This document shows positions 1 to 64,000 of a DNA stretch of 64,000 nt, piece after piece (position 1 is the stretch's first letter; each line of letters begins with the position of its first letter). Position numbers and translations under genes: made by a program. The notes beneath the pieces are model-generated. The model had not been told where the DNA came from. It was given only the letters and a program-made list of their open reading frames with translations, and did not search any database. The stretch is taken from the NCBI GenBank assembly GCA_016186955.1, contig JACPKP010000009.1, positions 225,595-289,594 of the forward strand. The letters run 5' to 3'. Source of the stretch: Candidatus Daviesbacteria bacterium. GTDB lineage: Bacteria > Patescibacteriota > Microgenomatia > Daviesbacterales > UBA10151.

Positions 1-1
1 T

Positions 2-1507
2 ATTTATGCAGATGTGCCATTTGTGGCGCTGTTTGGTTTAAATGAATTAGCCGTTAGGATGCCCTCTGTTATTGCGGGAGTGTTTTTAGTATTACTGATT
101 TATTTACTGGTTAATGGGTTATTTAATAACAAAAGTTTGGCATTGTCTGTAGCATTGATGTTGGCTGTTTCTCCTTTGGCAATCCAGTTTTCCAGGCCTG
201 CTTTTGAAAGCAACCTGGCGGTTTTTCTAAATTGTTTAGGAATATTTTGTTTTATTAGGGGACTCAAGAAATCTAATCTTTTTATACCGGCAGGTTTATT
301 TTTTGGCCTCTCTTTATTTACATACCAAGCTTCAAGAATATTTATCCCCATACTGATTTTAGGATTGTTTCTAATATATAAAAAAGACCTTTCTTTTAAA
401 AAAGATTTAAGAATTGGGTTGGGAATATTTATTTTATTTGTCCTGTTAGTGGGTACCCAAATTTTAGTGTTGAAACAATCAAGTAGGCTTGAGGCTATGA
501 ACTATTTTGCATACAGGCGTTCTGATGAGCAAATAAACCAAATAGCCAAAGAAGACGGGTATCAGGTTTCAGACTACAAGTTTCAAATTTTGCATGGTGA
601 ATGGTTTGCATATTTGAAAGGTCTTACAGAGCGTTATTTGATCTATTTTTCACCCAAAATGCTTTTTATTGATGGAGATTATAGCCCAAGACACAGAGTA
701 CCTGATTTGGGTGTTTTGTATTATATTTCAGCACTGCTTATACCTTTGGGAATAATTTATCTTTGGGGAAGAAAAGAGAGAGGCGCAAAGCTTATTTTTT
801 TTCTGTTGGCAATTTCCTCAATGCCCGCTGTTTTATCAAGGGATTTGATTAGCATGGTGAGAGCCTTAAACTTACTTTTACCACTTACTATTTTGGAAGG
901 GGCAGGATTATATTATCTTCTTCTAAACATTAAAAAATTTAATAGATTCATTTTTATATCGGTAAGTCTGATCATATTTTTTCTAATATCTGCAAATCTT
1001 GTAGTTTTTTTGGATCGTTATTTCATACATGCTTCTATAAAATACTCTCAAGGTTGGTTGTATGGTTATAAGGACTTGCTCGCACTTCAGTGTGATCAAT
1101 TATACTTCGCGCTCGCAAAACCTTGCCTTTTGCCTGAGGCAAAAGGTAAAGAAATTTTTTTCTCAAAAGAAAATTTGTCAAAATATGACAATATTTTGAT
1201 GACTGATGATTATGGACAACCATATATCTACTATCTTTTTTACAGTGTATACACCCCGGATAAATTCCAAAAACAGGCAATTTTAGAGCAACCTTCTATT
1301 GATGTTGGAACAGTAAGAAGAATAGATAACATTGCGTTCCGCCATGTTTATTGGCCAAAAGATAGGGGTTTAAAAAATAGCTTATTCATTGCCACGAAAG
1401 AAGAACTGCCGGATCAAGATATAATCCCCTATCCGCAGTATAAAATCTTAAAGGATATTAATTTTTTAGACGGGCAACATGCATTCAGAGTTGTGGAATC
1501 GGAATGA
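2..1507 (+). CDS. GT-C family glycosyltransferase, GT39/ArnT-PMT-like (5' end truncated by the window edge). The ORF track starts at a GTG at 14, but the frame is open back to position 2.
   Basis: The N-terminal region ...PFVALFGLNELAVRMPSVIAGVFLVLLIYLL is paralogous to residues 80-120 of the next ORF (FVMPFVATLGLNEIAVRLPSALFGILTVLLAYLL). It is multi-TM with a C-terminal soluble region (DDYGQPYIYYLFY) mirroring DRYDQPYILVLFY in the paralogue. Confidence 0.6.
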   Translation: MYADVPFVALFGLNELAVRMPSVIAGVFLVLLIYLLVNGLFNNKSLALSVALMLAVSPLAIQFSRPAFESNLAVFLNCLGIFCFIRGLKKSNLFIPAGLFFGLSLFTYQASRIFIPILILGLFLIYKKDLSFKKDLRIGLGIFILFVLLVGTQILVLKQSSRLEAMNYFAYRRSDEQINQIAKEDGYQVSDYKFQILHGEWFAYLKGLTERYLIYFSPKMLFIDGDYSPRHRVPDLGVLYYISALLIPLGIIYLWGRKERGAKLIFFLLAISSMPAVLSRDLISMVRALNLLLPLTILEGAGLYYLLLNIKKFNRFIFISVSLIIFFLISANLVVFLDRYFIHASIKYSQGWLYGYKDLLALQCDQLYFALAKPCLLPEAKGKEIFFSKENLSKYDNILMTDDYGQPYIYYLFYSVYTPDKFQKQAILEQPSIDVGTVRRIDNIAFRHVYWPKDRGLKNSLFIATKEELPDQDIIPYPQYKILKDINFLDGQHAFRVVESE

Positions 1508-1511
1508 ACAC

Positions 1512-3140
1512 ATGAAATTTAAAATTTTTAATTTAAAATTTTTATTTTTATTTTTGGTTTTGGTTTTAGCTGCTGTTTTAAGGTTGTGGAATTTGGGTGA
1601 GTATCCCGCAGGTTTTAATGCTGATGAGGCAGCAATAGGTTATAATGCCTATTCAATTTTACAAACAGGAAAAGATGAATATGGTACGTTTTATCCCTTG
1701 GCGTTTAAATCATTTGGAGACTATAAACCGGGGCTTTATTTTTATTTTGTGATGCCTTTTGTGGCAACACTGGGTTTAAACGAGATTGCCGTAAGGTTAC
1801 CATCGGCCCTATTTGGTATCCTCACGGTTTTGCTTGCCTACTTGTTAGCAAAAAAGATATTTGAAGATGATAGGGTGGGTTTATTATCAGCGCTGCTTTT
1901 GACGATATCTCCGTGGCACCTGCAGTTTTCAAGAGGAGGTTGGGAAAGTAATGCAGCAACATTTTTTATTACTCTTGGAGTTTTTCTTTGGCTGAAAGGT
2001 TTAGCTAAACCAATATTTATATTCTGGAGTTTATGCAGTTTTTTAATTTCTATGTATTTATACCAAAGCCCAAGGTTAATCGTCCCTTTGTTTTTACTAT
2101 CAGGTGTCATTTTGCATAAGGACTTACTCTTTAGGGAGATAAAAAAATTAGTAATTTTTATCATGATAGTTTGTATTTTGTCAATACCGCTTATTTTACA
2201 ATTTACTTCAGGAGAGGGGGGGGCCAGATTCAGAGGCCTGTCATTTTTTTCGGATAAAGGACCACTATCCAGAATAGATGAGTTAAGGGGAGAACACGGT
2301 AACTTAAATGATAAAGCAGCCAAAATATTACACAATAAAATAACAGCCTATGCCCCTAATTTTTTGGGCCATTACCTGGATCATTTCTCCACGCAATTTT
2401 TATTTATAAATGGGGAGGAGGTAATACGTAATAAGGTACCCGAAACAGGGGAGTTTTATCTTATAGAAGCATTTTTTCTAATAATAGGAATATTTTATTT
2501 AATCAGAAGTAAATTTAAACATACAAGATTATTAATTTTATGGATTTTAATCTCTCCTATTGCTTCCTCAATGACTTTCCAGACACCAAATGCATTAAGA
2601 TCCCTTTCAATGGTTGTACCGATGACTATAGTGATGGGGTATGGACTAAGTAAAATTTTCAATATCCTTAGTAAAAATTTCAGAGACTTACTTTTAACAG
2701 GTTGTTTTCTATTGCTTATTTTTGAATTTATACACTATCTTGAAAGCTACTACGTGCACTATCCCAAAAGGTATCCTTTGGCTTGGGAATATGGGTTTGA
2801 GGAGATGGTTTCTAAACTTGAAAAATACCAGGATCAATATGAAAAGGTTGTGATTACAGACCGTTATGACCAACCCTACATCTTAGTGCTTTTTTATGGA
2901 AAATATAACCCCGCGGAATACCAACCGCAGGCAGTTTTAACCTCTAGAGATCAATTTAATTTTGGTACAATCCGTTCATTTGATAAATATGAGTTCCATA
3001 AAATAGAACCGAACGAAATTAAAAATACTAAAGACACCCTTTTTATAGGGACAGACAAGGAAATGCCTAAGAATGCTGAAATCATAGACCAGGTTGATTT
3101 TCCAAACGGAAAACCTGCTTTTATATTTTTTAAAACATGA
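1512..3140 (+). CDS. GT-C family glycosyltransferase, GT39/ArnT-PMT-like (polyprenyl-phosphate-sugar dependent). Tandem paralogue of the upstream gene.
   Basis: N-terminal TM helix, then a DE motif in the first loop (GFNADEAAIGYNAY) typical of GT39/GT83 GT-C enzymes. It has about 11 predicted TM segments. The track start at 1479 overlaps the upstream gene by 29 nt. The ATG at 1512 (MKFKIFNL...) gives a clean TM start. Confidence 0.6.
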   Translation: MKFKIFNLKFLFLFLVLVLAAVLRLWNLGEYPAGFNADEAAIGYNAYSILQTGKDEYGTFYPLAFKSFGDYKPGLYFYFVMPFVATLGLNEIAVRLPSALFGILTVLLAYLLAKKIFEDDRVGLLSALLLTISPWHLQFSRGGWESNAATFFITLGVFLWLKGLAKPIFIFWSLCSFLISMYLYQSPRLIVPLFLLSGVILHKDLLFREIKKLVIFIMIVCILSIPLILQFTSGEGGARFRGLSFFSDKGPLSRIDELRGEHGNLNDKAAKILHNKITAYAPNFLGHYLDHFSTQFLFINGEEVIRNKVPETGEFYLIEAFFLIIGIFYLIRSKFKHTRLLILWILISPIASSMTFQTPNALRSLSMVVPMTIVMGYGLSKIFNILSKNFRDLLLTGCFLLLIFEFIHYLESYYVHYPKRYPLAWEYGFEEMVSKLEKYQDQYEKVVITDRYDQPYILVLFYGKYNPAEYQPQAVLTSRDQFNFGTIRSFDKYEFHKIEPNEIKNTKDTLFIGTDKEMPKNAEIIDQVDFPNGKPAFIFFKT

Positions 3141-3997
3141 TTAAATTATCATTGGCATTGGCGACTTTTAATGAAGAAGACAATATAGGAAATTGCCTTA
3201 AATCAGTAGAAGATTTAGTGGATGAAATAGTCATAGTTGATGGTGGTTCAACTGATAAAACAGTTGAAATCGCTAAAAATTATGGCGCTAGAGTATATAT
3301 AACCGATAATCCTCCTATTTTTCACATCAACAAGCAAAAAGCGCTTGATTTAACGGCAGGAAGTTGGATTTTACAGCTTGATGCTGATGAAAGAGTAAGT
3401 AGTAAACTTGCTGTAGAAATAAAAAAAGTTATCTCTATGACAGATCAAGAGATACAAAAATACCAAGATTCTTTACCCAACAAAAGGTTATTTGTTGCTC
3501 ACCAAAAACTAATTGACCTAAGAGACGGTAAGATTGGAAATGATGCAGATGAATATACAGCATTTTTTATTCCAAGATTAAATTTTTTTCTAGGTAAATT
3601 CCTGCGTTTTGGAGGGGTATACCCTGATGGGGTAATACGGCTTTTTAAAAAAAACAGAGCTTACTTACCATGCAAAGATGTTCATGAGCAATATGTCGTT
3701 GATGGACGCGTTGGTTGGTTGCAAAACGATTTGTTACATATGGCTGATCCCACCTTCTCCAGATATATAAAAAGAAATAACAGATACATAAATTTAATTG
3801 TAGGTGAACTCAAAAGGGATAAGTTACAAAAAAATATTCCCCAATTTGTTAACTATTGCTTTGTCAAACCACTGTGGTGGTTTTTTTGGACACAGGTCAG
3901 GCATAAAGGAGCTTTAGACGGTATTCAGGGTGTGATTTTTTCATTTTTCTCAGCTTTGAGATTTCCCAGAGCCTACATTAAATATTTAACAAAATGA
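3137..3997 (+). CDS. GT2 family glycosyltransferase (WaaE/KdtX-like)
   Basis: ALATFNEEDNIGNCLKSV...DEIVIVDGGSTDKTVEIA...LQLDADE is the classic GT2 N-terminal nucleotide-binding / DXD arrangement. Confidence 0.7.
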   Translation: MIKLSLALATFNEEDNIGNCLKSVEDLVDEIVIVDGGSTDKTVEIAKNYGARVYITDNPPIFHINKQKALDLTAGSWILQLDADERVSSKLAVEIKKVISMTDQEIQKYQDSLPNKRLFVAHQKLIDLRDGKIGNDADEYTAFFIPRLNFFLGKFLRFGGVYPDGVIRLFKKNRAYLPCKDVHEQYVVDGRVGWLQNDLLHMADPTFSRYIKRNNRYINLIVGELKRDKLQKNIPQFVNYCFVKPLWWFFWTQVRHKGALDGIQGVIFSFFSALRFPRAYIKYLTK

Positions 3998-5043
3998 AAA
4001 AAAATAAATTAAAAGTTGGCATTGATATTTCGGAAATGAATCCATTGAGCATGAATAGAGGGATAGGATTTTATACGGACCATTTATTCAAATCATTGAT
4101 TAAATACACAGATTTGGATGTTGTATTGGTTGAAAGGCAAAAAGATGTTAAAAATTTAGACTTAATACATTATCCTTTTTTTGATTTTTTCTCCCCAACG
4201 TTGCCTTTAATCAAAAAATTACCTGTAATAGTCACTATTCATGATGTTATCCCGCTAGTTTTTCCTAAACATTATCCATCAGGCATGAGAGGGAGGATCA
4301 TTTTAGAGAGACAAAAATTTTCCCTGAAAACAGTTCAGGCAGTGATTACAGATTCTATATCTTCCAAATTAGACATAATGAAATATTTAAATGTTGCTGA
4401 AAATAAGATTTCTACAATATATCTTTCGCCCGCTGAGAGATTCAAAAAAGAAAGGGATTTTAAAACATTATTATCTGTTAAAGAAAAATATAATTTACCG
4501 GAAAAATTCGTTCTTTATGTAGGTAACATTAACTGGAATAAAAACTTGTTGAATTTAACCAAAGCATCTATTGATGCGAATGTTGATCTTTATCTAATTG
4601 GAGATGCATTTAAAACAGAAAAAAATCTTGAACACCCTGAATTAAATGATTACAAAATATGGCTTCAGCAATATTCAACTTATCCAAAAGTACATATTAT
4701 AGACACATATCCGAAAGATGATATTGTTGGGATCTATAATTTAGCCGAAGCTTTGCTGCTGCCTTCTTTTTATGAGGGGTTTGGATTACCGATTTTGGAG
4801 GCGCAAGCTTGCGGTACCCCTGTAATTACAAGTGATATATCCTCAATGCCGGAAGTCTCAGGGGGAGGAGCAATCCTGATAGACCCAAATAAACCGGATA
4901 AAATTACTGCTGCAATTAAATCCCTAGAAATGCAGTCTGTAAAAGGTAAGCTGATTAAAGAGGGTTTAAGAAATGTAGAAAAATTTTCATGGAAAAAAGT
5001 TGCAGAAGAAACCCTGTTGGTTTACCAAAATATTGCTCCATAA
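3994..5043 (+). CDS. GT4 (GT-B, glycosyltransferase group 1) glycosyltransferase
   Basis: C-terminal EX7E-type motif region PSFYEGFGLPILEAQACGTPVITSDISSMPEVSGG. Confidence 0.75.
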   Translation: MKKNKLKVGIDISEMNPLSMNRGIGFYTDHLFKSLIKYTDLDVVLVERQKDVKNLDLIHYPFFDFFSPTLPLIKKLPVIVTIHDVIPLVFPKHYPSGMRGRIILERQKFSLKTVQAVITDSISSKLDIMKYLNVAENKISTIYLSPAERFKKERDFKTLLSVKEKYNLPEKFVLYVGNINWNKNLLNLTKASIDANVDLYLIGDAFKTEKNLEHPELNDYKIWLQQYSTYPKVHIIDTYPKDDIVGIYNLAEALLLPSFYEGFGLPILEAQACGTPVITSDISSMPEVSGGGAILIDPNKPDKITAAIKSLEMQSVKGKLIKEGLRNVEKFSWKKVAEETLLVYQNIAP

Positions 5044-5135
5044 ATATAAGGTAAAAGCTATATACTTAGAACAAGGACAGAAATTATCAATTCCTGACGC
5101 AATACAGTTAAGGGCAAGAAACTTTTTTTAATTTT

Positions 5136-6284
5136 ATGCATAAATTTTCTTTACAGAAATCAATCCTAATCTACTTTACCATTTGGAGAATTTCCCTTTT
5201 TTTTATCGCATTTATCTCTACTATTATCATTGGTGATTTTGGAGCAAGATTCCCTTATTATAAGGAATTACTTATAAATACGGGTTTGCCTGCTTGGGTT
5301 TGGGGATTTGGTAATTTTGACGGGGTTCATTATCTGACAATTGCTCAAACAGGTTATGCAGCCCAATTTACCCAAGCTTTCTTCCCATTTTATCCCCTAT
5401 TGGTAAAACTTCTAACAATTAACGGGGCCTATTTATTAACAGCACTAGTTTTATCCAATATACTTTTTTTAGCCGCTCTTTTTTTGTTGTACAAGTTATT
5501 CAGAATGGATTATGATAGTGAAATTTCTTTTAAATCACTTTGTTTGCTTCTTGCAATCCCCACGTCATTTTACTTCGGCGCTGTGCATTCGGAATCATTA
5601 TTCCTCTTTTTCAGTGTCGGCAGTATATTAGCGATTAGAAAAAAAAAGTATATTTTATCAGGTTTACTCGCAGGTTTTGCTTCCGCCACCAGAATAGTTG
5701 GTATTTTTTTAACCCCGCTGATTTTGATTGAAATAATCAGTTCATTAAAAATTGGTACATTGAAATTCAAAAATAAAGAGTTTATAAAACCATCTCTTGC
5801 CCTGTTAATAGCGCCAATGGGACTTATTATTTATATGATTTTTTTAAAAATCCAATTCAATGACCCCCTTTATTTTTTAAATGCACAGCATGCTTTTGGA
5901 ACAGGCAGAAGTGATCAAAATTTTATTCTCTTGCCCCAAGTTTTTTATAGGTACATAAAAATCTTATTAACAGTCAATATTACATCGTTACCTTTTTTTA
6001 ATGCCCTGCTGGAGCTTATTTTTACAGTTATACCTTTAACAGTATTATTTATGAAGTTTAAAAAAATTAGATTTAGTTATTTGGTTTTTACATGGGGCAG
6101 TCTTTTATTACCGACATTAACCGGAACTTTAACATCAATGCCGAGGTTTATTTTAATGGGTTTTTTACTTCTGCCAGTAGTTGTCATAAGTTTCAATAAG
6201 CATATTAAAGTAATTATGATAATAATGATCATTCTTCAGATATTACTTCTGAGTTTATTCATACGGGGTTATTGGGTTGCATGA
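5136..6284 (+). CDS. Polytopic membrane protein, GT-C-like (PIG-V / mannosyltransferase-like)
   Basis: At least 9 hydrophobic segments. The loop motif NFDGVHYLTIAQTGY resembles the PIG-V/GT-C mannosyltransferase loop-1 motif. Family assignment is by eye only. Confidence 0.4.
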   Translation: MHKFSLQKSILIYFTIWRISLFFIAFISTIIIGDFGARFPYYKELLINTGLPAWVWGFGNFDGVHYLTIAQTGYAAQFTQAFFPFYPLLVKLLTINGAYLLTALVLSNILFLAALFLLYKLFRMDYDSEISFKSLCLLLAIPTSFYFGAVHSESLFLFFSVGSILAIRKKKYILSGLLAGFASATRIVGIFLTPLILIEIISSLKIGTLKFKNKEFIKPSLALLIAPMGLIIYMIFLKIQFNDPLYFLNAQHAFGTGRSDQNFILLPQVFYRYIKILLTVNITSLPFFNALLELIFTVIPLTVLFMKFKKIRFSYLVFTWGSLLLPTLTGTLTSMPRFILMGFLLLPVVVISFNKHIKVIMIIMIILQILLLSLFIRGYWVA

Positions 6285-6324
6285 AACTTGAAAAAAATTC
6301 CTTATCCAGGTACTATTCCAATTA

Positions 6325-7002
6325 ATGAAAGGGATAGTTGTAGTACCTGCTTTTAATGAAGAAAAAAGGATACTTCGGGTAATTAAAAAAATACCGCAGG
6401 AAGTTGATCATCACAAGCTGGAAATCTTGGTTGTTAACGACGGTTCAACCGACCTTACAGAGATAATTCTTAAAAAAAATAAAGTAAAGGTTATATCCCA
6501 TCCTGTAAATAGAGGTTTAGGGGCTGCTTTAGGGACAGGTTTTGAGTATGCAAGAATCAAGAATTACGATTTTTTGATCACACTCGACGGTGACGGTCAG
6601 CACGATCCCAGGGAAATACCTAAATTATTAAAACCCATTATTAATAAGGAAGCAGATTTTATAGTTGGGACAAGGATAAACAAAGGTAGCATGCCCTTTA
6701 AAAGGCGGATGCTTACTTTCTTTGCGACGCTAGCCACTTTTGTGTTAACCGGTGTTTGGACGGCTGATTCCCAATCCGGGTTTAGAATATTTTCCAAAAA
6801 TGCTATTAAAAAAATTAATATTCAAGTGGATAAAATGGAGGTTTCCACTGATTTTTTCCGACAATGCAGGGAAAAGGGTCTTGTAATATTAGAGGTTCCC
6901 ATCAAAGCAATCTATACAAAATATTCTCTAACTAAAGGGCAAAATTTTTTTAACTCATTTAATATAGTAGGGAAGCTAATGCTACAAAATTTAAATAATT
7001 AA
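6325..7002 (+). CDS. GT2 polyprenyl-phosphate sugar synthase (GtrB/DPM1/ArnC-like), short form without its own C-terminal TM anchor
   Basis: VVVPAFNEEKRI...EILVVNDGSTDLT...ISHPVNRGLGAALGTGFEYA...ITLDGDGQHDP are the conserved blocks of Dpm1/GtrB-type GT2 enzymes. At 225 aa it stops before the usual two C-terminal TM helices. Confidence 0.7.
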   Translation: MKGIVVVPAFNEEKRILRVIKKIPQEVDHHKLEILVVNDGSTDLTEIILKKNKVKVISHPVNRGLGAALGTGFEYARIKNYDFLITLDGDGQHDPREIPKLLKPIINKEADFIVGTRINKGSMPFKRRMLTFFATLATFVLTGVWTADSQSGFRIFSKNAIKKINIQVDKMEVSTDFFRQCREKGLVILEVPIKAIYTKYSLTKGQNFFNSFNIVGKLMLQNLNN

Positions 7003-7003
7003 T

Positions 7004-7360
7004 ATGCAAATTATTACTCAGTTTATTGCAATTTTTTTTGCTATCTTCGCCCTAAGTAGGGCATACCTCCGTTTTAAAGAGCGAAAATTATCATCCTTTG
7101 CTTTCATTTTTTGGATTTTTGTATGGATAACAGGGACTGTGGCTATTTTCTTTCCTGATTTAACCACTAAAATAGCAAAATTTGTTGGAATCGGCAGAGG
7201 AGTTGATATTGTTCTTTATGCCTCGATTATTATTATTTTTTATTTACTCTTTAGAATTTACATAAAAATTGAAGATACTCAAAGGCAAATTACCCAAGTA
7301 GCCAGAAAAGTAGCCTTGCAAAAAATGATGAAAAAGAAAAAACCCCGCTTAAGGCGATGA
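7004..7360 (+). CDS. Small integral membrane protein, DUF2304-like partner of GtrB-type GT2
   Basis: 118 aa with 3 TM helices and a basic C-terminal tail. It is adjacent to, and translationally coupled with, the GtrB-like GT2. DUF2304 proteins typically sit in exactly this position. Confidence 0.5.
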   Translation: MQIITQFIAIFFAIFALSRAYLRFKERKLSSFAFIFWIFVWITGTVAIFFPDLTTKIAKFVGIGRGVDIVLYASIIIIFYLLFRIYIKIEDTQRQITQVARKVALQKMMKKKKPRLRR

Positions 7361-9561
7361 AAATTCTGTTTATAGCTGAGTTTTTTCCTTCCAATAACCA
7401 ACTAAACTTTAGTGGCGGGGTTGAAGCTTACAACTATTTTCTAGTACGGGAGTTAACAAAAAAAAATAAAATTACTGTTATTTGCCGTGGAGAAAATTTA
7501 ACTTCCAAGCGAAGGCTTAAACTTCCCTTTAAGATTATCAGAATAGGAAAAAGCTCTAAAATTGACACATCTTTTATGACTATTTTCCAAAGAGTGATAT
7601 TTAATATTTTGGCCATTAAGGCAGGCCTTGGTGAGGAGTTTGATTTAGTGCAAGGGAACAATTTTGTCACCTATATTCCGGCTTTTATAATAGGATTTGT
7701 AAAAAGAAAACCTTCGATTGCGTGGTATCCGGATGTTTTTATCGGTAAATGGATTAAACTGACAGGTTTTTTTTCTGGGATAGTAGGTGAGATTTCCGAG
7801 AGAGTTGCAATAACTTTTCCTTGGGCACATTTCATAGCGCTAAGCAATTCGACAAAGAATAAGCTTTTGAAAACGGGTATTAAAGTAGATAAAATTTCTA
7901 CAATTTATGCAGGAGCAGATCTGGATTTTTTTACACAGATAAGAGTTAAGAAACGAATAGTTTTTACTATATGTTGCATATCCAGATTGGTAAATTATAA
8001 ACGCCTTGATTTGTTGATTAAGGCAGCAGCAATTTTAAAAAAAGAAAAATTAAAGTTTCAGATAGAAATTTTTGGTGACGGACCCGAAAAGGAGAATTTA
8101 CTTTTATTAATTAATAGATTTGGTTTGGACCAATGGATAAAAATTGAGTCAAATTTAACCAGAGTTGAGTTGGGTAGACGGCTTAAGTCCGCCCACCTTT
8201 TCTGTCTTCCTTCAGAACAGGAGGGCTTTGGATTGTCAGTAATAGAGGCCGCAGCTTGTAGTTTACCATATGTTGTTTCCAACATTTCCGTATTTAGAGA
8301 AATTACCCATAGAGGACAAGGCGGGTTATTTTTTAAACAGGGAAGCCATTTTGATCTAGCAAAAAAAATTAAGAAATTTATTCAGGATAAAAAACTGGAG
8401 AAAAAATCCTCTCAGAATTCCTTTGAACTGGCGAAACGCTATTCATGGGAACAAATTGCCCAAGAGTTTGAGCAAATATATCAGAAGATAATTACCCGGA
8501 AACTTAAGATATTAGTGTTGGTAGACGCTTGGTTCCCGCATATTGGGGGAGGGCAGGTACATGCATGGGAGTTATCCAAGCAATTAGCCCAAAAAGGATG
8601 CAAAGTGACAATATTAACCAGAGATTTAGGCGGATGGGGAGAACAATATCCAGGTGTGGAAGTAATTAGAATAGGAAGAATCAAAAAATTTGCCAATATC
8701 TGGGGAAGGTTAGAATACCTATTTTATGCCCTTTTTTACAGCTTATTTGCAGATTATGATATTTTTCATGCTCATGCTTTTTCTCCGGGTCTTATTGCGC
8801 CTTTTGTAAAAATCTTCAGAAATAAGCCTACGGTTTATACTGTACACGGTAAGGGTGCAAAAATAGCCGGACTCGGATTTGGAGAGGTATTTCTTGAAGA
8901 CCTAGTTACTTATAAAATACCTTATGATTTGGAAATTACCGTTGCCAAAAATACTATAACAAAAAAAATCTCAGCCAAAAAATCTGTAGTAATTCCAAAT
9001 GGTGTAGATATAGCAAAATTTGCAGTAGCCAAAAGAAAAAGGACAAAAATTAAAAATATTTTATATGTCGGTAGATTAAGCTACGAAAAGGGCGTAGATA
9101 TATTGATTGAAGTTTTTAATGGTTTAAAAAGCAAAAAATTAAAGTTATTCATAGTAGGAGAGGGAGAGGAGTTTGGAAAACTTAAAAAAATGGTGATTGG
9201 GGAAAATATAAATTTCCTCGGCAGATTAACGAGCCGTGATTTAATAAACGCATACAAAAAAGCAGATTTATTAGTTATTCCCTCAAGGACAGAAGGACAA
9301 CCATTAATCTTATTTGAAGCTTGGGTTGTAGGCTTGCCTATTTTAGCGACAAAAGTGGGAGATAATAAAGTTTATATAAAAGAAGGAATAAGCGGGTTTT
9401 TATCTAAACCAGATATAGAATCGTTAAGAAATGGCATAAGAAAAGTTTTAAAAAATAAATCTTTAGATGAAATTATCGCAAATGGAGAAAAAAATGTTAA
9501 GAATTATTCATGGGATATCATTTCAGAGAAAACATTAAATAGTTACAGGCAAATACTATGA
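7357..9561 (+). CDS. Tandem-fused double GT4 glycosyltransferase (GT4-GT4, 734 aa)
   Basis: Residues 1-370 form a complete GT4 unit (...FCLPSEQEGFGLSVIEAAACSLPYVVSNIS...). Residues 375-734 form a second complete GT4 unit (LKILVLVDAWFPHIGGGQVHAW... and PSRTEGQPLILFEAWVVGLPILATKVGDN). Confidence 0.7.
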   Translation: MKILFIAEFFPSNNQLNFSGGVEAYNYFLVRELTKKNKITVICRGENLTSKRRLKLPFKIIRIGKSSKIDTSFMTIFQRVIFNILAIKAGLGEEFDLVQGNNFVTYIPAFIIGFVKRKPSIAWYPDVFIGKWIKLTGFFSGIVGEISERVAITFPWAHFIALSNSTKNKLLKTGIKVDKISTIYAGADLDFFTQIRVKKRIVFTICCISRLVNYKRLDLLIKAAAILKKEKLKFQIEIFGDGPEKENLLLLINRFGLDQWIKIESNLTRVELGRRLKSAHLFCLPSEQEGFGLSVIEAAACSLPYVVSNISVFREITHRGQGGLFFKQGSHFDLAKKIKKFIQDKKLEKKSSQNSFELAKRYSWEQIAQEFEQIYQKIITRKLKILVLVDAWFPHIGGGQVHAWELSKQLAQKGCKVTILTRDLGGWGEQYPGVEVIRIGRIKKFANIWGRLEYLFYALFYSLFADYDIFHAHAFSPGLIAPFVKIFRNKPTVYTVHGKGAKIAGLGFGEVFLEDLVTYKIPYDLEITVAKNTITKKISAKKSVVIPNGVDIAKFAVAKRKRTKIKNILYVGRLSYEKGVDILIEVFNGLKSKKLKLFIVGEGEEFGKLKKMVIGENINFLGRLTSRDLINAYKKADLLVIPSRTEGQPLILFEAWVVGLPILATKVGDNKVYIKEGISGFLSKPDIESLRNGIRKVLKNKSLDEIIANGEKNVKNYSWDIISEKTLNSYRQIL

Positions 9562-10265
9562 AAAAACCGAAAATTAGTGTGTTAATGCCGGTATATAACG
9601 GGCAAGCGTATTTAAAGGAAGCTTTAAAAAGTATTTTTAATCAGACCTTTAAAAATTTTGAACTTATTGTTATCGATGATGGATCTACAGATAAAACACC
9701 AGAAATATTGAAAAAAATTAAAAATAAAAAATTAAAAATAATAAGAATTAAGAAAAACTTAGGGCTATCAAAAGCGCTAAACAAAGGAATTTTTATAGCA
9801 AGAGGTGAGTACGTTGCCAGATGTGACGCAGATGATATTAATAAAAAAAATCGATTTAAGAAACAAAATAATTTTTTAGATAAAAATCAGGATTTTGTAT
9901 TGGTTGGTTCAAATGCAGTCGCAATTAATGAAAAAGGGGGAGAGATCGGGACTTTAAAAATGCCTGAAACAGATAAACAAATCAGGTGGTCGATAATAAT
10001 AAGAAATAATATTTTGCATCCGAGTGTAATGCTGAGAGCTAAAACTTTAAAAAAAATTGGAGGTTACAGGGAATTATTTAATTTAGGCGCTGAGGAGTAT
10101 GATTTATGGTTTCGCCTACTCAAAAAAGGCAAAGCGTACAATCTACAGGAGCCCTTGATAAAAAGGAGGATTGATGGCAAAGTTTATACCAGGAAGTATC
10201 ATCTAAGAGTGGAACTTTTTGCATTATTGGCCAGAATAATCAATTTTCCCCGTCTATTTTGCTAA
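9558..10265 (+). CDS. GT2 family glycosyltransferase
   Basis: ISVLMPVYNGQAYLKEALKSIFNQTFKNFELIVIDDGSTDKT...CDADD is the GT2 signature. Confidence 0.75.
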   Translation: MKKPKISVLMPVYNGQAYLKEALKSIFNQTFKNFELIVIDDGSTDKTPEILKKIKNKKLKIIRIKKNLGLSKALNKGIFIARGEYVARCDADDINKKNRFKKQNNFLDKNQDFVLVGSNAVAINEKGGEIGTLKMPETDKQIRWSIIIRNNILHPSVMLRAKTLKKIGGYRELFNLGAEEYDLWFRLLKKGKAYNLQEPLIKRRIDGKVYTRKYHLRVELFALLARIINFPRLFC

Positions 10266-11309
10266 AATTTTGGCAATATCCCGGGCTGTTGAAACACAAC
10301 TAACAATCTTTCCTGAAAAAACTGTATAGATTCTATGGTCGATCTTATTTATAATTGTGGGCCGCTCATCAGTCTTATCCTTATTCGGTAAAACGGTTCT
10401 ATAAGTAAACATGGAGCCAAAATATTTGGCATACTTTATTTTAGAAATAAATTCTTCTGTTGATGCAATAAATTTCTTAAAATTAGTAAAGGGTGGATTT
10501 TTGATTACTCCTTTATTGAGTAACTCTGAAAATTTTTTATTAATTCTGGGATGTTTTCCAATATTGCTTTTGTGAATTGCGTGCACTACATTCCCCATAA
10601 CATACATCCCAGTTCTTCCAAAAGGATCAATACACATAAATGGGCCATCCAAAATAACGATACTTTTCTTTTGAAATTCCTTGGGTAATCTAACCACAAT
10701 TTTTTCGCATAGTTCATACTGGTAATCTTGATGTTTGTTTTTATATTTTCCGATGGCCTTATTTATGTAAGCATATGTACAGACAATCACATAATCATAA
10801 TTTTTATAGATTTTTTGATCAGCATAAGTATTCAAAATAACATTTACTGAACTTTTCTTGAGTTTCTGCCAAGCCACTTTTCTTAACTGAACAGGATTAA
10901 TTAAACTTTCCCGTACCTTTATAGATAAGTCAACTTTTTCTTTATTGACTAAGTTAAGATGTTGAATTTGATAATCTAACCCATATTTATTTAAAAATTT
11001 TAAATAATCTTTTGCAGAAGTTTTAGAGTTCTTCGTAGAGATAAAATAAAAGGTATCAGTATCGTCAACTAAAGCTGATTGGTACTCTTGTCTAAAACTT
11101 GTTTCGCTCAATAAGGAAGATAAAACCGTCTCTGGGCTTCTTGGGTAATGATAACCCCGATGGAGCCTGTATTGATTAATTCCTGAAGCAGCCTGCAATA
11201 TATCAGTCCCCTTCTCATAAAGGTCTACTGAAAAATCCTTAGCTAGTTTACAGGATATGGTCACACCAAAAATACCTCCACCAATAACTGCAACCCTTCT
11301 TTTATTCAT
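10254..11309 (-). CDS. FAD/NAD(P)-binding oxidoreductase (possibly a UGM/Glf-like flavoenzyme)
   Basis: N-terminal dinucleotide-binding motif VAVIGGGIFGVTISCKL...DLYEK. It has weak resemblance to the Glf N-terminus. Function is not assignable by eye. Confidence 0.4.
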   Translation of the reverse strand: MNKRRVAVIGGGIFGVTISCKLAKDFSVDLYEKGTDILQAASGINQYRLHRGYHYPRSPETVLSSLLSETSFRQEYQSALVDDTDTFYFISTKNSKTSAKDYLKFLNKYGLDYQIQHLNLVNKEKVDLSIKVRESLINPVQLRKVAWQKLKKSSVNVILNTYADQKIYKNYDYVIVCTYAYINKAIGKYKNKHQDYQYELCEKIVVRLPKEFQKKSIVILDGPFMCIDPFGRTGMYVMGNVVHAIHKSNIGKHPRINKKFSELLNKGVIKNPPFTNFKKFIASTEEFISKIKYAKYFGSMFTYRTVLPNKDKTDERPTIINKIDHRIYTVFSGKIVSCVSTARDIAKILAK

Positions 11310-11317
11310 ATAATATT

Positions 11318-11345
11318 TTACAACTTCTGACTACTGTAATATAAT
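11318..11345 (+). promoter_or_regulatory. Candidate sigma70-like promoter for the plus-strand operon starting at 11364
   Basis: TTACAA (11318-11323), a 16-nt spacer, then TATAAT (11340-11345), 18 nt upstream of the ATG at 11364. It lies in a 54-bp divergent intergenic region. Confidence 0.3.
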
Positions 11346-11363
11346 TTAGCACGTATATCAAAT

Positions 11364-12296
11364 ATGAAAAAAAGCATACCGAATCTAGCTATAGTTGGTA
11401 TAGGTAGATGGGGGCGAAACTTAATAAAGGAGTTTAAAAATCTAGAGAAAATAGGGCTATGTAGGTTGGTGTTATGTGTAAGTAGTGGCAATCACGAAAA
11501 TCTAGATCAATTGAAAAAAAATCATCCCACAGTGGTCCATACAACTGATTTTAAGCAGGCCTTGAGTGATCCCACAATTGATGCAATTGTTATAGCAACT
11601 CCCCCAAGAACTCATTTTCAACTTGCATCACAAGCATTAAAAGCCGGAAAACATATTTTTGTTGAAAAACCACCTGCTGAAAATTTAGCAACGACCAAGC
11701 GTCTAATAAATTTGGCAAAACAAGCCAAAAGAATACTTTTTATAGATAATATTTATATTTATCATCCATTGATCAATAAAGTAAAAAAACTTATTAAAGG
11801 ACGAAATCTTACTTCAGTTGAATTTGTTTGGTTAAAGGAAGGAACTTTTGACACTGATATCATTAGTAATTTGGTCTATCATGACTTTATTATTGCAAGT
11901 TATTTAATTGGTGAGCCAAGTAGTATGAGACTCGAAGAAGCTGTAGATGGTGTAACGATCTGTGATCGCATTAAATTTACCATGAACATTGAAGGAATAG
12001 AAAAATGCTTAGTTAGCATCAACAGAATATCTCCAATAAAACACAAACAAATAACTTTTAAATCTGCTAAAAGAACTTGGGTATGGACAGATAAGACCTT
12101 ATATCAGGTAAAACCTAATGAAGGGTTACAAGAAGTAGCTAGACTTACCGCAGAACCCTTATTTTTGAGTTGTAAGGAGTTCATTAAATGCTTAACTAAA
12201 GAGACATCCAACCTCGAGTCAAATATGCTAGCACTAGTTGCTATGAGGCTATCAGAAAGTTTAAAAGCCAAGCTGAATAAAAGCATTGCCGCATAA
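11364..12296 (+). CDS. Gfo/Idh/MocA family NAD(P)-dependent oxidoreductase (sugar-nucleotide dehydrogenase, WbpB-like)
   Basis: N-terminal Rossmann motif LAIVGIGRWGRN and the conserved EKP motif (HIFVEKPPAENL). It is in a sugar cluster together with a DegT homologue. Confidence 0.65.
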   Translation: MKKSIPNLAIVGIGRWGRNLIKEFKNLEKIGLCRLVLCVSSGNHENLDQLKKNHPTVVHTTDFKQALSDPTIDAIVIATPPRTHFQLASQALKAGKHIFVEKPPAENLATTKRLINLAKQAKRILFIDNIYIYHPLINKVKKLIKGRNLTSVEFVWLKEGTFDTDIISNLVYHDFIIASYLIGEPSSMRLEEAVDGVTICDRIKFTMNIEGIEKCLVSINRISPIKHKQITFKSAKRTWVWTDKTLYQVKPNEGLQEVARLTAEPLFLSCKEFIKCLTKETSNLESNMLALVAMRLSESLKAKLNKSIAA

Positions 12297-12298
12297 TT

Positions 12299-13372
12299 AT
12301 GATTCTTGGTATTTTTTTATCATCCGGTGAAAGCTTCAAAACAATGGCTAAAGCTGGTCAGGATACCCGGTTTAAAAAACTATATCTGAATTACTTTTCT
12401 ACAAAATTTGAAGCAGTTTATGTTTTTTCATATGCAGGAGAAAGGGTTGATGGTTTACCAACTAATGTTAAAGTGATCAGCAATAAATATAATTTACATA
12501 GATTTATTTACGGATTACTTATACCTTTTTTAAATTATAAATTTATAAAAAAATGTGATGTTTTCAGGGCGTATCATATTTTGGGTACGATGCCCGCTGT
12601 TGTCAGTAAGATATTTTTTAATAAGAAATTTGTTTTTAATTATGGGTATGATTATGTAGAATTTGCAAAAATTGAAGGGAAAATGTTGCAAATATTACTC
12701 ATAAAAATAATCAGCCCATTGGCTTTTTTCACCGCCTCTAAAATTATTGCTACTACGAAATTTGCGTTTCAGTTTATCCCTAGAAGTAAAAGTGTATTTA
12801 TTCCAAATGGTGTAGACACAAAATTATTTAAACCATACCCCCAAAAACATATAAGAAAGAGGCTTAAGCTTTTAAATATTGGTCGGCTGGAACCTCAGAA
12901 AAATCAAATTAATCTGGTTAAAGCAATGAAAGGAATAAGTGCAGATCTTCTTATCTTAGGTAATGGTTCGTTAGAAAATCAGATAATTGAAGAAGCTAAG
13001 CGGTTGGGTGTTAATCTTAAAATTTTAGAGAAAATTGACAATTCTAAACTGCCTGCAATATATAATGATGCTGACATCTTTGTACTTCCTTCTTTAACAG
13101 AGGGTCCGGTAAAAGTATTGATTGAGGCTATGTCATGTGGTTTACCGGTAATAGGGTCAAGGGCAAGGGGAATAAATGAAGTAATTATTAATGGAAAAAC
13201 AGGGTATTTTTGTTTAACCTCAGCGCAATCAATTAAAAAAGCTCTAAATAGTTTAATAGAGGATAAATCATTAAGGTCTGTGTTAGGGAAAAATGCACGT
13301 AAACTAATAGTGGATAAATTTGACTTGGATAAGTTGTTAGAACAAGAGGTAGCTGTTATGCACTCTCTATGA
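12299..13372 (+). CDS. GT4 glycosyltransferase
   Basis: FVLPSLTEGPVKVLIEAMSCGLPVIGSRARGINEVIINGKTGY (EX7E region). Confidence 0.7.
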   Translation: MILGIFLSSGESFKTMAKAGQDTRFKKLYLNYFSTKFEAVYVFSYAGERVDGLPTNVKVISNKYNLHRFIYGLLIPFLNYKFIKKCDVFRAYHILGTMPAVVSKIFFNKKFVFNYGYDYVEFAKIEGKMLQILLIKIISPLAFFTASKIIATTKFAFQFIPRSKSVFIPNGVDTKLFKPYPQKHIRKRLKLLNIGRLEPQKNQINLVKAMKGISADLLILGNGSLENQIIEEAKRLGVNLKILEKIDNSKLPAIYNDADIFVLPSLTEGPVKVLIEAMSCGLPVIGSRARGINEVIINGKTGYFCLTSAQSIKKALNSLIEDKSLRSVLGKNARKLIVDKFDLDKLLEQEVAVMHSL

Positions 13373-14484
13373 AAAAAATCATAATTTGTTCGCCACAACT
13401 TGGCATATCTCCAGTATCAAATTTAGGGGGAGAAATTTATGATTATCAAACCATAAAAGGTTTTACTAGAAGGGGTGTCAGAGTCTTAATCTATTTACCA
13501 AAAAAAAGAATTTATGATAAGAGCATAAAAGATTTGTCTGTTACCTATTCCTCCATGACTCATATTTTTCCACCATGGTTTTTTAGTTTTATTTGTTTAC
13601 CGTATCTATTTAAGACATATAAAAGGGAGAAATTTGATATTTTACGGATTCATTCACCAAGATTTTTAGGAATTGCCGCAATGATATTTCATTTTTTTTA
13701 TCCCAAAGTCCCAATCCTTTCCAGTGGAGTTACAGTTGATAGTTTAGGATTACATTATCTAATTGAGAGATATATTTTTAATATCTCTTCAAGAATTATT
13801 GTTCAAAGTGAATATATGAAAAAATTATTAGTAAAAAAATATCATATAAATCAAATTAAAATAGCAGTCACATACGGTGGAGTCTTAGATAGTTCCAAAA
13901 ATTGGGTTAGTCGACCTAAAGAATCAGTATGCATTAGAAACAAAGATAAAGTATTACTTTTTATGGGAGCCCTGATCAATAGAAAAAATCCTTTATTTGC
14001 TTTGGATATTTTTATTAAAGTGCGGAGTAAGCTGAAGAATGTTTTTTTGGTAGTAATTGGAGAGGGTAATTTAAAGAAAAAAATGAAAAATAAAATAAAA
14101 GCCAAAAAAATGACTGACCGTATAATTTTTATTAACTCAGCATATAAGGAAGAAAAAGCTTATTGGTTTTCCAGGATGGATGTATTTCTTTTCCCATCTT
14201 TAAACGAGGGGTTTGGATTGGTTGCAACAGAGGCCATGTCCTTTGGAAAAGTCGTTATTACATCAGAAAAGGCAGCTTTTAAGGAAATTATTGATAATGG
14301 AAAAGATGGTTTTATGCTTCCGCTTAGTAATCAAAAACTCTGGATTGATACTACTTTAAAAATACTTAGCAGCAGTAAGATATCAGAAAGGATTGGTAGG
14401 AATGCTTTAAGTAAAGTTAAAACAAAATTTTCATGGGAAAGAACATACAATTTAAATAAAAAAGTAATTGAAGAAATGGTATGA
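13369..14484 (+). CDS. GT4 glycosyltransferase
   Basis: FLFPSLNEGFGLVATEAMSFGKVVITSEKAAFKEIIDNGKDGF. Confidence 0.7.
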   Translation: MKKIIICSPQLGISPVSNLGGEIYDYQTIKGFTRRGVRVLIYLPKKRIYDKSIKDLSVTYSSMTHIFPPWFFSFICLPYLFKTYKREKFDILRIHSPRFLGIAAMIFHFFYPKVPILSSGVTVDSLGLHYLIERYIFNISSRIIVQSEYMKKLLVKKYHINQIKIAVTYGGVLDSSKNWVSRPKESVCIRNKDKVLLFMGALINRKNPLFALDIFIKVRSKLKNVFLVVIGEGNLKKKMKNKIKAKKMTDRIIFINSAYKEEKAYWFSRMDVFLFPSLNEGFGLVATEAMSFGKVVITSEKAAFKEIIDNGKDGFMLPLSNQKLWIDTTLKILSSSKISERIGRNALSKVKTKFSWERTYNLNKKVIEEMV

Positions 14485-15248
14485 AACTGGTAATTTGGTT
14501 GATTAAAAAAACTGAAGCGCTGTCTGCATTATCCGTAAGATTGGTCTATTGGACTGGAAAGGCTAAAGTGCCAATTCATCCAAAGCATTTAATCCGTAAA
14601 GATACGGACATTTGGTATAAGAATCTGCTAAATAAGAAAATGGTGATTTTAGATGCTGGATGTGGTTCAGGACAGCATTCTAATTTAGCAGCAAAATATG
14701 TAAAAAAAATCATAGGGATAGATAACCAACAAAGTAATATAAAAATTGCCCAAACAGATGCAAAAAATAAAAAAATTAATAATGTTGAATTTATCTTGGG
14801 AAATCTCGAAAAAAAAATTTCTTTGCAGTCAGGATCTGTTAATTTAGCTATACTTTTTGATATCCTTGAGCATATTATAAACAGGCAAAAATTTCTTAAA
14901 GAAATAAAAAGATTGTTAAAAAATAAAGGGATAGTATTGGTTGTAATTCCAAATAATGAAACCTCCTGGAAGAAATTTCAAAGAAAATATGGTATCAAAT
15001 CCTTTTCAGACCCCGACCATAAAATAGAGTATACAAAAGAAAGCATTACTAAAGAGCTCGGTAAAGCTGGTTTTCAAGTAAGGAATATAACCCCAATTTC
15101 ATATGACACACCATGGGTTGGGTTTATTGATTTAATTGGCGGTATCTCCCTCGCTCTTTATAAACGATTATCCCGGTGGAAGTTAAAAATGTTAAAATTA
15201 CATCCTGAAAACTGCAGCGGTTATCAAATAATAGCTTCTAAAATATGA
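14481..15248 (+). CDS. Class I SAM-dependent methyltransferase
   Basis: Motif I VILDAGCGSGQHS and an acidic motif II (IGIDN). Methyltransf_11/12-like. Confidence 0.7.
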   Translation: MKLVIWLIKKTEALSALSVRLVYWTGKAKVPIHPKHLIRKDTDIWYKNLLNKKMVILDAGCGSGQHSNLAAKYVKKIIGIDNQQSNIKIAQTDAKNKKINNVEFILGNLEKKISLQSGSVNLAILFDILEHIINRQKFLKEIKRLLKNKGIVLVVIPNNETSWKKFQRKYGIKSFSDPDHKIEYTKESITKELGKAGFQVRNITPISYDTPWVGFIDLIGGISLALYKRLSRWKLKMLKLHPENCSGYQIIASKI

Positions 15249-16531
15249 AAATAATGCTTGTTTCTGATTATTACCCGCCATTTAACCCCGGAGGTAGCGA
15301 GTGGAGCGTACTTTATTTGTCGAAAGCGCTGCAAGATAAAGACATAAACAATATCATTGTAACACCAAATTATGGTACCCGTGCGGAGGAGATTATTGTT
15401 GGAACCAGAGTCATTAGATTTCCGAGCTTTAAGAAGGCATCAGGTTCCAGATCTGTAATAAATCCCATCTGGCAAAACAACCCATTTTTTTTTATCTGGA
15501 GCGCCGTATTTATCTATAAAATTGCAAAAAAAGAAAAAGTTGATATTTTACACATCCATGGTAAATTTTTAATTCCAGGGGGATATTGTGCTAGTAAGTT
15601 ACTCAAAGTGCCTTTTATAGTGACGATTAGGGATAAACAACTCTTGTGTAGTTATGGAAAATGTTTTTTTACTAAAGATCGGAAAAAATCTTGTAGTTGG
15701 ATAGAATATATGACCTCTGACTTGCCCTGGTTTTATAAGCATTTTGTAAAAGAGAAAAAACTTTCAAGCTTAATTTATACTTTCCTTTCAGCTTTGTGGA
15801 CAAGGATCGTAAACTCTCTCATTGTTTGGTTTGCTAAAAATTCGGATAAAATAATTGCAATAAGCAACTCACAAAAAACATACCTGGAGGCGGGTGGATT
15901 TAAAGATGTTAAGGTTATTTTTAATTCAGTTATTTTTCAAGACATTCAACCTACTAAAAAACGCAGCAACATATTGTTTGTAGGAAAACTCTCTTTAGGA
16001 AAAGGAATTTACCAATTACTAGAGGCGATACCGTTTGTTATCCAAAAAAGGAAAGAACTATTTATTTTTGCCGGGGGAGTAGAAGAAAAAAAAGATATAG
16101 ATGCAATGGTGAAAAAATTGGGTATTAGAGAATATGTTAAATTCTTAGGCGGGGTTGATCATTTTAAGCTTCAAAAACTGTATAAATCATGTAAATTAGT
16201 TGTAATGCCTTCAATTTACCCAGAAGCTTTTGGCAGGGTAGCTTTGGAAGCTTTATCAGCGGGCACTCCGGTAGTAGTTTCAAATAGAGGAGGTTTGCCA
16301 GAGATTGTGAGGCCAAAATACACGGGCTTAATATCTAAGGTAACCCCTGAAGATTTAGCCCTTGCCATCAATACCATTTTAAATAATTTAGATATGTATA
16401 TAAAAAATATTAATAAAGAGAGACTATCATTAATCAAAAAATTTGGAATAAACCCAATAAACCAGCATGCCCAGCTGTATAAGATATTAACCAGAAAACA
16501 TGATTTACATAAAATGCTCAATGTTGTATGA
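15245..16531 (+). CDS. GT4 glycosyltransferase
   Basis: VVMPSIYPEAFGRVALEALSAGTPVVVSNRGGLPEIV. The N-terminal half carries an extra Cys-rich insertion. Confidence 0.7.
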   Translation: MKIMLVSDYYPPFNPGGSEWSVLYLSKALQDKDINNIIVTPNYGTRAEEIIVGTRVIRFPSFKKASGSRSVINPIWQNNPFFFIWSAVFIYKIAKKEKVDILHIHGKFLIPGGYCASKLLKVPFIVTIRDKQLLCSYGKCFFTKDRKKSCSWIEYMTSDLPWFYKHFVKEKKLSSLIYTFLSALWTRIVNSLIVWFAKNSDKIIAISNSQKTYLEAGGFKDVKVIFNSVIFQDIQPTKKRSNILFVGKLSLGKGIYQLLEAIPFVIQKRKELFIFAGGVEEKKDIDAMVKKLGIREYVKFLGGVDHFKLQKLYKSCKLVVMPSIYPEAFGRVALEALSAGTPVVVSNRGGLPEIVRPKYTGLISKVTPEDLALAINTILNNLDMYIKNINKERLSLIKKFGINPINQHAQLYKILTRKHDLHKMLNVV

Positions 16532-16566
16532 TCCATCCAGCTGCCGACTAGTTAAAAACCTGATTT

Positions 16567-17802
16567 ATGCCTTCTAAAAAACTGCCAAAACAATTAAAAA
16601 GTAACCAGGAACAAATAATTAAAAAAGTGTTATATGCGATGGCGGTTTACGGGGATGAAGAAATACATGCAGTCTTGAAATCAATGGAAAATAGATGGTT
16701 AGCCTCTGGACCGCTGGTGAAAGAATTTGAAGAAAAGATAGCAAGCTTGTTTGGTAAAAAATTTGGTGTTGCAGTCAATTCCGGTTCTTCAGCCAATCTG
16801 GTTACACTACATCTATTAAACCTCCCAGAGGGGAGTGAAGTAATTACCCCTGCCTGCACATTTTCTACAACCGTGTCTACTATTATTCAAAATAGGTTAA
16901 TTCCTGTTTTTGTAGATAGCATAATTGGAAGATATACAATAAATGAGAATTTGGCGGAAGCAGCAATTACAAAAAATACTAAGGCAATATTGGCGCCGCA
17001 TCTTGTTGGTGGGGTTTGTAATATGGAAAAGTTAAGAAAACTTGCCGATATGTATAATTTATATTTAATAGATGATTCGTGTGATACACTAGCCCCAAGA
17101 TTAAATGGTAAACCCGTTGCTGTTTATGGTGACATGACTACCACCTCTTTTTATGGTTCGCATATTATCACCGCCTTGGGTTTTGGAGGAATGCTTATGA
17201 CAGATGATGAGAAAATATATAAAAGAGCGCTGACTTTGCGGGATTGGGGGAGGGTGGGGAATGACCGGGAGGCTTTTGAAGATAGATTCAATTTTGAAAT
17301 TGATGAGGTGCCTTATGATGCAAAATTTCTTTATACGGAAGTTGGATATAATTTAAAAATGAATGAAGCAGCTGCAGCTTTCGGATTAGAGCAAATAAAA
17401 AAACTACCACAGTTCCTTAAAATACGTCAAAGTAATTTTGACAAAATGAAAATTTTTTTCTCGCAGTATTATGATTGGTTTTATCTTCCTTATCTTACTT
17501 CAGGGGCTGAAACAAACTGGTTGGCATTTCCGTTAACAGTCAGACAAGAGGCCCCTTTTAAAAGATATGATTTTTTAAAGCATATGGAAAGTAAAGGGAT
17601 TCAAACCAGAGTACTATTCTCAGGTAATATAACCAGACATCCTTTGTATAAGAAAATAGAGCATAGGATATATGGTAAATTAGAAAAAGCTGATGAAATA
17701 ATGAGATCGGGTTTGCTGCTTGGATGCCATCATGGAATGACAGATGAAGATGTAGCTTATGTTCTAAATTCTGCTGGACAATTTTTATCTAGTTACCGCT
17801 AA
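16567..17802 (+). CDS. DegT/DnrJ/EryC1/StrS-family PLP/PMP-dependent sugar-modifying enzyme. His occupies the position of the Schiff-base Lys, so it is possibly a 3-dehydratase of ColD/E1 type rather than an aminotransferase.
   Basis: ASGPLVKEFEEKIASLFGKKFGVAVNSGSSANL is the DegT N-terminal block. The active-site block reads TSFYGSHIITALGFGG where aminotransferases have SF(H/Y)xxK. Confidence 0.6.
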   Translation: MPSKKLPKQLKSNQEQIIKKVLYAMAVYGDEEIHAVLKSMENRWLASGPLVKEFEEKIASLFGKKFGVAVNSGSSANLVTLHLLNLPEGSEVITPACTFSTTVSTIIQNRLIPVFVDSIIGRYTINENLAEAAITKNTKAILAPHLVGGVCNMEKLRKLADMYNLYLIDDSCDTLAPRLNGKPVAVYGDMTTTSFYGSHIITALGFGGMLMTDDEKIYKRALTLRDWGRVGNDREAFEDRFNFEIDEVPYDAKFLYTEVGYNLKMNEAAAAFGLEQIKKLPQFLKIRQSNFDKMKIFFSQYYDWFYLPYLTSGAETNWLAFPLTVRQEAPFKRYDFLKHMESKGIQTRVLFSGNITRHPLYKKIEHRIYGKLEKADEIMRSGLLLGCHHGMTDEDVAYVLNSAGQFLSSYR

Positions 17803-17811
17803 TATCCTAAA

Positions 17812-18870
17812 ATGACAATTTGCTTTTTTGGTTCGTATGAACGTAATTATTCAAAAAATGTTATTCTTCTGAAAGGCTTAAAAAAGAAAAAAATAAAAGT
17901 TGTCCATTGCCATCATCCAAATTATTTTACTCTTTCCCATTATCCTTCGCTTTTTTGGCAATTTCTTAATAAAGCAAGAGACGCAGACATTATTTTTGTA
18001 GCTTTTTTTGGCCACTATGATGTATGGTTTGCATGGATTTTGGGGAAAATATTTAAGAAAAAGGTTATTTTTGATCCTCTCGTATCAATTTACAATACTA
18101 GGGTAGAAGACCGTCAATATTTTAAAAAAAACAGCTTACGTGCAAAATTCTACATTCTTTTTGACCGGCTAAATGTTCACCTTGCGGAGCTAGTCTTACT
18201 GGATACCTACGAACACTTCAAGTATTTTCAGAAGATGTTTGGTTTAAGTGAAAGAAAAACCGCCATTGTACGTGTTGGGGCTGATGAAGAGATGCTTGTA
18301 CCGGTTAAAAAACATGCCAACCAACCGACGAGAGCATTATTTTACGGTTCCTACCAGCCAAGCCAGGGTGCTCTAAGAATTATTCAAAGCGCAAATTTGT
18401 TAAAAAAAGAGGATATAGCATGGATTTTTATTGGTAATGGTCAACAAAGAGCCTTGGTTGAAAACTATGCTAAAATAAAACACTTAAAAAAGACTACTTT
18501 TTTAGAGACAATGCCTTTTCAAGAACTTGTTAAATATATTATTAATGCAGATATAATATTTGGAGTGTTTGGGAATACTATTAAGTCTAAAATGGTAATT
18601 CATAACAAGATTTATCAGGGGACTGCTTTAGGCAAGGTTGTAATTACCCAGGATACAAAAGCTGTAAGAGAAATTTTTACTGACAAAAAAAATATTATTT
18701 TAACACAACCTAATAAAAAGAGTATCAGTGAAGGGATAATAAAGTTATTAAATAATAAAAAAGAGATTCAAAGGATAGGAAGAGGGGCAAGACAACTTTT
18801 TTTAAAACAACTTACCAGTAAACAGATAACAGATGAGTTAGTGGCTAAATTTAAAAAGCTAATGTTATAA
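17812..18870 (+). CDS. Putative GT-B fold glycosyltransferase-like protein (family unclear)
   Basis: The C-terminal half resembles GT-B C-domains (ALFYGSYQPSQGALRII...ADIIFGVFGN...GTALGKVVITQDTKAVREIF). There is no clean EX7E motif. Confidence 0.35.
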   Translation: MTICFFGSYERNYSKNVILLKGLKKKKIKVVHCHHPNYFTLSHYPSLFWQFLNKARDADIIFVAFFGHYDVWFAWILGKIFKKKVIFDPLVSIYNTRVEDRQYFKKNSLRAKFYILFDRLNVHLAELVLLDTYEHFKYFQKMFGLSERKTAIVRVGADEEMLVPVKKHANQPTRALFYGSYQPSQGALRIIQSANLLKKEDIAWIFIGNGQQRALVENYAKIKHLKKTTFLETMPFQELVKYIINADIIFGVFGNTIKSKMVIHNKIYQGTALGKVVITQDTKAVREIFTDKKNIILTQPNKKSISEGIIKLLNNKKEIQRIGRGARQLFLKQLTSKQITDELVAKFKKLML

Positions 18871-18877
18871 TCCGTAA

Positions 18878-19666
18878 GTGCAAGACTTTGTTAAAATTAT
18901 TAAAATTTGGCAATACAGACAACTGCTTTATTTTTTGACAATAAAAGAGATTAAAGTTCGTTATAAACAAGCTTTTTTTGGTATAGCTTGGGCAATTTTA
19001 ACTCCCTTATCACAAGCTTTAGTTTTTGCTTTCATTTTTGGAATCCTGCTGAAAACACAAATAAATAACATACCGTATCTGCTGTTAGTTTTTTCCGGAT
19101 TTACTTTCTGGAATTTTTTTGCTTTATCTATATCAAGCGCAACATCTGCTTTGACTGGAAATACTAACTTAGTCACGAAATCTACATTTCCTAAAGAGAT
19201 ATTAGTGCTGGCGTCAGTATTTGGGCGTCTCCCCGATTTATTAGCATCTTTAACAATGCTATTGATAATGCTTGCGTTTTATCAAATTAATTTTTCAATG
19301 CAACTTCTTTGGATTATCCCTATGTTTGCAATAGAGGTAATACTTGCTTTGGGGATAGGACTATTTTTTGCTGCAGCAAATGTTTATTTTAGGGATATTA
19401 CAGCCCTAGTCCCACTACTGTTGATGCTTTGGCTTTATTTAACACCTGTTGTATATTCGTTAAGCTTGATACCAAAAGCATATCAGTTTTTTATTTCATT
19501 AAATCCGATGACAGGTATTTTGGAAGGAGTGCGAGGCTCCCTATTTTTACAAAAATCTCCAGATATTAGCGCACTCATTTTACTTATGTGTATTTCACTA
19601 ACAATTTTTATAATAAATTTTATTTTATTCAAAAAACTAGAAAAAGGTTTTGCGGATATTATTTAA
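18878..19666 (+). CDS. wzm: ABC-2 type polysaccharide export permease (Wzm/TagG/KpsM-like)
   Basis: About 262 aa with 6 TM helices and the N-terminal IKEIKVRYKQAFFGIAWAILTPL block typical of ABC-2 permeases. It is immediately followed by an ATPase. Confidence 0.75.
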   Translation: MQDFVKIIKIWQYRQLLYFLTIKEIKVRYKQAFFGIAWAILTPLSQALVFAFIFGILLKTQINNIPYLLLVFSGFTFWNFFALSISSATSALTGNTNLVTKSTFPKEILVLASVFGRLPDLLASLTMLLIMLAFYQINFSMQLLWIIPMFAIEVILALGIGLFFAAANVYFRDITALVPLLLMLWLYLTPVVYSLSLIPKAYQFFISLNPMTGILEGVRGSLFLQKSPDISALILLMCISLTIFIINFILFKKLEKGFADII

Positions 19667-19669
19667 ATT

Positions 19670-20389
19670 ATGGAAGATATCATTGTTTTGAATAATGTTT
19701 GGAAAAAATATAATATAGGCAGTTCTAAAAAGTTGACAGAGACAATCTCCTCCTTTTTTTCATCAACAAAAGAAAAGAATTTTTGGGCTCTAAAAAATAT
19801 AAGCTTAGAAATTAAAAAGGGTGAGGTGATAGGTATAATCGGGCCAAACGGGTCAGGAAAATCAACACTATTGAAGATCTTATCGGGTATATCTTTTCCA
19901 TCAAAAGGATATTTATCTATTGACGGTAAGGTAGCATCTCTTTTAGAATTAGGGACAGGTTTTCATCCTGAGTTGACAGGTAGAGAAAATGTCTATCTTT
20001 ATGGTGCTATCTTGGGTATTGACCATAAACTTATAAAACATCAGTTTGACCAAATAATAAAATTCTCTGGCGTGGGAAAATTTATAAATACACCACTTAA
20101 GCATTATTCTTCAGGGATGTATATTAGACTGGCATTTTCAGTAGTAACACATTTAGACTTTGATATTTTACTAATAGATGAGGTACTGGCAATAGGTGAT
20201 GCCCAATTTCAAAAAAAATCCTTTGCTAAAATTCAAGAGATAAACAAACAAAACAAAACAATCATTGTTGTAAGCCATGATTTACAAAATATTACTAAGT
20301 TATGCGACAAAGTAATATTACTTAAAAACGGTAGAATCGAAAAAGTAGGAACAGCTCTTGATACTGTAAATTATTATCAAAAGCTATGA
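19670..20389 (+). CDS. wzt: ABC transporter ATP-binding protein (Wzt/TagH/KpsT-like, no C-terminal carbohydrate-binding domain)
   Basis: Walker A GIIGPNGSGKSTLL, signature YSSGMYIRLAF, Walker B ILLIDEVLAIGD. At 239 aa it is the nucleotide-binding domain only. Confidence 0.8.
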   Translation: MEDIIVLNNVWKKYNIGSSKKLTETISSFFSSTKEKNFWALKNISLEIKKGEVIGIIGPNGSGKSTLLKILSGISFPSKGYLSIDGKVASLLELGTGFHPELTGRENVYLYGAILGIDHKLIKHQFDQIIKFSGVGKFINTPLKHYSSGMYIRLAFSVVTHLDFDILLIDEVLAIGDAQFQKKSFAKIQEINKQNKTIIVVSHDLQNITKLCDKVILLKNGRIEKVGTALDTVNYYQKL

Positions 20390-21354
20390 AAAAATTTACC
20401 TTACCCAAAAAGCCATTGCTATCAATAGTAACTCCTTCATTTAACAGCGGTAAGTATCTTGAAGAGTGCATTAAAAGTATTCTGTCACAAGATTATCCTA
20501 GGGTGGAGCACATTATCCAGGATGGTGCTTCAACAGATGGTATCACAAAAAAAGTACTTAGAAAGTTTAAAACTTCTAAATACAAACATAGGATTCATAT
20601 ATTTTCTGAATCAGATAATGGACAGTCTGATGGATTAAACAAAGCGATCCAAAAAGCTAAAGGGGATATTCTTTTAGTTCTGAATGCTGATGATTGTTTG
20701 CTTCCACATGCTGCTTCCTGGGCAATAGAAAACTTTAGGAAATATCCAAATATAGCTGTGGTCTATGGAGATGTTTACACGATTGACGAGAGAAGTGCAA
20801 TAATAGACATTTTCAAAGCCCATGAATTTTCTTTTGAAAAACTTTTGGCTGTTGAGCTAGTTCCACCGGCACAAGCAGCATTTATCAGACGACAAGCTTT
20901 AGAAAAAGTGGGTTTTAATGCAGATGTAACTTTAGACACTTGTCCTGATTTTGAAATGTGGGTCAGAATTGCTCAAAAATTTCCCATGAAACACGTTGTT
21001 GGAATTGTTACCAAGTATCGCCACCACGACAAACCGCAACATGATAGTGGACAGAGGAGGACTACACAGAGGTTTGTAAAAGCAAAAAGAGAAGTTATGG
21101 ATAGATTATTTAATGATCCCAAAACCCCACACTATATTAAGAGATTGCGACGCAGAGCCTATGCCAGTCTCTATTTATGGGCTTCGTATACAGCTTATGA
21201 CTTAGGCCAAACTAAACAAGCAGTTCTTTATTTAGTAAAAAGTTTTATACTAATGCCCACACTGCACAAACTTTGGAAAATATTTAAAGAGTTAAGAGGG
21301 TTTTTAAGATATAGGTTAACCCTTTTAATAAAGTCAATTAAACATGCGCTTTAA
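20386..21354 (+). CDS. GT2 family glycosyltransferase
   Basis: LSIVTPSFNSGKYLEECIKSILSQDYPRVEHIIQDGASTDGI...LNADD. Confidence 0.7.
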   Translation: MKKFTLPKKPLLSIVTPSFNSGKYLEECIKSILSQDYPRVEHIIQDGASTDGITKKVLRKFKTSKYKHRIHIFSESDNGQSDGLNKAIQKAKGDILLVLNADDCLLPHAASWAIENFRKYPNIAVVYGDVYTIDERSAIIDIFKAHEFSFEKLLAVELVPPAQAAFIRRQALEKVGFNADVTLDTCPDFEMWVRIAQKFPMKHVVGIVTKYRHHDKPQHDSGQRRTTQRFVKAKREVMDRLFNDPKTPHYIKRLRRRAYASLYLWASYTAYDLGQTKQAVLYLVKSFILMPTLHKLWKIFKELRGFLRYRLTLLIKSIKHAL

Positions 21355-22177
21355 TCAAGTTTCGATTCAAAAAGTACAACAATTTTGGGACAAAAGGCCT
21401 TGTAATATTAGGCATTCTACTGCCCCTATCGGGACCAGGAAATATTTTAATGAAGTAGAGGAGCGTAAATATTTTGTGGAACCGCATATCCCCTCTTTTG
21501 CAGAATTTAAAAGATGGAAGGACAAAAAAGTCTTAGAAATAGGTTGTGGTATTGGTACAGACACTATAAATTTTGCCAGAGCTGGGGTAAAAGTAACTGC
21601 TGTAGAAATTTCCAGAAAATCATTAATTATTGCTAAAAAGCGTGCTCAAGTTTTTAAGCTAGGAAAAAAGATCAAATTTTACCTAGCTAATGCTGAGGAG
21701 TTATCAAAGACAGTGCCCACTCAATCATATGATTTAATTTATTCTTTTGGTACGATTCACCATACCCCAAATCCGACTAAAGCGATCAGTGAGATTAAAA
21801 AATATATGAACAAAAACTCTATATTAAAGTTGATGGTCTACCATCGTTATTCATGGAAAGTATTGTGGATACTTTTAAAATATGGACGAGGGAAGTTTTG
21901 GCAACTTGATCAGTTGGTTGCTGATAACTCTGAAGCGGCTACAGGCTCCCCAGTTTCCTATATCTATTCAAAATATCAGGCAAGGAAGCTATTGAGCGGG
22001 TTTAAAATTTTAGAGACAAAAGTTGACCATATTTTTCCATACAGAGTTCCAGAATATATTAAATATGAATATAAAAAGGTATGGTACTTTAGATGCTTGC
22101 CCAAATCTTTGTTTAGATGGTTAGAAGCTCATTTTGGCTGGCATTTATTAATTACAGCCAAACTATCAAAAATCTAA
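21344..22177 (+). CDS. Class I SAM-dependent methyltransferase
   Basis: VLEIGCGIGTDTINFARAGVKVTAVEIS (motif I, then an acidic residue at the end of beta-2). Confidence 0.7.
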   Translation: MRFNQVSIQKVQQFWDKRPCNIRHSTAPIGTRKYFNEVEERKYFVEPHIPSFAEFKRWKDKKVLEIGCGIGTDTINFARAGVKVTAVEISRKSLIIAKKRAQVFKLGKKIKFYLANAEELSKTVPTQSYDLIYSFGTIHHTPNPTKAISEIKKYMNKNSILKLMVYHRYSWKVLWILLKYGRGKFWQLDQLVADNSEAATGSPVSYIYSKYQARKLLSGFKILETKVDHIFPYRVPEYIKYEYKKVWYFRCLPKSLFRWLEAHFGWHLLITAKLSKI

Positions 22178-22190
22178 TACGAGAAAATCT

Positions 22191-23015
22191 TTGGTTTCAA
22201 TATTGACGATTGTAAAAAACGGTAGAATCTATATAAGGCCCTACCTGAGAGCCCTGCAAAACCAAACTTATAAAAAAATTGAGGTTGTTATCCAAGATGG
22301 TCAATCAAATGATGGGACTCAAGAATTTATACAAAAATTTAAAAAATCAACTAAAGTAAAAATCCTTCTAGAGTCTAGCCAAGATAAAAATGGAGCAGAG
22401 GCTATTTCTAAAGCTATAAAAAGATGCTCAGGGCAAATTGTATGTATGATTAATGCTGATGATATTTTAAATCAACATGCTTGCCAAATAGCTATTGATT
22501 ATTTTACGAAACAACCAAAAGCTGGCGCACTATATGGAGCCAACAAACTCATTACAAAAGAAGGCAAGTATATCAATACCTTTCGACCCATGCCTTTTGA
22601 TCTCATAAAACTATTAAGATGCGAACTGGTGCCTACTGCCAACGGATCTTTTTATAACTTAAAGGTCTGTAAAAATGATTTTAAATTCACTAGTCAGTTT
22701 AAAACTTGTGGCGATTTAGATTTATGGTTAAAGCTGAGCAAATTTCCAATCCTTTGTACCCAAAAAGTTTTAGCCTCCACTAGGGTTGACAAACAAAGCT
22801 CTACACGACAAGCAGCAAACTATGAACAATTTTGTACAGATAAAATCGGCATTTTAACTAAATTTATAAATAAATATGAAAAGAATATTATTACCGAACA
22901 GCTGCTAAAAACGTCTATTGCTGGTGTTTATGCTTGGGCAGCAGAATCGATACTGAACATAGAAGGGAAGACAAAAAGATTCCGTTATTATATAAATTTA
23001 GCTCAAAAATTATAA
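22191..23015 (+). CDS. GT2-like glycosyltransferase (TTG start, and the N-terminus may be mis-called)
   Basis: VSILTIVKNGRIY...ALQNQTYKKIEVVIQDGQSNDGT...INADD is paralogous to the GT2s at 20386 and 28297. Confidence 0.5.
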   Translation: MVSILTIVKNGRIYIRPYLRALQNQTYKKIEVVIQDGQSNDGTQEFIQKFKKSTKVKILLESSQDKNGAEAISKAIKRCSGQIVCMINADDILNQHACQIAIDYFTKQPKAGALYGANKLITKEGKYINTFRPMPFDLIKLLRCELVPTANGSFYNLKVCKNDFKFTSQFKTCGDLDLWLKLSKFPILCTQKVLASTRVDKQSSTRQAANYEQFCTDKIGILTKFINKYEKNIITEQLLKTSIAGVYAWAAESILNIEGKTKRFRYYINLAQKL

Positions 23016-23081
23016 TTCTATATACTTTGATATACTTGCAATAGGTTGATAAAAATAATTCATCTGATATATTGACACAAA

Positions 23082-25337
23082 GTGACAATTTCTGTTGTTG
23101 GTCTTGGTAAAGTTGGATCTTCAATGCTGGCTGCTTTTGCATCAAGGGGTTTTAAAGGAGTAGGATTGGATGTTAATAATGATTTAGTAAGGAAAATAAA
23201 TGATAAAGAAGCGCCTTTTAATGAACCCAATCTTGCTGAATTTTTAAAAAAGCACAAAAAAGATATTTCTGCAACCTCAAGCTACCAACAAGCCATACAG
23301 CAATCAGAAATTTCTTTTGTAATAGTGCCTACTCCAAGCGATAAAAACGGAGGTTTTTCTTCTCAATTTGTTGAACAAGCTGCACAAGAAATTGGCAAGG
23401 TATTCAATAACAAGTTTAATTACCACCTAGTTGTTATAGTTTCAACACTTTTACCAAAAATAGTTGAGACAAAAATCTTGCCTATTCTTGAAAAAGAATC
23501 AGGTAAAAAATGTGGCCAGGATTTTGGGCTGTGCTATAGCCCCCTCTTTATAGCCTTAGGTAATGTAATTGATAATATTTTAAACCCTGATTTTGTACTG
23601 GTTGGCGAATATGACAAAAAATCCGGTAATTTACTAGAAGATTTTTATAAAAAAGTTGTCGTTAATAAAGCACCAATAGTTAGAATGAATATTATTAACG
23701 CAGAACTGACTAAAATTGCTGTTAACTCCTATATCACAATGAAAATTACTTTTGCTAATATGTTAGGAGAAATTTGCGAAAATCTGCCTGGAGCAGATAT
23801 AGATAATATCACAGAAGCAATAGGGCAAGACTTAAGAATAGGCAAAAAATACCTTAAGGCTGGGTTAGGATTTGGCGGTCCTTGCTTTCCAAGAGATAAC
23901 ATAGCGCTATCATCTTTTTCAAAAACCATTCAAGTAGCACCCATCTTATTTAGTGCAACTGATTCTGTAAATAGAACTCAAACAAACCGTATTGTTAAAA
24001 GAATACTTTCCTCAGGAAATATTGCAAAAGTTGCATTACTTGGACTGGCTTATAAAACCGGTACTTCAGTCACAGAGCAGTCACAGGGTATGGAAATTGC
24101 CCAGAAGTTTTTAAAACTGAACAAAGAAGTTAAGGTTTACGATCCCTTCATTCACGATGCTGATTATTTGAAGGGACTAGTTGTTACAAAATCAGTTGAT
24201 GAATGTATCAAAGGGGTTGATTGTATTATTGTAGCCTTACCTTATCCAGAGTTTAATAAAATTTCTGAAAAATTAGGCAATAATAATCCGATAATTTATG
24301 ATTGCTGGAGGATATTAGACCAGAAACTTTTCAGAGGAGAAGCTACTTATTTCGCCACAGGTCTAGCAGATAGTATTTTACTAAACTTAAATACGCTAAA
24401 AAAACAAAAAATTGTTGTCTGCGGTGCAGGAGGATTTATTGGAGGCCATATGGTGGCTGATTTAGTGAATAAAGGTTATCAAAATATTACTGCTGTTGAT
24501 ATAAAACCCATTGATTGCTGGAATCAGTATTTTGCTAATATTGAAAACCTACAGCTAGATTTAAGAGACAAACGGGCATGCGAGGCTGCATTAAAAAAGG
24601 CTTTTATGATCTATAATTTTGCAGCTGATATGGGAGGCATGGCTTTTATAGAATCAAACAAGGCAAGATGTATGATAAATGTGTTGATAAACACACATCT
24701 TTTGCAAGCAGCAGTAAAAAATAAAGTAAAATATAACACTCAAAAACAACACCTGCCTAACCTTCCTCCGCTAAAGGAAACCGATGCATATCCTGCCTTT
24801 CCAGAGGATGGTTATGGATGGGAAAAATTATTTTCAGAAAGATTATGTAAAAATTTTTTTGATGATTTTGGCTTGGAAACAAGAGTTGCAAGATATCATA
24901 ATATTTATGGTCCTTTTGGGACGCATGATGGCCGTCGAGCTAAAGCACCGGCAGCAATTTGCCGTAAAGTTGCAGAGGCTAAAATAACAGGAAACCATAA
25001 AGTTGAAATTTGGGGAGACGGCAAGCAAACCAGAAGTTTTACATTTATTGATGATTGTATAAAAGGCACCAATAAAATAATGTTTAGTGATATTCAAGAA
25101 CCCGTAAATTTGGGTAGTAGTGAAAAAGTTACAATTAATCAACTAGTTGATATTACAGAAAAAATTGCCGGAATTAAATTAAAAAGAAATTATAATTTAG
25201 GTGCTCCAAAGGGAGTCTATGGGAGAAACAGTGATAATACCTTGATTAAAAAACATTTAGGGTGGGAACCATCTACAAAGCTTGTAGAAGGGATTGAAAA
25301 AACATATAAATGGATTTATGAGCAAATACGCACTTGA
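23082..25337 (+). CDS. Bifunctional fusion of a nucleotide-sugar 6-dehydrogenase (UDP-glucose/GDP-mannose dehydrogenase family) to a GDP-mannose 3,5-epimerase (GME)-like SDR domain
   Basis: N-terminal 430 aa: MTISVVGLGKVGSSMLAAFA (NAD Rossmann), the GFGGPCFPRD catalytic-Cys block, and a C-terminal UDP/GDP-binding domain (GLAYKTGTSV...VKVYDPF). C-terminal 320 aa: VVCGAGGFIGGHMV, then FAADMGGMAFIESNKARCMINVLINTHLLQAA, ARYHNIYGPFGTHDGRRAKAPAAICRK, WGDGKQTRSFTFIDDCIKG and GRNSDNTLIKKHLGWEP. These are near block-for-block matches to plant/bacterial GME motifs. It has a GTG start. Confidence 0.7.
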   Translation: MTISVVGLGKVGSSMLAAFASRGFKGVGLDVNNDLVRKINDKEAPFNEPNLAEFLKKHKKDISATSSYQQAIQQSEISFVIVPTPSDKNGGFSSQFVEQAAQEIGKVFNNKFNYHLVVIVSTLLPKIVETKILPILEKESGKKCGQDFGLCYSPLFIALGNVIDNILNPDFVLVGEYDKKSGNLLEDFYKKVVVNKAPIVRMNIINAELTKIAVNSYITMKITFANMLGEICENLPGADIDNITEAIGQDLRIGKKYLKAGLGFGGPCFPRDNIALSSFSKTIQVAPILFSATDSVNRTQTNRIVKRILSSGNIAKVALLGLAYKTGTSVTEQSQGMEIAQKFLKLNKEVKVYDPFIHDADYLKGLVVTKSVDECIKGVDCIIVALPYPEFNKISEKLGNNNPIIYDCWRILDQKLFRGEATYFATGLADSILLNLNTLKKQKIVVCGAGGFIGGHMVADLVNKGYQNITAVDIKPIDCWNQYFANIENLQLDLRDKRACEAALKKAFMIYNFAADMGGMAFIESNKARCMINVLINTHLLQAAVKNKVKYNTQKQHLPNLPPLKETDAYPAFPEDGYGWEKLFSERLCKNFFDDFGLETRVARYHNIYGPFGTHDGRRAKAPAAICRKVAEAKITGNHKVEIWGDGKQTRSFTFIDDCIKGTNKIMFSDIQEPVNLGSSEKVTINQLVDITEKIAGIKLKRNYNLGAPKGVYGRNSDNTLIKKHLGWEPSTKLVEGIEKTYKWIYEQIRT

Positions 25338-26278
25338 TTTTACCCTCTAGGCTTTTATATACTTTGCTACATAATATGCTTACTATATTTGCTACTCCAA
25401 AAGCTTTTCAGGGTCAGTTTTCTGTTATTCAGGAGAATGCCGTAGCAAGCTGGACTAAACTTAAACCCGGATGCCAGATTATTTTATTAGGCAATGATTA
25501 TGGAACAAAAAAAATTGCCAAAAAATATGGAATTTTACATATACCAAATATTGCCGTAAATAAGTATGGAACACCTCTCCTACCAGATCTTTTTAAAAAA
25601 GCCTACAAAAGATCTAAATTCCCAATTCTTGCCTATGTTAATTGTGACATTATCTTAACAAAAGATTTTATAGAAGGTATTAAAAAAATTAATCTGCCTA
25701 AGTTTTTTTTAACAGGAGCTCGTAAAGAGTTAAAAATTACACATAGTTTAGATTTCGAAAATAATTGGCAAAATAATCTTAAAGCTAAAGTGCTAAAAGA
25801 GGGAGAACTTGTTTTAAAAGATGGTGCTACTGATTATTTTGTGTTCAGGCCAAAAATTGATTTTAAAATGCCAAACCTAATTTTAGGCAGAACATTTTGG
25901 GATGCTTGGTTAATTTTTCAAGCAAAGTATTTAAAAATTCCAATTATTGATGCAACTAATGTTATTTGGGCAATTCATCAAACTCATAATTATTCCCATG
26001 CAGGTGGGTGGAATAATGTTTGGCTTGGGCCAGAAAGTAAAATAAACCTGAAATTAATTGGCGATAGACGAAAAATTTTTAATACTAAAGATGCTGACTT
26101 TGTCCTTACTCAAGATGGTCTTAAAAAACCCAACCTTACAATTTCCAGAATAGTTAGAAAAATAGAAACAGCCCCAATCTTCACACCAGAGATAAGCCTG
26201 TTTTTATACCCGTTTAATTTTTTTATAAAGGTTTGCAAATTTACCAAAGACCAAGCAAGAATGAGATTTAAAAGATGA
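25334..26278 (+). CDS. Hypothetical protein (possible nucleotide-diphospho-sugar transferase fold)
   Basis: A 314-aa ORF translationally coupled on both sides within the glycan operon. I recognise no confident motif. Confidence 0.3.
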   Translation: MILPSRLLYTLLHNMLTIFATPKAFQGQFSVIQENAVASWTKLKPGCQIILLGNDYGTKKIAKKYGILHIPNIAVNKYGTPLLPDLFKKAYKRSKFPILAYVNCDIILTKDFIEGIKKINLPKFFLTGARKELKITHSLDFENNWQNNLKAKVLKEGELVLKDGATDYFVFRPKIDFKMPNLILGRTFWDAWLIFQAKYLKIPIIDATNVIWAIHQTHNYSHAGGWNNVWLGPESKINLKLIGDRRKIFNTKDADFVLTQDGLKKPNLTISRIVRKIETAPIFTPEISLFLYPFNFFIKVCKFTKDQARMRFKR

Positions 26279-27297
26279 AAATCTTGGTTACAGGGTCAGC
26301 AGGGTTTATAGGCAGTTTTGTGGCAGACTATCTTTTAGATATAGGCTACCACAAGGTTTATTGTATAGACGATTTATCAGGTGGCTTTTTAAGAAATATC
26401 AATAAAAAGAGTGTCTTCACTAAACTTGATTTGCGAGATAGGAAAAAAGTTGAAAGATATGTATCTAGAGTTAAACCAGAACTAATCTATCATTTAGCTG
26501 CTGATGCTGCAGAAGGCAGAAGCCAGTTTGTGCCTCAAAGCTGTACAGATAGAAACTATGTAGCTTACTTAAATTTACTTGTTCCTGCAATAAAAAATGG
26601 CCTTAAAAAAATAGTGGTAGTTTCTTCAATGAGTGTTTATGGTGCACAGCAAACTCCTTTTTCAGAAAGCTTATACCCTAAACCTGAAGATATATACGGC
26701 ATTAATAAATTTTCAATGGAAAAATCAACAGAAATTCTAGCTAAAGTATTTGGGTTTAAATTTACTATTATAAGACCGCATAATGTTTATGGGCCTAGGC
26801 AAAACCTTTCTGACCCCTATAGAAATGTAATAGCTATTTTTATAAACTCACTTTTGGGCAAAAAAATTTTTTATATTTATGGTAGTGGAAAACAAAAGAG
26901 GGCATTTACTTATATTGCTGATTGTGCACCCTATATTGCACAAGCAGGCTTAGTTGATAAAGCCAATGGTGAGGTGATAAACATTGGGCCTAAAGAGTAC
27001 CATACAATTAATGATATATCCAAGATTATCCTGAAGGAATTTTTTGGTGATTCTATACCTCAAAAATATCAACCGCAGTATTTACCATTTAGGCCCCAAG
27101 AAGTTATAGAAGCTTATTGCACCTGCCAAAAAGCAGAAAAGATTTTAGCGTATAAAACAAAAACAAACCTTAGAGAAGGCATCAGAAAAACTATAGAATG
27201 GGCTAGAAAAATAGGATACCAAAAACCTGTTTATTTAAAGGACTTTGAACTAGTGAATAGTACTACCCCCTTAACCTGGAGAAAAAAACTGATTTAG
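26275..27297 (+). CDS. NAD-dependent nucleotide-sugar epimerase/dehydratase (extended SDR)
   Basis: MKILVTGSAGFIGSFVADYLL (TGxxGxxG) and a YxxxK region (SMEKSTEIL...). Confidence 0.7.
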   Translation: MKILVTGSAGFIGSFVADYLLDIGYHKVYCIDDLSGGFLRNINKKSVFTKLDLRDRKKVERYVSRVKPELIYHLAADAAEGRSQFVPQSCTDRNYVAYLNLLVPAIKNGLKKIVVVSSMSVYGAQQTPFSESLYPKPEDIYGINKFSMEKSTEILAKVFGFKFTIIRPHNVYGPRQNLSDPYRNVIAIFINSLLGKKIFYIYGSGKQKRAFTYIADCAPYIAQAGLVDKANGEVINIGPKEYHTINDISKIILKEFFGDSIPQKYQPQYLPFRPQEVIEAYCTCQKAEKILAYKTKTNLREGIRKTIEWARKIGYQKPVYLKDFELVNSTTPLTWRKKLI

Positions 27298-27301
27298 GTT
27301 T

Positions 27302-28276
27302 ATGCTTAAAAAAATTTTGCTGGTAATGCCAAAATATGCATCATTTTATCCAATGATGACCCAAGCTCTAGACTCAATGGGTATTCAACACAGCTTATTT
27401 GATAATAGAAAAAGTAATTTAGCCGAAAAATTTATTTTTTTGCTCTCTAAAATATCCCCACAGCTTAAAATATTCAAATTAAATTTGATGAACTCAAGGC
27501 TTTTAAAAAAAGTTATTGAATACAAACCAAATTTAGTTTTAGTGATAAAAGGGGAAAATTTAACTACACCTACAATTAAAAAAGTTAAAAATGCCGTTCC
27601 AATAGTAAACTGGTTTCCCGATTTCTTACAAGATCACAAAAACGTAGAAAAACAAATTAAATTTTATTCATTTTTTTTACATGCGGATAGATATGAAGTA
27701 AAAAAATACAGAAAAATGGGTTATAAAAATTTTTATCTTCTTGCTTGGGCAGGGATGAAAATTAAATCAATCCCTAAAAAAAGGGACTATGATGTGGTGT
27801 TTGTAGGGACATATAATAAAAAACGTGAAGAAAAATTCGCCCCGCTTAAAAATTTAAATTTTAAAATATGGGGAGATGTGCGATGGAAAAAAAGCATATT
27901 GGCCAATAATTACATGGGTAAATGGGTTAGCTCAAATGAGGTAATAGAACTTTTAAAGAAATCTAAAATAGTTATTAATTTACATCAAAATAAGTCATAT
28001 TTAAATACGATGGCAAATTTAAGGGTTTATGAGGCAACTTCTTGTAAAGCCCTTTTAATAAGTGACTGGTGGGCAGATTTACCCAAATTTTACCGGATTG
28101 GAAAGGAAATAATAGTGTATAGAAGTAAAGATGATTTGGTACAAAAGGTAAGGTTTTATTTAAAAAATGAACTTTTAAGGGCAAAAATTGCGAATGCAGG
28201 TTATCTAAAAACCTTTAAGGAACATACCTATGGGAATAGATTTAGGGAATTGGAGCATATCCTCCACTCAAAATAG
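27302..28276 (+). CDS. CgeB-family glycosyltransferase-like protein (GT-B C-domain, DUF3880/Glyco_trans_1_2-like)
   Basis: The C-terminus LRVYEATSCKALLISDWWADLPKFYRIGKEIIVYRSKDDLVQKVRFYLKNELLRAKIANAGYLKTFKEHTYGNRFRELEHIL matches the conserved CgeB-type C-terminal block. Confidence 0.5.
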   Translation: MLKKILLVMPKYASFYPMMTQALDSMGIQHSLFDNRKSNLAEKFIFLLSKISPQLKIFKLNLMNSRLLKKVIEYKPNLVLVIKGENLTTPTIKKVKNAVPIVNWFPDFLQDHKNVEKQIKFYSFFLHADRYEVKKYRKMGYKNFYLLAWAGMKIKSIPKKRDYDVVFVGTYNKKREEKFAPLKNLNFKIWGDVRWKKSILANNYMGKWVSSNEVIELLKKSKIVINLHQNKSYLNTMANLRVYEATSCKALLISDWWADLPKFYRIGKEIIVYRSKDDLVQKVRFYLKNELLRAKIANAGYLKTFKEHTYGNRFRELEHILHSK

Positions 28277-28296
28277 AAATATTACCCCTTGCCAAA

Positions 28297-29166
28297 TCAA
28301 CTAAACCCTCCATCCCAGACATATTTTTTTCTTGTTTCAGTAATCCTTTTTAATATTTTTAAAAATGTTAAAGGAAAGATAAAAAAGAATTTATACTTAG
28401 GATGTTGCCAAAGATACCGGTTGATACGGTAGCGCCAAAAAAAACTTTTTGGGGCATAATTTTTGACTAGATTAAACTTATCTTGATCCCACCCCTTTGC
28501 TTCTCTTGTACCGGTACTGTGGGGATATGTCATAGCATGGAATAGATTAATTCTGCAAAATTTAACAGTTGCTTTTGCCTGGATGCAATTAATTAAAAAT
28601 GAAGCATCCGCTAACCAGTCAAAAGCCGGGAATAATCCAATCTTTGATAATGCGTCTCTTCTGATGATATAACCCATGCCGCAGGCCCCATAATCAAAAA
28701 TGTCATAAATATTATGACCGTAATTTGAACCTGGTGGAACATAGACAATTTTTTTACTTTTGGCGCCTGCTATGGATACGGTACCACCACAAACCAGTAA
28801 ATCTATTTCAGGATTTTTTTCCATTACCAAGATAGCTTTCTCTAAAGCTTGAGGTAAAACAATATCATCATCGGCGAGGTGCTTAATATATCTCCCTTTT
28901 GCAAGAAGCAAACCTTTGTTAAATGCATGGGCAGATGTTAAATCTGGTTCCGATAGAAATATATCTATAATATCAGCATATTTTTTAACCACTTCGGGGG
29001 TATTATCTTCAGATGCCCCATCGATTATAATCAGTTCGTCTTGATTTTTGATTAGTGTTCTACACATTTTTAAAGTCTGTTCTAAAAATTCTGCCCTATT
29101 TTTTGTATTAAGGATGTAAGAAACTCTTTGAGTGGAGGATTTATCAAAGCTGGAATATTTTTTCAT
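28297..29166 (-). CDS. GT2 family glycosyltransferase
   Basis: VSYILNTKNRAEFLEQTLKMC...ELIIIDGASEDNT...LADDD. It is the last gene of the long minus-strand operon. Confidence 0.7.
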   Translation of the reverse strand: MKKYSSFDKSSTQRVSYILNTKNRAEFLEQTLKMCRTLIKNQDELIIIDGASEDNTPEVVKKYADIIDIFLSEPDLTSAHAFNKGLLLAKGRYIKHLADDDIVLPQALEKAILVMEKNPEIDLLVCGGTVSIAGAKSKKIVYVPPGSNYGHNIYDIFDYGACGMGYIIRRDALSKIGLFPAFDWLADASFLINCIQAKATVKFCRINLFHAMTYPHSTGTREAKGWDQDKFNLVKNYAPKSFFWRYRINRYLWQHPKYKFFFIFPLTFLKILKRITETRKKYVWDGGFS

Positions 29167-29873
29167 AAAATTTTTACCGCCCTAGCATATCTTTTGGGTG
29201 TACCTATGTCAATTACCTTACTTTTGACTACAAATCCGTAACAGTTTTGTCTAATAATATTTGAAAAAAAATCTTTTTCAAGTGAAAAAACATTTTTTGA
29301 TGGCATTTTCAGAAAAATATCCCTGTTCATAAAATAAGCTCCTGCATTTATGAAACCCCCTGAATCAATATGAGGTTTTTCATTGAAACTTTTTATCCTT
29401 TTAGAACGGGAAATTATAACATGACCTCCTTCGCTAAGTTTTTCTGAATGCGATAATGCGATAGAAAGTAGCGCTCTGCGAGTTAAATGAAATTCCAAAA
29501 AATTGTTCAAATCAATCCGGCAAATTGAATCCCCATTGAGTACCAAAAAGTTTTGGCTTTTCAGTAGAAACTCCGCTTTTTTTAAAGCACCGCCTGTTCC
29601 CAAAGGATAATCTTCTTCGGAGAACTCTACAGTTACGTATTTTGGTAAATTAAACGGATATTTTTTGATTTGATCTTTTAAATATCCTACTGAAAGAATG
29701 ATCCTTTGCAAACCCGCTTTGGTTAAGCCATTAATAATTAAATCCAGCATTGTACGGTTGCCGATTTCAAGCAGAGCTTTTGGTTTGTTGCCTGCAACTG
29801 ATTTTATTCTTGTACCCAAACCACCACATAAAATTACGGCATCAATAAATTTAAGCTCATTTTTGGGGTACAT
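29163..29873 (-). CDS. hddC: Sugar-1-phosphate nucleotidyltransferase, HddC-like (D-glycero-alpha-D-manno-heptose 1-phosphate guanylyltransferase)
   Basis: AVILCGGLGTRIKSVAGNKPKALLEIGNRTMLD (GxGxR NTP-transferase motif), short at 236 aa, and translationally coupled to the HddA-like kinase. Confidence 0.6.
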   Translation of the reverse strand: MYPKNELKFIDAVILCGGLGTRIKSVAGNKPKALLEIGNRTMLDLIINGLTKAGLQRIILSVGYLKDQIKKYPFNLPKYVTVEFSEEDYPLGTGGALKKAEFLLKSQNFLVLNGDSICRIDLNNFLEFHLTRRALLSIALSHSEKLSEGGHVIISRSKRIKSFNEKPHIDSGGFINAGAYFMNRDIFLKMPSKNVFSLEKDFFSNIIRQNCYGFVVKSKVIDIGTPKRYARAVKIL

Positions 29874-30862
29874 TAATCAGAAATATTATATATGATGCTT
29901 GAACCTGTTTTTTCAAATGCAAAAGGGACATGCAATAACTTATTAAATTTTCTTAAAAACTTTTTTTGCATTGAGGGTTCCACAAAGAAAACGATAAACC
30001 CACCACTGCCTGCTCCGAGTAGTTTACCCCCCAACGCACCAGCGCTGATGCCCTCACTGTAAATCTCATCAATTAACTGGTTACTTATATTAGAAGCCAG
30101 GCTTTTTTTAATTATCCAGTTTTCGTGTAGTAGTTTGCCTAAGGTTTGTGCAGAAAAATTAGTGCCGGTTAACTTTTCGTAAGCTTTGGCTGTAATTTTT
30201 GAAAGAGCATGAAGTTCATTAAATTTGTTTGGCGTATTTTTAATAAGTTGTGCTGAAATGTCCGAAGCTCTTCTCTGGAATCCGGTAAAGAACAAAAGTA
30301 TATATTTCTCAAGAGCTTGTATTCGCGACCTGGATATTGCTAAGGGTTCAACGATAATCTTTCCATTTTTTTGAAATAAAATTCTATTTAAGCCTCCGTG
30401 TGCAGCAATGGTTTGGTCCTGTGAACCTACATTTTCCTTAATTTTATTCTGTTCAATTTCTATGGCGTCTCTTGCCAGTTGTTGTTTTGAAACAGATTTT
30501 CCGAGTAAAGCGTATAAGGAATTTAAAAAACCGACTGTAAAGGATGAGCTGGATCCTAAACCTGACATTGCCGGCAAGTCACTGGTATGAACCATCTCAA
30601 TCCCGGAGTTAATATTTAAGAAGTTAAGCGTTTCTTTTACTGCTGGATGTCTGATCTGGTTTATGGACAAAGTTGTTTCCCTATGGGTATATCGGATCCT
30701 GTATTTATATGGGAAAAAAGGAGGGAGATAACGGGTAACAATATAACAATATTTATTGATTGAAGTGCTGATGACAGATCCACCAAATTTACGATACCAT
30801 ATTGGATAATCAGTTCCTCCCCCAAACAGGGAAATCCGGAATGGTGTTCTGGATATTACCAT
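29873..30862 (-). CDS. hddA: GHMP-family sugar kinase, HddA-like (D-glycero-alpha-D-manno-heptose 7-phosphate kinase)
   Basis: MVISRTPFRISLFGGGTDYPIWYRKFGGSVISTSINKYCYIV...DLPAMSGLGSSSSFTVGFLNSLYALLGK...GSQDQTIAAHGGLN lines up with HddA from Aneurinibacillus/Campylobacter (MIITKTPLRVSFVGGGTD...PSGTGLGSSSAF...GKQDQY). Confidence 0.75.
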   Translation of the reverse strand: MVISRTPFRISLFGGGTDYPIWYRKFGGSVISTSINKYCYIVTRYLPPFFPYKYRIRYTHRETTLSINQIRHPAVKETLNFLNINSGIEMVHTSDLPAMSGLGSSSSFTVGFLNSLYALLGKSVSKQQLARDAIEIEQNKIKENVGSQDQTIAAHGGLNRILFQKNGKIIVEPLAISRSRIQALEKYILLFFTGFQRRASDISAQLIKNTPNKFNELHALSKITAKAYEKLTGTNFSAQTLGKLLHENWIIKKSLASNISNQLIDEIYSEGISAGALGGKLLGAGSGGFIVFFVEPSMQKKFLRKFNKLLHVPFAFEKTGSSIIYNISD

Positions 30863-30871
30863 AAAGATTGT

Positions 30872-31855
30872 TTAAACAAATCTTTTTGCATAAAAGACAT
30901 TATATTTTTTGTTTATAACACTACGTTTTTTCAAAAACCAGTCAATCGTTTCTTTGATCCCTTCCTGTAAACTTACTTTAGGATTATAACCAATAGATTG
31001 TGCCCTTTGGATATCCATAATCCTCATCCTATCTCCGCTTTTTTTTGATTTATCCCAAATTACTTTAGGAGGTTTTTCAATACTTTCGCAAATTGTGCTC
31101 ACCAGCTCTTTTATTGTGACGCCGGTCCCGCTTCCTAAGTTTAAAGCGCTCCCATCAGCATGTTTCATTGCTAAAATCATCCCTTCAGCAACATCCCTTG
31201 AGAAAACAAAATCCCGTATTTCGGATCCGTCCCCCCAAACAGTAAGAGGATTTTCGCCGTCTAGGACCCTTCTGATTAGGGAGGGTACGACCATAGCGTT
31301 TTTAGGATCAAAATTATCATAAGGCCCGTAAGTGTTAGCCGGCCTGACTATTGTTGTTTTGTTCCAGCCAAACTCTATTTTATATGCTTCAACCTGCAAT
31401 TCCCCAACTCTTTTTGCCCATCCGCCAAACCAATCCTTATGGGAGGGGAATGTATGCCATACATCGTCCTCATGAAAAATTTTAGCAGGGCCATAGACTC
31501 CGACAGAGCTTGTGTAAAGATACCTTTTTACTCCACTGATCCGTGCTGCCTCCATCATATTAGTGTTGAACAAAACTCCTGGTACGAAGATACTTGCAAC
31601 TTTTTTTGTTGCGATTCCGGCAGATACTTTAATTCCTGCCAAATGAAAAACATAATCTATGCCGCGGCACGCTTTAATGCAATTATCATATGAAGTAAGA
31701 TTTAGTTTCTTAAACTCTACGTCTTTTGGCAAATCCTTATTCCGTTCCATTGAGACAACCCGGACTTTTGCACCCATTTTGTGAAGAATTTCTACAAGCT
31801 GCATTCCGATCATCCCAGTCCCGCCAGTAATAAGAATTTTTTTATTTTTATACAT
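30872..31855 (-). CDS. NAD-dependent epimerase/dehydratase (extended SDR; candidate GDP-heptose/hexose modifying enzyme)
   Basis: KKILITGGTGMIGMQLVEIL and a YGPAK-type YxxxK block (LYTSSVGVYGPAK). Confidence 0.65.
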   Translation of the reverse strand: MYKNKKILITGGTGMIGMQLVEILHKMGAKVRVVSMERNKDLPKDVEFKKLNLTSYDNCIKACRGIDYVFHLAGIKVSAGIATKKVASIFVPGVLFNTNMMEAARISGVKRYLYTSSVGVYGPAKIFHEDDVWHTFPSHKDWFGGWAKRVGELQVEAYKIEFGWNKTTIVRPANTYGPYDNFDPKNAMVVPSLIRRVLDGENPLTVWGDGSEIRDFVFSRDVAEGMILAMKHADGSALNLGSGTGVTIKELVSTICESIEKPPKVIWDKSKKSGDRMRIMDIQRAQSIGYNPKVSLQEGIKETIDWFLKKRSVINKKYNVFYAKRFV

Positions 31856-31863
31856 GTCTTTTC

Positions 31864-32535
31864 CTAGATTGAATTATTAAATAATTTGTCAAATACTGCA
31901 ACCCCGCGTAGTTGATTAATGCTTGTAATAATTTCATCTGCTTCTGTCAAAAACTCCTGACCCATAGTAGAAGAAACTGCAATACAGTATGCTCCAGCTT
32001 TTTTTGCAGACTTTATTCCCAAGGGTGCGTTTTCTATCACTAAACATTTTTTGATATCTACCGACAATAACTTTGCAGCTTTAAGATAAGGATCCGGGAA
32101 TGGTTTTCCTCTTTTGACTTGGTCACCGGTGATGATAACTTTAAATTTCTTTAAAAAATTTTCAGGTAGTGTTGAGTGTAACCTGTTGTAAAGACCGGCA
32201 GTAACTATGGCAAATGGAATATTTTTTGCGTGTAATAAATTTATTATACTTTTAACGCCCCGATAGAGTTGGAATTTATTGTTCTTCAAATATAGATCCT
32301 CCTTATTTTTAATAATATCTTCTACCAGCGACTTGTCTAACCCGGCCTTTTGGCAATATTTTTTTGCTAATTTTTCTAATTTCATCCCTTCGTAAGGAAA
32401 GTACTCTTGTGCGGAGATAGAAATATTGTATTTTTTCAGCGATTTCAACCAGGCTTTATAATTATCTTCCATTGTTTGGGCCAAAACACCGTCAAAATCA
32501 AACAAAACAGCCTGATATTTTTTTGATGGAATCAT
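31864..32535 (-). CDS. HAD-superfamily hydrolase, subfamily IA (beta-phosphoglucomutase/phosphatase-like)
   Basis: Motif I LFDFDGVLAQT, with later KPFPDPY-type and E-N-A motif III regions. Confidence 0.65.
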   Translation of the reverse strand: MIPSKKYQAVLFDFDGVLAQTMEDNYKAWLKSLKKYNISISAQEYFPYEGMKLEKLAKKYCQKAGLDKSLVEDIIKNKEDLYLKNNKFQLYRGVKSIINLLHAKNIPFAIVTAGLYNRLHSTLPENFLKKFKVIITGDQVKRGKPFPDPYLKAAKLLSVDIKKCLVIENAPLGIKSAKKAGAYCIAVSSTMGQEFLTEADEIITSINQLRGVAVFDKLFNNSI

Positions 32536-33045
32536 TTATTTGAAGAATTCAAGCGTATCACGCATCCACTGCGGAAGATATTTGTAATGAGGGCTTGTCA
32601 CAAGCTTACCGTCAATTACTGATGGAGCATCAATGTAATTAGCGCCCGCATTTTCTATGTCATCCCGAATACTGTAATATCCGGAGACTTTTTTCCCCTT
32701 GACAATTTTAGCCGATATTAACATTTGTGACCCGTGACAAATAGCGGCAATAACCTTTCCTGCTTTTGCAAATTTTGATATAAAATCAATCACAGTTTTT
32801 TCCTGGCGCAGATATTCCATACATTTTGCTCCTCCAGGAATGATTAGTAAATCATAGTCAGAAACCCTCAGATTGGTTGTATCTTTAGTAGGGACAACTT
32901 TAGTTCCGTTTACGCCGAGAACTATCTCTTTATTTTTAATAGCAACATCAACCTTGAACCCTGCTTCCTGAAGTCTGTAATAGGGGTATATATATTCATG
33001 GTCTTGCACATATTTGCCTGTTATAATTAAAGCCCTTTTTTTCAT
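32536..33045 (-). CDS. DJ-1/PfpI family protein (class I glutamine amidotransferase-like fold)
   Basis: A 169-aa protein with the nucleophile-elbow Cys in AAICHGSQML and the overall PfpI length and pattern. Confidence 0.6.
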   Translation of the reverse strand: MKKRALIITGKYVQDHEYIYPYYRLQEAGFKVDVAIKNKEIVLGVNGTKVVPTKDTTNLRVSDYDLLIIPGGAKCMEYLRQEKTVIDFISKFAKAGKVIAAICHGSQMLISAKIVKGKKVSGYYSIRDDIENAGANYIDAPSVIDGKLVTSPHYKYLPQWMRDTLEFFK

Positions 33046-33806
33046 ACAGCCTTTTTAATAAGCAAAGATTCATTTTCAGCAGAAGGGTTTAAGCTATGGT
33101 GTTTTTTCAAATCCCCAAATGAAATTATATCACCAGTGTCCAGGAGGCATGTTTGAGATCCATCGGTTATATTTCCTGTCAGAAGCACCAAAATATCGGG
33201 TTTTGATTGTTTAGTATGATTTATCAAGTGGTTGCTATCGGAAAACTTGACCAAGCTTAAAATACAGTCACCGAACTGTTTCTCTACCCCGTAACGTTTT
33301 TTACTATTATTAAATGATTGATATAATTTATTGTCAAGCTTTGAATAAAATTTTTCATCCTCATATCCTCTTCCTCGTCTTCCATATTTGTCGCTAAACC
33401 TGATTAAGTCCCTTTTGTTGGTCGGTGTTTCTGTTTCTATCACCAACAACCCATTGTTTGAGGTAACTGTTGTAGAATGAAATACTCCTTTGTTAATAAG
33501 CAATCCATGGCAAAGATTAAGTTTGTGGTTTCCACTGAGCGTTTCAACCCTAGCTTCGCCGGATAAAATAATAATAGAGGTTTTTTTATTAGGATGTGCG
33601 TGCATTGAAGTTTGGAAGTTGGGTTTTAAATAAAGCAGCCATACGGCGGTTTGGTTGTTGGAATAAATCAGATATTCATATCCCCATGGCTTTCTTATTA
33701 CCACATTTGAGTAGTCAAAAAAATTATCCAGGAGGTAATCAGGGTTTATTTTAATACTTGACATCTGTCTGATATCTTCGTCGGTTTGATCAATTTTTTT
33801 TACCAT
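33042..33806 (-). CDS. Metal-binding cupin domain protein (possible sugar isomerase/epimerase)
   Basis: Cupin motif 1 with HxH...E (TSMHAHPNKKTSIIILSGEARVE) and a second beta-rich C-terminal half (possible bicupin). Confidence 0.45.
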   Translation of the reverse strand: MVKKIDQTDEDIRQMSSIKINPDYLLDNFFDYSNVVIRKPWGYEYLIYSNNQTAVWLLYLKPNFQTSMHAHPNKKTSIIILSGEARVETLSGNHKLNLCHGLLINKGVFHSTTVTSNNGLLVIETETPTNKRDLIRFSDKYGRRGRGYEDEKFYSKLDNKLYQSFNNSKKRYGVEKQFGDCILSLVKFSDSNHLINHTKQSKPDILVLLTGNITDGSQTCLLDTGDIISFGDLKKHHSLNPSAENESLLIKKAV

Positions 33807-34746
33807 TGGAATTTATAATATATTCTACTGTCTTTACTATTTTACCTGTTGTAGGGGGGAGGTTGTCCAGATGGGGGGCAAATCCGGCAGACCGTTCTTC
33901 CAGTCCGAGCGTTTTGATTGGTTTAAATTTGTTGCCTGATCCGGTGAGTTTTTGGATTATGTCAAAAGCTAGACATTTCAAAGCTCCATTTTCAAAATCA
34001 CCGTCCAGTATCAGTCCTCCAAACCTGCTTTGATTGAGTGAAGCAATAATTTTTTTATTAATTACAAATGGCTTGAGCCATAGCAGATGTATAAGGTTAC
34101 AAACAATGCCATTTCCCTCTAAGGTTTTAACAGCTTCAATGGCGTTGATTCTAGTTGAAGAAATCGCAAATATAGTAACATCAGCTTTAGGTTTAATAAT
34201 ATCTTTCATGTCATAATCTATAGGGAAACTTTTTTTATGCTCACTGATGTACATCGGGTCATCGTGTTCCATAAAATAATTCCAAACCTGTTGGTATTCG
34301 TTGGGTGTCATGGGGGCACAAACAACAATTCCGGGCATCCTAATAAATATACTGTGGTGGCTACCGGATGCCACAGGCCCGATAGCTCCGTCCATGGCTA
34401 TTGAGCGCACAAAAATAGGGCAGGGAATTCCCCACATATCCTTTGATTTTGCTGCGTAATTGACAATGCTTGCAGCGTTGTACCACTGAAAACCCTGGTA
34501 TCTAACTATATAAATTGGCCTTCTGCCCGCTAAGGCCGCCCCTACAGCTATACCTCCGCCGGATACATCAGCCATTGATAATTCAACAAGGCCTTCTTTT
34601 TCACTTAAGTGAGGGATTGTACCACCGACCCAGCCAACAGCTGTTAGACATTGGCCTAATGCCAAACCGTTATTTTTTAACAGGTGATTTCTGGTTATTT
34701 GGCTTATTTTTTCTGCAACAGTCATTTTTTGAGTTGTTTCTTCCAT
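33790..34746 (-). CDS. Thiamine-diphosphate-dependent 2-oxoacid dehydrogenase E1 beta-subunit-like protein
   Basis: LSMADVSGGGIAVGAALAGRRPIYIV...NYAAKSKDMWGIPCPIFVRSIAMDGAIGPVASGSHHS...PGIVVCAPMTPNEYQQV aligns block-for-block with the PDH/BCKDH E1-beta Pyr domain. Confidence 0.65.
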   Translation of the reverse strand: MEETTQKMTVAEKISQITRNHLLKNNGLALGQCLTAVGWVGGTIPHLSEKEGLVELSMADVSGGGIAVGAALAGRRPIYIVRYQGFQWYNAASIVNYAAKSKDMWGIPCPIFVRSIAMDGAIGPVASGSHHSIFIRMPGIVVCAPMTPNEYQQVWNYFMEHDDPMYISEHKKSFPIDYDMKDIIKPKADVTIFAISSTRINAIEAVKTLEGNGIVCNLIHLLWLKPFVINKKIIASLNQSRFGGLILDGDFENGALKCLAFDIIQKLTGSGNKFKPIKTLGLEERSAGFAPHLDNLPPTTGKIVKTVEYIINSNGKKN

Positions 34747-35606
34747 AATTTATCAATAAATTCTTTCGTTTCCTGTTCGATCTTTAAAGCCTGTTTTTCT
34801 AACCCCAAATTTTTAAGATCTTCTTTGACTATTTTAAATCTGTCCCATTCTGGTTCGCTATCTTGTCCGGTGCCATTGTGCCAAAGCACCCTTGTTGTAT
34901 GGATATTTATAAAGCTAGGTAAATTTTTAGCAAGCTTTTTGACATGATGCATAATAAGCCAGGGATCATCGGTGATTTCTACCGCATCCATTCCAAATGC
35001 TTTTGCAACATTAACCATACTCCAGTTTCTTCTAACTGCGACTTTGGTTAAAATTGAAAGTCCATTATCAGTGCAAACAAACAAAACAGGAAGTTTTTTT
35101 GAAGCAGCATAGCCCATTGAACTTATCACATAGTCTTCTTCTGCCGAAGCATCCCCCATAATTGCCAAGACTTTTTGTTTTGACCCCAATGCATATCCTA
35201 CTGCGATTGGAATTTGGTCTCCCATAAGCCCGCTATGGCCAAACATGCCAATCTTCGGGGAATGAATTGATGCAGACCCACCCATGCCTTTGGCGATGCC
35301 GGAAGGCTTGTGCAGTAGTTCGTCAATTAAAGGGACAATTTCTCCCCCGAAAGCTAAATAAATATCATGGCATCTGTGTTGGGCAAAAATATGCGGTTTT
35401 TTATAAGCTATTGATATTGCTGATGAAACAGATTCTTCACCAACTGATAAATAAATCGGCATTTTAATATAACCTTTATCAAAGGCATCTTTGGTATTGA
35501 ATTCGAAATTGCGCGAGATGCACATTTTTTTAAACATCTCCAAAGACTCTTTCTTAGTAAAATGTTTTGAGATATTTTTGATTTCACCGAAGCTTTTTGA
35601 ACGCAT
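34722..35606 (-). CDS. Thiamine-diphosphate-dependent 2-oxoacid dehydrogenase E1 alpha-subunit-like protein (TPP-binding)
   Basis: KGMGGSASIHSPKIGMFGHSGLMGDQIPIAVGYALGSK...LAIMGDASAEEDYVISSMGYAASKKLPVLFVCTDNGLSI aligns with E1-alpha (KGKGGSMHMY...GGNGIVGAQVPLGAGIALA...YGDGAANQG...LPCIFICENNRYGMGT). It is overlapped and coupled with the beta subunit. Confidence 0.65.
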   Translation of the reverse strand: MRSKSFGEIKNISKHFTKKESLEMFKKMCISRNFEFNTKDAFDKGYIKMPIYLSVGEESVSSAISIAYKKPHIFAQHRCHDIYLAFGGEIVPLIDELLHKPSGIAKGMGGSASIHSPKIGMFGHSGLMGDQIPIAVGYALGSKQKVLAIMGDASAEEDYVISSMGYAASKKLPVLFVCTDNGLSILTKVAVRRNWSMVNVAKAFGMDAVEITDDPWLIMHHVKKLAKNLPSFINIHTTRVLWHNGTGQDSEPEWDRFKIVKEDLKNLGLEKQALKIEQETKEFIDKLWKKQLKK

Positions 35607-35657
35607 TTGTAATTTTCAACTAAAGATATCAAATTATCCAGGAAAAGTAAATTGATT

Positions 35658-37001
35658 TTATGTTATTCCCAGATTCTCGAAACTATTATAAAGTTTTAAG
35701 TCTTGTTCACTATCGACTTCATACCAATTACCATTAATTGGTGTAGCAAAAATTTGTAACCCTGTCTTAATAAGCCTTTGCAACAGGGAAGTCATGTCCA
35801 GCTTATCATTGGTGTTTGGATCCAGTGATGCAAGATATTTTTTTATTTTTTTCCAACCGGAAGGGGTGATTTTTAGAAGCCCCATATATTGGCCCTCAAT
35901 ATTTTCAAATTTGTCGGTTTTGTTACCAATTTCCAGCAACACGCCATTTTTTATTTTAAATGTTTCTGCGTCATCTAAAGGATTATTAAATCTTTTTTTC
36001 CATAGATTAAACCAGTTTTTATCATAGGATATTGATACATTACCTTTTGATTTAAGAAGACTTTTCACTGCTTGTTCTGAATAAACAATATCCGAGTAAC
36101 TTATAATACAAGTATAACGGCTGAGCCATTTATCTGCGCACATTAACGAGCTTACCATATTGGTTTTCTTCCAGCGTGGATTGTTAAAAGTTTTTAGATT
36201 AAAGGGTTGTAGTTTTTTTGCTTGATAGCCTGATACTAATGCTATATCTTGGATACCGCCTTTTCTGAGTGCATTAAGCTGCCACTCAATTAGGGGTTTT
36301 CCTTTAAGCATTACTAAACATTTAGGCTTTTTAGCTGTCAATCTTTTCATCCTACTTCCCCGCCCGGCTGCAAGAATGATTGCTTTAGGCGCCTCATGTT
36401 TTTGGGACTCTAAAAAGAATGATTTGAATAAATTGACATTGTCTTTTCTAAATGGCTCCATTCTTTCGGGGTGCCACATAATTGCTTTTATTTTATATTT
36501 TGTATGCTCAATAGCTTTGATGACATTATCTTCTGACCTGGCCCAAACAGTCAGATCATCTGTTGTGTTTAAACTGCCCAAGCAGTGGTAGCTGTTGACA
36601 GTACTTTGTTTCCGGTTGATTGCTATCCTCTGTTTATTTGCAATGTGGCCCTGTACTATTATAAGTTTGACACCAAAATAATCCTGGATTATCTGCATGC
36701 CCCGGCAGACGCCAAAAAGAGGAATATTGTTTTTTATAGAATAAGAAATAAGATATCTTTCAACATCATCTCTTTCTGGTGCAGTTCCACCATATTTGGA
36801 CAGATCATTTCCTCCAGTAAGTAAAAAACCGCTTATTTTCAAGTTTTTAAGATAATTTTTTATTAAATCTATATTATTTGGTAAAAGAGCAGGAATTAGA
36901 TTACATTGAATAAAAAATTTATTCCAATTTTGGGACAGCGTATCCAGTCTTTCTCCGTGTTGGTTGATTACTACATTTTGGGTGACGCCTATAAATTCCA
37001 T
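35658..37001 (-). CDS. Fusion of a class-I glutamine amidotransferase-like hydrolase (Cj1417-like gamma-glutamyl-CDP-amidate hydrolase) to a LicC/MobA-like nucleotidyltransferase (Cj1416-like CTP:phosphoglutamine cytidylyltransferase)
   Basis: N-terminal 200 aa: a peptidase-C26/GATase-1 fold with nucleophile LFGVCRGMQ and an H-E dyad (MWHPER). C-terminal 245 aa: AIILAAGRGSRMKRLTAKKPKCLV (GxGxR sugar-phosphate nucleotidyltransferase motif). Confidence 0.65.
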   Translation of the reverse strand: MEFIGVTQNVVINQHGERLDTLSQNWNKFFIQCNLIPALLPNNIDLIKNYLKNLKISGFLLTGGNDLSKYGGTAPERDDVERYLISYSIKNNIPLFGVCRGMQIIQDYFGVKLIIVQGHIANKQRIAINRKQSTVNSYHCLGSLNTTDDLTVWARSEDNVIKAIEHTKYKIKAIMWHPERMEPFRKDNVNLFKSFFLESQKHEAPKAIILAAGRGSRMKRLTAKKPKCLVMLKGKPLIEWQLNALRKGGIQDIALVSGYQAKKLQPFNLKTFNNPRWKKTNMVSSLMCADKWLSRYTCIISYSDIVYSEQAVKSLLKSKGNVSISYDKNWFNLWKKRFNNPLDDAETFKIKNGVLLEIGNKTDKFENIEGQYMGLLKITPSGWKKIKKYLASLDPNTNDKLDMTSLLQRLIKTGLQIFATPINGNWYEVDSEQDLKLYNSFENLGIT

Positions 37002-37005
37002 TGGA

Positions 37006-39336
37006 TTATGATACTATTTTTACTTGCTTGTTAATACAATCTATTTCTAAAAACCGGGAGGATGAAAGATTAGAAAATAAAGTTTCTCCTGTCCCGATAA
37101 CAGCCGGTATACCCAACTCTCCCGCCCGGATCGCCATATGAGAATTAATACCTCCATACATAGTGATAAATCCGGCGATTTCGTGAGAGAAAATCCAATC
37201 ATACCCAGGATCGGCGCTTGGAATAAGTAAAATACTTTTTTTAATTTTTTTTAAATCCTGATTGGAGAAAGCAACATGCCCCTTGGCTGTTTGGTTAGTA
37301 ATAAAATTGGGATGAGATGGAGCGATATGGAAGGACCAAATATCTTCTGCGCTTTTTATTAACGGGGGAAGAATTATGTTGCTCGTTATTGAAAAATTTC
37401 TTTTTCCTTCTTCTATCGATTGCAACATCACATTTTTTTTATCAAAGCTTGATGTGTATAACTTCTTGATACAGTTAATGTCTAAAAATGCTAAATCTGT
37501 ATCACTGATGGAATATGAGGCGCCCAGGTTTTGAAGCAGGGACAAAAGATCGCTTAGCGAATAGGTAAAAATAAATTTAGCATACTCCCTGCCGTAGATT
37601 GCTTCTTTTATAAAATCAAATATCCCCAGGATATTGTGATCAATCCCATGCTTGTTTAAATATCGGTCTATTTGTTTTAGTTGTTCCAATGATAGACTGA
37701 ATTTACTTTTTTGCTCGGGGGGCCTTTTAAATTTTTTAAAATCAAAATATTTGTTTGGTTCTTCATCATAACGCTTGGATAAAATATCATAAGTTCCAGG
37801 ACGCAGGTGCCCATATTTTTTTAAAAAGTTTTTTTTGGACAACTTATTTAAATCCTTATTCATTTGGGAACTGATCGAATCTATTGAAAGCATAAAATTA
37901 TCATAATCTGCTTGGGATAGAATTTTCTCGGTAACTAATGATTTTAAAAGCTGGACAGCTATAAAGCCTGCCCTGGCAAGTCCTGCAAAAGGTAAGGTCC
38001 CATACCTCTTGCAATCCTCTAGCAGCCAATAAATTTTTGAAACAATGTCTAATTCGCTACCCAATATAGTTTTACGTCTTCTTTCAAGTTGATTAATTTT
38101 TTCAAGGTCTGTCCGCCAAAGCCCGGTTTTATTGTTAATAATCTGATTAGTTAGTGTCCTGAGACTTTCAATTAAGGATTTACATTCTTCGTTTGAGAAT
38201 CCGTCTTTTTTTAATAAATTTATTTTTGTATCTAAATCAAAAGTGTAACAAGAATAGACTATTTCAAATTCAATTTTATCATGAAGATTGGGTTGTTTAA
38301 TCAGTTTTTTTAAATAATAGTTAACTAATTTCTCAGCCAAATTTTGGTTCACTGTGGATGGTATAAAAGAGTTGAAATCAACTCTGACATCAATGTAGGG
38401 AAGTCCATGAAAATCTACTAATAGAGGAAAACTCCTTAAATTCTTATATCCATAATTATGTCTTTGGTAAGCCCAAATACCGTCCGTTATCAGTTCTTTG
38501 TATAGAGATAGCGCTAAAGGTTTGGGTCTGATACCAATAATTTCTGCAGGATTCCAGTCTGGCATGATACCGAACACCGTTTTTGATCCGCAAAGATAAG
38601 GATGTTTTCGGCTTAGGTCCCCAATTTTGTTATCTACTTCCACTAATACACTTGAAAGTTGGTCTATGTCCACATCCATTTTTATGAAACTGTTAAGAGG
38701 ACGGGCTTGCAAAAGATAGAGATGGTTTTGATAATCCAAAGCGAATTCAATATCCAAACTGTCAGATTTTGTTATTGACTCTAACTCAAAAATTAAATTA
38801 ATAATTTTTACTAACCTTATGGGAGCTTTTTTGGAGGAGTATTTATAAAAATAGTATGTTTTTAACTTATTTGATTTTCCTGAAGTTACAGAATCTGTCG
38901 ATCCTGTTTGGTCATCGTAGTTTATTACAATGTATGGACTTCCTGTATTTGGATCTTTACTAAAAGCTACACCTGACATCATGATATTTTTAAAATTAAG
39001 ATATGGTTGTATAAAAACTTGATTTTTTGGATTTTGATCAAAAGAGGAGATAACTTTTTCTATCGCTTCGTTTATCTTCGGTATACCTACAATATTTTGT
39101 ATAGAGGTATAGCGGCCTGCCAGAGACTGGTTAACACTGTCTTCATTGACTGCGCTACTTCGGATAATTAATTTTTTTTTACCCCACCCCTTTTTTTTGA
39201 TTTTTTCTAAAATATGGTTTTTTTTATCTATCCAGTCACCAACGGAAAAACTAATTTGTGGTAAGACCCGAGCCTTTTTCAGCAGCAGAGAAAGTTTTTG
39301 AAGCGTTTCCGCCTTTGTCACAAAAAAGTCATTCAT
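37006..39336 (-). CDS. PEP-synthase/PPDK/rifampin-phosphotransferase-like ATP-dependent kinase, Cj1418-like (candidate L-glutamine kinase)
   Basis: 776 aa. The C-terminal PEP-utilising mobile domain has a catalytic His (ITMYGGINSHMAIRAGELGIPAVIGTGE) about 40 residues from the C-terminus, as in Cj1418 (His737). There is a large N-terminal ATP-grasp/PPDK_N-like region. Confidence 0.65.
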   Translation of the reverse strand: MNDFFVTKAETLQKLSLLLKKARVLPQISFSVGDWIDKKNHILEKIKKKGWGKKKLIIRSSAVNEDSVNQSLAGRYTSIQNIVGIPKINEAIEKVISSFDQNPKNQVFIQPYLNFKNIMMSGVAFSKDPNTGSPYIVINYDDQTGSTDSVTSGKSNKLKTYYFYKYSSKKAPIRLVKIINLIFELESITKSDSLDIEFALDYQNHLYLLQARPLNSFIKMDVDIDQLSSVLVEVDNKIGDLSRKHPYLCGSKTVFGIMPDWNPAEIIGIRPKPLALSLYKELITDGIWAYQRHNYGYKNLRSFPLLVDFHGLPYIDVRVDFNSFIPSTVNQNLAEKLVNYYLKKLIKQPNLHDKIEFEIVYSCYTFDLDTKINLLKKDGFSNEECKSLIESLRTLTNQIINNKTGLWRTDLEKINQLERRRKTILGSELDIVSKIYWLLEDCKRYGTLPFAGLARAGFIAVQLLKSLVTEKILSQADYDNFMLSIDSISSQMNKDLNKLSKKNFLKKYGHLRPGTYDILSKRYDEEPNKYFDFKKFKRPPEQKSKFSLSLEQLKQIDRYLNKHGIDHNILGIFDFIKEAIYGREYAKFIFTYSLSDLLSLLQNLGASYSISDTDLAFLDINCIKKLYTSSFDKKNVMLQSIEEGKRNFSITSNIILPPLIKSAEDIWSFHIAPSHPNFITNQTAKGHVAFSNQDLKKIKKSILLIPSADPGYDWIFSHEIAGFITMYGGINSHMAIRAGELGIPAVIGTGETLFSNLSSSRFLEIDCINKQVKIVS

Positions 39337-39344
39337 AATTTATC

Positions 39345-39391
39345 TCGATAAAACCCCGACCGTTAAGTCGTAGGTAGATTCATTTTATCGA
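39345..39391 (-). promoter_or_regulatory. Nested inverted repeat (possible intra-operon RNA stem-loop / processing or attenuation site)
   Basis: A perfect 9-bp IR tcgataaaa ... ttttatcga (39345-39353 / 39383-39391) encloses an inner GC hairpin cgac-cgttaa-gtcg (39357-39370). It spans the MTase stop codon and the 43-bp gap before the Gln-kinase-like gene. Confidence 0.2.
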
Positions 39392-40138
39392 TTGGACTGT
39401 CCAGGCACGTGTTTTGTAAGCTGTTCGAATAAGGTTTTTACTGGATATAATTTTGGAAATTTCTTTTAAAATTTTTTGAAAAATTAATTTTCCTGCCTGG
39501 ACTTGGATGTCGTTTACAGATCTCCAGACCCCTAAGTATCTCTCTTTGGACATCAATTCAAAATGAGGAGCCTCCATAAAAACTAAATTTTTAAATTTTT
39601 TTCCGGAAGTTAAAACCTCCCCCCAGTTTTTTGTATTAGTTTGGGACCCTGAAGAAACTCTTTTAAGATTTGGAATAAAATTTTTAATAATTAATTCCAC
39701 AGCTTTTTCTACCTCGCTTTTTTCAATATCTCTCGGGTTCCACAAAATTGTAAGAAAACCGCCTGGTTTAAGTATACGGTAAAACTCCTTTAAGGCTTTT
39801 TTAGAATCTGCCCAATGGAAAGAAGAGGCCATCATAACCCAATCTACAGATGAATTTTTGAGACCTGTATCTTCTGCAATTCCTTTAGACCACATAAAGT
39901 TTTTTACAGACTTTTCACCTATTATCCTCATGTTGTTGCTTGGTTCAACTGCAAACCCCCCAATCCCAAAACAATCTAACATTGAGGTTAATTTACCTGT
40001 TCCAGCCCCAATGTCCGCAACAACAAAGCCCTCTTTTAGGGCGCCTATATAAGAGATAAGTGTTTTAATAATTATGGGAGAATAGCCTGGCCTGTTTGAA
40101 TAGTACTTTGCAAGAATAGAAAAATCTCCGTGTTTCAT
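39380..40138 (-). CDS. Class I SAM-dependent methyltransferase (candidate phosphoramidate O-methyltransferase)
   Basis: Motif I VVADIGAGTGKLT. It sits between the CysC-like and Gln-kinase-like genes and is coupled to both. Confidence 0.65.
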   Translation of the reverse strand: MKHGDFSILAKYYSNRPGYSPIIIKTLISYIGALKEGFVVADIGAGTGKLTSMLDCFGIGGFAVEPSNNMRIIGEKSVKNFMWSKGIAEDTGLKNSSVDWVMMASSFHWADSKKALKEFYRILKPGGFLTILWNPRDIEKSEVEKAVELIIKNFIPNLKRVSSGSQTNTKNWGEVLTSGKKFKNLVFMEAPHFELMSKERYLGVWRSVNDIQVQAGKLIFQKILKEISKIISSKNLIRTAYKTRAWTVQSIK

Positions 40139-40644
40139 TTTAATTTTAAAACTTGACGTACAATTTCATCAGGTAATTTTTTACCGTCATTTTTAATGAC
40201 CATATCGGGATTTAAAGGTATTTCTGGTTTTATGTCAACCCCTACTACATCTTTAATTTTTCCTGCATGATATTTTTTATATATTTTCTTGAGGTCTCTG
40301 CCAAATAAAACTTTCTTAGGAGCTGTAAGATAAATTTCCTTATAATTTTTAATAAACCTTCTATTCCAATTATGGCAATCATGGAAAAGGGAAATCGTTG
40401 CGCAGACAACATCTAACCCTTGATCTGAAAGCATTTTGCAAATCCTTGAATAAGTTTTAGCTAGTATCCTGCGGTCATTTATAGTGTGACTATGGAGATT
40501 ACCGAAAACCTTTCTCAGCTTATCTCCATCTAAATAAACTACGTTTTTACCGGAAGCCTGCAGTTTTTTATACAGTGCAAATCCAACTGTAGTTTTTCCG
40601 GTTCCGGAGATTCCGGTAATCCACCAAACAACCCCTTTTTTCAT
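40135..40644 (-). CDS. Adenylylsulfate (APS) kinase-like P-loop kinase, Cj1415-like (candidate cytidine diphosphoramidate 3'-kinase)
   Basis: VVWWITGISGTGKTTVGFAL...VYLDGDKLRKVF...RRIL is collinear with CysC (VIWLTGLSGSGKSTLA...LDGDNIR...RR). Confidence 0.7.
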   Translation of the reverse strand: MKKGVVWWITGISGTGKTTVGFALYKKLQASGKNVVYLDGDKLRKVFGNLHSHTINDRRILAKTYSRICKMLSDQGLDVVCATISLFHDCHNWNRRFIKNYKEIYLTAPKKVLFGRDLKKIYKKYHAGKIKDVVGVDIKPEIPLNPDMVIKNDGKKLPDEIVRQVLKLK

Positions 40645-41987
40645 CAGTTTATAGGTAATAGCTTTACCATAACTTGTTTTTTATTATAAAGATCAAACCA
40701 TGCTTTATAAGCCCAAAAACGGATAGCAAAATAATCCCTAATAATTAGTATTAAAAAGACAATAACCAGTATTGGTGTAAAGATTATAATAAATATAGCC
40801 AAAAGTATTTTTATCGCTACGGGATACTTTTGATAAACAGATATAACTTGTGTTGCCAAACTACTGTCAATGCTTCTTATGATAAACATTACCTTCTTTT
40901 GCGAGAGTTTAATTTGTTTTTGTGTGAAAAAAACAAGACGTTCTTTTAAAAGAGAAAACTCTGTTTTAAAAGGTAAAGCTAATGTTAAAAAAACAAATAG
41001 CTTGAGTAATTTATTTCTATACATATTACTTATTTTATACTCCCAATGCTTATACTTAGGATATGCTAGGCACAGCAGCCGAAATTGGTCAAAGCTGTTT
41101 AAATAACTTATTTTTCTATCAATAGTCTGGATTCCGATGCCGGAAATTCTTGGTGACTCAGGTCTATTCCACCATTTCTTACCGTCAAAAGTACTCTCCA
41201 AAAGATGGTTGTCCCAGGGAAGGTTTAACCATTTGCAGATTGCTCTCAAGGTCTCTTTATTTTTTTGGTGTAAATCTTCTAAACGGACCGCTTTTGAGAA
41301 TTTAGTGTAACTACTAAAAAAGGGTCTGAAACCATAGACATAGCGCTCCTCCTTTTTTCCCCAAAGTTGCATGTAATCACAAAGCATTTGAGAAACAGTG
41401 CATTCTAGAGTATTTACCGGAAGATTATTGAACAGGATGTGTTTAATCCCGGAGTTGATAGATGGGATGGGCGCCCTAACCATGTGCAGGAATTTTGCTT
41501 TGGGAAAATCAGATAAAAGATATTGAGCATGTTTTTTGGGTAGGCTGTGAATAGGAAAGAAGATTACTTTTGGTTGATGAATTTTTCTACCTAAAGCATA
41601 GGCATAAGAGAGGTAGGTAGCAATAAAAAAATTTTTTCTGGATGGATAAATTTTGCCCAAAAGATTTTTTAATAAACCACTAAAATGTTTTTCTTTAATA
41701 CAGACAGATTGATTCATTCTGGGTCCAAGCTGGTTTAGACCATGGCTTTCGGGAGCGCCTTTTTTAGTAAACCAATATTTATGATAGTCGGTAAAAGCAT
41801 TAATTAATTCCTCTGATCTAGAATACCTTTTACCATAACTTTCCCAAAAAGCAAAAAAAGATCTGCTATATAGGGCTGGAGTCATTAAAACTTTTGGGTG
41901 ATTGTCAAACAAGCTATGTAAAAAAAGGGTGCCACTGGAGCCATAGTTTTGGACAGCTACAACTGAGATATTTTTTGGAATTCTCAT
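40644..41987 (-). CDS. Sulfotransferase-fold protein with a C-terminal membrane anchor (candidate phosphoramidate transferase, or a genuine sulfotransferase)
   Basis: The N-terminal 5'-PSB-like P-loop VQNYGSSGTLFLHSLFDNHPKV resembles PRSGTTLLHxLLxxHPxV of Sulfotransfer_3 enzymes. The C-terminus has 2 TM segments (LKLFVFLTLALPF..., AIKILLAIFIIIFTPILVIVFLILII). Confidence 0.5.
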   Translation of the reverse strand: MRIPKNISVVAVQNYGSSGTLFLHSLFDNHPKVLMTPALYSRSFFAFWESYGKRYSRSEELINAFTDYHKYWFTKKGAPESHGLNQLGPRMNQSVCIKEKHFSGLLKNLLGKIYPSRKNFFIATYLSYAYALGRKIHQPKVIFFPIHSLPKKHAQYLLSDFPKAKFLHMVRAPIPSINSGIKHILFNNLPVNTLECTVSQMLCDYMQLWGKKEERYVYGFRPFFSSYTKFSKAVRLEDLHQKNKETLRAICKWLNLPWDNHLLESTFDGKKWWNRPESPRISGIGIQTIDRKISYLNSFDQFRLLCLAYPKYKHWEYKISNMYRNKLLKLFVFLTLALPFKTEFSLLKERLVFFTQKQIKLSQKKVMFIIRSIDSSLATQVISVYQKYPVAIKILLAIFIIIFTPILVIVFLILIIRDYFAIRFWAYKAWFDLYNKKQVMVKLLPIN

Positions 41988-42898
41988 AAAATATTTTTGT
42001 TGTACCAGGTAATAGTTTTTTTGATGCCATCTTCAATCTTTGTTTTTGGAACCCAGTTAAATACTTTTTTACAGTAGGAAGTGTCCATTACTTTATAAGG
42101 TGACCCATCAGGTTTTGAAGTATCGAAAACTAACTTTCCTCTAAAACCAGCAGCAACTTGAATCATCAAGGCAAGTTTTTTTATGGAAATTCCAATTCCT
42201 GAAGAGATATTAATAGGGAAAGGATCTGTACGGGTTTTGATTGATTTGATAAATGCTTCAACAAGGTCATCTACATAGACCCAATCCCTCACCGGTTTAC
42301 CGCTTCCCCAGACGGTAACTTCTTTTAAAGAGTTTTCTTTTGCATCCATAATTTTTCTGATAAGCGCACCCAGGGCATAAGATTTTTCGGGGTCAAAATA
42401 ATCATCGGGCCCGTAAACATTTCCTACAATCAAGTTTGAGTACTGTATTCCAAACTGTCTGTTAAATGCCATGGAATTAATATATGTATGCCTGCTGGTT
42501 GAGCCTATGACTAGGACCGATTCATGCATTGGGCCATTTCCCCAGAACTGTTCTTTCAAGAGACCATTATTTACCGGTGGGTAAGCTGAATTTGATAATA
42601 TATTAATTAATTTTTCAACCCCTGATAGTCTGGCGGATTCCTGAAGATTTAAACTAACTAAAGTGTTATTTATAAATATTTCCCCCGGATGTTTGTTGAC
42701 ATAGGAAATACCTCCGGTATCTATTGCGCAATTTATTATTATTTGAGGTTTTTGTTTTTTAAAGAATATTTTAGCTTGGTTAAGGTTTTTAAAATTAATT
42801 TTACCTGAGGTTATAACATTATAACCTCTGGTTTTTAATATTTTTACAGTTCTTTTGCCAATAAATCCGCCTGCTCCGGCAACGAAGATTCTTTTCAT
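41984..42898 (-). CDS. fcl: GDP-L-fucose synthase-like (Fcl/WcaG family) NDP-4-keto-6-deoxy-sugar epimerase/reductase
   Basis: MKRIFVAGAGGFIGKRTVKIL...LNQAKIFFKKQKPQIIINCA parallels the E. coli Fcl N-terminus (KQRIFIAGHRGMVG...LLDSRAVHDFF...IDQVYLAA). It has a short Rossmann start and is about 300 aa. Confidence 0.6.
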   Translation of the reverse strand: MKRIFVAGAGGFIGKRTVKILKTRGYNVITSGKINFKNLNQAKIFFKKQKPQIIINCAIDTGGISYVNKHPGEIFINNTLVSLNLQESARLSGVEKLINILSNSAYPPVNNGLLKEQFWGNGPMHESVLVIGSTSRHTYINSMAFNRQFGIQYSNLIVGNVYGPDDYFDPEKSYALGALIRKIMDAKENSLKEVTVWGSGKPVRDWVYVDDLVEAFIKSIKTRTDPFPINISSGIGISIKKLALMIQVAAGFRGKLVFDTSKPDGSPYKVMDTSYCKKVFNWVPKTKIEDGIKKTITWYNKNIL

Positions 42899-43861
42899 TT
42901 ACAGAATATTTTCCATATACCAACGGATAGTTTTATTAATTCCTTCATCGATACCGATCTTTGGTGCCCAGTGGAATTTTTTTCTGGATTTTGAGATGTT
43001 TATGGAGAGTTTAGTGGGGATTGTAGGTTTTGAAATATCATAAAAGATATTTAATCTTTTTCCTGATATGGCAATAATCTTTTTGACTAAATTTGCAATA
43101 GAAATTGATTTCCCAAGTCCTAAGTTAAAAACATCATAATCATAATCCTGTTTTTTAAGTACTAGTTCAATAAAACTGACCAAGTCTGAAACATATAATA
43201 GATCTCTTTCTTCTTCACCCTTACCCCAAACATTTATTTTATCTCCATCCTTGGCAGTTAACACCTTGGTGATTGTAGCCCCAAATACGTGAGATTTATC
43301 CAAATCATATTTATCATAAGGCCCGTAGATATTACTGTGGCGGATTACAGTAAATTTTGACCTTTTTAACCGAGAATAAAATTCACAAAGTTTTTCTACA
43401 TAAACCTTCATCCATCCGCCGCCAAAATAACTTGTGTACATTGGTACATTAAGATCTAAGTCAGTTTCTTTCACCGGTTTGCCGGTATTTGGTTGGTACA
43501 TTACAGTGCAGCTTAAAAAAATTACCTGGGGGATTGAATGGTCGTATGCTGCCTGCAAGAGCATAGAGTTCATGATTAAATTATTGGTGATATGGATGTA
43601 AGGCCTGGTGATTATGTCTTTTGCACCAGAAGTTACTGCAGCTGCCTGAATTAATACATCAAAGCCTTTGGTAATCCCGGAGACCTGATTTTTATTGGTG
43701 AGATCTGCCTTAATTAATTTCGGATTTTTAGAAAATTTGTTAGTATGGTATGTTCCATATACATCAAGGCCTTTTTTTTTGGATAGTTCCTCGAATAAAT
43801 TCCTGCCAATGAAACCGCTAGCCCCGCAAATTAACACCCGCCTTTTTTTCAAATATGGCAT
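42899..43861 (-). CDS. NAD-dependent nucleotide-sugar epimerase/dehydratase (extended SDR)
   Basis: VLICGASGFIGRNLFEEL. The track start at 43930 overlaps the divergent plus-strand gene, so the internal Met (MPYLKKRRVLICGASG) at 43861 is preferred. This is the first gene of the 16-gene minus-strand operon. Confidence 0.65.
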   Translation of the reverse strand: MPYLKKRRVLICGASGFIGRNLFEELSKKKGLDVYGTYHTNKFSKNPKLIKADLTNKNQVSGITKGFDVLIQAAAVTSGAKDIITRPYIHITNNLIMNSMLLQAAYDHSIPQVIFLSCTVMYQPNTGKPVKETDLDLNVPMYTSYFGGGWMKVYVEKLCEFYSRLKRSKFTVIRHSNIYGPYDKYDLDKSHVFGATITKVLTAKDGDKINVWGKGEEERDLLYVSDLVSFIELVLKKQDYDYDVFNLGLGKSISIANLVKKIIAISGKRLNIFYDISKPTIPTKLSINISKSRKKFHWAPKIGIDEGINKTIRWYMENIL

Positions 43862-43924
43862 CCTTATTGCAGAGTATATAACAAAGAGCAGGCTAAGCCA
43901 AGGACTGATATAATAGTACCCAAG

Positions 43925-44500
43925 ATGCATAGTTTGATTGTTTTAGCAGGTTTACCAGGCACTGGCAAAACAACGGCAGCAAAATATTTAACCCAAGTCT
44001 TAAACTATAAATATATCGACCAAAATAGTATCAGGAGACAATTTGGTTTTAAAAAAATGCCCAAAACCCAAGATAAAATTTTAAGAACTATTGATCAACA
44101 AATCTTAAAATATTTAACTTTAAAAGAAGGTGTTGTTGTTGATTCAGTCCATAGGTTCTCGTTCAGAAGGCAACAGCTTTATGGTATAGCATCTAGTTGC
44201 GATGCGAACGTTATAATCATAGAAGTTATTTGTCCTCAAGTTTTAGCAAAAGAGAGAATTAGAAAAAGGCCAAAGTCTGACGGTTTATTGTCTGACCCCA
44301 ATCAAATTAGAGTTTATGACAAGCTAAAAAATTTATGGGAAGAGATAGATATTGATTTTAAATATCCAGGCAACAGTCATGTATCTTACATTCAATTTGA
44401 CAGCAGTTTGCCAAAAGTAAATAGAAAATTGATTACTTCAGGTATGAATAAATTAATTAATGGGATAGAAAAAACGCTTTTAAATATTAACCGATGTTAA
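43925..44500 (+). CDS. P-loop NTPase kinase (AAA_33/zeta-toxin/CPT-like small kinase)
   Basis: Walker A at residues 8-15 (LAGLPGTGKTTAAKYL). 191 aa. The substrate is unknown. Confidence 0.45.
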   Translation: MHSLIVLAGLPGTGKTTAAKYLTQVLNYKYIDQNSIRRQFGFKKMPKTQDKILRTIDQQILKYLTLKEGVVVDSVHRFSFRRQQLYGIASSCDANVIIIEVICPQVLAKERIRKRPKSDGLLSDPNQIRVYDKLKNLWEEIDIDFKYPGNSHVSYIQFDSSLPKVNRKLITSGMNKLINGIEKTLLNINRC

Positions 44501-45147
44501 ATATTTTCCGGAAAATAAAAGCAGTAGGTTTTGATTTAGATAGGACACTATATAAAGAGAATCCACAAGTTGCCAATAAGATTAAAGTCAGTTTAGTTAA
44601 TAAAGTCTTAAACAAAAAACCAGAATTGAAGTCATTTAAGGAAGCTGAAGAATTTTATGATAAGTTATATATGGCCATTGGAAGTAATACGCAAACTTTA
44701 AGAAAAATAGGTTTTGTTAATGCAGAACAGATTATGTATGAATGTTTGTCAAATGCCGATATATCAGAATTTTTATCTCATGATGACAGACTTTGTAAGT
44801 TATTCAGTAAACTACAAAAAAAATATTGGCTTTTTTTAATTTCAACTAAACCGTCAGATTTAGCAAAAAAGGCTTTAATTAAATTGGGGCTAAGTCCGGA
44901 TATTTTTAAATTCTGTATTCATGGTGACAATCCTCAAGCCAAAACCAAAACAGATGGTTTAATGTTTAAATACTTGTTAAAACTATCTAAACTGGTTCCC
45001 GGAAAACATGTCTATATAGGAGATAGTTTAAAAGCGGATATATTACCTGCTAAAAACTTGGGGATTTTAACTATCGCTGTGGGGGATATTAACGAGGCAA
45101 ACGCTAAAATTTCCAATATTTATGAAATCGAAAATCTGTTACTTTAA
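44494..45147 (+). CDS. HAD-superfamily hydrolase
   Basis: Motif I VGFDLDRTLY, a later lysine, and a GDSLKAD-type motif IV (YIGDSLKADI). Confidence 0.55.
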   Translation: MLNIFRKIKAVGFDLDRTLYKENPQVANKIKVSLVNKVLNKKPELKSFKEAEEFYDKLYMAIGSNTQTLRKIGFVNAEQIMYECLSNADISEFLSHDDRLCKLFSKLQKKYWLFLISTKPSDLAKKALIKLGLSPDIFKFCIHGDNPQAKTKTDGLMFKYLLKLSKLVPGKHVYIGDSLKADILPAKNLGILTIAVGDINEANAKISNIYEIENLLL

Positions 45148-45944
45148 AATATTGACCTGAGTGTTCCACCATCAATACCGATACAGGCGCCGGTAATGAA
45201 TTTTGCATCATCAGAGGCCAAAAATGCAACAGCATTGGCAACATCTTCTTCCTGCCCAAGTGTATTTAAAGGAACCTTTGATTTTTCTTCTTTCTCCATA
45301 ATGCCCGCAGCCTCTTTTATTGCAACTTTTAACTCAGCAGCCCGTTTTTGAACTCTCTCTCTCCAATCCTGGCCGGTAAGCGAACTGGGACAAACAGAGT
45401 TTACTAAAATTCCATCAACTGCGAAAAGATTGGATAAGTGTTTGCTTAAGTTAAGAGAGGCGGCTTTTGAGGCAGAATAATGAGGGTTAAATTTTCCCGG
45501 TTGACGGGCAGGGACAGTTGAAATGTTGATTATTCTGGGGGATTTTGATTTCTGAAGATAGGGAAGCGCTGCTTTGGTGAAATAAACCATTGACATAAAG
45601 TTTAATTCAAAGGAATCGAAGTAGTTTTTGGGTGATAAATCCAAGAAACTTCCGAACTTTTCAACCCCCCCCAAATTATTAACCAAAATATCAAGTTGCC
45701 CAACCTCTTTACCTAAAGCTTTAAAAAGTTTCTTTACTGTCGGAAGTTTTTTCCCGTCAACCTGATAAAAATAAACCTTAACGCCTCTTTTTTGGATTTC
45801 ATCTGCCGTCTTTTTCAGCCTGTTTAAGTTTCTTGCACAAAGAACCACATCTGCGCCTTTTTGTGCAAGCATCAAAGCAATAGTTTTTCCTAAACCGGTG
45901 CTACTGCCTGTTACTAATGCAACTCTTCCTTTAAGGTTATCCAT
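45144..45944 (-). CDS. Classical short-chain dehydrogenase/reductase (FabG-like SDR)
   Basis: RVALVTGSSTGLGKTIALMLAQKGADVVLCARN (TGxxxGxG), NNLG, and the S...YxxxK triad region (YSASKAA). Confidence 0.7.
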   Translation of the reverse strand: MDNLKGRVALVTGSSTGLGKTIALMLAQKGADVVLCARNLNRLKKTADEIQKRGVKVYFYQVDGKKLPTVKKLFKALGKEVGQLDILVNNLGGVEKFGSFLDLSPKNYFDSFELNFMSMVYFTKAALPYLQKSKSPRIINISTVPARQPGKFNPHYSASKAASLNLSKHLSNLFAVDGILVNSVCPSSLTGQDWRERVQKRAAELKVAIKEAAGIMEKEEKSKVPLNTLGQEEDVANAVAFLASDDAKFITGACIGIDGGTLRSIF

Positions 45945-46876
45945 TAAATGTTTGAGAATTGGTTTCTTTTAATGATTTTATATCCTTTAATAAGTTCAGC
46001 AATGCCTTCTCCTAGGGATATTTTAGCCCTGAAACCTGTTTTTTCAATCTTTTCATTGGATACAATGTAATTTCTTTTATCAGGATCTCTCCCTATTTTA
46101 GCTTCAATAAAATAAAAATCAGGCATTTGTCTTTTAACCTCCTCACAAAGCTCCAATTTGGAGATATTTGCATCAGACATGCCTAAGTTGTAAGGCTCAT
46201 TTTTCATTTTTTCAAAATTGTTTATGCAATGGATAAAACCTTTGGCAATATCCCGGATATGGATAAAATTCCTTTTAAAGTTTGCTTCAAATAAAACAAT
46301 AAATCGGTCGTTTACAGCCCTATACACAAAATCATTTACCAGCAAATCCAATCTCATCCTGGGGCTAATCCCAAAAACTGTTGCCAGGCGGAGAACTATG
46401 GCATTGCCTTTATTTAAGATTGCTTTTTCTGCCGATACCTTGGTTTTTCCGTAAATTGATATAGGTTTAAGGGGTGAGTTTTCTGTGCAATACATCTCTT
46501 TTTTACCGACACCGTAACCGCTGTTGGTATTAGGGTAAATAATTTTCTGCGCTTTTTTTCTTAATTTTAAAATTAATTTTATCGCGTCCAGGTTAATGGA
46601 TTTTGCCTCCGCTGGAAATTTATCGCAGATTGGTGCACCAACTAAAGCTGCGAGGGGAATGATAATATCTTGGTTTTTAATCATTTTATGCATCAGTTTC
46701 TCATTTCTAACATCTCCACGGATAATAGTTAGGTTGGGGTTATTACAACAGTCCAAAAGTGAAGATTGGTTGTACATAAAGTTATCAACAACTGTAACTT
46801 CATGCCCATCATTTAATAGGGTAGGGGTGAGTATTGAACCTATATATCCGGCTCCGCCGGTAACCAATATTTTCAT
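45944..46876 (-). CDS. NAD-dependent nucleotide-sugar epimerase/reductase (extended SDR)
   Basis: MKILVTGGAGYIGSILTPTLL and YGKTKVSAEK (YxxxK). Confidence 0.65.
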   Translation of the reverse strand: MKILVTGGAGYIGSILTPTLLNDGHEVTVVDNFMYNQSSLLDCCNNPNLTIIRGDVRNEKLMHKMIKNQDIIIPLAALVGAPICDKFPAEAKSINLDAIKLILKLRKKAQKIIYPNTNSGYGVGKKEMYCTENSPLKPISIYGKTKVSAEKAILNKGNAIVLRLATVFGISPRMRLDLLVNDFVYRAVNDRFIVLFEANFKRNFIHIRDIAKGFIHCINNFEKMKNEPYNLGMSDANISKLELCEEVKRQMPDFYFIEAKIGRDPDKRNYIVSNEKIEKTGFRAKISLGEGIAELIKGYKIIKRNQFSNI

Positions 46877-46932
46877 AGATTATTCGATCAACTGGATTTT
46901 AATATCAAAGGGTTGGGAAAAGCAATAACATG

Positions 46933-47718
46933 CTAAATTCCTAAAAATTGAACCAAGTTGTTATGCAAAATTGGGTTAGAAGCCAGTATTGACTCATCAC
47001 TGATTGTCCATTGTTCATTTCTTAAGTTTGTCACAATTCCCCCTGCTTCCCTGATAATTACCACCGCTGCAGCCATATCCCAAGGTTCCAGGCTGGTTGC
47101 CATATATGCATGCATCTTACCCTCTGCTGTAAGAGCAAGTGGAACAGAGGCACAACCTGAAGAGAAGTTGCAGGTGATGCCATCAGGGCTCAGCAACCTT
47201 TCTAGATATTTTATATCCCCGGTTCTATTTAATTTTCCAAAATCGATTCCCATGAGTGTCCTGTTGAGGTCTATGTTTTGTGCTACCTGTATTGGTTCAT
47301 TGTTTTTGCTTGCGCCACCTTTAGCAAAAGCCACATAAAGATCATTTCTTTTAGGTGCATAGATTACACCCAAAACTGGATTTAATCCTTCCGCAAGGGA
47401 TAAACAGACGCTGAAATGGTCGTTGATGCCGGAGGTATATAGAAGGGTACCATCCAGCGGATCTACTACCCAATTAAGCTTTGATCCCATATCCCGGTCA
47501 ATGTTTTCTTCAGAGAGGATATTATGCGAAGGAAACCGTTTGATTATCGCCTCCCTGATTAAGTTGTCACTTAAATCATCAACCTCAGTTTTAAAATTGG
47601 TACGAAGTTTCCATTCCAGTCTGTGCATTTTTTCGAAATTATCCATTAACAACTCTCCTGCCTTAAGGCTTAAGTCAACAGCAAAATCTTTATATAAAAT
47701 TAACTCAGATTCAGTCAT
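46933..47718 (-). CDS. Inositol monophosphatase / CysQ-family phosphatase (candidate 3'-phosphonucleotide phosphatase)
   Basis: The family motifs are SEEN (metal-binding EE), WVVDPLDGT and WDMAAAVVIIREAGG. Confidence 0.65.
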   Translation of the reverse strand: MTESELILYKDFAVDLSLKAGELLMDNFEKMHRLEWKLRTNFKTEVDDLSDNLIREAIIKRFPSHNILSEENIDRDMGSKLNWVVDPLDGTLLYTSGINDHFSVCLSLAEGLNPVLGVIYAPKRNDLYVAFAKGGASKNNEPIQVAQNIDLNRTLMGIDFGKLNRTGDIKYLERLLSPDGITCNFSSGCASVPLALTAEGKMHAYMATSLEPWDMAAAVVIIREAGGIVTNLRNEQWTISDESILASNPILHNNLVQFLGI

Positions 47719-48880
47719 AGGATTTATTTACAACTTGAGTTATATACAAAATGTCTTTTTTTGTTAAGGATTCATTATTCGGCAGGAAGAATCCACAAGA
47801 GTGAACCTTATCAGAAATTGGATGGTTGAATTTGCCATACCCTTCAAACCAAAAAGGATGCAGGCCTAAATTTCCCGCAGAAAAAAGTCTGGTTTCTATA
47901 TTATTTTTAACCAGTTGGGTGACAATTCTTTTTCTGTGTGCAACATTTTTGGCAATTGCGCCAAAAGAGATACTGCAGGGTTTTGATAAATTATTCCATT
48001 TTTGAAAATCAACTGTTTTTAAATTTTGCGCATATACCATATGGTTCTCCATTCTTACTGTCGAAACCTCATCCGCTTTTTTCATCATCTCCAAACCTAA
48101 AAAAGCATTGAGGTCGGTTGAGCGCAAATTAAACCCCGGAACAAAAAATGTAAAAGGCTTATGGAATTCATCTATCCCGTATTTTTGCATAAATGCGGAT
48201 TCTGTTTCACTGTCCAAATCTTTACCCCAACCATGACTTCTAAGCATTAACAACAGGTCGTAGAGCTTTTTACTATTCGTATTGACCATACCTCCTTCGA
48301 TTGTTGAAAGCTGATGCCCGAAATAAAAGGAAAATGATGACATATCAGAAAATGATCCTACCTTTTTGCCGTCATATTCAGCCCCTAATGCAGCGCAAGC
48401 GTCGTCCAAAAGCAGGAAACCGTATTTTTCCTGCAGGCTTTTGATTTGATAAATGTTACTTGGGATACCCAAAACCTGGATCATTACTACCGCAGCCGGG
48501 TCATGTTTTTTCAGTAACTCTTCCAGGTGACCAACATCCAACCCGAAATTATTTTTATCCGCACCGCACATTATCGGTTCAAAACCGAATTGGATAAATG
48601 GGCTGATGGTGGTAACCCAGCCAACGCTCGGGACAATTACTTTTTTGTTTTTCAAATCCCCGCCCAACAGCGCAGTATATGCCATAAGTAAGTTAGCTGA
48701 TGAGCCGGAATTGCAAAAAACCGCATATTTTGTACCAATCCACTGCGCCCATTGTTTTTCAAATTCAACAGTTAACTCTCCTTTAGTATACTGAACAGTT
48801 TCTTTTAGCCAGCCAATTAAATTTGTGATATCCTGGGGGTTAATAATTTTTTCCGCAAGTTTATATTGCATGCTTGACAA
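47711..48880 (-). CDS. DegT-family PLP/PMP-dependent enzyme with His replacing the catalytic Lys (ColD/E1-type NDP-4-keto-6-deoxyhexose 3-dehydratase-like)
   Basis: The DegT N-terminal block is YAVFCNSGSSANLL. The active-site block SFSFYFGHQLSTIEGG has His where aminotransferases have Lys (compare ColD SFYSHHIATMEGG). It is adjacent to a Gmd-like gene. Confidence 0.6.
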   Translation of the reverse strand: MSSMQYKLAEKIINPQDITNLIGWLKETVQYTKGELTVEFEKQWAQWIGTKYAVFCNSGSSANLLMAYTALLGGDLKNKKVIVPSVGWVTTISPFIQFGFEPIMCGADKNNFGLDVGHLEELLKKHDPAAVVMIQVLGIPSNIYQIKSLQEKYGFLLLDDACAALGAEYDGKKVGSFSDMSSFSFYFGHQLSTIEGGMVNTNSKKLYDLLLMLRSHGWGKDLDSETESAFMQKYGIDEFHKPFTFFVPGFNLRSTDLNAFLGLEMMKKADEVSTVRMENHMVYAQNLKTVDFQKWNNLSKPCSISFGAIAKNVAHRKRIVTQLVKNNIETRLFSAGNLGLHPFWFEGYGKFNHPISDKVHSCGFFLPNNESLTKKDILYITQVVNKSYD

Positions 48881-48930
48881 ACCCGTTAAACATTAATATA
48901 TTTGTTTGTGAAATTCAATAACTAAATATA

Positions 48931-49728
48931 TTGAGCATGGTGGAAAAAATTACTGTTAACAATATCGCAAGTGTGGGAATTATTTATAGAGAGTCGGACC
49001 CAAAAAGTATTTTTATAGATATAAAAGATGGCGGGTATCCAATTAAGGCGTTTAGGTGGATGCACTGCCCTATTGGCGGCAACTGGATTGGCAAAAATGC
49101 ACTTGCTGATGCTAATCCCTTAGCAACTTTCCGCCGGGAACTTCATGAGGAACTATCGTTTGAAAAAGAAAGGATTTCCACCGGAGAAATGAAGCAGCTG
49201 GGTATTGACTGCGAACAACAATCCTACACTGTACCCAAAAAAGATGCAATACCAACAGAAAAAGATCACGAAAGCTTAAATTATCTAAAACTTATTTTTA
49301 CAAATGACGCTCAGCCTTTTGGAGACTTTAGGGTAACTGTCCCAAAATCAATATTTGATAAGGGTGTGCCAGATAATAAGCTAGGGGATACTGCGTCTTT
49401 ACTCCCCTACTATCTAGTGTCTGTTAAGGAAAATGACTGGCGGACACTTGAGTATCTGCATGAAAAATTCGGCAATCTTTCAGTAGAGTCCTTAGCTGTT
49501 ATTACCTCACTTGATGAGATAATCAGCACACCAAGATATACCTGTTGCGGACATGATAGGATTATGAAAGAATTTTTTACACAAATGGGTTGTGCCGGCG
49601 CCTGCCAATACCCGCTTCTTGAAGGCATTACCTGTGAGCCTATGGGAATGCCGTTTGACTCATATGATAAATACCTTGAATATTATGAGGTTTTGCGCCA
49701 CCCTTTTAGTAGTTCTCTTCGTGCATGA
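48931..49728 (+). CDS. Hypothetical protein with a degenerate Nudix-like box
   Basis: GKNALADANPLATFRRELHEELSF approximates Gx5Ex7REUxEExGU, with E to D, G to S and a one-residue insertion. Otherwise I cannot recognise it. Confidence 0.3.
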   Translation: MSMVEKITVNNIASVGIIYRESDPKSIFIDIKDGGYPIKAFRWMHCPIGGNWIGKNALADANPLATFRRELHEELSFEKERISTGEMKQLGIDCEQQSYTVPKKDAIPTEKDHESLNYLKLIFTNDAQPFGDFRVTVPKSIFDKGVPDNKLGDTASLLPYYLVSVKENDWRTLEYLHEKFGNLSVESLAVITSLDEIISTPRYTCCGHDRIMKEFFTQMGCAGACQYPLLEGITCEPMGMPFDSYDKYLEYYEVLRHPFSSSLRA

Positions 49729-50675
49729 TCCAGCAAAAACTGGACACTACTTTCAAAACTTATTTTTGGTTTCCAGCCTGTTGCCTTTTTAAATTTTAAG
49801 ATATTTGGAATTTGCAATGTGACATCAGAGGGCCTTAGTAAAGCAGGGTCTACTTTGGAGGGAATTTTACATTTTGCATATTTTTTAAGTAGGGTTAAAA
49901 ACTCCCCAACAGTTATGACAGTATTACCACCTATATTATAAACTTCCCCAAATTGACACCTTTGGGTTGCAACCCAATAAGCCTCCATTGCATCTCTGAC
50001 GTCAATTAAAGTTCGGACTGAGTTCAAGTTACCATGAACAAGCTCTGTTTGTACCCCAGCCTCGATTATTGCTACCTGTTTGGCAAAACTTGTGGCAAAT
50101 AAGTCTTCACGCCGGGGGTTAATATATGCAAACATTCTGGTACGGATGATTTTCATCCCGTAACTTCTGAAATATGTATAACCCAGCAGATCCTGGGCGA
50201 CTTTTGAGACAGCGTAGGGGTTTGACGGGTTAATCGGGCAGTCTTCTTTAATCGGGACATTTTTAGGGTCAACCTGCCCATAAACTTCTGATGTACTGCA
50301 AATTTGCAAAACAGGATCTAACTTAAGATGTCTGATTGCCTCCAGAAGGTTGGCAGTTCCTAAAATGTTGTTTTGCAGTACTGCAAGCGGGGTGAGAAAA
50401 GAGGTCCGGACATTTGCATGGGAGGCGAGATGGAAAATTACGTCAGGTTTAATCTTTTTTAAGGTTGTCAAAATGGATGAAAAATCATTTAAATCGCACT
50501 CATAAAGTTTTACTTTTTTAAAAATATCAGCCAGATTATTTGCAGAGGTTGTACTGTGCCACCTTGATATCCCGAAGACCTTCATGTGCGGGTGGTGATT
50601 TATAATGTATTCTGCTAGATAGCTGCCTCCAGACCCTGTAATGCCGGTAATAAATACTCTCTTGAAGTTACGCAT
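49683..50675 (-). CDS. gmd: GDP-mannose 4,6-dehydratase-like (Gmd family SDR)
   Basis: VFITGITGSGGSYLAEYIINHH matches the Gmd ITGVTGQDGSYLAEFLL block. The YxxxK region is YAVSKVAQDLL. The 3' end overlaps the convergent gene by 46 nt. Confidence 0.65.
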   Translation of the reverse strand: MRNFKRVFITGITGSGGSYLAEYIINHHPHMKVFGISRWHSTTSANNLADIFKKVKLYECDLNDFSSILTTLKKIKPDVIFHLASHANVRTSFLTPLAVLQNNILGTANLLEAIRHLKLDPVLQICSTSEVYGQVDPKNVPIKEDCPINPSNPYAVSKVAQDLLGYTYFRSYGMKIIRTRMFAYINPRREDLFATSFAKQVAIIEAGVQTELVHGNLNSVRTLIDVRDAMEAYWVATQRCQFGEVYNIGGNTVITVGEFLTLLKKYAKCKIPSKVDPALLRPSDVTLQIPNILKFKKATGWKPKISFESSVQFLLDHARRELLKGWRKTS

Positions 50676-50714
50676 AAACTACTATGAGCAATCTATAAAA
50701 CCTCACAAAGATTG

Positions 50715-51938
50715 TCAAGGATGAAGTTTTTTAAACATATAGATTTGGAAAAAAATCATTATAATCTTGGAGACAATCTTTGCAAGCACTACTCCCAATA
50801 ACCCGAGTGTAGGTAGAAGTATTAAAAAAGGTAATATTGTTGCTACGAATTGAACAATGCTGCTAAGGTAAAGACTTTGGGTGGACTTTACATGGATGTT
50901 GGCGAGTCCCAATAAATTAGTAGGATAGTATAATAGCGAGAGGGAGAAAAGTTGCGAAAGGAAAACTGCGCTATTTTTGTAACTGGGGTATAAAATGTCG
51001 AAAATAGAAGGTGCGCTTAGCAAATACAAAATTACGATTGACAGGACTAAAATCTCCAGTTGAAATGCCTTTTTATATAAATTTTTTTTAAGTTGTATCT
51101 TGCTTGAGGCAGCTATTTTAGGTTGACCCAAAGTTAAAAAAATTTTAAAAAAATTATGAATTTGGCTGGGTATCAAAATTGCAAAAGCATAAACAGCATT
51201 AGCAGTAAACCCTAAGTATATAGGAATTAAAAACTTGTCTAAATATTCAGGAATGGTAGTTATTAAGTTACCAAGGCTCAAGTTCAAACCAAATTTAAGA
51301 GCTTTTTTATCAAATCTTTTATTTTTTACTTTTCCGAAAGAATAAAGGGTTAAGATTATATTTATAACTGCCGTTGACCATGCAGAAAAAAGAGCAACCA
51401 GAACCAAAGAGGAAAATTGCCATAAAGCAATGCCTGTTGCAATAATGGAAACATACTGGGCAATAAATGAGTAAAACGCCCAATTTTTAAAATCCCTTTT
51501 TCCGTTTAAAAAAGGTTGGAAAAAATTGAAACAGGCGCTTATTGGGAAAACTAAAGCGCTAACAAATATTGCCAACCCAAGCGCAGGGTTACCCCTTAAG
51601 TAAAAATACAGCGAACCGAATGTCAAAAGCGACATACCCAAAAGAGACCATTTGAATGCTATTTTGATAGCTTCTCTATAAATCCCATCATTGCCTTTTG
51701 CCACTTCCTGCACAATCATTGGCGACAATCCCGGTACAGTTGTAAAACTCATCAATGCGAGTACAGACATTAAAAAAGAAAACTGCCCGTAGACATCAGA
51801 CGGCCACAACCTGGAAAAAAGGGATGAGAGTATTATCCCACCGATTGTGGTTGCAAACAAACTTAAAGTAATCCAAAAACCACCCTTAATGAAATAATTT
51901 AAATCCAGCCCCAAAATATTTGATAATCTGTAAATCAT
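50715..51938 (-). CDS. wzx: Wzx-like oligosaccharide flippase / polysaccharide biosynthesis protein (MOP superfamily)
   Basis: 407 aa with about 12 TM helices and an N-terminus LSNILGLDLNYFIKGGFWITLSLFATTIGGIILSSLFSRLW typical of Wzx/RfbX. Confidence 0.6.
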   Translation of the reverse strand: MIYRLSNILGLDLNYFIKGGFWITLSLFATTIGGIILSSLFSRLWPSDVYGQFSFLMSVLALMSFTTVPGLSPMIVQEVAKGNDGIYREAIKIAFKWSLLGMSLLTFGSLYFYLRGNPALGLAIFVSALVFPISACFNFFQPFLNGKRDFKNWAFYSFIAQYVSIIATGIALWQFSSLVLVALFSAWSTAVINIILTLYSFGKVKNKRFDKKALKFGLNLSLGNLITTIPEYLDKFLIPIYLGFTANAVYAFAILIPSQIHNFFKIFLTLGQPKIAASSKIQLKKNLYKKAFQLEILVLSIVILYLLSAPSIFDILYPSYKNSAVFLSQLFSLSLLYYPTNLLGLANIHVKSTQSLYLSSIVQFVATILPFLILLPTLGLLGVVLAKIVSKIIMIFFQIYMFKKLHP

Positions 51939-51956
51939 GGTATAATTTTAGCCTAA

Positions 51957-52853
51957 ATGAAGCCCAAATGTTTAGTTTGTAGATCCTTAGCGTTTTTTTT
52001 ACTCAGTAAAGGGGATTATAACCTGTATAAATGCCCTAGTTGCCAATTAGTTTTTGTTTGGCCGCCAAAAAAAGAAAATTTTTTAATTAAGAAAGTTTAC
52101 AATGAGTCCGGTTATCAAGCCAGTAAACATATTAAATTTAATTCCTTACCACAAAATAATTCTTACAAGAAAGTCTTTGAGTTCTTGACAATTAAAAAAG
52201 GTCTTAAAATTCTAGATGTTGGTTGTTCAAGCGGAGAATTTCTATATATGGCAAAAAAAATAGGTTTAGAAGGCTATGGAGTTGAGGTCAATAAAATAAC
52301 TGCTATGGCAGCAAAAAAAAATGGGTTAAAAGTAAAAAATTGCACATTGGAACAGGCAAAGTTTAAAACAGGTTTTTTTGGCTACATTTTTTTAGGGGAT
52401 GTAATTGAGCATTTAGTAAATCCTGCGTCAATGATAAGAGAATGCAAAAGAATTTTAAAAAGAAATGGTAAGCTTGTCATTATTACTCCAAACCTGGATT
52501 GTTTTTGGGCAAACTTAACTTATTTTTTATATAAAACCTTTCATATTCCGTGGTCTTCAGTAACACCGCCTTACCACCTTTTTCAATTTTCAACCAGCAA
52601 CCTCCATCAATTTATGGCCAAGTTTAATTTTAAACCTGAAAAGATTTGGTATAATCCACCGCCAAAATTATCGTACGAGCTGTGGTTTACAGGACTACCT
52701 CAAGATTATAATAAAAATATCAATAATTTTTTAAGATATTATACAGTTTATATGGTTTATGGTTTTTTTTATATTTTAAATAAGTCTTTAAAATATATAT
52801 TAACTAAGGATAATTCAATTTGTGTTATATATAGTAATTGCAAACGTCTATGA
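51957..52853 (+). CDS. Class I SAM-dependent methyltransferase with an N-terminal CxxC...CxxC zinc ribbon
   Basis: CLVCRS...YKCPSCQ Zn ribbon, then motif I ILDVGCSSGEFL. Paralogous to the 56039 gene. Confidence 0.65.
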   Translation: MKPKCLVCRSLAFFLLSKGDYNLYKCPSCQLVFVWPPKKENFLIKKVYNESGYQASKHIKFNSLPQNNSYKKVFEFLTIKKGLKILDVGCSSGEFLYMAKKIGLEGYGVEVNKITAMAAKKNGLKVKNCTLEQAKFKTGFFGYIFLGDVIEHLVNPASMIRECKRILKRNGKLVIITPNLDCFWANLTYFLYKTFHIPWSSVTPPYHLFQFSTSNLHQFMAKFNFKPEKIWYNPPPKLSYELWFTGLPQDYNKNINNFLRYYTVYMVYGFFYILNKSLKYILTKDNSICVIYSNCKRL

Positions 52854-53623
52854 TCAAATCTAGTGTTTTTGTGATAGGAATAGGTGAAGTTGGCGCTGCA
52901 ATAGCGGAGATTTTCTCAAAAAATTTCCGCGTATTTAAAAAGGATATTAATTTTGATGAAATAGGCGGACAAACAATAGACTATCTGCATATTTGTATTC
53001 CTTACAACAAAAAATTTGTTACAACCGCCGTAACTCAGATAAAAAAAAATAAACCTAAGCTTACTGTTATTCATTCGACAGTTGCTGTGGGTACGACCAG
53101 AAAAATCTTTAAAAAGACAAATTTGCCAATAGTACACTCACCAGTACGTGGGACACACCCTAATTTAGAAAAGGATATTAAAAAATTCGTTAAATATGCC
53201 GGTCCTATTAATGAAAAATCTGCAAAATTGGCAGAAGACCATCTTGGGGAAGCAGGGTTGAAAGTAGAATTAATGGAAAAGCCCGAAGAAACTGAATTAG
53301 GAAAACTTTTAGATACAACATATTATGGTTGGAATATATTATTTACAAAATTAGTAGGGAAACTTTGTGAGAATTTGAATTTAGATTTTGATAATGTTTA
53401 TACAAAATTTAACAAAACATATAATGAGGGTTACCGGAAAAGTAAGCCGGAAGTACTCAGGCCAATACTAAAATACATTCATAGTGATGATAAACAAGGA
53501 GGGATTGGTGGACATTGTGTGATGGAAAATACAAAGCTTTTACATGAGCAATATCACCTTGACTTTACAAAATTTTTAATTGAGAAGAACGAAAAACTTA
53601 AAAAAACTAAAAAGGATGAGTAG
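52838..53623 (+). CDS. Truncated UDP-glucose/GDP-mannose dehydrogenase-family protein (NAD-binding and central catalytic domains only, no C-terminal NDP-sugar-binding domain)
   Basis: VFVIGIGEVGAAIAEIF Rossmann, LTVIHSTVAVGTTRKI (compare UGDH VEKSTVPVGT), and the central helix plus catalytic Cys block ETELGKLLDTTYYGWNILF...GGIGGHCVMEN (compare GFGGSCFQKD). The ORF ends at 261 aa and is overlapped by the next gene by 44 nt. Confidence 0.45.
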   Translation: MQTSMIKSSVFVIGIGEVGAAIAEIFSKNFRVFKKDINFDEIGGQTIDYLHICIPYNKKFVTTAVTQIKKNKPKLTVIHSTVAVGTTRKIFKKTNLPIVHSPVRGTHPNLEKDIKKFVKYAGPINEKSAKLAEDHLGEAGLKVELMEKPEETELGKLLDTTYYGWNILFTKLVGKLCENLNLDFDNVYTKFNKTYNEGYRKSKPEVLRPILKYIHSDDKQGGIGGHCVMENTKLLHEQYHLDFTKFLIEKNEKLKKTKKDE

Positions 53624-55187
53624 CATCCCCCCAGTAATTCTTCTGCTCCTAGCCTATTTTTTCAAAGAACTTATTTTTACAGCGCTTATACCGATGTGGC
53701 ATACACCTGATGAGCAAGCTCATTTTGCCCAAGTTGCCTATTTTGCTGAATTTGGGAAAATGCCCAGTACCGCTCCTGATTTAAATAGAGAGATTTTTGA
53801 ATCGGAAAAATTACTCGGGACTCTGCGTGATTCAAACGGAAACAATAAATTTACATATCACCCGGAATATAAAATTCAATATACAAATTCTTATATTGGG
53901 AAATATGAAAATGAAATAAATAATTTCCCGAGAGAATACAGACAAGAATTAGTTAAACAAGAAGCAGCTAACTACCCACCCCTCTATTATTGGATTTCCT
54001 CTGTACCCTACAAATTTTTTTACAACTCCGGTTTGATTACCCGCGTATTTGTACTAAGAATGATTTCTGTTTTGATGGGAGTGGGAATGGTTTATTTTGT
54101 ATTTTTAATAGGGAAAATTATATTTTCTAAAAATACTCTTTACCAATATACTTTGGTAATTTTGGTAGCATTCCAGCCGATGTTTTCTTTTGTATCCGCA
54201 GGTATTACAAGTGACAATTTAACAAATCTATTTTTTACAATTGTTATATATTGCGGGTTTTTAGTTTTAAAAAATGGCATAAAAAAAAATAGTATTTTTT
54301 TATTTATATCAATACTTTTTCTTTTATACCTGACAAAACCTCAATTTATTTTAGCTTTACCTATTTTTTTAACCGCCTTAATTATTAAGCTTTTACTAAG
54401 TAAAGCATTCTTACTGACAAAAATATTATTAACGACCCTTTTTGGGCTGGTTTTGCTGGCTTTAGCCATAAATATTAATAACCCTGCTATATATCAGCTC
54501 CTTGAAAAAGTTTATCCGCAAAGTTTTTTTCCGGGAAAAGCCCTTTTTTCAGTAAATTCTGTTGAATTTTTAAAAATCAGTTTGAACAGAATAATACATG
54601 AAACTATCCCTTGGTATTGGGGGGTTTTTGATTGGCTTGGGGTTGTAATGCCTATTGAAGTTATCAGGATTTTGAACAGATTAATGATTCTTGCGGGAAC
54701 AGGGATATTAATCAAATTATTCTTAATGTTAAGAAAAAGGAATAGAGAAGACTGGTACTTTTTATATTTGATTTTAATTTCATTAATATATTTTGGAGGA
54801 ATCCTGTTATGGGATTTTATTTATTACCAAAGCCATTATTTTTCATTTGGCCTTCAAGGGAGATATTTTTTCCCGACAATTATTGCCCATATGGCGATAT
54901 TTTTAGTGGGCCTTGTTACCTTGGTTCCTAAGAAATTGGCAGTAATTAAAGAAATCTGGACTAAACTAATCGCAGTTGGTATGATGACGCTGAATTTTCT
55001 TGCGCTTTGGATTATTTTGAAAATTTACTATGATCTGTCTAATCTGAATGCTTTTATAATAGAGTCAAGCCAATACAAGCCATGGTTTTTTAAAGGAGGA
55101 ATGTTGATTTTTTGGATAATAGCTTATTTTATTATCCTGTGTTTATTCTTCTACAGATTTTTAAGGCTTAAATTGGTAAAACCATGA
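53580..55187 (+). CDS. Polytopic membrane protein, GT-C-like (DUF2142-like)
   Basis: 535 aa, at least 11 TM segments, with an N-terminal periplasmic loop motif MWHTPDEQAHFAQVAYF (PDExxHF) recalling DUF2142/GT-C proteins. Confidence 0.35.
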   Translation: MRRTKNLKKLKRMSSIPPVILLLLAYFFKELIFTALIPMWHTPDEQAHFAQVAYFAEFGKMPSTAPDLNREIFESEKLLGTLRDSNGNNKFTYHPEYKIQYTNSYIGKYENEINNFPREYRQELVKQEAANYPPLYYWISSVPYKFFYNSGLITRVFVLRMISVLMGVGMVYFVFLIGKIIFSKNTLYQYTLVILVAFQPMFSFVSAGITSDNLTNLFFTIVIYCGFLVLKNGIKKNSIFLFISILFLLYLTKPQFILALPIFLTALIIKLLLSKAFLLTKILLTTLFGLVLLALAININNPAIYQLLEKVYPQSFFPGKALFSVNSVEFLKISLNRIIHETIPWYWGVFDWLGVVMPIEVIRILNRLMILAGTGILIKLFLMLRKRNREDWYFLYLILISLIYFGGILLWDFIYYQSHYFSFGLQGRYFFPTIIAHMAIFLVGLVTLVPKKLAVIKEIWTKLIAVGMMTLNFLALWIILKIYYDLSNLNAFIIESSQYKPWFFKGGMLIFWIIAYFIILCLFFYRFLRLKLVKP

Positions 55188-55203
55188 TAATGCTCAAAAA
55201 AAT

Positions 55204-55227
55204 GAATAAATTTGTATTCGATTTTTT
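55204..55227. terminator. Weak candidate bidirectional intrinsic terminator between convergent genes
   Basis: gaata-aatttg-tattc hairpin (5-bp stem) followed by gatttttt. The stem is AT-rich and weak. Confidence 0.2.
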
Positions 55228-55233
55228 AAATTT

Positions 55234-55959
55234 TTAGTCGATAAACCTATATTTGATAATAGCCCAAAAAATCAAAAAACCATCTGGCATAATTCTAATT
55301 TTCTTACCTTCTTTCGGTGACCGTGATCTATAAGAAATAGGCACTTCATATGGCAAGATCCCTTTTTTAGTAAACTTAGCGATCATTTCCCAATCGATAT
55401 CAAAATATTTTGATCTAAATTTAATATCCGTTAAGCATTCCTTTTTAAAAACTTTATAAGCTGTTCCCGGATCTGTTATATTAATTCCGTAAAGTAAATT
55501 TACGAGCCTGCTGTATAGGATACTACCGATATTTAAGACTTTTGCGTAAAACATTGAATCCAAAAATTGTCTTGAATGCCATTCATTTGTTAACAAATGT
55601 CTTGAACCGATGACAAAACTTGCATATCCTTTCAAAATCGGTTTTAAAAGAGCAGGGTATTCCTCAATTTTATACTCAAGATCAGCATCTTGTATTAGTA
55701 TAATATCCCCAGTTACTTTTTTGAGCCCTGCCCTAACCGCAAACCCTTTTCCCGAATTGGTTTTAAGCTTAATAAGTTTAAATTTGTATTTTTTTTCATT
55801 TTTTTTAAGGAAATTCTCTGTTCCATCAGTGGATTTGTCATCCACTACTATAATCTCCTTGCTTATTTGCTTAATTTTTAGTTTGTTAATCCTCATTAAA
55901 ACTTTTTCAATAGTTTTAATTTCATTAAAAATTGGGATAATAATAGATAATTTTGTCAT
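55234..55959 (-). CDS. GT2 family glycosyltransferase (Dpm1/GtrB-like soluble form)
   Basis: LSIIIPIFNEIKTIEKVL...EIIVVDDKSTDGT...IQDADLE. Confidence 0.7.
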   Translation of the reverse strand: MTKLSIIIPIFNEIKTIEKVLMRINKLKIKQISKEIIVVDDKSTDGTENFLKKNEKKYKFKLIKLKTNSGKGFAVRAGLKKVTGDIILIQDADLEYKIEEYPALLKPILKGYASFVIGSRHLLTNEWHSRQFLDSMFYAKVLNIGSILYSRLVNLLYGINITDPGTAYKVFKKECLTDIKFRSKYFDIDWEMIAKFTKKGILPYEVPISYRSRSPKEGKKIRIMPDGFLIFWAIIKYRFID

Positions 55960-56038
55960 AATTTAAATGAAATTAATTGTCCGATGTAAGCATAAGTATG
56001 ATCATACATAAACTTTATAAATTATATAGAATGAAAAA

Positions 56039-56908
56039 TTAATTTTTTAGAAGCATTAAATAATCACCTGTTTTTATTGGAAATGGTAATCTTTGTATGA
56101 ATTTTGGCAGTAGAAGAAAAACATTTGATACTAATCCTAAAAATGGGGTTGGATAAGTACGAAAATGGGAATAGATATACTCGAGTGTTAAAAATTTAGA
56201 TACAGATTTCTCATGAATAATTTGAAGGTTACTTTTTTGAGATAATATCTTGAGGGATTTTGGAGAAAAATAATAAATATGTTCTTCTTTAAAATTCGTC
56301 CACCTTTTGCCTAAAATTTTGGCCCAAAAACTTGCTATGTTAGGTGTAACTATTATTAAATAACCATTCGGTTTGAGAATTTTTTTAACCTTTTGGAGTA
56401 TTGATATAGGGTTTGGAAGGTGTTCTATAACATCAGCCATCGTTATAATATCAAAACCGGTCTTTTTATATGGCATCTTTTCAAAATCCCCACAGTATAT
56501 TTTACCCGGAAATTTTTTTTCTGCCTCTTTAGCCGCAAAAGTAGAAATTTCTGTACCGTAACAATCACAGCCTTTTTCCTTTGCTAATTCAAGCAAAAAT
56601 CCTGTTGCACACCCAATATCCAGTAGTTTTTTACCATTTAAAGTAGTCAAATTTTCAACGAGTTTTAAATAGGATGCAAAAGTTTTCTTTTTCATTTTTC
56701 TGACGTTATCTTTTACCTCTTTAGTAAGTGTAGGAGTAGTACCATGCCAAAAACGGAAGTAATCCTTATTATATATTTTTTTCAACTTTTCATTCGTAAT
56801 ACCACCAACAGCAAAATATAAATTGCATTGGTTGCAATGATATAAATCAAAAAAAGGCAAAGAAAAAGAAAAATTTATTTTTGGGGATTTACAAATGTGA
56901 CATTGCAT
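56039..56908 (-). CDS. Class I SAM-dependent methyltransferase with an N-terminal zinc ribbon
   Basis: CHICKS...YHCNQCN Zn ribbon, then motif I LLDIGCATGFLLE. Confidence 0.65.
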   Translation of the reverse strand: MQCHICKSPKINFSFSLPFFDLYHCNQCNLYFAVGGITNEKLKKIYNKDYFRFWHGTTPTLTKEVKDNVRKMKKKTFASYLKLVENLTTLNGKKLLDIGCATGFLLELAKEKGCDCYGTEISTFAAKEAEKKFPGKIYCGDFEKMPYKKTGFDIITMADVIEHLPNPISILQKVKKILKPNGYLIIVTPNIASFWAKILGKRWTNFKEEHIYYFSPKSLKILSQKSNLQIIHEKSVSKFLTLEYIYSHFRTYPTPFLGLVSNVFLLLPKFIQRLPFPIKTGDYLMLLKN

Positions 56909-58310
56909 ATAATTTTTTTAAAAAATATAATTCAAGCAGGGTAAATAACAAGAACACAAGGATGCCTTGTTTGGTGCGAAGAAGAAATATATCTGGTGGC
57001 GATATTCTATAATTTAAATCAAAGTTAATATATTCCTGAAAAGCTTCACGCCAATATTTCCGATCCTCATCCATATAATTTAATCTGAATATGATTTTCC
57101 ATTGGCCGTATAGAGGTGAAAGCTGCGCTATAGGATAAATATCATATATGCCTAGTTTTTTTTGGATATAAGAAATATATCGGTGGTAACTTATATAAAT
57201 TGATGAAAATTGGATAATTAAAGAAACTAAAAATACGGATATAAATATGACTCTCCAGGATCTTTCTTTATAACTTTTTAAAAAATACATGAGAAGTATG
57301 ATGAAGAAGGGAAGAGAGGTATAAAGATATCTTGTTCCCCAAGCCAAATCACCTGTTGGTGATTGGAAAAAGGAAAAGAAGGTAAAGTTAATTAAAGTCA
57401 TTATTGTGAAAAATCCGAGCATAAAAGGATTACATTTTTTTAATTTTTTTATCCCTAAAAATGCAAAAAAAATGATTGGTTGATATAAGAATAGACTTTT
57501 TCCCGGAGATAATAAGTTTATATATAATCCATAGAAAAATGGGAAGCCAAATGTTTTAATATCCCTGTAGCCTGAATCAAAAATATCACCGAACCTTAAA
57601 TAATTGTAAATAAAATAAATTATTACACAAAAAAATAATGGAATAATGAAATACAAGAAGTGCTTTAAATTAATTTTTTTTGAAATGAATACATATATTA
57701 AACAAGGAAGAAATATTAAAATTCCGAACTTTGTTAAGAAGGTAAAACCAAACAAAAATCCAGCCAAAGCAAGATTTTTAGGAGTTTGCTTCCAAAAAAT
57801 AAATACATAAGAAGCAGAATAAAAAAGTAAAGTGGTAAGTGGTTCCGAGAATAAAGTTTTAGTGTACGCTGATAAATAAGTGCCAAAACCTAGCAATAAT
57901 GCACCCATTATTGCGTATTTTTCAGAGAACTTTAATTTTATAAGATATTTATACGTAAGAACAACCAATAATGACGTTATGAAACAGTTAGTAAGAGAAG
58001 GGAAAAATCCTGCATAAAAATATGTATTATGAAAAACATCTAAAAATAATTTTTCAAGCAAATACATGGGTATAATAATTAAAGATGAAATTAATCCATA
58101 TTTGGAATAGCAAACATTCCCTGATTTTGCAGCCTCCCAGAAGCAATCTACAGCAAAACTTTGGTGATCAATGAGATTTTTAGCAGTTTGATACATTGAT
58201 TGACTATCGCTCTCCCAAAAATTACCGCCTGTGATGGAAATATAGAAGAAAAGGAAAAGTAAAAAAAGCGTTAAAGGCGGGGAATCTATAATTTTAGTTA
58301 GTCTAATCAT
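56889..58310 (-). CDS. Polytopic membrane protein, putative GT-C glycosyltransferase/polymerase
   Basis: 473 aa with at least 11 TM segments. It overlaps and is coupled with the Zn-ribbon MTase downstream. No soluble catalytic domain. Confidence 0.35.
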   Translation of the reverse strand: MIRLTKIIDSPPLTLFLLFLFFYISITGGNFWESDSQSMYQTAKNLIDHQSFAVDCFWEAAKSGNVCYSKYGLISSLIIIPMYLLEKLFLDVFHNTYFYAGFFPSLTNCFITSLLVVLTYKYLIKLKFSEKYAIMGALLLGFGTYLSAYTKTLFSEPLTTLLFYSASYVFIFWKQTPKNLALAGFLFGFTFLTKFGILIFLPCLIYVFISKKINLKHFLYFIIPLFFCVIIYFIYNYLRFGDIFDSGYRDIKTFGFPFFYGLYINLLSPGKSLFLYQPIIFFAFLGIKKLKKCNPFMLGFFTIMTLINFTFFSFFQSPTGDLAWGTRYLYTSLPFFIILLMYFLKSYKERSWRVIFISVFLVSLIIQFSSIYISYHRYISYIQKKLGIYDIYPIAQLSPLYGQWKIIFRLNYMDEDRKYWREAFQEYINFDLNYRISPPDIFLLRTKQGILVFLLFTLLELYFLKKLYAMSHL

Positions 58311-58350
58311 AATTTAAGTGAAACTAACACTATGATATTATCATAGAATT

Positions 58351-59907
58351 ATGATTAATCAATTTAACGAAACACCACTCCGGTGTACATTGGAGCGGTT
58401 TCTTTCCAAAAAGATGTTTTTTAGAGTGATTTTAGTTTTTTATCTTTTTGCTTGCTTGGTTTTTTACCCCTTTTATAAATATCAAATTAATGTTGATGCA
58501 ATAGCCTACCTCTCCATTAGCAAAAAATATTTAAACGCAGATTTTTACAATGCCGTTAATGGTTACTGGAGTCCCCTTTTATCAATAACTTATCTACCAT
58601 TTTTAGCAATCGGATTGGATCAGCTTGAGGTTACCAAATTAACTTCTATTATATTTGGAGCGGTAGTTCTATTTTTATTAAAGAAAATCTTAGGCACATT
58701 AAAAATAGAATTAAAATATACCAACCTTTTATTACTTTCTTTAGTACCGACGATTATTTATTTTGGTTATACAGTGATCAGCCCTGATTTACTTTTTTTG
58801 GCCATTTTTACTATTTATATTTTTTTAATTCTTTCAAAAAAGTATTTAAAAAGTTATAAGCATTCTGTTCTGATTGGCTTGATAGGATCACTTTTGTATC
58901 TTACAAAATCATTTGGGTTTATTTTCTTTATAGCGCATTTTACCCTTGTTAACTTAGTTTTTTTTATTTCTTTTAAGCAAAAAAGAAGATTAATAAAGTC
59001 TGTTTTATTTGCTTTTCTAACCTTTTGCGTTATCAGCGGAATTTGGATAATAATTATCTCCAATAAATACGGTTATTTAACATTTGGAACATCAGCTAAA
59101 CATAACCATGCAATTATAGGACCTAAACTATATCCCCGACCCTTTTTTGATAATAGAATTTTTATTCCTCCTAACGCCACTGCTTTGACTGCCAGCGAAG
59201 ACCCCTCATATTTGGAAATTGAGGATTGGAATTCTATCTCCTCCCTATGGAATTTAAAGTACCAATTCTTTATTTTTAGAAATAATTTATTGAGAGCATT
59301 AATTTTACTGAGCACTTTATCAATATTTATGGTTCCGATTTTTCTGCTAGCTCTATATAAAATGTATACTTTCAGGGAAAGAATTAAAAATAACCCTAAT
59401 TTACTTTTATTGACCCTCAGCGGATTTATGTACCCTTTACTTTATTCAAATATATTAGTTGAGGAGAGATATTTATGGCCGGTATCCGTTGTTGGAGCAA
59501 TTCTGTTTTTTTTATTTTTTAAAAAAATTAGATCCTTCTTTTTAACCCTATTCTTAATAAGTTTGGTTATTTATCCTACTTCAGAGCTATATAAAAATAT
59601 TAACTCCGGAAAACAGTATTATCAGCTAGCCCAAGAAGTTGGAAAGTTAAATTTAGGAAAATTTAATTTTGCGTCAAACAATTCAGTTGCTAATTCTCAA
59701 TTTATAGCCTTTTATAACAAATCAAGGTATTTCGGAAAATTAGGAGATTTTAAGGATAGACCTCTTTTGGTTCAAATGTTGAAATCTTATGGCATAAATT
59801 ATTACTTTGTTTGGGAGGAGAATAAAATGAAAAATAAACTCAAAGGGTTTTTACCAGAGATTAATCAAAATAAAATTCCAGAATTAAAAATTTATAAAGT
59901 GAATTAA
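58351..59907 (+). CDS. Polytopic membrane protein, putative GT-C glycosyltransferase
   Basis: 518 aa, at least 11 TM segments, with an early loop that has acidic/aromatic residues (YQINVDAIAYLSISKKY). Confidence 0.35.
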   Translation: MINQFNETPLRCTLERFLSKKMFFRVILVFYLFACLVFYPFYKYQINVDAIAYLSISKKYLNADFYNAVNGYWSPLLSITYLPFLAIGLDQLEVTKLTSIIFGAVVLFLLKKILGTLKIELKYTNLLLLSLVPTIIYFGYTVISPDLLFLAIFTIYIFLILSKKYLKSYKHSVLIGLIGSLLYLTKSFGFIFFIAHFTLVNLVFFISFKQKRRLIKSVLFAFLTFCVISGIWIIIISNKYGYLTFGTSAKHNHAIIGPKLYPRPFFDNRIFIPPNATALTASEDPSYLEIEDWNSISSLWNLKYQFFIFRNNLLRALILLSTLSIFMVPIFLLALYKMYTFRERIKNNPNLLLLTLSGFMYPLLYSNILVEERYLWPVSVVGAILFFLFFKKIRSFFLTLFLISLVIYPTSELYKNINSGKQYYQLAQEVGKLNLGKFNFASNNSVANSQFIAFYNKSRYFGKLGDFKDRPLLVQMLKSYGINYYFVWEENKMKNKLKGFLPEINQNKIPELKIYKVN

Positions 59908-59938
59908 TAATAGTATAATCAGACAAATTTTAAACTAG

Positions 59939-61378
59939 ATGAATATTGGCAAAAAGAAAAAGGTAGTGATTATTGGAGCTGGTCCAGCCGGGCTTGCTGC
60001 AGCATATGAATTTTTAAGACAGGATCAGTTAAGTAAGTTTAAAATAGAGATCTATGAGATGGATTCCCAAGTGGGGGGATTAGCAAAGACATTATATTAC
60101 AAGGGATACAGGTTTGATTTAGGTGGGCACAGGTTTTATACAAAATTCCCTGAAATTAATAATTTCTACAAAAATTTTTTAAAAAGGGATATGTTGGTTA
60201 GGAAAAGGCTATCCAGAATATATTATGATAAAAAATTTTATAATTATCCGCTTTTAGCCAGTAATGCCCTTAAAAATTTAGGGATTAAAAAGTCAATAAA
60301 AATTATTTTAAGTTGGATAAAACGCCAGTTTAATAAATATAAAGATGAATTTACTTTTGACCAATGGGTCGCAAATAGATTTGGTGATGAGTTGTTTAAA
60401 ATTTTCTTTAAATCATATACAGAAAAAGTTTGGGGTATAAAAACTTCAAAATTATCTGCTGATTGGGCTGCCCAAAGAATTCAAAATTTCACCTTATCGA
60501 AAGCAATTTTGAATGCATTATTCCAATTTAACACCGGCTCCAAAACTATAATAAAAAAATTTTATTATCCCAAATATGGTCCTGGAATGCTTTATGAGAG
60601 AATAAAATCCCTGCTTGAAAAAAATAATGTTAAGATTTTTTTAAACCATGAAATTACAGGTTTTAATCTTTCGGCAAATAACGTTGGTAGTATTAATATT
60701 CAGGATAATTTAAAAAAGAAAATAAAAAAAGTAAAAACAGATGTTATTGTTTCCACAATGCCTTTTGATAAACTGGTTAGTTACCTTAACCCTCCGAAAA
60801 ATGTAAAAGTACAAATAAGCAAATTGAAGTTCAGAAATTTTATAGCTGTTAATTTAATTGTTAAGTCAAACCCGTTTCCCGACCAATGGATTTACATACA
60901 TGACCCTAATGTTAAAGTTGGGAGGATACAAAATTTTAAGAACTGGAGCCCCTTCATGATAAAGGAAGGCAAAAAGAATACTGCTATTGGTATGGAATAT
61001 TTTTCTTCCGAAGGCGATGATCTTTGGCAAATGGCAGATGAAGAAATTATAAACTTGGCAAAACAGGAAATTGAAGAAATAGGCTTGATCCAAAAAAATG
61101 ATATTGAAGATGCTTTTGTCTGTCGTGCACGAAATGCGTATCCTATTTATGATTTTAATTATCAAATTCCCCTTAAAGCAGCTAAAAATTTTATTTCCAA
61201 GTTTTCTCAAATTTACCCATGTGGAAGAGGTGGGCTTTTTAGGTACAATAACCAAGACCATTCCATATTGGCAGGATTTTATACTGCAAGAAATATTATT
61301 GCAGGCAAAATTGTTAATGATGTTTGGGGACTTAATGAGAGCGATAATTATTTAGAGGAAAAAACAAAGAAAAGTTAA
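59939..61378 (+). CDS. FAD-dependent oxidoreductase, UDP-galactopyranose mutase (Glf/UGM)-like, long form
   Basis: KKVVIIGAGPAGLAAAYEFL (FAD Rossmann) and WVANRFGDELFKIFFKSYTEKVWG (compare Glf EDLYQALIKGYTEKQWG). At 479 aa it is longer than typical bacterial Glf. Confidence 0.45.
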   Translation: MNIGKKKKVVIIGAGPAGLAAAYEFLRQDQLSKFKIEIYEMDSQVGGLAKTLYYKGYRFDLGGHRFYTKFPEINNFYKNFLKRDMLVRKRLSRIYYDKKFYNYPLLASNALKNLGIKKSIKIILSWIKRQFNKYKDEFTFDQWVANRFGDELFKIFFKSYTEKVWGIKTSKLSADWAAQRIQNFTLSKAILNALFQFNTGSKTIIKKFYYPKYGPGMLYERIKSLLEKNNVKIFLNHEITGFNLSANNVGSINIQDNLKKKIKKVKTDVIVSTMPFDKLVSYLNPPKNVKVQISKLKFRNFIAVNLIVKSNPFPDQWIYIHDPNVKVGRIQNFKNWSPFMIKEGKKNTAIGMEYFSSEGDDLWQMADEEIINLAKQEIEEIGLIQKNDIEDAFVCRARNAYPIYDFNYQIPLKAAKNFISKFSQIYPCGRGGLFRYNNQDHSILAGFYTARNIIAGKIVNDVWGLNESDNYLEEKTKKS

Positions 61379-61389
61379 TTTTTGGGTAT

Positions 61390-62562
61390 TTAAATTGTCC
61401 TGGATGTAATTCGGGTAAACTTTGATTTTAATTTTAAAAACCAAATCTCGTACATATAATAAGACAATAAACCGAAAATGACTGTAAGCATAAATGCTAA
61501 AGTCACCATGAGGATTTTTTTATCATTTCCAGGCAGTAAGCTGGCTACTAAATCAATAGCAAGTATATGCCATACATACAACCCATAGCTGATTTTTCCC
61601 AAAAAAGTGAAAGGCTTAAATTTTAAGAATCCACCTATACCATCTTTTTTGATGGTGGTATAGACAAAATAGACCATGAACATACCTATAACTAAGTAGC
61701 CTAAAGTGACATTTAATATCTGGTTAGGATCAAAAAGGTAAACTTTATAAAGAATAATTGCTAAAATTACCATACAAAATATTCGAAATTTGAAGCCTAT
61801 AAATTTGTTAATGAAAATTAAAAGATTTGGTCTATAATGCAATATTGCAGCTAGGATTGCACCTGAGGTTAGGGTATCAATTCTCGCCAGCGTATTGGTA
61901 TATATTCCGGGGTGAGACACACCAGTTGCTGATAGATACAGCCTTGTAATAATTGATAACAAAATGACCAAAAACCCTGTTATGAAGGTAGTTTTAATAT
62001 TTTTAACAAATAACAATATGATTGGCCAGATGAAATAGAATTGTTCCTCTAAAGAAATAGTCCAAAGGTGTGATATGTTTGTAAAATTACTGTATCCATT
62101 TAATGAAACTACCCAATTTCCAAGAAATAATAAATAATACGGTAAAGATTTATTGATCTCTAATTGGTACGCTAGATTTGAAAAGTCTTGGCCAAATAAA
62201 TTATGTAAAATAAAGGGTATGAAGAAAAAACCTACCATGAGAGCCAAATAATAAAGAGGCCAAATTCGCAGAGCCCGTCTCATCCAGAAATTCTTCAGTG
62301 AAAAACTTCCGAATTTTTCCCGTTCTTTTAGCAATAAATTTGTAATTAAAAAACCGCTTAATACAAAAAAAAGGTCAACACCGACCCAACCGTTTTTTTG
62401 AATAATGACAAGAAAAAAATTTATAAAAAGATTATTACTGCTAATATTCAGCAGGGAATGGTGAAGAAAAACTATCAGAAATGCAAAAAACCTTAACCCA
62501 TCCAAAGATGGATAATAAAAACTTTGACCAACGGGGTTGACAGGTAGTTTAGTTTTTGACAT
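61390..62562 (-). CDS. Acyltransferase family 3 membrane O-acyltransferase (OatA/OafA-like)
   Basis: PSLDGLRFFAFLIVFLHHS is the N-terminal signature of Acyl_transf_3. It has about 10 TM helices. Confidence 0.7.
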   Translation of the reverse strand: MSKTKLPVNPVGQSFYYPSLDGLRFFAFLIVFLHHSLLNISSNNLFINFFLVIIQKNGWVGVDLFFVLSGFLITNLLLKEREKFGSFSLKNFWMRRALRIWPLYYLALMVGFFFIPFILHNLFGQDFSNLAYQLEINKSLPYYLLFLGNWVVSLNGYSNFTNISHLWTISLEEQFYFIWPIILLFVKNIKTTFITGFLVILLSIITRLYLSATGVSHPGIYTNTLARIDTLTSGAILAAILHYRPNLLIFINKFIGFKFRIFCMVILAIILYKVYLFDPNQILNVTLGYLVIGMFMVYFVYTTIKKDGIGGFLKFKPFTFLGKISYGLYVWHILAIDLVASLLPGNDKKILMVTLAFMLTVIFGLLSYYMYEIWFLKLKSKFTRITSRTI

Positions 62563-62580
62563 ATTAACTTTAATTATTCA

Positions 62581-63192
62581 ATGATCAAGTCAATTAAATC
62601 AGCAATAGACTCCATTTGGGAAGTACCCATTTTTTATAAACTCCTGCAAGCTACTTTAGCAGGCGGGGGACATTCAACTATAAAAAAATATCTTAAAAAA
62701 CAGATACCTAAAAACACTAAAAGTATTTTGGATCAAGGTTGCGGCACCGGAGAGTATTCGCTGCTTTTTAATGATGAATATACCGGATTAGATAATAGCG
62801 TAAAAGATATTAAACATGCAAAAGAGAGATACCATAGTAATTTTATAGTTGGGACTGCAGCTAAAATGCCTTTTAAAAATAACAGCTTTGATGTTATTTT
62901 TGCAGTTGGGTTGCATCATCATCTTTCTGATGGATTAGCCAAAAAAGCAATTCTGGAATCACTCAGGGTTTGTAAAAATTTAGGGAAAATTATAATAATA
63001 GATGCTATGTTGCCTAAATCCCCTTTAAATCTGATAGGACTGGTTTTAAGAAAATTGGATAGGGGAGGACATGTCAGAAAAGCAGAGGATACACTCAAGC
63101 TTTTACCCAAAGGATTAATTTTTAAACATGAAATAATTTCCAGCTTCCCTTTTGATTATTTAACTATTGTTTTTCAAAACACTAAAGCTTGA
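62581..63192 (+). CDS. Class I SAM-dependent methyltransferase
   Basis: Motif I ILDQGCGTGEYSLLF. 203 aa. Confidence 0.65.
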   Translation: MIKSIKSAIDSIWEVPIFYKLLQATLAGGGHSTIKKYLKKQIPKNTKSILDQGCGTGEYSLLFNDEYTGLDNSVKDIKHAKERYHSNFIVGTAAKMPFKNNSFDVIFAVGLHHHLSDGLAKKAILESLRVCKNLGKIIIIDAMLPKSPLNLIGLVLRKLDRGGHVRKAEDTLKLLPKGLIFKHEIISSFPFDYLTIVFQNTKA

Positions 63193-64000
63193 AAAGTTTC
63201 ATACTGCCTTGTTGGTACAAAATTTGTTTATTTTGCATATTAGGTAGCTGGTATATTTCCTCCAGTGGAGATGCACTCATAAGATGATGCTCACAATGTC
63301 CCTGCAGAACAGACCTTTCATTATAAACGTTTACTTCACCGGCATTACTGTAAAACAAAACTGCCTCTCCAGGCATATCATATATCCATAAGCAGTTTTT
63401 TCCGGGTAAACTTTTATAAAATAGTGCGACCGGTTTTGTATTCCAGTGGTAGGGAACAATTTTGGGAAACCTGAGATAAAAAGCAAATAGGCTCAGAAAA
63501 AGCCCTAAACATAAAAGCGTAATAGGTTTTTTAGAGGGGATATTCCAAATTAAAACAAAAAACCCTAAAAATGTCACGACAAAACCATAAATTAACCCGA
63601 TTGTATTAGTTGTTTCCAAAAATACCGGGATTGCAGCCAGGATAATAATCAGTGATAAGCGGGTTAATCTGTTTCGCTGTTTTAAATAATCAGCGGTAGA
63701 GAGATAAATATATACAGAAATTATTGGAACTAGGGGTAGGACATACCACCAAATCTTACTGGAAGGCAATGAAAAAGCGATTAGCCCTCCAAAAAGGTAA
63801 GAAAGCAGTGCGCCCCTGATCCAGCTAATCTTAAAATTTACAGAATCATAAATTAGTAAGGCAAGAAACAGACTCCACCCCGGGCGCAGTGATTCCCACC
63901 ACCATCTGATATACCAGAATATTGGCGCTTTTTGATGGATATCAATTATTGAGGCAGAGCTGAGGGCAAAGCCTGATGATACTAAAATGACGTTGGCAAA
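63182..64000 (-). CDS. Polytopic membrane protein (5' end beyond the window), putative GT-C/polymerase-like
   Basis: The track ORF 63182..63769 starts at a TTG, but the reading frame stays open upstream to the window edge (...FANVILVSSGFALSSASIIDIHQKAPIFWYIRWWWESLRPGW...). It is hydrophobic throughout. Confidence 0.4.
   Translation of the reverse strand, partial: FANVILVSSGFALSSASIIDIHQKAPIFWYIRWWWESLRPGWSLFLALLIYDSVNFKISWIRGALLSYLFGGLIAFSLPSSKIWWYVLPLVPIISVYIYLSTADYLKQRNRLTRLSLIIILAAIPVFLETTNTIGLIYGFVVTFLGFFVLIWNIPSKKPITLLCLGLFLSLFAFYLRFPKIVPYHWNTKPVALFYKSLPGKNCLWIYDMPGEAVLFYSNAGEVNVYNERSVLQGHCEHHLMSASPLEEIYQLPNMQNKQILYQQGSMKLFKL

Follow-up and report, generated by a model that had tools for sequence, protein, structure and literature searches.

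A single-chain fusion of a GATase-like hydrolase and a candidate phosphoglutamine cytidylyltransferase in a surface-glycan island of Candidatus Daviesbacteria

The open reading frame (ORF) at positions 35658..37001 of the window (the whole 64-kb stretch of Candidatus Daviesbacteria DNA that was analysed) raises the question of whether two enzymes of Campylobacter jejuni, the hydrolase Cj1417 and the cytidylyltransferase Cj1416, have counterparts joined in a single polypeptide here, and whether their joining has a mechanistic meaning. Both act, one after the other, in a sugar-phosphoramidate pathway originally elucidated in Campylobacter. With the C. jejuni gene set, 3'-phospho-cytidine diphosphoramidate is made from glutamine, ATP, and CTP (10.1101/2024.11.05.622173, PMC11800397). 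We conclude that the ORF likely encodes a genuine bifunctional enzyme of a phosphoramidate-donor pathway, and that this enzyme stems from the fusion of neighbouring, translationally coupled genes.

The ORF is located on the minus strand; it runs from an ATG through 447 codons to the terminal stop and is not interrupted by any other stop codon. A reading made earlier from the sequence alone (the sequence-only reading) had described one ORF free of stops and frameshifts, leaving the strand unstated, and this description holds. The domain limits given there (residues 1-200 and 205-447) were essentially right, the bridge between the domains being placed here at residues 197-205. The features of the fused gene are as follows.

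35658..37001, minus strand: fused ORF, GATase-like hydrolase plus cytidylyltransferase, 447 aa (Pfam, NCBIfam; architecture kept in protein P0002 of locus L001)
36414..37001, minus strand: N-terminal domain, residues 1-196, class-I GATase/peptidase C26 fold, Cj1417-like (Pfam, NF045546, triad, fold match)
36705-36707 (Cys99), 36471-36473 (His177), and 36465-36467 (Glu179), minus strand: catalytic codons of the N-domain
36387..36413, minus strand: bridge, residues 197-205 (LESQKHEAP), in place of the stop/start junction of the unfused pair (compared with loci L087, L088, and L001)
35661..36386, minus strand: C-terminal domain, residues 206-447, LicC/IPCT/PntC-like nucleotidyltransferase, Cj1416-like (Pfam, 1JYK, fold matches)

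The domain architecture predicted by the sequence-only reading, Peptidase_C26/GATase followed by NTP_transf_3, was recovered by Pfam, with every match above its gathering threshold. In the N-domain, Peptidase_C26 (PF07722, E=1.4e-20, 74.5 bits with a cut-off of 20.5) and GATase (PF00117, E=6.5e-12, 45.9 bits with a cut-off of 22.8) together cover residues 4-181. The C-domain is matched from residue 206 onwards by NTP_transf_3 (PF12804, E=1.1e-16, 61.9 bits with a cut-off of 27) and also by NTP_transferase (PF00483, E=6.3e-9). No in-frame ATG, GTG, or TTG occurs between M181 and M218, and the glycine-rich loop of the C-domain spans residues 208-217; thus, the cytidylyltransferase domain can be obtained solely within the fused polypeptide.

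The closest fused homolog (P0002/L001), which comes from another SRA sample, is 71% identical in protein and 78% identical in DNA sequence (625 mismatches); domain architecture, bridge length (9 residues), and downstream synteny all agree with those of the fused gene. Comparison of the two genes yielded dN/dS values of 0.11 for the hydrolase, 0.09 for the transferase, and 0.58 for the bridge (approximate values, with dS saturated); bridge identity was 22%. Since an independent, 78%-identical relative keeps the fused frame and dN/dS is ~0.1 in both domains, the gene at 35658..37001 is a real fused gene under purifying selection, and no artefact. An NCBI locus, L002, was rejected as independent confirmation on account of its 99.99% identity to the window. 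On the contig of this locus, which codes for the 378-aa protein P0001, 6,119 bp are duplicated exactly and in tandem, leaving one copy truncated. This duplication is absent from the window and is probably an assembly error.

The Cys-His-Glu triad of the N-domain is intact (GVC99RGMQ and WH177PE179R), and all three residues are unchanged across 11 aligned fusions. When the modelled N-domain was submitted to Foldseek, PuuD (6VTV, TM-target 0.71), SpuA (7D4R), and Lin1909 (3FIJ) were retrieved. By profile, triad, and fold, the N-domain is a member of the class-I GATase/peptidase C26 superfamily. Its best NCBIfam match, and the sole strong one, is NF045546, the gamma-glutamyl-CDP-amidate hydrolase equivalog (129.8 bits, E=1.3e-37), and the alignment runs end to end, with residues 3-189 corresponding to model positions 2-190 of 198. 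Among the other GATase-type NCBIfam models, no score exceeded 47 bits (anthranilate synthase); PuuD reached ~31 bits. The curated equivalog cut-off of NF045546 is 250 bits, and the N-domain lies below it. However, five standalone orthologs of ~200 aa, two of which are named by JGI with the Cj1417 reaction, scored 117-139 bits, and for most of the standalone orthologs scored NF045546 was the sole family at E<=1e-12. The cut-off thus excludes the whole environmental, non-Campylobacter group and not just the fused protein. Standalone proteins that are 43-49% identical to the N-domain carry the JGI name "N5-(cytidine 5'-diphosphoramidyl)-L-glutamine hydrolase". The N-domain probably works like Cj1417, while membership in the NCBIfam equivalog is not claimed, given the score below the curated cut-off.

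The C-domain folds like the LicC-type nucleotidyltransferases and contains both the G-x-G-(S/T)-R loop and the conserved lysine expected of them. The loop reads AIILAAGRGSR, the lysine is Lys227, and residues L210, A212, G213, G215, R217, and K227 are invariant in the 11 aligned fusions. A PDB sequence search returned LicC (1JYK) as the best match, and Foldseek searches with the modelled domain returned IPCT (4JD0), PntC (6PD2), LicC (1JYK), and MurU. The same fold is found in enzymes acting on phosphocholine, inositol phosphate, phosphonates, and sugar phosphates. The closest standalone relatives of the C-domain are proteins of ~250 aa with 52-66% identity, to which JGI gives the name "L-glutamine-phosphate cytidylyltransferase" (carried by those at 52-55%) and NCBI the name "phosphocholine cytidylyltransferase family". 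No dedicated Cj1416 model was found in NCBIfam, and for this reason the Cj1416-type assignment draws on the JGI homolog names and on gene context, which point to the C-domain as a candidate CTP:phosphoglutamine cytidylyltransferase. The PDB sequence search found no structure of Cj1416 or Cj1417.

Four genes on the same strand lie upstream of the fused gene.

37006..39336, minus strand: candidate Cj1418-type L-glutamine kinase, 776 aa, PPDK_N and PEP-utilizers mobile domain (PRK05849, Pfam)
39380..40138, minus strand: SAM-dependent methyltransferase, 252 aa, O-methyl candidate (Pfam Methyltransf_11/25; recurs in related cassettes)
40135..40644, minus strand: APS-kinase-like kinase, 169 aa, candidate Cj1415-type cytidine diphosphoramidate 3'-kinase (PRK05541, Pfam APS_kinase)
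40644..41987, minus strand: sulfotransferase-fold protein, 447 aa (Pfam Sulfotransfer_3, E=5e-14)

The stop codon of the glutamine kinase candidate is 4 nt upstream of the ATG of the fused gene. This kinase scores 986 bits with PRK05849 (cut-off 501), and the 169-aa kinase scores 173.9 bits with PRK05541 (cut-off 127); we take these two models to represent Cj1418 and Cj1415, respectively. These matches place the fused gene in a complete phosphoramidate (MeOPN-type) donor cassette of the Cj1418/Cj1415 type. The product of 40644..41987 may be a transferase that uses a PAPS-like 3'-phospho-CDP-amidate; in this cassette it is the candidate for the part that a Cj1421/Cj1422-type transferase would play. 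Sulfotransfer_1/3 genes recur in other cassettes. A surface-glycan island of 33% GC fills the entire window and extends at least 5 kb past its right edge: twenty further ORFs and the DNA past the right edge contain solely glycan-biosynthesis genes, and no tRNA genes or taxonomic markers were found in the window.

By homology to the C. jejuni enzymes and by gene context, we infer the following substrates and products for the fused protein. The upstream Cj1418-type kinase would supply L-glutamine phosphate, which the C-domain would convert, with CTP, to CDP-L-glutamine and pyrophosphate. The Cys-His-Glu triad of the N-domain would then hydrolyse the gamma-glutamyl amide bond, releasing L-glutamate and cytidine diphosphoramidate, and the APS-kinase-like enzyme would phosphorylate the latter at the 3' position, producing a PAPS-like donor for the decoration of surface glycans. 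NF045546, the JGI homolog names, and the cassette all lend support to the assignment of Cj1417-like and Cj1416-like halves and to the reaction order put forward by the sequence-only reading.

Whether the fusion occurs elsewhere was addressed in public databases, where about 18 true hydrolase-transferase fusions were present among the proteins retrieved. A rough neighbour-joining tree built from 264 transferase domains, without bootstrap, places them in about 10 separate all-fused clades. The pair consisting of the fused protein and P0002 is 65% identical to an unfused protein and 49% or less to any other fusion; being nearer an unfused protein than other fusions, it shows the architecture to be polyphyletic. 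An exhaustive search of 1.84 billion cluster representatives gave 903 proteins at E<=1e-30; eight of the best 150 were fused, and five of these eight also carry a glutamine kinase domain. In ~99% of the family clusters, the hydrolase and the transferase are separate proteins. A search with the N-domain only gave no fusions among the matches listed (best 120), where P0002 was missing too, and was left out of the frequency estimates.

At the ORF level, the best 80 loci in species-representative genomes contained 77 separate adjacent pairs, two transferase-only loci, and one false fusion. An apparent occurrence of the fusion in ~78 named species was rejected after this check, as tblastn had joined neighbouring genes. 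Locus L052 was also rejected, since its frame crosses a masked N-run and the WHPE motif is missing. The glutamine kinase gene lies alongside in 74 of the 80 named loci, nearly always directly upstream (as it does in L001 and L003-L006), and an APS-kinase-like gene lies within 8 kb in 60 of them. Many Pseudomonas, cultured ones included, are among these loci. The fusion is thus a rare, recurrent architectural variant of a known enzyme pair, and no new system.

The largest fusions, which join GATase, cytidylyltransferase, and glutamine kinase, were found in P0149, P0161, P0186, P0221, and L089, the last being a 1,273-aa protein (ORF 6001-9822) on a giant-virus MAG contig of 23% GC. Their N-terminal two-domain arrangement, triad, and Gly-rich loop are as in the 447-aa protein, whereas an extra Cj1418-like kinase of ~800 residues at the C-terminus is present in the triple fusions only. 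The order of domains in the triple fusions is hydrolase, transferase, kinase; the usual order of the genes, in contrast, is kinase, hydrolase, transferase. Other fusion types found were kinase with APS-kinase, and transferase with APS-kinase, methyltransferase, or glycerophosphotransferase.

The origin of the fusion can be approached through its nearest unfused relative, locus L087 (P0270 and P0005), where the hydrolase is 76% and the cytidylyltransferase 66% identical to the corresponding domain. Gene order and an upstream kinase fragment are alike in the two loci. In L087, however, the genes are in different frames and share 4 nt (ATGA), whereas a 9-residue bridge connects the domains in one frame in the fused gene (FKSFF-LESQKHEAP-KAIIL in the fused protein, FKSFFHKQSG*/MKYKAIIL in L087). 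In most of the separate pairs, 0-9 nt lie between the hydrolase stop codon and the start of the transferase gene, or the two overlap as ATGA, and with such overlapping or nearly abutting junctions a small indel or a stop loss is enough to create a fusion. Domain order in the fused protein follows gene order (Cj1417 before Cj1416) and not reaction order, as would be expected if read-through or an indel simply joined the genes. The best explanation is that the fusion arose recently in this lineage, when a small indel or the loss of the stop codon joined two genes overlapping in the ATGA manner, and that it was retained afterwards. A 54:23 excess of same-frame pairs was considered as a signal of read-through and rejected, because in-frame pairs form one long HSP and rank higher; the mixed stop codons in same-frame pairs (28 TGA, 19 TAA, and 7 TAG) also argue against such a signal.

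The sequence-only reading had further suggested that the fusion would allow channeling of CDP-L-glutamine. That the fusion is an adaptive device, which passes this intermediate from the cytidylyltransferase site straight to the hydrolase site, appears unlikely to us. About 10 clades have acquired or kept the architecture, and the larger fusions add a glutamine kinase, which suggests some benefit from co-localising P-N intermediates; moreover, the fused state is held over substantial divergence. Direct transfer itself found no positive support. The bridge is short and varies among the fusions both in length (roughly 5-25 residues, as read from the alignment) and in sequence, which is unconserved, and it is under relaxed constraint (dN/dS 0.58). 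An AlphaFold model of the fused protein based on 11 sequences had a mean pLDDT of 90.4 (~90 in the N-domain), but bridge residues 200-202 had a pLDDT below 50 and are predicted to be disordered, and the pTM of 0.64 means that no inter-domain geometry or interface is predicted with confidence. In addition, ~99% of family clusters and 77 of the 80 named genomes use separate proteins, and the geometry of the junction makes neutral fusion by one mutation easy. If there is a benefit, it most likely lies in fixed 1:1 stoichiometry and proximity, and not in a structured channel. A more far-reaching proposal can be formulated, according to which both two-domain and triple fusions would be adaptations for the release-free hand-over of unstable P-N intermediates, in a pathway widespread beyond Campylobacter and completed here by a phosphoramidyl transferase of sulfotransferase fold with a PAPS-like donor; we consider this combination quite unlikely.

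It is very unlikely that the same folds serve other chemistry, with a LicC/PntC-like domain acting on another phospho-compound, a PuuD-like domain acting on another gamma-glutamyl amide, and a product other than cytidine diphosphoramidate. Such an assignment would be in line with the best PDB matches (LicC, IPCT, PntC, and MurU for the C-domain; PuuD, SpuA, and Lin1909 for the N-domain), with the automatic NCBI and JGI names ("phosphocholine cytidylyltransferase family", "choline kinase", "PuuD"), and with the NF045546 score under the cut-off. Loci of Solirubrobacterales and some Alphaproteobacteria have a variant loop (AAGEGNRL/AAGQGTR) and mostly lack an APS-kinase match, a hint that the wider family may be functionally diverse. 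The fused protein, however, has the canonical AAGRGSRM loop, its flanking Cj1418-type and Cj1415-type genes score above curated cut-offs, PuuD-type models reach ~31 bits on its N-domain against 130 for NF045546, and the four-gene association recurs across phyla. The phosphoramidate-donor assignment is preferred. Finally, it is extremely improbable that a sequencing or assembly error near codon 200, be it an overlooked stop codon or a false indel, joined two genes. Genes that are usually separate, and 0-9 nt apart or overlapping, could be made to look fused by one wrong base, assembly errors do occur at this locus (the exact duplication in L002, a sister assembly from the same population), and the apparent fusion in L052 came from a masked N-run. 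However, L001, from another organism and sample, has the identical fused frame and bridge length, 16 more fused proteins stem from unrelated contigs and sources, the start codon of the second gene is absent from the bridge region, and dN/dS is ~0.1 in both halves.

A full-text literature search, which did not extend to the primary Raushel papers, yielded no description of a hydrolase-cytidylyltransferase fusion; the only fusion mentioned in the literature found is that of PEP-mutase and cytidylyltransferase in Borgs. The statement of the sequence-only reading that the architecture had not been described thus stands for the literature searched, but not for public protein databases, which hold it in ~10 lineages, along with the triple fusions. 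Database entries of the fused architecture carry generic names, such as "choline kinase/PuuD". The same reading regarded the fusion as strong support for functional linkage; the linkage is upheld, but the fusion adds little weight to it, given the C. jejuni biochemistry and the near-universal adjacency of the genes. The set of fusions as a whole is a Rosetta-stone family, which independently confirms the functional linkage of all pathway genes.

In evolutionary terms, the fusion is a small step of modest interest, and any mechanistic consequence would be hypothetical. The wide distribution of the cassette and the Rosetta-stone fusions are more useful than the fusion itself. The cassette is present in many phyla, cultured Pseudomonas included, while reviews still call the chemistry Campylobacter-specific; in a 2022 review, the kinase is called C. 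jejuni-specific. If the assignment is right, the protein would be a naturally occurring single chain for two successive reactions in the synthesis of the phosphoramidate donor. It could then offer a clean test of the effect of proximity on P-N intermediates, and the single chain could suit structural work, given that the PDB sequence search gave no structure of either C. jejuni enzyme.

Among known systems, Cj1417 and Cj1416 of C. jejuni NCTC 11168, with Cj1418 and Cj1415, share both folds and the predicted consecutive reactions with the fused protein, and the C. jejuni gene order (kinase, hydrolase, cytidylyltransferase) agrees with its domain order. In C. jejuni, however, Cj1417 and Cj1416 are two polypeptides, and the fused protein, compared with them via models only, is divergent (129.8 bits with NF045546 against the cut-off of 250), belongs to another glycan island, has a sulfotransferase-fold partner, and comes from an uncultured host with 33% GC. 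The peptidase C26 gamma-glutamyl hydrolases PuuD, SpuA, and Lin1909 have their fold and catalytic motifs in common with the N-domain, as LicC (1JYK) does with the C-domain, but all of them are standalone proteins with ~20% identity to the fused protein, other substrates, and an unrelated genomic context. In design, PntC-AEPT (6PD2) comes closest; in it, a LicC-like cytidylyltransferase is fused to an enzyme of its own head-group pathway; unlike in the fused protein, the partner is a C-terminal PLP transaminase, the substrate is 2-aminoethylphosphonate, and P-N chemistry is not involved.

The hydrolase and cytidylyltransferase are joined to a full-length Cj1418-like glutamine kinase in single ORFs of 1,157-1,288 aa, whose kinase part is 38% identical to that of the window:

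L089:6001-9822, hydrolase + cytidylyltransferase + kinase
P0149, P0161, P0186 and P0221, retrieved proteins of the same composition

The L089 contig (IMGVR GVMAG-M-3300024261-33, 23% GC) was assigned to a giant-virus bin, and no APS-kinase, methyltransferase or sulfotransferase homologs were found within 6 kb of its triple fusion. Further fusions of pathway enzymes were observed in L007-L011, L050 and L061, from Bryobacterales, Stellaceae and Acidobacteriota MAGs, and in proteins P0133, P0122 and P0170. In one type, the APS-kinase-like and the glutamine-kinase regions both matched a single stop-free ORF of ~975 aa; the other types were:

434 aa, cytidylyltransferase + APS-kinase protein
548 aa, cytidylyltransferase + methyltransferase protein
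620 aa, cytidylyltransferase + Glyphos_transf protein

The window's fusion lies in a glycan-biosynthesis island (33% GC) that spans window positions 1-64000 and continues past the right edge (L105-L107). The island contains several PMT_2/GT-C transferases, many methyltransferases, GT2 and GT4 enzymes, and a Wzx flippase. It has neither tRNA nor housekeeping genes. The following genes of the window are considered here:

23082-25337, (+), UDP-glucose/GDP-mannose dehydrogenase + NAD-dependent epimerase/dehydratase fusion, 751 aa
32536-35606, (-), TPP-dependent E1 alpha/beta-like pair (294 and 318 aa), a 254-aa protein, a DJ-1/PfpI protein and a HAD hydrolase
40644-41987, (-), Sulfotransfer_3-fold protein, 447 aa, adjoining the APS-kinase-like gene
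46933-47718, (-), inositol-monophosphatase-family protein, 5 kb from the cassette

The dehydrogenase part of the 751-aa protein is complete, with all three domains, and is joined to an epimerase/dehydratase domain; this protein too combines sugar-nucleotide steps that follow each other, in the same island as the hydrolase-cytidylyltransferase fusion. The block at 32536-35606 is directly downstream of the hydrolase-cytidylyltransferase fusion, and its gene order is kept in the independent relative locus L001 (78% identity); no clear family was found for its 254-aa protein.

The product of the APS-kinase-like gene would generate a PAPS-like 3'-phospho-CDP-amidate. Sulfotransfer_1/3 genes recur in the cassettes of L004, L006 and L007-L010, and Glyphos_transf genes in those of L003, L004 and P0170; both kinds, the window's 447-aa protein included, are candidate phosphoramidyl transferases, and NCBIfam returned no match for them. 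CysQ 3',5'-bisphosphate nucleotidases belong to the inositol-monophosphatase family. Speculatively, the product of 46933-47718 could clear 3',5'-CDP, the by-product of phosphoramidate transfer.

In L002 (NCBI GCA_964526115.1, contig CAZGIJ010000002.1), which is 99.99% identical to the window and comes from the same population, an exact 6,119-bp tandem duplication, equivalent to window 35877-41995, repeats the sulfotransferase/APS-kinase/methyltransferase/kinase/fusion cassette and gives rise to P0001, a copy of the fusion truncated to 378 aa. Since this repeat was not found in the window, the duplication probably stems from misassembly, though it could be real and very recent.

In one subgroup of transferase genes, the Gly-rich loop reads AAGEGNRL or AAGQGTR, not AAGRGSRM:

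L036, L039, L041, L042, L044, L045 and L048, Solirubrobacterales/Actinomycetota
L051, L053, L054, L059, L060 and L069, Alphaproteobacteria

An APS-kinase-like match is missing from most of these loci, and several lack the kinase match too; the subgroup may be a branch with a different function.

The kinase/hydrolase/cytidylyltransferase cassette has a wide distribution. Among the best 80 loci from species-representative genomes (L007-L086), a kinase-like gene lies alongside in 74, and an APS-kinase-like gene is present within 8 kb in 60. Carriers include many cultured Pseudomonas species, Aeromonas sanarellii, Breoghania, Rhizobium and Sedimenticola, as well as Acidobacteriota, Verrucomicrobiota, Actinomycetota, Selenomonadaceae, Chloroflexota and Bdellovibrionales. 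Whereas the glutamine kinase was termed C. jejuni-specific in a 2022 review (PMC9561416), the cassette is found here across many phyla.

Follow-up and report, generated by a model that had tools for sequence, protein, structure and literature searches.

A protein of Candidatus Daviesbacteria that carries a sulfotransferase-like fold is quite probably a phosphoramidate transferase using 3'-phospho-CDP-amidate as its donor. As its gene lies inside a complete pathway for a PAPS look-alike donor, the enzyme most likely adds phosphoramidate to a surface sugar chain. This function had been raised as a candidate in an earlier note on the same DNA, and it is supported by the fold, a complete MeOPN cassette and conserved linkage between them. 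In C. jejuni, Cj1421 and Cj1422 are MeOPN transferases by genetics (PMC9561416, PMC3907429). As of a 2025 Raushel-lab paper, phosphoramidate transfer to a sugar lacked in vitro reconstitution (PMC12409886). No link of this transfer step to the sulfotransferase fold was found in the literature searched.

The gene (hereafter the target) lies in a 64 kb stretch of DNA, the window, which was analysed as a whole. Its open reading frame of 447 residues is present as described in the earlier note, and the features discussed below are collected in Table 1.

Table 1. Window coordinates of the target, its domains and motifs, and the neighbouring genes.
Feature	Position	Strand	Basis
Target sulfotransferase-fold gene, candidate phosphoramidate (PN/MeOPN) transferase	40644..41987	-	ORF, 447 aa, ATG start
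Target catalytic sulfotransferase-like domain, residues 1 to about 297	41097..41987	-	Pfam match and model
Target 5'-PSB-type loop, residues 15–31, YGSSGTLFLHSLFDNHP	41895..41945	-	Alignment to CurM and TPST
Target His147, candidate catalytic base	41547..41549	-	Column counts; spacing
Target 3'-phosphate-binding motif, Arg171 and Ser179	41451..41477	-	CurM/TPST alignment, column counts
Family signature STFDGKKWWN, target residues 265–274	41166..41195	-	Column conservation
Target C-terminal hydrophobic membrane anchor, residues 388–420	40728..40826	-	Kyte-Doolittle scan, model
Cj1415-type kinase (cytidine diphosphoramidate 3'-kinase homologue)	40135..40644	-	PRK05541, 40% identity to Cj1415
Cj1420-type SAM methyltransferase, candidate phosphoramidate O-methylase	39380..40138	-	Pfam Methyltransf_11; Cj1420 identity
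L-glutamine kinase, Cj1418 orthologue	37006..39336	-	NCBIfam PRK05849, 986 bits
Hydrolase–cytidylyltransferase fusion, Cj1417-like and Cj1416-like	35658..37001	-	Pfam Peptidase_C26 and NTP_transf_3
NAD-dependent sugar epimerase/reductase, upstream of target	41984..42898	-	Pfam Epimerase, E 1e-34

Fold and conserved residues of the target

The AlphaFold model of the target has a pLDDT of 94.5 and a pTM of 0.90, with a visible beta-alpha-beta pattern. The best 15 Foldseek matches in the PDB are all PAPS sulfotransferases with a probability of 1.0, bearing out the fold that had been predicted. Membership of Sulfotransfer_3 was likewise upheld, as the PF13469 match over residues 18–259 is far beyond chance (E 5.1e-14, 53.5 bits against a gathering cutoff of 27 for the Pfam HMM). 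The protein is 100% identical to the database entry 'sulfotransferase [Candidatus Daviesbacteria bacterium]', and sulfotransferase is also its NCBI annotation. Searching PDB sequences with a family profile of 50 homologues recovered the CurM sulfotransferase (E 1.9e-11) and TPST1/2 (E about 1e-9), with alignments spanning profile positions 17–64 and 157–268.

Among solved structures and their sequences, those of the PAPS-dependent, Sulfotransfer_3-type CurM/olefin-synthase ST domains and TPST1/2 come nearest to the target (Foldseek E about 1e-6, profile E 1.9e-11 to 1e-8). In common with it they have the PSB-loop architecture, a 'VRxP…S' 3'-phosphate motif, and a 'YEDL…P…L…FL.I.W' motif. However, identity is only 13–16%, and the target differs by an ~80-residue insertion after the PSB helix, the signature STFDGKxWWN, and an additional C-terminal domain of ~150 residues. 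On the genome, the target is paired with a CDP-amidate pathway instead of one for PAPS. SULT1E1, heparan sulfate NST, and 3-OST are weaker Foldseek matches (E 1e-3 to 5e-2) which have the same P-loop-like alpha/beta fold for a 3'-phospho-nucleotide, and the carbohydrate acceptor class proposed for the target resembles that of NST and 3-OST. Unlike these enzymes, the target lacks the PKSGTTW-type lysine, and a C-terminal GxxGxxK 3'-PB motif was not found in it.

Residue equivalences with CurM, TPST, and SULT are based on HMM alignments and residue numbering, and conservation was counted in alignment columns over the 50 family sequences. The N-terminal 5'-PSB-type loop of the earlier note, residues 15–33 (YGSSGTLFLHSLFDNHPKV), does align to the 5'-PSB loops of CurM ('SSPRSGSTLL') and TPST ('GVPRSGTTLM'). 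Gly16, Ser18, and Gly19 are conserved, with Gly19 present in 50/50 sequences. Ser17 stands at the position of CurM Arg39 and TPST Arg78, leaving the loop without the conserved Lys or Arg that in PAPS-dependent sulfotransferases touches the leaving-group/sulfuryl oxygen. Across the family this position is Ser in 17 sequences, Arg in 14, Pro in 6, and Ile in 3, with other residues in the remainder. Loss of the basic residue was considered as a family-wide mark and rejected because 14/50 members keep Arg. The position of the Glu base of CurM and TPST (Glu60 in CurM) is occupied by Ala38 in the target; it is Ala, Gly, or Asn across the family and acidic in 0/50.

The 3'-PB motif is retained, with Arg171 in 50/50 and Ser179, eight residues further on, in 49/50 sequences, aligning to 'VRHPYSVIES' in CurM and 'VRDGRASVHS' in TPST. 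His147, found in 49/50 sequences, lies 24 residues ahead of Arg171, a spacing that we take to be like that of the catalytic His108 and Arg130 in SULT. Judged by this spacing, His147 is a candidate catalytic base. Ser265 and Trp272 are invariant within the STFDGKxWWN signature, which is missing from ordinary sulfotransferases.

Residues 298–447 form a helical C-terminal domain. The earlier note had placed two TM helices here; a hydrophobic anchor is indeed present, but probably not as two clear TM spans. A Kyte-Doolittle scan shows one very hydrophobic stretch of ~30 residues, which the model divides into helices 389–402 and 404–432, broken by Pro405. A second segment, residues 326–339, is short and amphipathic. 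This pattern suggests that the anchor is a hairpin or monotopic. No such anchor is present in distant family members or in the kinase fusions; one homologue without it is a 385-aa protein of Clostridium sp. MB40-C1 (L023:6530–7687).

The phosphoramidate cassette and its linkage across genomes

The window holds a complete MeOPN cassette by sequence identity, consisting of glutamine kinase, cytidylyltransferase, hydrolase, 3'-kinase, and a Cj1419/20-type methyltransferase. The adjacent CysC homologue of the earlier note is confirmed by Pfam as an APS_kinase/CysC homologue. It scores 173.9 bits on PRK05541 (cutoff 127), where C. jejuni Cj1415 scores 292 bits, and falls below all genuine APS-kinase cutoffs in NCBIfam. 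The kinases of all cassettes examined behave in the same way, passing PRK05541 and failing the genuine apsK cutoff. The C. jejuni Cj1415 sequence used here was taken from locus L010, locus L005 being without Cj1415. The methyltransferase shares 48% identity with C. jejuni Cj1420 and 36% with Cj1419, and the glutamine kinase is 45% identical to Campylobacter Cj1418; homologues of the latter are named 'glutamine kinase' by some sources. The fusion protein comprises a gamma-glutamyl-CDP-amidate hydrolase (residues 1 to about 200, 36% to Cj1417) and a CTP:phosphoglutamine cytidylyltransferase (residues about 205–447, 39% to Cj1416), with the hydrolase domain scoring 129.8 bits on NF045546, under the cutoff of 250.

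The target stop and kinase start overlap as TGATG, and the kinase/methyltransferase junction overlaps as ATGA. Orthologues of all C. jejuni MeOPN biosynthesis genes adjoin the target on the same strand, and it is translationally coupled to them. Upstream, the epimerase stop overlaps the target start (ATGA), placing the two genes in one operon. An Inositol_P gene at 46933–47718 was weighed as a possible CysQ-type enzyme recycling cytidine 3',5'-bisphosphate. It was left out of the module because its best score is HisN/IMPase-like and it shares only 26% identity with the true CysQ-like gene that lies within the Elusimicrobiota cassette.

The neighbouring enzymes would together make a PAPS look-alike. 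The fused cytidylyltransferase/hydrolase is predicted to yield cytidine diphosphoramidate via CDP-L-glutamine, to which the Cj1415-type kinase would add a 3'-phosphate, giving 3'-phospho-cytidine-5'-diphosphoramidate. Raushel-lab authors have reportedly likened this cofactor to PAPS. The C-terminal hydrophobic segment would hold the target at the cytoplasmic face of the membrane. The donor may be bound as sulfotransferases bind PAPS, with Arg171 and Ser179 on the 3'-phosphate and the G-x-S-G loop on the 5'-diphosphoramidate. The phosphoramidyl group would then pass to a hydroxyl of a sugar, probably lipid-linked, with release of cytidine 3',5'-bisphosphate. O-methylation to MeOPN by the Cj1420-type methyltransferase could occur before or after transfer.

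Linkage of the family to this cassette extends well beyond the window. The glutamine-kinase cassette adjoins a family member in 16/19 distinct loci, which cover CPR, Elusimicrobiota, Delta-, Alpha- and Gammaproteobacteria, Coxiellaceae, and Firmicutes. Searching with the peptide pattern STFDGKxWWN and nothing else gave 12 genome loci, and the cassette is present in 11. Conversely, a sulfotransferase-fold gene stands at the cassette edge in all four glutamine-kinase loci picked independently of the target. At least two further ST-like lineages lie beside glutamine-kinase cassettes. In two loci, L006 and L017, no glutamine kinase was found within 10 kb of the family gene. The domain is also fused to a Cj1415-type kinase in the homologues P0006 and P0007 (PRK05541, 192 bits), and to a GT2 domain, in frame, in Fusibacter, which points to a glycan as the probable acceptor. 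One Clostridium locus (L023) sits in a flagellin island, making a protein-linked glycan possible.

Comparison with the Campylobacter transferases

Sequences of Cj1421 and Cj1422 were obtained from two Campylobacter metagenome contigs found with an exact match to the cj1420 primer CS-1246 (PMC3907429), which had no exact match in genome contigs. Both proteins belong to NCBIfam NF058596 ('O-methyl phosphoramidate transferase') and to Pfam DUF8374 plus DUF2972, with 688 bits for the C. jejuni transferase in the NF058596 search and 1e-72 in that for DUF2972. The target has no significant BLASTP similarity to either protein. It has no NCBIfam match at E ≤ 0.01, hence none to NF058596, and in Pfam it matches PF13469 only, without DUF2972. 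A profile of 22 Cj1421/Cj1422 family members found no orthologue in the 64 kb window, an outcome that leaves the proposal of the earlier note standing.

What the two groups share is their place beside cj1415–cj1420 orthologues. Neither the helical N-terminal region of ~220 aa (DUF8374) nor the DUF2972 C-terminus of Cj1421 and Cj1422 is present in the target, which instead combines a Sulfotransfer_3 core that Pfam recognises with a helical C-terminal domain and a membrane anchor. cj1421 and cj1422 carry G9 tracts associated with phase variation, whereas the target (40644–41987) contains no run of G or C of six or more. Its family spans many phyla, while the best 120 matches of the Cj1421 family are all from Campylobacter. 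The two types also exclude each other in the loci examined, as the ST-like loci contain no DUF2972 protein and the Campylobacter loci no ST-like one. In the TARA locus L007 the genes follow the order of C. jejuni, and two ST-like paralogues occupy the places of Cj1422 and Cj1421.

The Cj1421-family profile had no sequence matches in the PDB, and a search of PDB sequences with the window proteins detected no MeOPN-pathway enzymes. Cj1421 was also modelled and the model searched against the PDB. The work as a whole suggests that the Campylobacter transferases may share the sulfotransferase scaffold.

Alternative readings and wider meaning

The target could instead be a genuine PAPS-dependent carbohydrate sulfotransferase that acts on the same glycan and merely sits beside the phosphoramidate genes. 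This would agree with its NCBI name, the Sulfotransfer_3 score above threshold, a fold and 3'-phosphate Arg/Ser like those of PAPS enzymes, and the PSB-loop Arg kept by some relatives. It is nonetheless very unlikely. The sole APS-kinase-like neighbour is of the Cj1415 type and under the genuine apsK cutoffs, and no ATP sulfurylase or CysD/N turned up in the 64 kb window or, as far as Pfam annotation of their genes goes, in nine loci (L001, L002, L006–L008, and L023–L026). The target has neither the PSB-loop Arg/Lys nor the Glu base of CurM and TPST, and linkage to the cassette in 16/19 loci across many phyla, together with the Cj1415-type kinase fusions, further argues against sulfation. Without the target-type gene, no candidate for the transferase would be left in these cassettes, DUF2972 being absent.

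A different donor could also be at work, with the module making another 3'-phospho-nucleotide and the target moving some other group, such as a phospho-amino-acid or plain phosphate. The C26 domain under its NCBIfam equivalog cutoff and the fusion of hydrolase and cytidylyltransferase, unlike in C. jejuni, would allow for this. The five enzymes stand together in the same cassette, with 36–48% identity to the corresponding C. jejuni proteins, and the glutamine kinase reaches 986 bits on its family model, so that such a change of donor is highly improbable. It is unlikely, too, that the target only binds the 3'-phospho-nucleotide donor or by-product while another island protein carries out glycan transfer. 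Under this reading the target could act on a lipid, a protein, or a small molecule, or could hydrolyse or sequester the cofactor. The C-terminal helical domain is without known function, L006 and L017 have no biosynthesis genes nearby, and the Clostridium locus is a flagellin island, all of which would fit. However, no other conserved gene of unassigned function accompanies the cassette across the loci examined, and the Fusibacter GT2 fusion ties the domain to glycan assembly. The position of the family genes and their duplication in L007 also mirror Cj1421 and Cj1422, which are genetically shown transferases (PMC9561416, PMC3907429).

If the target is a phosphoramidate transferase, its family offers a compact, Pfam-recognisable, and confidently modelled candidate for the last MeOPN step, and the transfer chemistry becomes directly testable because soluble relatives exist in cultured bacteria. 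Cultured carriers include Eilatimonas milleporae DSM 25217, Fusibacter bizertensis WBS, and Clostridium sp. MB40-C1. The PAPS-analogue logic of the MeOPN pathway would then gain a structural basis. By implication, around 900 clusters (at 50% identity) that now bear the name 'sulfotransferase' probably consist of phosphoramidate transferases. There is roughly an even chance that the sulfotransferase fold is the general scaffold for biological phosphoramidyl transfer, with several ST-like lineages recruited to 3'-phospho-CDP-amidate in place of PAPS. Among these would be the target's family of more than 900 clusters, at least two other lineages beside glutamine-kinase cassettes, and the Campylobacter DUF2972 proteins. 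In that case, many 'sulfotransferases' in the databases would be mis-annotated.

The rare P–N decoration of glycans serves in Campylobacter as a phage receptor and serum-resistance factor. Unmethylated phosphoramidate occurs on the LPS of Xanthomonas campestris and Shewanella (cited in PMC3907429). The present data indicate that P–N decoration of glycans probably reaches many phyla beyond Campylobacter, including an ultra-small CPR bacterium. Should the sulfotransferase fold be the general scaffold, MeOPN-type decoration of glycans and flagellin glycans would be widespread in environmental bacteria, including the CPR/Patescibacteria.

A sulfotransferase fold within a probable phosphoramidate operon

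The candidate phosphoramidate transferase is encoded, as the earlier note described, by a 447-aa ORF with an ATG start (Table). Its residues 15–33 read YGSSGTLFLHSLFDNHPKV, and residues 18–259 match Pfam Sulfotransfer_3 (E 5.1e-14, 53.5 bits vs. a cutoff of 27). The AlphaFold model, for which 50 homologues served as input, has a pLDDT of 94.5 and a pTM of 0.90. Its best 15 Foldseek PDB matches, which include CurM ST, TPST1/2, and the olefin-synthase ST, are all PAPS-dependent sulfotransferases (probability 1.0, 13–16% identity). Together, the Pfam match, confident model, and Foldseek matches bear out the sulfotransferase fold proposed in that note. Its two TM helices are borne out in part: residues 388–420 form a single strongly hydrophobic stretch of ~30 residues, in which the model breaks the helix at Pro405, but the one other segment is short and amphipathic. 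This anchor is missing from kinase fusions and more distant homologues. The target's family comprises 914 clusters at 50% identity (E ≤ 1e-30).

The operon that contains the target is on the minus strand, and stop codons in it overlap the next start: ATGA between the upstream epimerase and the target, TGATG between the target and the kinase, and ATGA between the kinase and the methyltransferase. Reference sequences were obtained with a published cj1420 primer (PMC3907429) as an exact probe, which identified two Campylobacter metagenome contigs. Of these, L004 shows the NCTC 11168 arrangement (hddA–gmhA2–hddC–Cj1422–Cj1421–Cj1420–Cj1419) and encodes a 612-aa protein that matches 'DUF2972 domain-containing protein [Campylobacter jejuni]' at 100% identity; Cj1415 was taken from L010, a full C. 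jejuni locus. The window proteins share 48% identity with Cj1420 (methyltransferase), 45% with Cj1418 (glutamine kinase), 39% with Cj1416 (cytidylyltransferase domain), 36% with Cj1417 (C26 domain), and 40% with Cj1415 (kinase). The kinase scores 174 bits (cutoff 127) against NCBIfam PRK05541, which is defined by C. jejuni Cj1415 (292 bits). Given these orthologous neighbours and the Cj1415-type kinase, the target is therefore surrounded by a complete set for 3'-phospho-cytidine-5'-diphosphoramidate synthesis. The pathway to this donor is summarised in PMC6429109 and in the Taylor and Raushel papers that PMC12409886 cites.

The Cj1417-like hydrolase and Cj1416-like cytidylyltransferase, which catalyse consecutive steps, form one 447-aa fusion protein in the window, whereas C. 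jejuni and all other loci inspected encode them separately.

Features of the window and of the comparison loci (L numbers)
Feature	Position	Strand	Remark
Target	40644..41987	−	
CysC-like kinase	40135–40644	−	downstream of target
SAM methyltransferase	39380–40138	−	downstream of target
PEP-utilising enzyme (glutamine kinase), 776 aa	37006–39336	−	downstream of target
Peptidase_C26 + NTP_transf_3 fusion	35658–37001	−	downstream of target
Split transketolase/E1-type TPP enzyme pair (E1_dh + Transket_pyr)	33790-35606	−	adjoins cassette
Inositol_P gene	46933-47718	−	
PMT/PMT_2-type membrane transferases	14-1507, 1479-3140, 53580-55187		three
Wzm/Wzt-like ABC-2 exporter	18878-20389		
UDP-glucose-dehydrogenase–epimerase fusion	23082-25337		
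GHMP kinase/nucleotidyltransferase/HAD genes	29163-32535		reminiscent of heptose pathway
Flippase	50715-51938		
ORFs of 265–518 aa	25334-26278, 48931-49728, 56889-58310, 58351-59907		no Pfam match at E ≤ 1e-3 to 1e-4
E1_dh + Transket_pyr pairs	L001:2772-4756, L002:8276-9902, L008:3094-4146		beside cassette
CysQ-type nucleotidase	L001:15523-16296		TIGR01331, 227.9 bits
Cytidylyltransferase–PEP-mutase fusion and phosphonopyruvate-decarboxylase-like gene	L005:5729-8256		house martin Campylobacter contig
GT2–ST-like fusion	L020:7412-11158		Fusibacter bizertensis WBS
Shorter ST-like genes (293–399 aa)	L024:12706-13749, L025:6787-7668, L026:12664-13863		outside target's family

Active site and relation to known transferases

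BLASTP found no similarity of the target to Cj1421 or Cj1422, whose only Pfam domain is DUF2972, and NCBIfam NF058596 ('O-methyl phosphoramidate transferase'), against which the C. jejuni protein scores 688 bits, does not match it. The target is outside the Cj1421/Cj1422 family as now defined. Alignment of the Cj1421 family reveals a G-x-S-G loop with invariant G253, a VLFLVRDP motif followed in 18 of 22 sequences by a Ser/Thr eight residues downstream of R333, and a YIDMEEI…P motif; the two families probably share a common scaffold. A profile of 22 Cj1421-family proteins was run on all six-frame ORFs of the window and all related loci. The window contains no match to this transferase family, and DUF2972 and ST-like proteins never occur in one locus.

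In an HMM alignment with CurM ST and TPST, G16-S17-S18-G19-T20 of the target falls on the P-R-S-G-S/T loop, R171…S179 on the Arg…Ser pair that binds the 3'-phosphate, and RLEDLH…WLNLPW on the YEDL…FLxIPW motif. By family column counts R171 and S179 are essentially invariant. His147, conserved in 49/50 members, lies 24 residues before R171; cytosolic SULTs have a similar spacing between their catalytic His and Arg, making His147 a candidate catalytic base. At the basic position of the PSB loop the target carries Ser, and just 14/50 members have Arg. Where CurM has its glutamate base (PPELH), all 50 members have Ala, Gly, or Asn, never an acidic residue. Arg39 and Glu60 of CurM were reportedly assigned as catalytic by McCarthy et al. 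in 2012. Judged from these alignments, 3'-phospho-nucleotide binding is kept and the sulfuryl-transfer residues are changed, a pattern that fits a donor resembling PAPS at the nucleotide end with another transferable group.

That the target is instead a genuine sulfation enzyme agrees with its fold and with the identical NCBI entry, 'sulfotransferase [Candidatus Daviesbacteria bacterium]', but is very unlikely. No ATP sulfurylase or CysD/N domains were found in window ORFs of about 100 aa or more, and the window kinase scores below genuine APS-kinase models, as do those of every other cassette examined.

Linkage in other genomes

Homologues with 31–45% identity lie inside the same cassette in Elusimicrobiota, Deltaproteobacteria, a TARA ocean contig, and one further genome. 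Genes in the TARA locus follow the C. jejuni order, except that two ST-like paralogues occupy the positions of Cj1422 and Cj1421. When one genome per species was searched with the family's STFDGKxWWN signature alone, 12 loci emerged, and in 11 the full cassette adjoins on the same strand; cultured carriers among the hits include Eilatimonas milleporae DSM 25217 and Fusibacter bizertensis WBS. The glutamine kinase adjoins the ST-like gene in 16/19 distinct loci; of the other three, two have no such kinase within 10 kb and one is of insufficient length to tell. Fusions were also found. In the homologues P0006 and P0007 a Cj1415-type kinase is fused with the ST-like domain, and in Fusibacter an in-frame GT2 glycosyltransferase–ST-like fusion (~1,250 aa) lies directly upstream of kinase–MTase–C26–CTase–GlnK genes. 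Reciprocally, all four glutamine-kinase loci picked without reference to the target have a sulfotransferase-fold gene at the cassette edge, one in the target's family (314 bits) and three from different sulfotransferase-like lineages.

The non-family ST-like genes of L024, L025, and L026 all lie in glutamine-kinase cassettes, so that three or more ST-like lineages seem to have been recruited. Glutamine kinase–APS_kinase fusions of ~930–990 aa (P0111, P0145, P0146, P0157, P0160, P0167, P0168) combine in a single chain the enzymes for the first and last steps of biosynthesis. Flagellin genes flank the entire cassette, which contains a member of the target's family, in cultured Clostridium sp. 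MB40-C1 (L023; CP133189.1 757470-777815), where the phosphoramidate may be on flagellin glycan rather than capsule. On the house martin Campylobacter contig a phosphonate module adjoins the MeOPN module directly after the Cj1416 homologue, at the place of Cj1415 in C. jejuni NCTC 11168.

Glycan island and proposed function

Nearly all 64 kb of this CPR window (1-64000) is one large glycan island with >15 glycosyltransferases, sugar-nucleotide enzymes, an ABC-2 exporter, and a flippase. The E1_dh + Transket_pyr pair, also beside the cassette in three distant loci, may serve to give the acceptor sugar a two-carbon branch. The Elusimicrobiota cassette encodes a CysQ-type 3'(2'),5'-bisphosphate nucleotidase, which would be in keeping with cytidine 3',5'-bisphosphate as by-product. 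The window Inositol_P gene was rejected as its counterpart, being 26% identical and more HisN/IMPase-like.

From the observed fold, residues, orthology, and linkage we infer the donor, acceptor, and chemistry of the target, which is likely the phosphoramidate transferase of the module, with 3'-phospho-CDP-amidate as PAPS analogue and a glycan hydroxyl as acceptor. Anchored at the cytoplasmic face of the membrane, it would use this donor in the manner of PAPS to decorate the glycan hydroxyl, and the Cj1420-type methyltransferase would complete MeOPN. The pathway and reaction are known; new is a transferase family distinct in sequence, widespread outside Campylobacter and currently annotated 'sulfotransferase'.

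Follow-up and report, generated by a model that had tools for sequence, protein, structure and literature searches.

A putative ColD-type sugar 3-dehydratase and its Cj1427-like partner in a Candidatus Daviesbacteria bacterium

The 64,000-nucleotide stretch of Candidatus Daviesbacteria DNA analysed here (the window) encodes a DegT-family protein, in which histidine replaces the lysine that would bind PLP, beside a Gmd-like short-chain dehydrogenase/reductase (SDR). Both open reading frames are present as originally described (Table 1). The original prediction assigned them to a colitose-type module.

Table 1. Features of the window that bear on the predicted pathway, with the evidence for each assignment.
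Feature	Coordinates	Strand	Evidence
Sugar-1-phosphate nucleotidyltransferase, HddC-like (guanylyltransferase)	29163..29873	-	NCBIfam
GHMP kinase, HddA-like (D-glycero-D-manno-heptose 7-phosphate kinase)	29873..30862	-	NCBIfam, synteny
Fcl/GME-like extended SDR	30872..31855	-	NCBIfam Fcl 147 bits vs cut-off 500
Metal-binding cupin	33042..33806	-	Pfam MannoseP_isomer 25.9 bits vs cut-off 23.6
ThDP enzyme subunit pair (E1-alpha-like 34722-35606, E1-beta-like 33790-34746)	33790..35606	-	Pfam domains
GDP-L-fucose-synthase-like SDR	41984..42898	-	NCBIfam Fcl 210 bits vs cut-off 500
Fcl/GME-like extended SDR, candidate epimerase or C4-reductase	42899..43930	-	NCBIfam Fcl 137 bits vs cut-off 500
Classical short-chain dehydrogenase, candidate ketoreductase	45144..45944	-	Pfam adh_short 158.5 bits
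SDR310, Cj1427-type GDP-heptose C4-dehydrogenase (by homology)	45944..46876	-	PDB 6vo6
Inositol-monophosphatase-family sugar-phosphate phosphatase	46933..47718	-	Pfam Inositol_P 168.5 bits
DegT-family protein, putative ColD-type (His189, Fe-S-free) nucleotide-sugar 3-dehydratase	47711..48880	-	Pfam DegT, ColD 2gms, His alignment
Nudix-fold protein, accessory gene, divergent from the DegT gene	48931..49728	+	Fold match, Nudix box
SDR330, Gmd/DdahA/Rmd-family SDR, accessory gene	49683..50675	-	7us5, 2pk3, gmd equivalog, motifs, orthologue counts

The DegT-family protein and its histidine

The DegT open reading frame starts with TTG and encodes 389 amino acids, and the database protein (P0001, 386 amino acids) begins three codons downstream at an ATG (48871) that is probably the true start. 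The protein matches the Pfam DegT_DnrJ_EryC1 profile over its full length (211.7 bits, profile positions 7-359 of 360) and contains FSFYFGHQLSTIEGG, the histidine of which is residue 189. HMMER pairs this residue with His188 of ColD (PDB 2gms, 170.4 bits, E 4.6e-49), a column that holds K or N in the mutant ColD entries, and with His220 of E1 (3bcx, 125.5 bits); thus, the register that had been set by eye is right, and there is no lysine at the catalytic position. His189 is kept in 120/120 close homologues, in 80/80 loci from GTDB species genomes (Nitrospirota, Elusimicrobia, Patescibacteria, Chlamydiae and Acidobacteria), and in 108 of 110 full-length 50%-cluster representatives (29-49% identity), none of which has lysine in the catalytic column. 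With this degree of conservation, the histidine is neither an error nor a chance substitution.

The protein scores higher with ColD (170 bits, 31.2% identity) than with E1 (125 bits) or Per (107 bits), and does not cluster with perosamine synthases. The PLP/PMP- and nucleotide-contact columns of ColD are kept; among the 120 homologues, residues in the ColD columns G56, S57, W88, D159, S183, F240, N248 and R331 are conserved, with substitutions in the family at E162 (to Ala), R219 (to Lys) and S187 (to Gly). The clade also includes SDR-DegT fusion proteins, one of them a strong Gmd-type fusion. In fold, in the exchange of lysine for histidine and in the absence of an iron-sulfur cluster, the protein resembles both ColD (WbdK of E. 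coli O55:H7) and the C3-dehydratases of C. jejuni HS:5 and HS:11. Its sequence makes it almost certain that this is a sugar 3-dehydratase of the ColD type, for which a GDP-linked substrate, in keeping with the GDP-sugar context of ColD, is plausible.

The exchange of lysine for histidine is the hallmark of a family in which E1 and SpnQ, but not ColD, have a four-Cys [2Fe-2S] motif (PMC8987622). The DegT protein has in common with E1 (RfbH/DdhC/AscC) and SpnQ the histidine-type C3 deoxygenation of a 4-keto sugar; RfbH is its top NCBIfam match (190 bits), and homologues are annotated as E1 ('CDP-6-deoxy-D-xylo-4-hexulose-3-dehydrase', 'RfbH'). Reductive 3-deoxygenation of a CDP- or dTDP-4-keto-6-deoxyhexose, which requires an electron-transfer partner, is nevertheless very improbable here. 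The RfbH score is far under the cut-off of 423, the Cys-rich insertion of E1 (CYCAPGCDNTC) aligns with a gap without Cys in the DegT protein, as befits a ColD-like enzyme, and the same insertion is missing from all 110 representatives. The external reductase of the E1 and SpnQ systems has no E3-like counterpart in the window or the conserved cassette, where the neighbouring enzymes are all of GDP-sugar types. Still less credible is a 4-aminotransferase, or some other PLP enzyme with an incidental histidine, that would make a 4-amino sugar, despite membership in the DegT aminotransferase family, the aminotransferase activity of SpnQ deprived of its reductase (PMC8987622), and a class I/II aminotransferase, a protein other than DegT, that accompanies the cassette in Nitrospira: there is no lysine with which an internal aldimine could form, the characterised histidine-type members are all 3-dehydratases (PMC8987622), and the histidine is strictly conserved.

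Candidate suppliers of the 4-keto sugar

SDR310 had been proposed as a candidate for ColC, but is identified by homology as a Cj1427-type GDP-heptose C4-dehydrogenase, not an epimerase or reductase: it matches PDB 6vo6, recognised as Cj1427 via a published primer encoding RAFKMMKV, at 410.9 bits (E 3e-122), with 57.8% identity over its full length (308 amino acids, ungapped). A Cj1427-like gene is present in 72 of the 80 DegT loci, always on the strand of the DegT gene and adjacent to it in 35, and is the constant partner of DegT across genomes, unlike the Gmd-like gene, orthologues of which are found in 13 of 80, mainly in the candidate phyla radiation (CPR). In this respect the system differs from those of ColD and the C. 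jejuni C3-dehydratases: its constant partner is a C4-dehydrogenase, theirs a 4,6-dehydratase. In C. jejuni, Cj1427 feeds C3/C5 epimerases and a C4-reductase that lead to D-glycero-L-gluco-heptose; its pairing with a 3-dehydratase, known there in vitro only, is the rule in the DegT cassette loci.

SDR330 (330 amino acids) was fairly called Gmd-like at the family level, since it matches Pfam GDP_Man_Dehyd (228.9 bits), but it is not a canonical Gmd, with 145.7 bits against a cut-off of 415 on the NCBIfam gmd equivalog, 123 bits against E. coli Gmd (1db3) and 98-130 bits against canonical Gmds generally. It is an extended SDR of the same group as Gmd, DdahA/WcbK/DmhA and Rmd, with the motifs STSEVYG and YxxxK, and its top solved relatives are the GDP-heptose 4,6-dehydratase of C. 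jejuni (7us5, 201.9 bits, 36.4% identity) and the reductase Rmd (2pk3, 195.7 bits, 36.7% identity). The CPR orthologues (69-74% identity) include two located immediately after GmhA-HddA (loci L006 and L007). From these comparisons, SDR330 is a probable GDP-heptose 4,6-dehydratase.

The near-equal similarity to Rmd allows another arrangement, in which SDR330 is an Rmd/DmhB-type C4-reductase that ends the pathway and the 4-keto sugar comes from the Cj1427-like enzyme only, the product being a 3-deoxyheptose with its 6-hydroxyl in place. This arrangement would suit the majority of loci, in which the Cj1427-like gene occurs without an SDR330 orthologue, as well as the sufficiency of Cj1427 and the C. 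jejuni C3-dehydratase for making GDP-3-deoxy-4-keto-heptose in vitro (PMC10440746, PMC10680097). It is doubtful, however, as SDR330 keeps the STSEVYG motif of Gmd and DdahA and part of an RW-containing loop after beta-2 that the dehydratase has and Rmd has not, its orthologue in L006 and L007 immediately follows the precursor genes and is located upstream of DegT, and several Fcl-like SDRs of the cassette could already perform the reduction.

Precursor, branching and accessory genes

The HddA-like kinase has HddA as its top NCBIfam match (156.5 bits versus a cut-off of 600) and is 51-54% identical to the kinase whose gene is flanked in L006 and L007 by those for GmhA and the Gmd-like SDR; the nucleotidyltransferase matches HddC best (149.6 bits against a cut-off of 300), with mannose-1-P guanylyltransferase next (120.7 bits). 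Genes of these two types are found in 39 and in 36-38 of 45 loci, respectively. Related CPR (Patescibacteria) loci also carry GmhA and GmhB: a SIS-domain protein and a HAD-family phosphatase of L004 meet the respective cut-offs (211 versus 209.45 bits and 178.7 versus 178 bits), and the order GmhA-HddA-SDR330-DegT-SDR310 is contiguous in L006, L007 and L014. Neither GmhA nor GmhB is visible in the window or the few kilobases of recovered flank, so for this genome the heptose precursor is a prediction.

The thiamine-diphosphate (ThDP) enzyme pair (Pfam E1_dh/TPP_enzyme_C and Transket_pyr/Transketolase_C) is 61% and 71% identical to its L008 orthologues, and a ThDP enzyme, either E1-alpha/beta-like or of the YerE type, is encoded no more than 10 kb from the DegT gene in 36 of 45 loci. 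Acetyl branches are put on C4 of 4-keto sugars by AviB1/AviB2, Pau11/Pau12 and YerE (PMC4753412), and by analogy the pair is a candidate two-carbon branch-adding enzyme. A ThDP enzyme beside the cassette suggests further carbon-carbon elaboration, which is foreign to colitose.

Two Fcl/GME-like SDRs with generic PDB matches only are kept in the CPR module, one (42899-43930) having orthologues in L004, L006, L007 and L008 (53-57% identity), the other (30872-31855) being 53-60% identical to its own orthologues. The classical dehydrogenase has orthologues in L008 (45% identity), L012 (48%) and L038 (51%). The phosphatase gene, the start of which overlaps the DegT stop by 8 nucleotides, encodes a protein with top NCBIfam matches all under cut-off and an L008 orthologue (48% identity). 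An isomerase or epimerase role may be considered for the cupin, in which H69, H71 and H110 are invariant and of which the AlphaFold model (pLDDT 93.5) matches generic cupin and bicupin folds only. The Nudix-fold protein, which matches no Pfam or NCBIfam family, has 40 homologues, all in CPR, and a gene counterpart in L004 and L008, but not in L006 and L007; its Nudix box is conserved (R67, E68, E71, E72), and its AlphaFold model (pLDDT 93.3) gives E. coli GDP-mannose mannosyl hydrolase as the top Foldseek PDB match (1rya, E 2.9e-4), followed exclusively by other Nudix proteins. On this modelled fold it is possibly a GDP-sugar hydrolase, which agrees with a GDP-linked pathway.

Colitose and the predicted heptose pathway

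In a colitose-type pathway, SDR330 would convert GDP-mannose to GDP-4-keto-6-deoxymannose, on which DegT would act as ColD and an Fcl-like SDR as ColC to give GDP-L-colitose or another GDP-3,6-dideoxyhexose. A ColD-type DegT protein beside a Gmd-family SDR, the Gmd-DegT fusion in the wider clade, the lack of GmhA in the window, the resemblance of the nucleotidyltransferase to mannose-1-P guanylyltransferase, and the weak phosphomannose isomerase-domain match of the cupin all agree with such a route. DdahA also turns over GDP-mannose, more slowly than its heptose substrate (PMC7949155), and therefore hexoses are not excluded by the family of SDR330. The GDP-L-fucose-synthase-like SDR (175.9 bits against GDP-L-fucose synthase, PDB 7ll6) is the nearest thing to ColC in the window, and to that extent its nomination holds; yet it is window-specific, with only 27-30% identity to any SDR of related loci, and lies outside the conserved cassette, which, unlike the ColD system, has no conserved single finishing enzyme of the ColC type.

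Colitose is an unlikely product, considering that SDR330 resembles the heptose dehydratase and Rmd more closely than Gmd, its orthologues directly follow GmhA-HddA elsewhere, the conserved Cj1427-type partner has no role in colitose synthesis, HddA/HddC-like genes accompany the cassette, the pathway has no place for ThDP enzymes and extra SDRs, and DegT is so distant from ColD. The original prediction is thus confirmed in its observation of the histidine, and partly supported in its interpretation.

In the preferred reading, to which we assign a probability of roughly 0.6, DegT would deoxygenate a GDP-4-keto-heptose at C3, with branching and reduction as the later steps. The GDP-sugar would come from the HddA-like kinase and the HddC-like guanylyltransferase. 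SDR310 would supply a 4-keto sugar that retains its 6-hydroxyl, leading to a 3-deoxy product, and SDR330 may be a second, DdahA/Gmd-like supplier in this organism, leading to a 3,6-dideoxy product. Against this reading, to our knowledge no natural glycan contains a 3-deoxyheptose with a free 6-hydroxyl. On the model of its homologues ColD and the HS:5 C3-dehydratase of C. jejuni, PLP on the DegT protein would be converted to PMP with L-glutamate, PMP would condense with the carbonyl at C4 of the NDP-4-keto sugar to give a ketimine, His189 would take the C4' proton of PMP as the 3-hydroxyl leaves, and hydrolysis of the ene-amine would release the 3-deoxy-4-keto sugar and ammonia, with no need for an iron-sulfur cluster or a reductase partner.

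Experiments have established the heptose version of this chemistry in C. jejuni HS:5 and HS:11, where GDP-6-deoxy-4-keto-heptose is the substrate and a 4,6-dehydratase with a ColD-like C3-dehydratase yields GDP-3,6-dideoxyheptoses (PMC10440746, PMC10680097). Assignment of the substrate here is by analogy, since identity among the characterised C3-dehydratases of hexoses and heptoses is 62-67%, compared with 31% between DegT and ColD. The ThDP pair would probably extend the 3-deoxy-4-keto product at C4, as in the pathways of yersiniose (E1 and YerE), paulomycose (Pau11/Pau12) and eurekanate (AviB1/AviB2), in which a 4-keto (3,6-dideoxy) sugar nucleotide undergoes ThDP-dependent two-carbon branching at C4 and ketoreduction; there the sugars are CDP- or dTDP-hexoses (or pentoses), whereas the cassette sugar is probably a GDP-heptose and its branching is predicted. 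Reduction by the Fcl-like and classical SDRs and transfer to a surface glycan by the many glycosyltransferases of the window would complete the route. The conserved gene partners of DegT favour, over colitose, an end product that derives from a GDP-heptose: a 3-deoxy or 3,6-dideoxy sugar that probably carries a carbon branch.

A histidine-type DegT protein in the window

The DegT protein encoded in the window matches the DegT_DnrJ_EryC1 fold over its full length (Pfam PF01041, 211.7 bits, profile positions 7-359 of 360), its alignment with ColD (PDB 2gms) spans 346 residues, and it is predicted to adopt an aspartate-aminotransferase-type fold. The string FSFYFGHQLSTIEGG is present, its histidine being residue 189, and HMMER alignment places this residue on His188 of ColD and His220 of E1 (PDB 3bcx), as the original prediction had it. 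The closest solved relatives are ColD (170.4 bits, E 4.6e-49), then E1 (125.5 bits) and then perosamine synthase (107.4 bits). Replacement of the lysine by histidine defines the 3-dehydratases, among which E1 and SpnQ possess a four-cysteine cluster and ColD has none (PMC8987622). The Cys-rich segment of E1 (…DCYCAPGCDNTC…), which bears three of its [2Fe-2S] ligands, falls on a gap in the DegT protein; no cysteine stands opposite the E1 residues CYCAPGCDNTC, and the only cysteines of the DegT protein are five scattered ones at positions 56, 105, 162, 302 and 362. An E1-type mechanism was rejected: the protein is without the Fe-S cysteine segment, and neither the window nor the conserved cassette encodes an E3-like reductase.

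The histidine is invariant in 120 of 120 close homologues and at all 80 loci of distinct GTDB species; among 110 full-length representatives at 29-49% identity, collected by exhaustive HMMER search, 108 have histidine, none has lysine and none contains the Cys-rich insertion. Thus, the DegT protein belongs to a large, old, Fe-S-free clade of the His type, and what was observed in the sequence is correct, well beyond what chance would give. The ColD residues G56, S57, W88, D159, S183, N248', F240', R219 and R331, which we take to have the roles given in the papers of Cook and Holden, were tested for conservation in the alignment only. The DegT protein is 31.2% identical to ColD over 314 aa, compared with 62-67% among the characterized ColD enzymes and C. 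jejuni C3-dehydratases themselves; at least 150 50%-cluster representatives are nearer to it than ColD is, and the searches made found no characterized member of its subfamily. Its predicted function as a ColD-like 3-deoxygenation enzyme for a GDP-4-keto sugar is well supported.

In four homologues from four separate 50%-identity clusters (P0298, P0327, P0347 and P0390), the DegT domain is split by an intein (Intein_splicing plus a LAGLIDADG homing-endonuclease domain), in each case just past the equivalent of residue ~193, ~4 residues beyond the catalytic histidine.

Coordinates and matches of the genes discussed
Feature	Coordinates	Strand	Observation
Second His-type DegT protein	16567-17802	+	368 bits on RfbH/E1 (cut-off 423)
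Dehydrogenase-SDR fusion	23082-25337	+	751 aa
HddC-like transferase	29163-29873	-	best match HddC, 149.6 bits (cut-off 300)
HddA-like kinase	29873-30862	-	best match HddA, 156.5 bits (cut-off 600)
Cupin	33042-33806	-	254 aa; HxH…H metal site invariant
ThDP E1-alpha/beta-like genes, candidate carboligase	33790-35606	-	ThDP enzyme (such a pair or YerE-like) alongside 4-keto-sugar-forming enzymes at 36/45 full-flank loci
Phosphoramidate-like gene set	35658-41987	-	resembles Cj1415-Cj1418
Amidotransferase-nucleotidyltransferase fusion	35658-37001	-	gamma-glutamyl-CDP-amidate-hydrolase-like (129.8 bits, cut-off 250); like Cj1417 + Cj1416
PPDK_N + PEP-utilizers protein	37006-39336	-	PRK05849, 986 bits
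Methyltransferase	39380-40138	-	
APS-kinase-family protein	40135-40644	-	like Cj1415
Sulfotransferase-fold protein	40644-41987	-	
Fcl-like gene	41984-42898		
SDR310	45944-46876	-	Cj1427-like
IMPase-family gene	46933-47718	-	8-nt overlap with the DegT gene stop
DegT protein	47711-48880	-	His189
Nudix ORF	48931-49728	+	divergent from the DegT gene
SDR330	49683-50675	-	PF16363

The neighbouring SDR enzymes and the choice of sugar

SDR310, which the original prediction had put forward as a ColC, is instead related to Cj1427 of C. jejuni: its gapless alignment with PDB 6vo6 (410.9 bits, E 3e-122, 57.8% identity over 308 aa) is the strongest match of the whole study, and the similarity is high over the full length. 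The PDB name of 6vo6 is uninformative; its chain was identified as Cj1427 through the published primer Cj1427cF918 (PMC3546167), whose translation RAFKMMKV is found at the expected position in the chain. Cj1427 acts on GDP-heptose by a ping-pong mechanism in which tightly bound NADH is recycled by alpha-ketoglutarate (PMC10680097, PMC7949155), and SDR310 is predicted to be a GDP-heptose C4-dehydrogenase of the same type.

SDR330 had been taken for Gmd. It falls within the broad Pfam family PF16363; against the Gmd equivalog (TIGR01472), for which membership requires the curated cut-off of 415, its score is 145.7 bits, and true Gmds match SDR330 with 98-130 bits. SDR330 is 36% identical to each of its two best solved relatives, the C. 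jejuni GDP-heptose 4,6-dehydratase (PDB 7us5) and the reductase Rmd (PDB 2pk3). Identity and scores are equal for the two, and SDR330 may be a dehydratase or an Rmd-type reductase; it retains STSEVYG, YxxxK and part of a loop that Rmd is without, and this loop feature alone leans to the dehydratase.

The colitose model requires a ColD, a canonical Gmd and a ColC, which is an Fcl-like bifunctional epimerase/reductase. The second gene proposed as ColC is indeed Fcl-like, but is not conserved with the cassette, and SDR330 orthologues occur at 13 of the 80 loci; together with the 31.2% identity to ColD and the missed Gmd cut-off, this leaves the prediction of colitose or another 3,6-dideoxyhexose unsupported, and we consider it improbable.

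A putative heptose cassette in many phyla

When one genome per GTDB species was scanned for the DegT family, 80 loci at 53-72% identity were found: 41 in Nitrospirota, 14 in Elusimicrobia, 9 in Patescibacteria and the remainder in Chlamydiae, Acidobacteria and others. A Cj1427-like gene is present at 72 of these (43 of the 45 with full flanks), always on the same strand and adjacent within 300 bp at 35. The full-flank loci also contain an HddA-like kinase (39 of 45), a nucleotidyltransferase (36-38), a ThDP enzyme in the form of an E1-alpha/beta-like pair or a YerE-like single chain (36), radical SAM genes (34-37) and GmhA (5). The four-gene cassette of His-type 3-dehydratase, Cj1427-like C4-dehydrogenase, HddA-like kinase and HddC-like guanylyltransferase is widespread, with Nitrospira, Elusimicrobia and Patescibacteria among the groups that carry it. 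On the minus strand of the window, the parts (HddC-like transferase, HddA-like kinase, SDRs and ThDP pair) are scattered across 21 kb.

At five loci of the candidate phyla radiation (CPR), the SDR330-DegT-SDR310 trio is kept at about 70% identity and is accompanied by two Fcl-like SDRs, a GHMP kinase, a nucleotidyltransferase and a ThDP enzyme pair. In the wider clade, extended SDRs are fused N-terminally to the His-type DegT domain (P0353, with a strong Gmd-type domain of 448 bits; P0287, P0384 and P0401), which supports direct coupling of SDR to dehydratase; in P0281 (60% identical to the DegT protein), the DegT domain is fused to a family-2 glycosyltransferase.

The heptose precursor genes GmhA and GmhB adjoin the cassette at orthologous loci: the order GmhA-GHMP kinase-SDR330-DegT-SDR310 is found at L006, L007 and L014, and L004 encodes a SIS-domain protein at the GmhA equivalog cut-off and a HAD-family phosphatase at the GmhB cut-off. 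In the 64-kb window, tblastn with three GmhA and two GmhB sequences from related loci returned nothing better than E 0.3, and the genes in ~6 kb to the right and ~2 kb to the left are all glycosyl- or methyltransferases. For the Daviesbacteria genome, the case for a heptose is weakest here, GmhA and GmhB having been found neither in the window nor in these short flanks. In Gram-negative carriers, we infer that both are encoded elsewhere in the genome, for LPS.

In the window, the IMPase-family (inositol-monophosphatase) gene and the 3-dehydratase gene overlap at the stop of the latter, and their translation may therefore be coupled; the IMPase-family gene recurs at L008 and could encode a sugar-bisphosphate phosphatase standing in for GmhB in this variant. 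HAD-family phosphatases are also encoded in the window. The cupin, kept in the same module variant (L008 and L012) where it adjoins a DJ-1/PfpI protein and a HAD-family phosphatase, was considered as a PMI-like replacement for GmhA or a C3/C5 epimerase: its match to the Pfam PMI domain is marginal, it has no sequence match in the PDB, and its confident model resembles generic metal cupins and bicupins only (quercetinase, oxalate decarboxylase, BacB and AerE). The divergent ORF beside the DegT gene belongs to a CPR-restricted family and matches no Pfam or NCBIfam model; its predicted structure (pLDDT 93.3) has a Nudix fold nearest to the solved E. coli GDP-mannose mannosyl hydrolase, with a degenerate Nudix box in which the RE..EE metal ligands are conserved. 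Such a protein fits a GDP-sugar context; it is accessory, L006 and L007 being without the gene.

By homology to ColD, glutamate would drive formation of PMP in the DegT protein, PMP would form a ketimine with the C4 carbonyl of the sugar, probably a GDP-4-keto-heptose, His189 would take a proton with loss of the 3-OH, and hydrolysis would yield a 3-deoxy-4-keto sugar and ammonia. Between the two core enzymes there may be a stoichiometric exchange, in which the dehydratase would release alpha-ketoglutarate from glutamate and the dehydrogenase would use it to re-oxidize its NADH. In C. jejuni HS:5 and HS:11, C3-deoxygenation of heptose by a 4,6-dehydratase and a C3-dehydratase is established, and in vitro Cj1427 with a C. 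jejuni C3-dehydratase produces GDP-D-glycero-3-deoxy-4-keto-heptose, one of the modifications that the authors call 'novel' (PMC10440746, PMC10680097); the cassette looks like a natural counterpart of that artificial mixture. YerE, AviB1/AviB2 and Pau11/Pau12 make acetyl or hydroxyethyl branches at C4 of 4-keto sugars (PMC4753412), and the recurrent ThDP enzyme suggests a similar branch here. We favour this heptose-based model, with a probability of roughly 0.6. More tentatively, the four core genes, usually with a ThDP enzyme nearby, might constitute a natural route to GDP-3-deoxy-D-glycero-heptoses, and to 3,6-dideoxyheptoses where a 4,6-dehydratase is added, C-branched at C4 ('heptose yersiniose'), a class unreported from nature.

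In Ca. Nitrospira defluvii (complete genome; L057, FP929003.1, 2259735-2280877), the order is PilZ (YcgR-like), DegT, Cj1427-like, kinase, transferase, class I-II aminotransferase, B12-radical SAM, YerE-like ThDP enzyme and B12-radical SAM, adjoining FlgK and flagellin genes. The stretch resembles an island for flagellin glycosylation whose sugar would be heavily modified; its position suggests flagellin as the target in this species, and cell-surface glycans in CPR bacteria. L014 is on a contig labelled uncultured Gammaproteobacteria (CAZSQB010000001.1); its cassette proteins share 84-93% identity with their L006 (CPR) counterparts (GmhA 87%, E1-beta 91%, SDR256 93%), which points either to mis-binning of a CPR contig or to transfer in the very recent past.

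Further sugar chemistry and implications

The proteins of the window are 100% identical to NCBI entries under the name Candidatus Daviesbacteria. Glycan biosynthesis fills nearly all 64 kb of the window (G+C about 33%), which encodes more than 15 glycosyltransferases, PMT-type transferases, an ABC-2 exporter, a Wzx-like flippase, methyltransferases and many SDRs. Scans for promoters and terminators gave counts not above chance (42 versus 36.4 ± 6.1 and 9 versus 9.1, respectively). A second His-type DegT protein (…TTSFYGSHIITALGFGG…), which shares 30% identity with ColD and 27% with the first and is also without the Fe-S cysteines of E1, is encoded in a plus-strand operon with glycosyltransferases and an ABC-2 exporter; the window may thus hold genes for two separate 3-deoxygenations. 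The dehydrogenase-SDR fusion joins a nucleotide-sugar 6-dehydrogenase (UDP-glucose dehydrogenase type, 329 bits) to a C-terminal Fcl/GalE-like extended SDR.

Another gene set resembles the O-methyl-phosphoramidate pathway of C. jejuni, including a protein with PPDK_N and PEP-utilizers domains that presumably belongs to the Cj1418 glutamine-kinase family. The sulfotransferase-fold protein could be the transferase, given the similarity of the donor to PAPS; alternatively, these genes might encode an ordinary sulfation pathway.

The module is of a familiar chemical type, a deoxysugar pathway, for which the original prediction probably named the wrong sugar. Interest in it is moderate, mainly because the cassette is widespread, uncharacterized and mis-annotated, and predicts an undescribed sugar. 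Annotation pipelines label the family of the DegT protein 'aminotransferase' or 'CDP-hexulose 3-dehydrase (E1)', both probably wrong, and a ColD-type, GDP-heptose-linked assignment would correct the annotation in hundreds of genomes. A literature search on Patescibacteria, heptose, dehydratase and glycosylation found nothing. Nitrospira, among the carriers of the cassette, are the main nitrite oxidizers of wastewater plants. Patescibacteria are ultra-small, poorly understood and thought to be attached to host cells, so that their surface glycans matter, and one member invests tens of kilobases in chemistry like that of Campylobacter capsules, with predicted heptose modification and phosphoramidate-type genes. 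As the DegT protein is constantly paired with a Cj1427-type dehydrogenase and a thiamine enzyme, a hitherto undescribed surface sugar is predicted.
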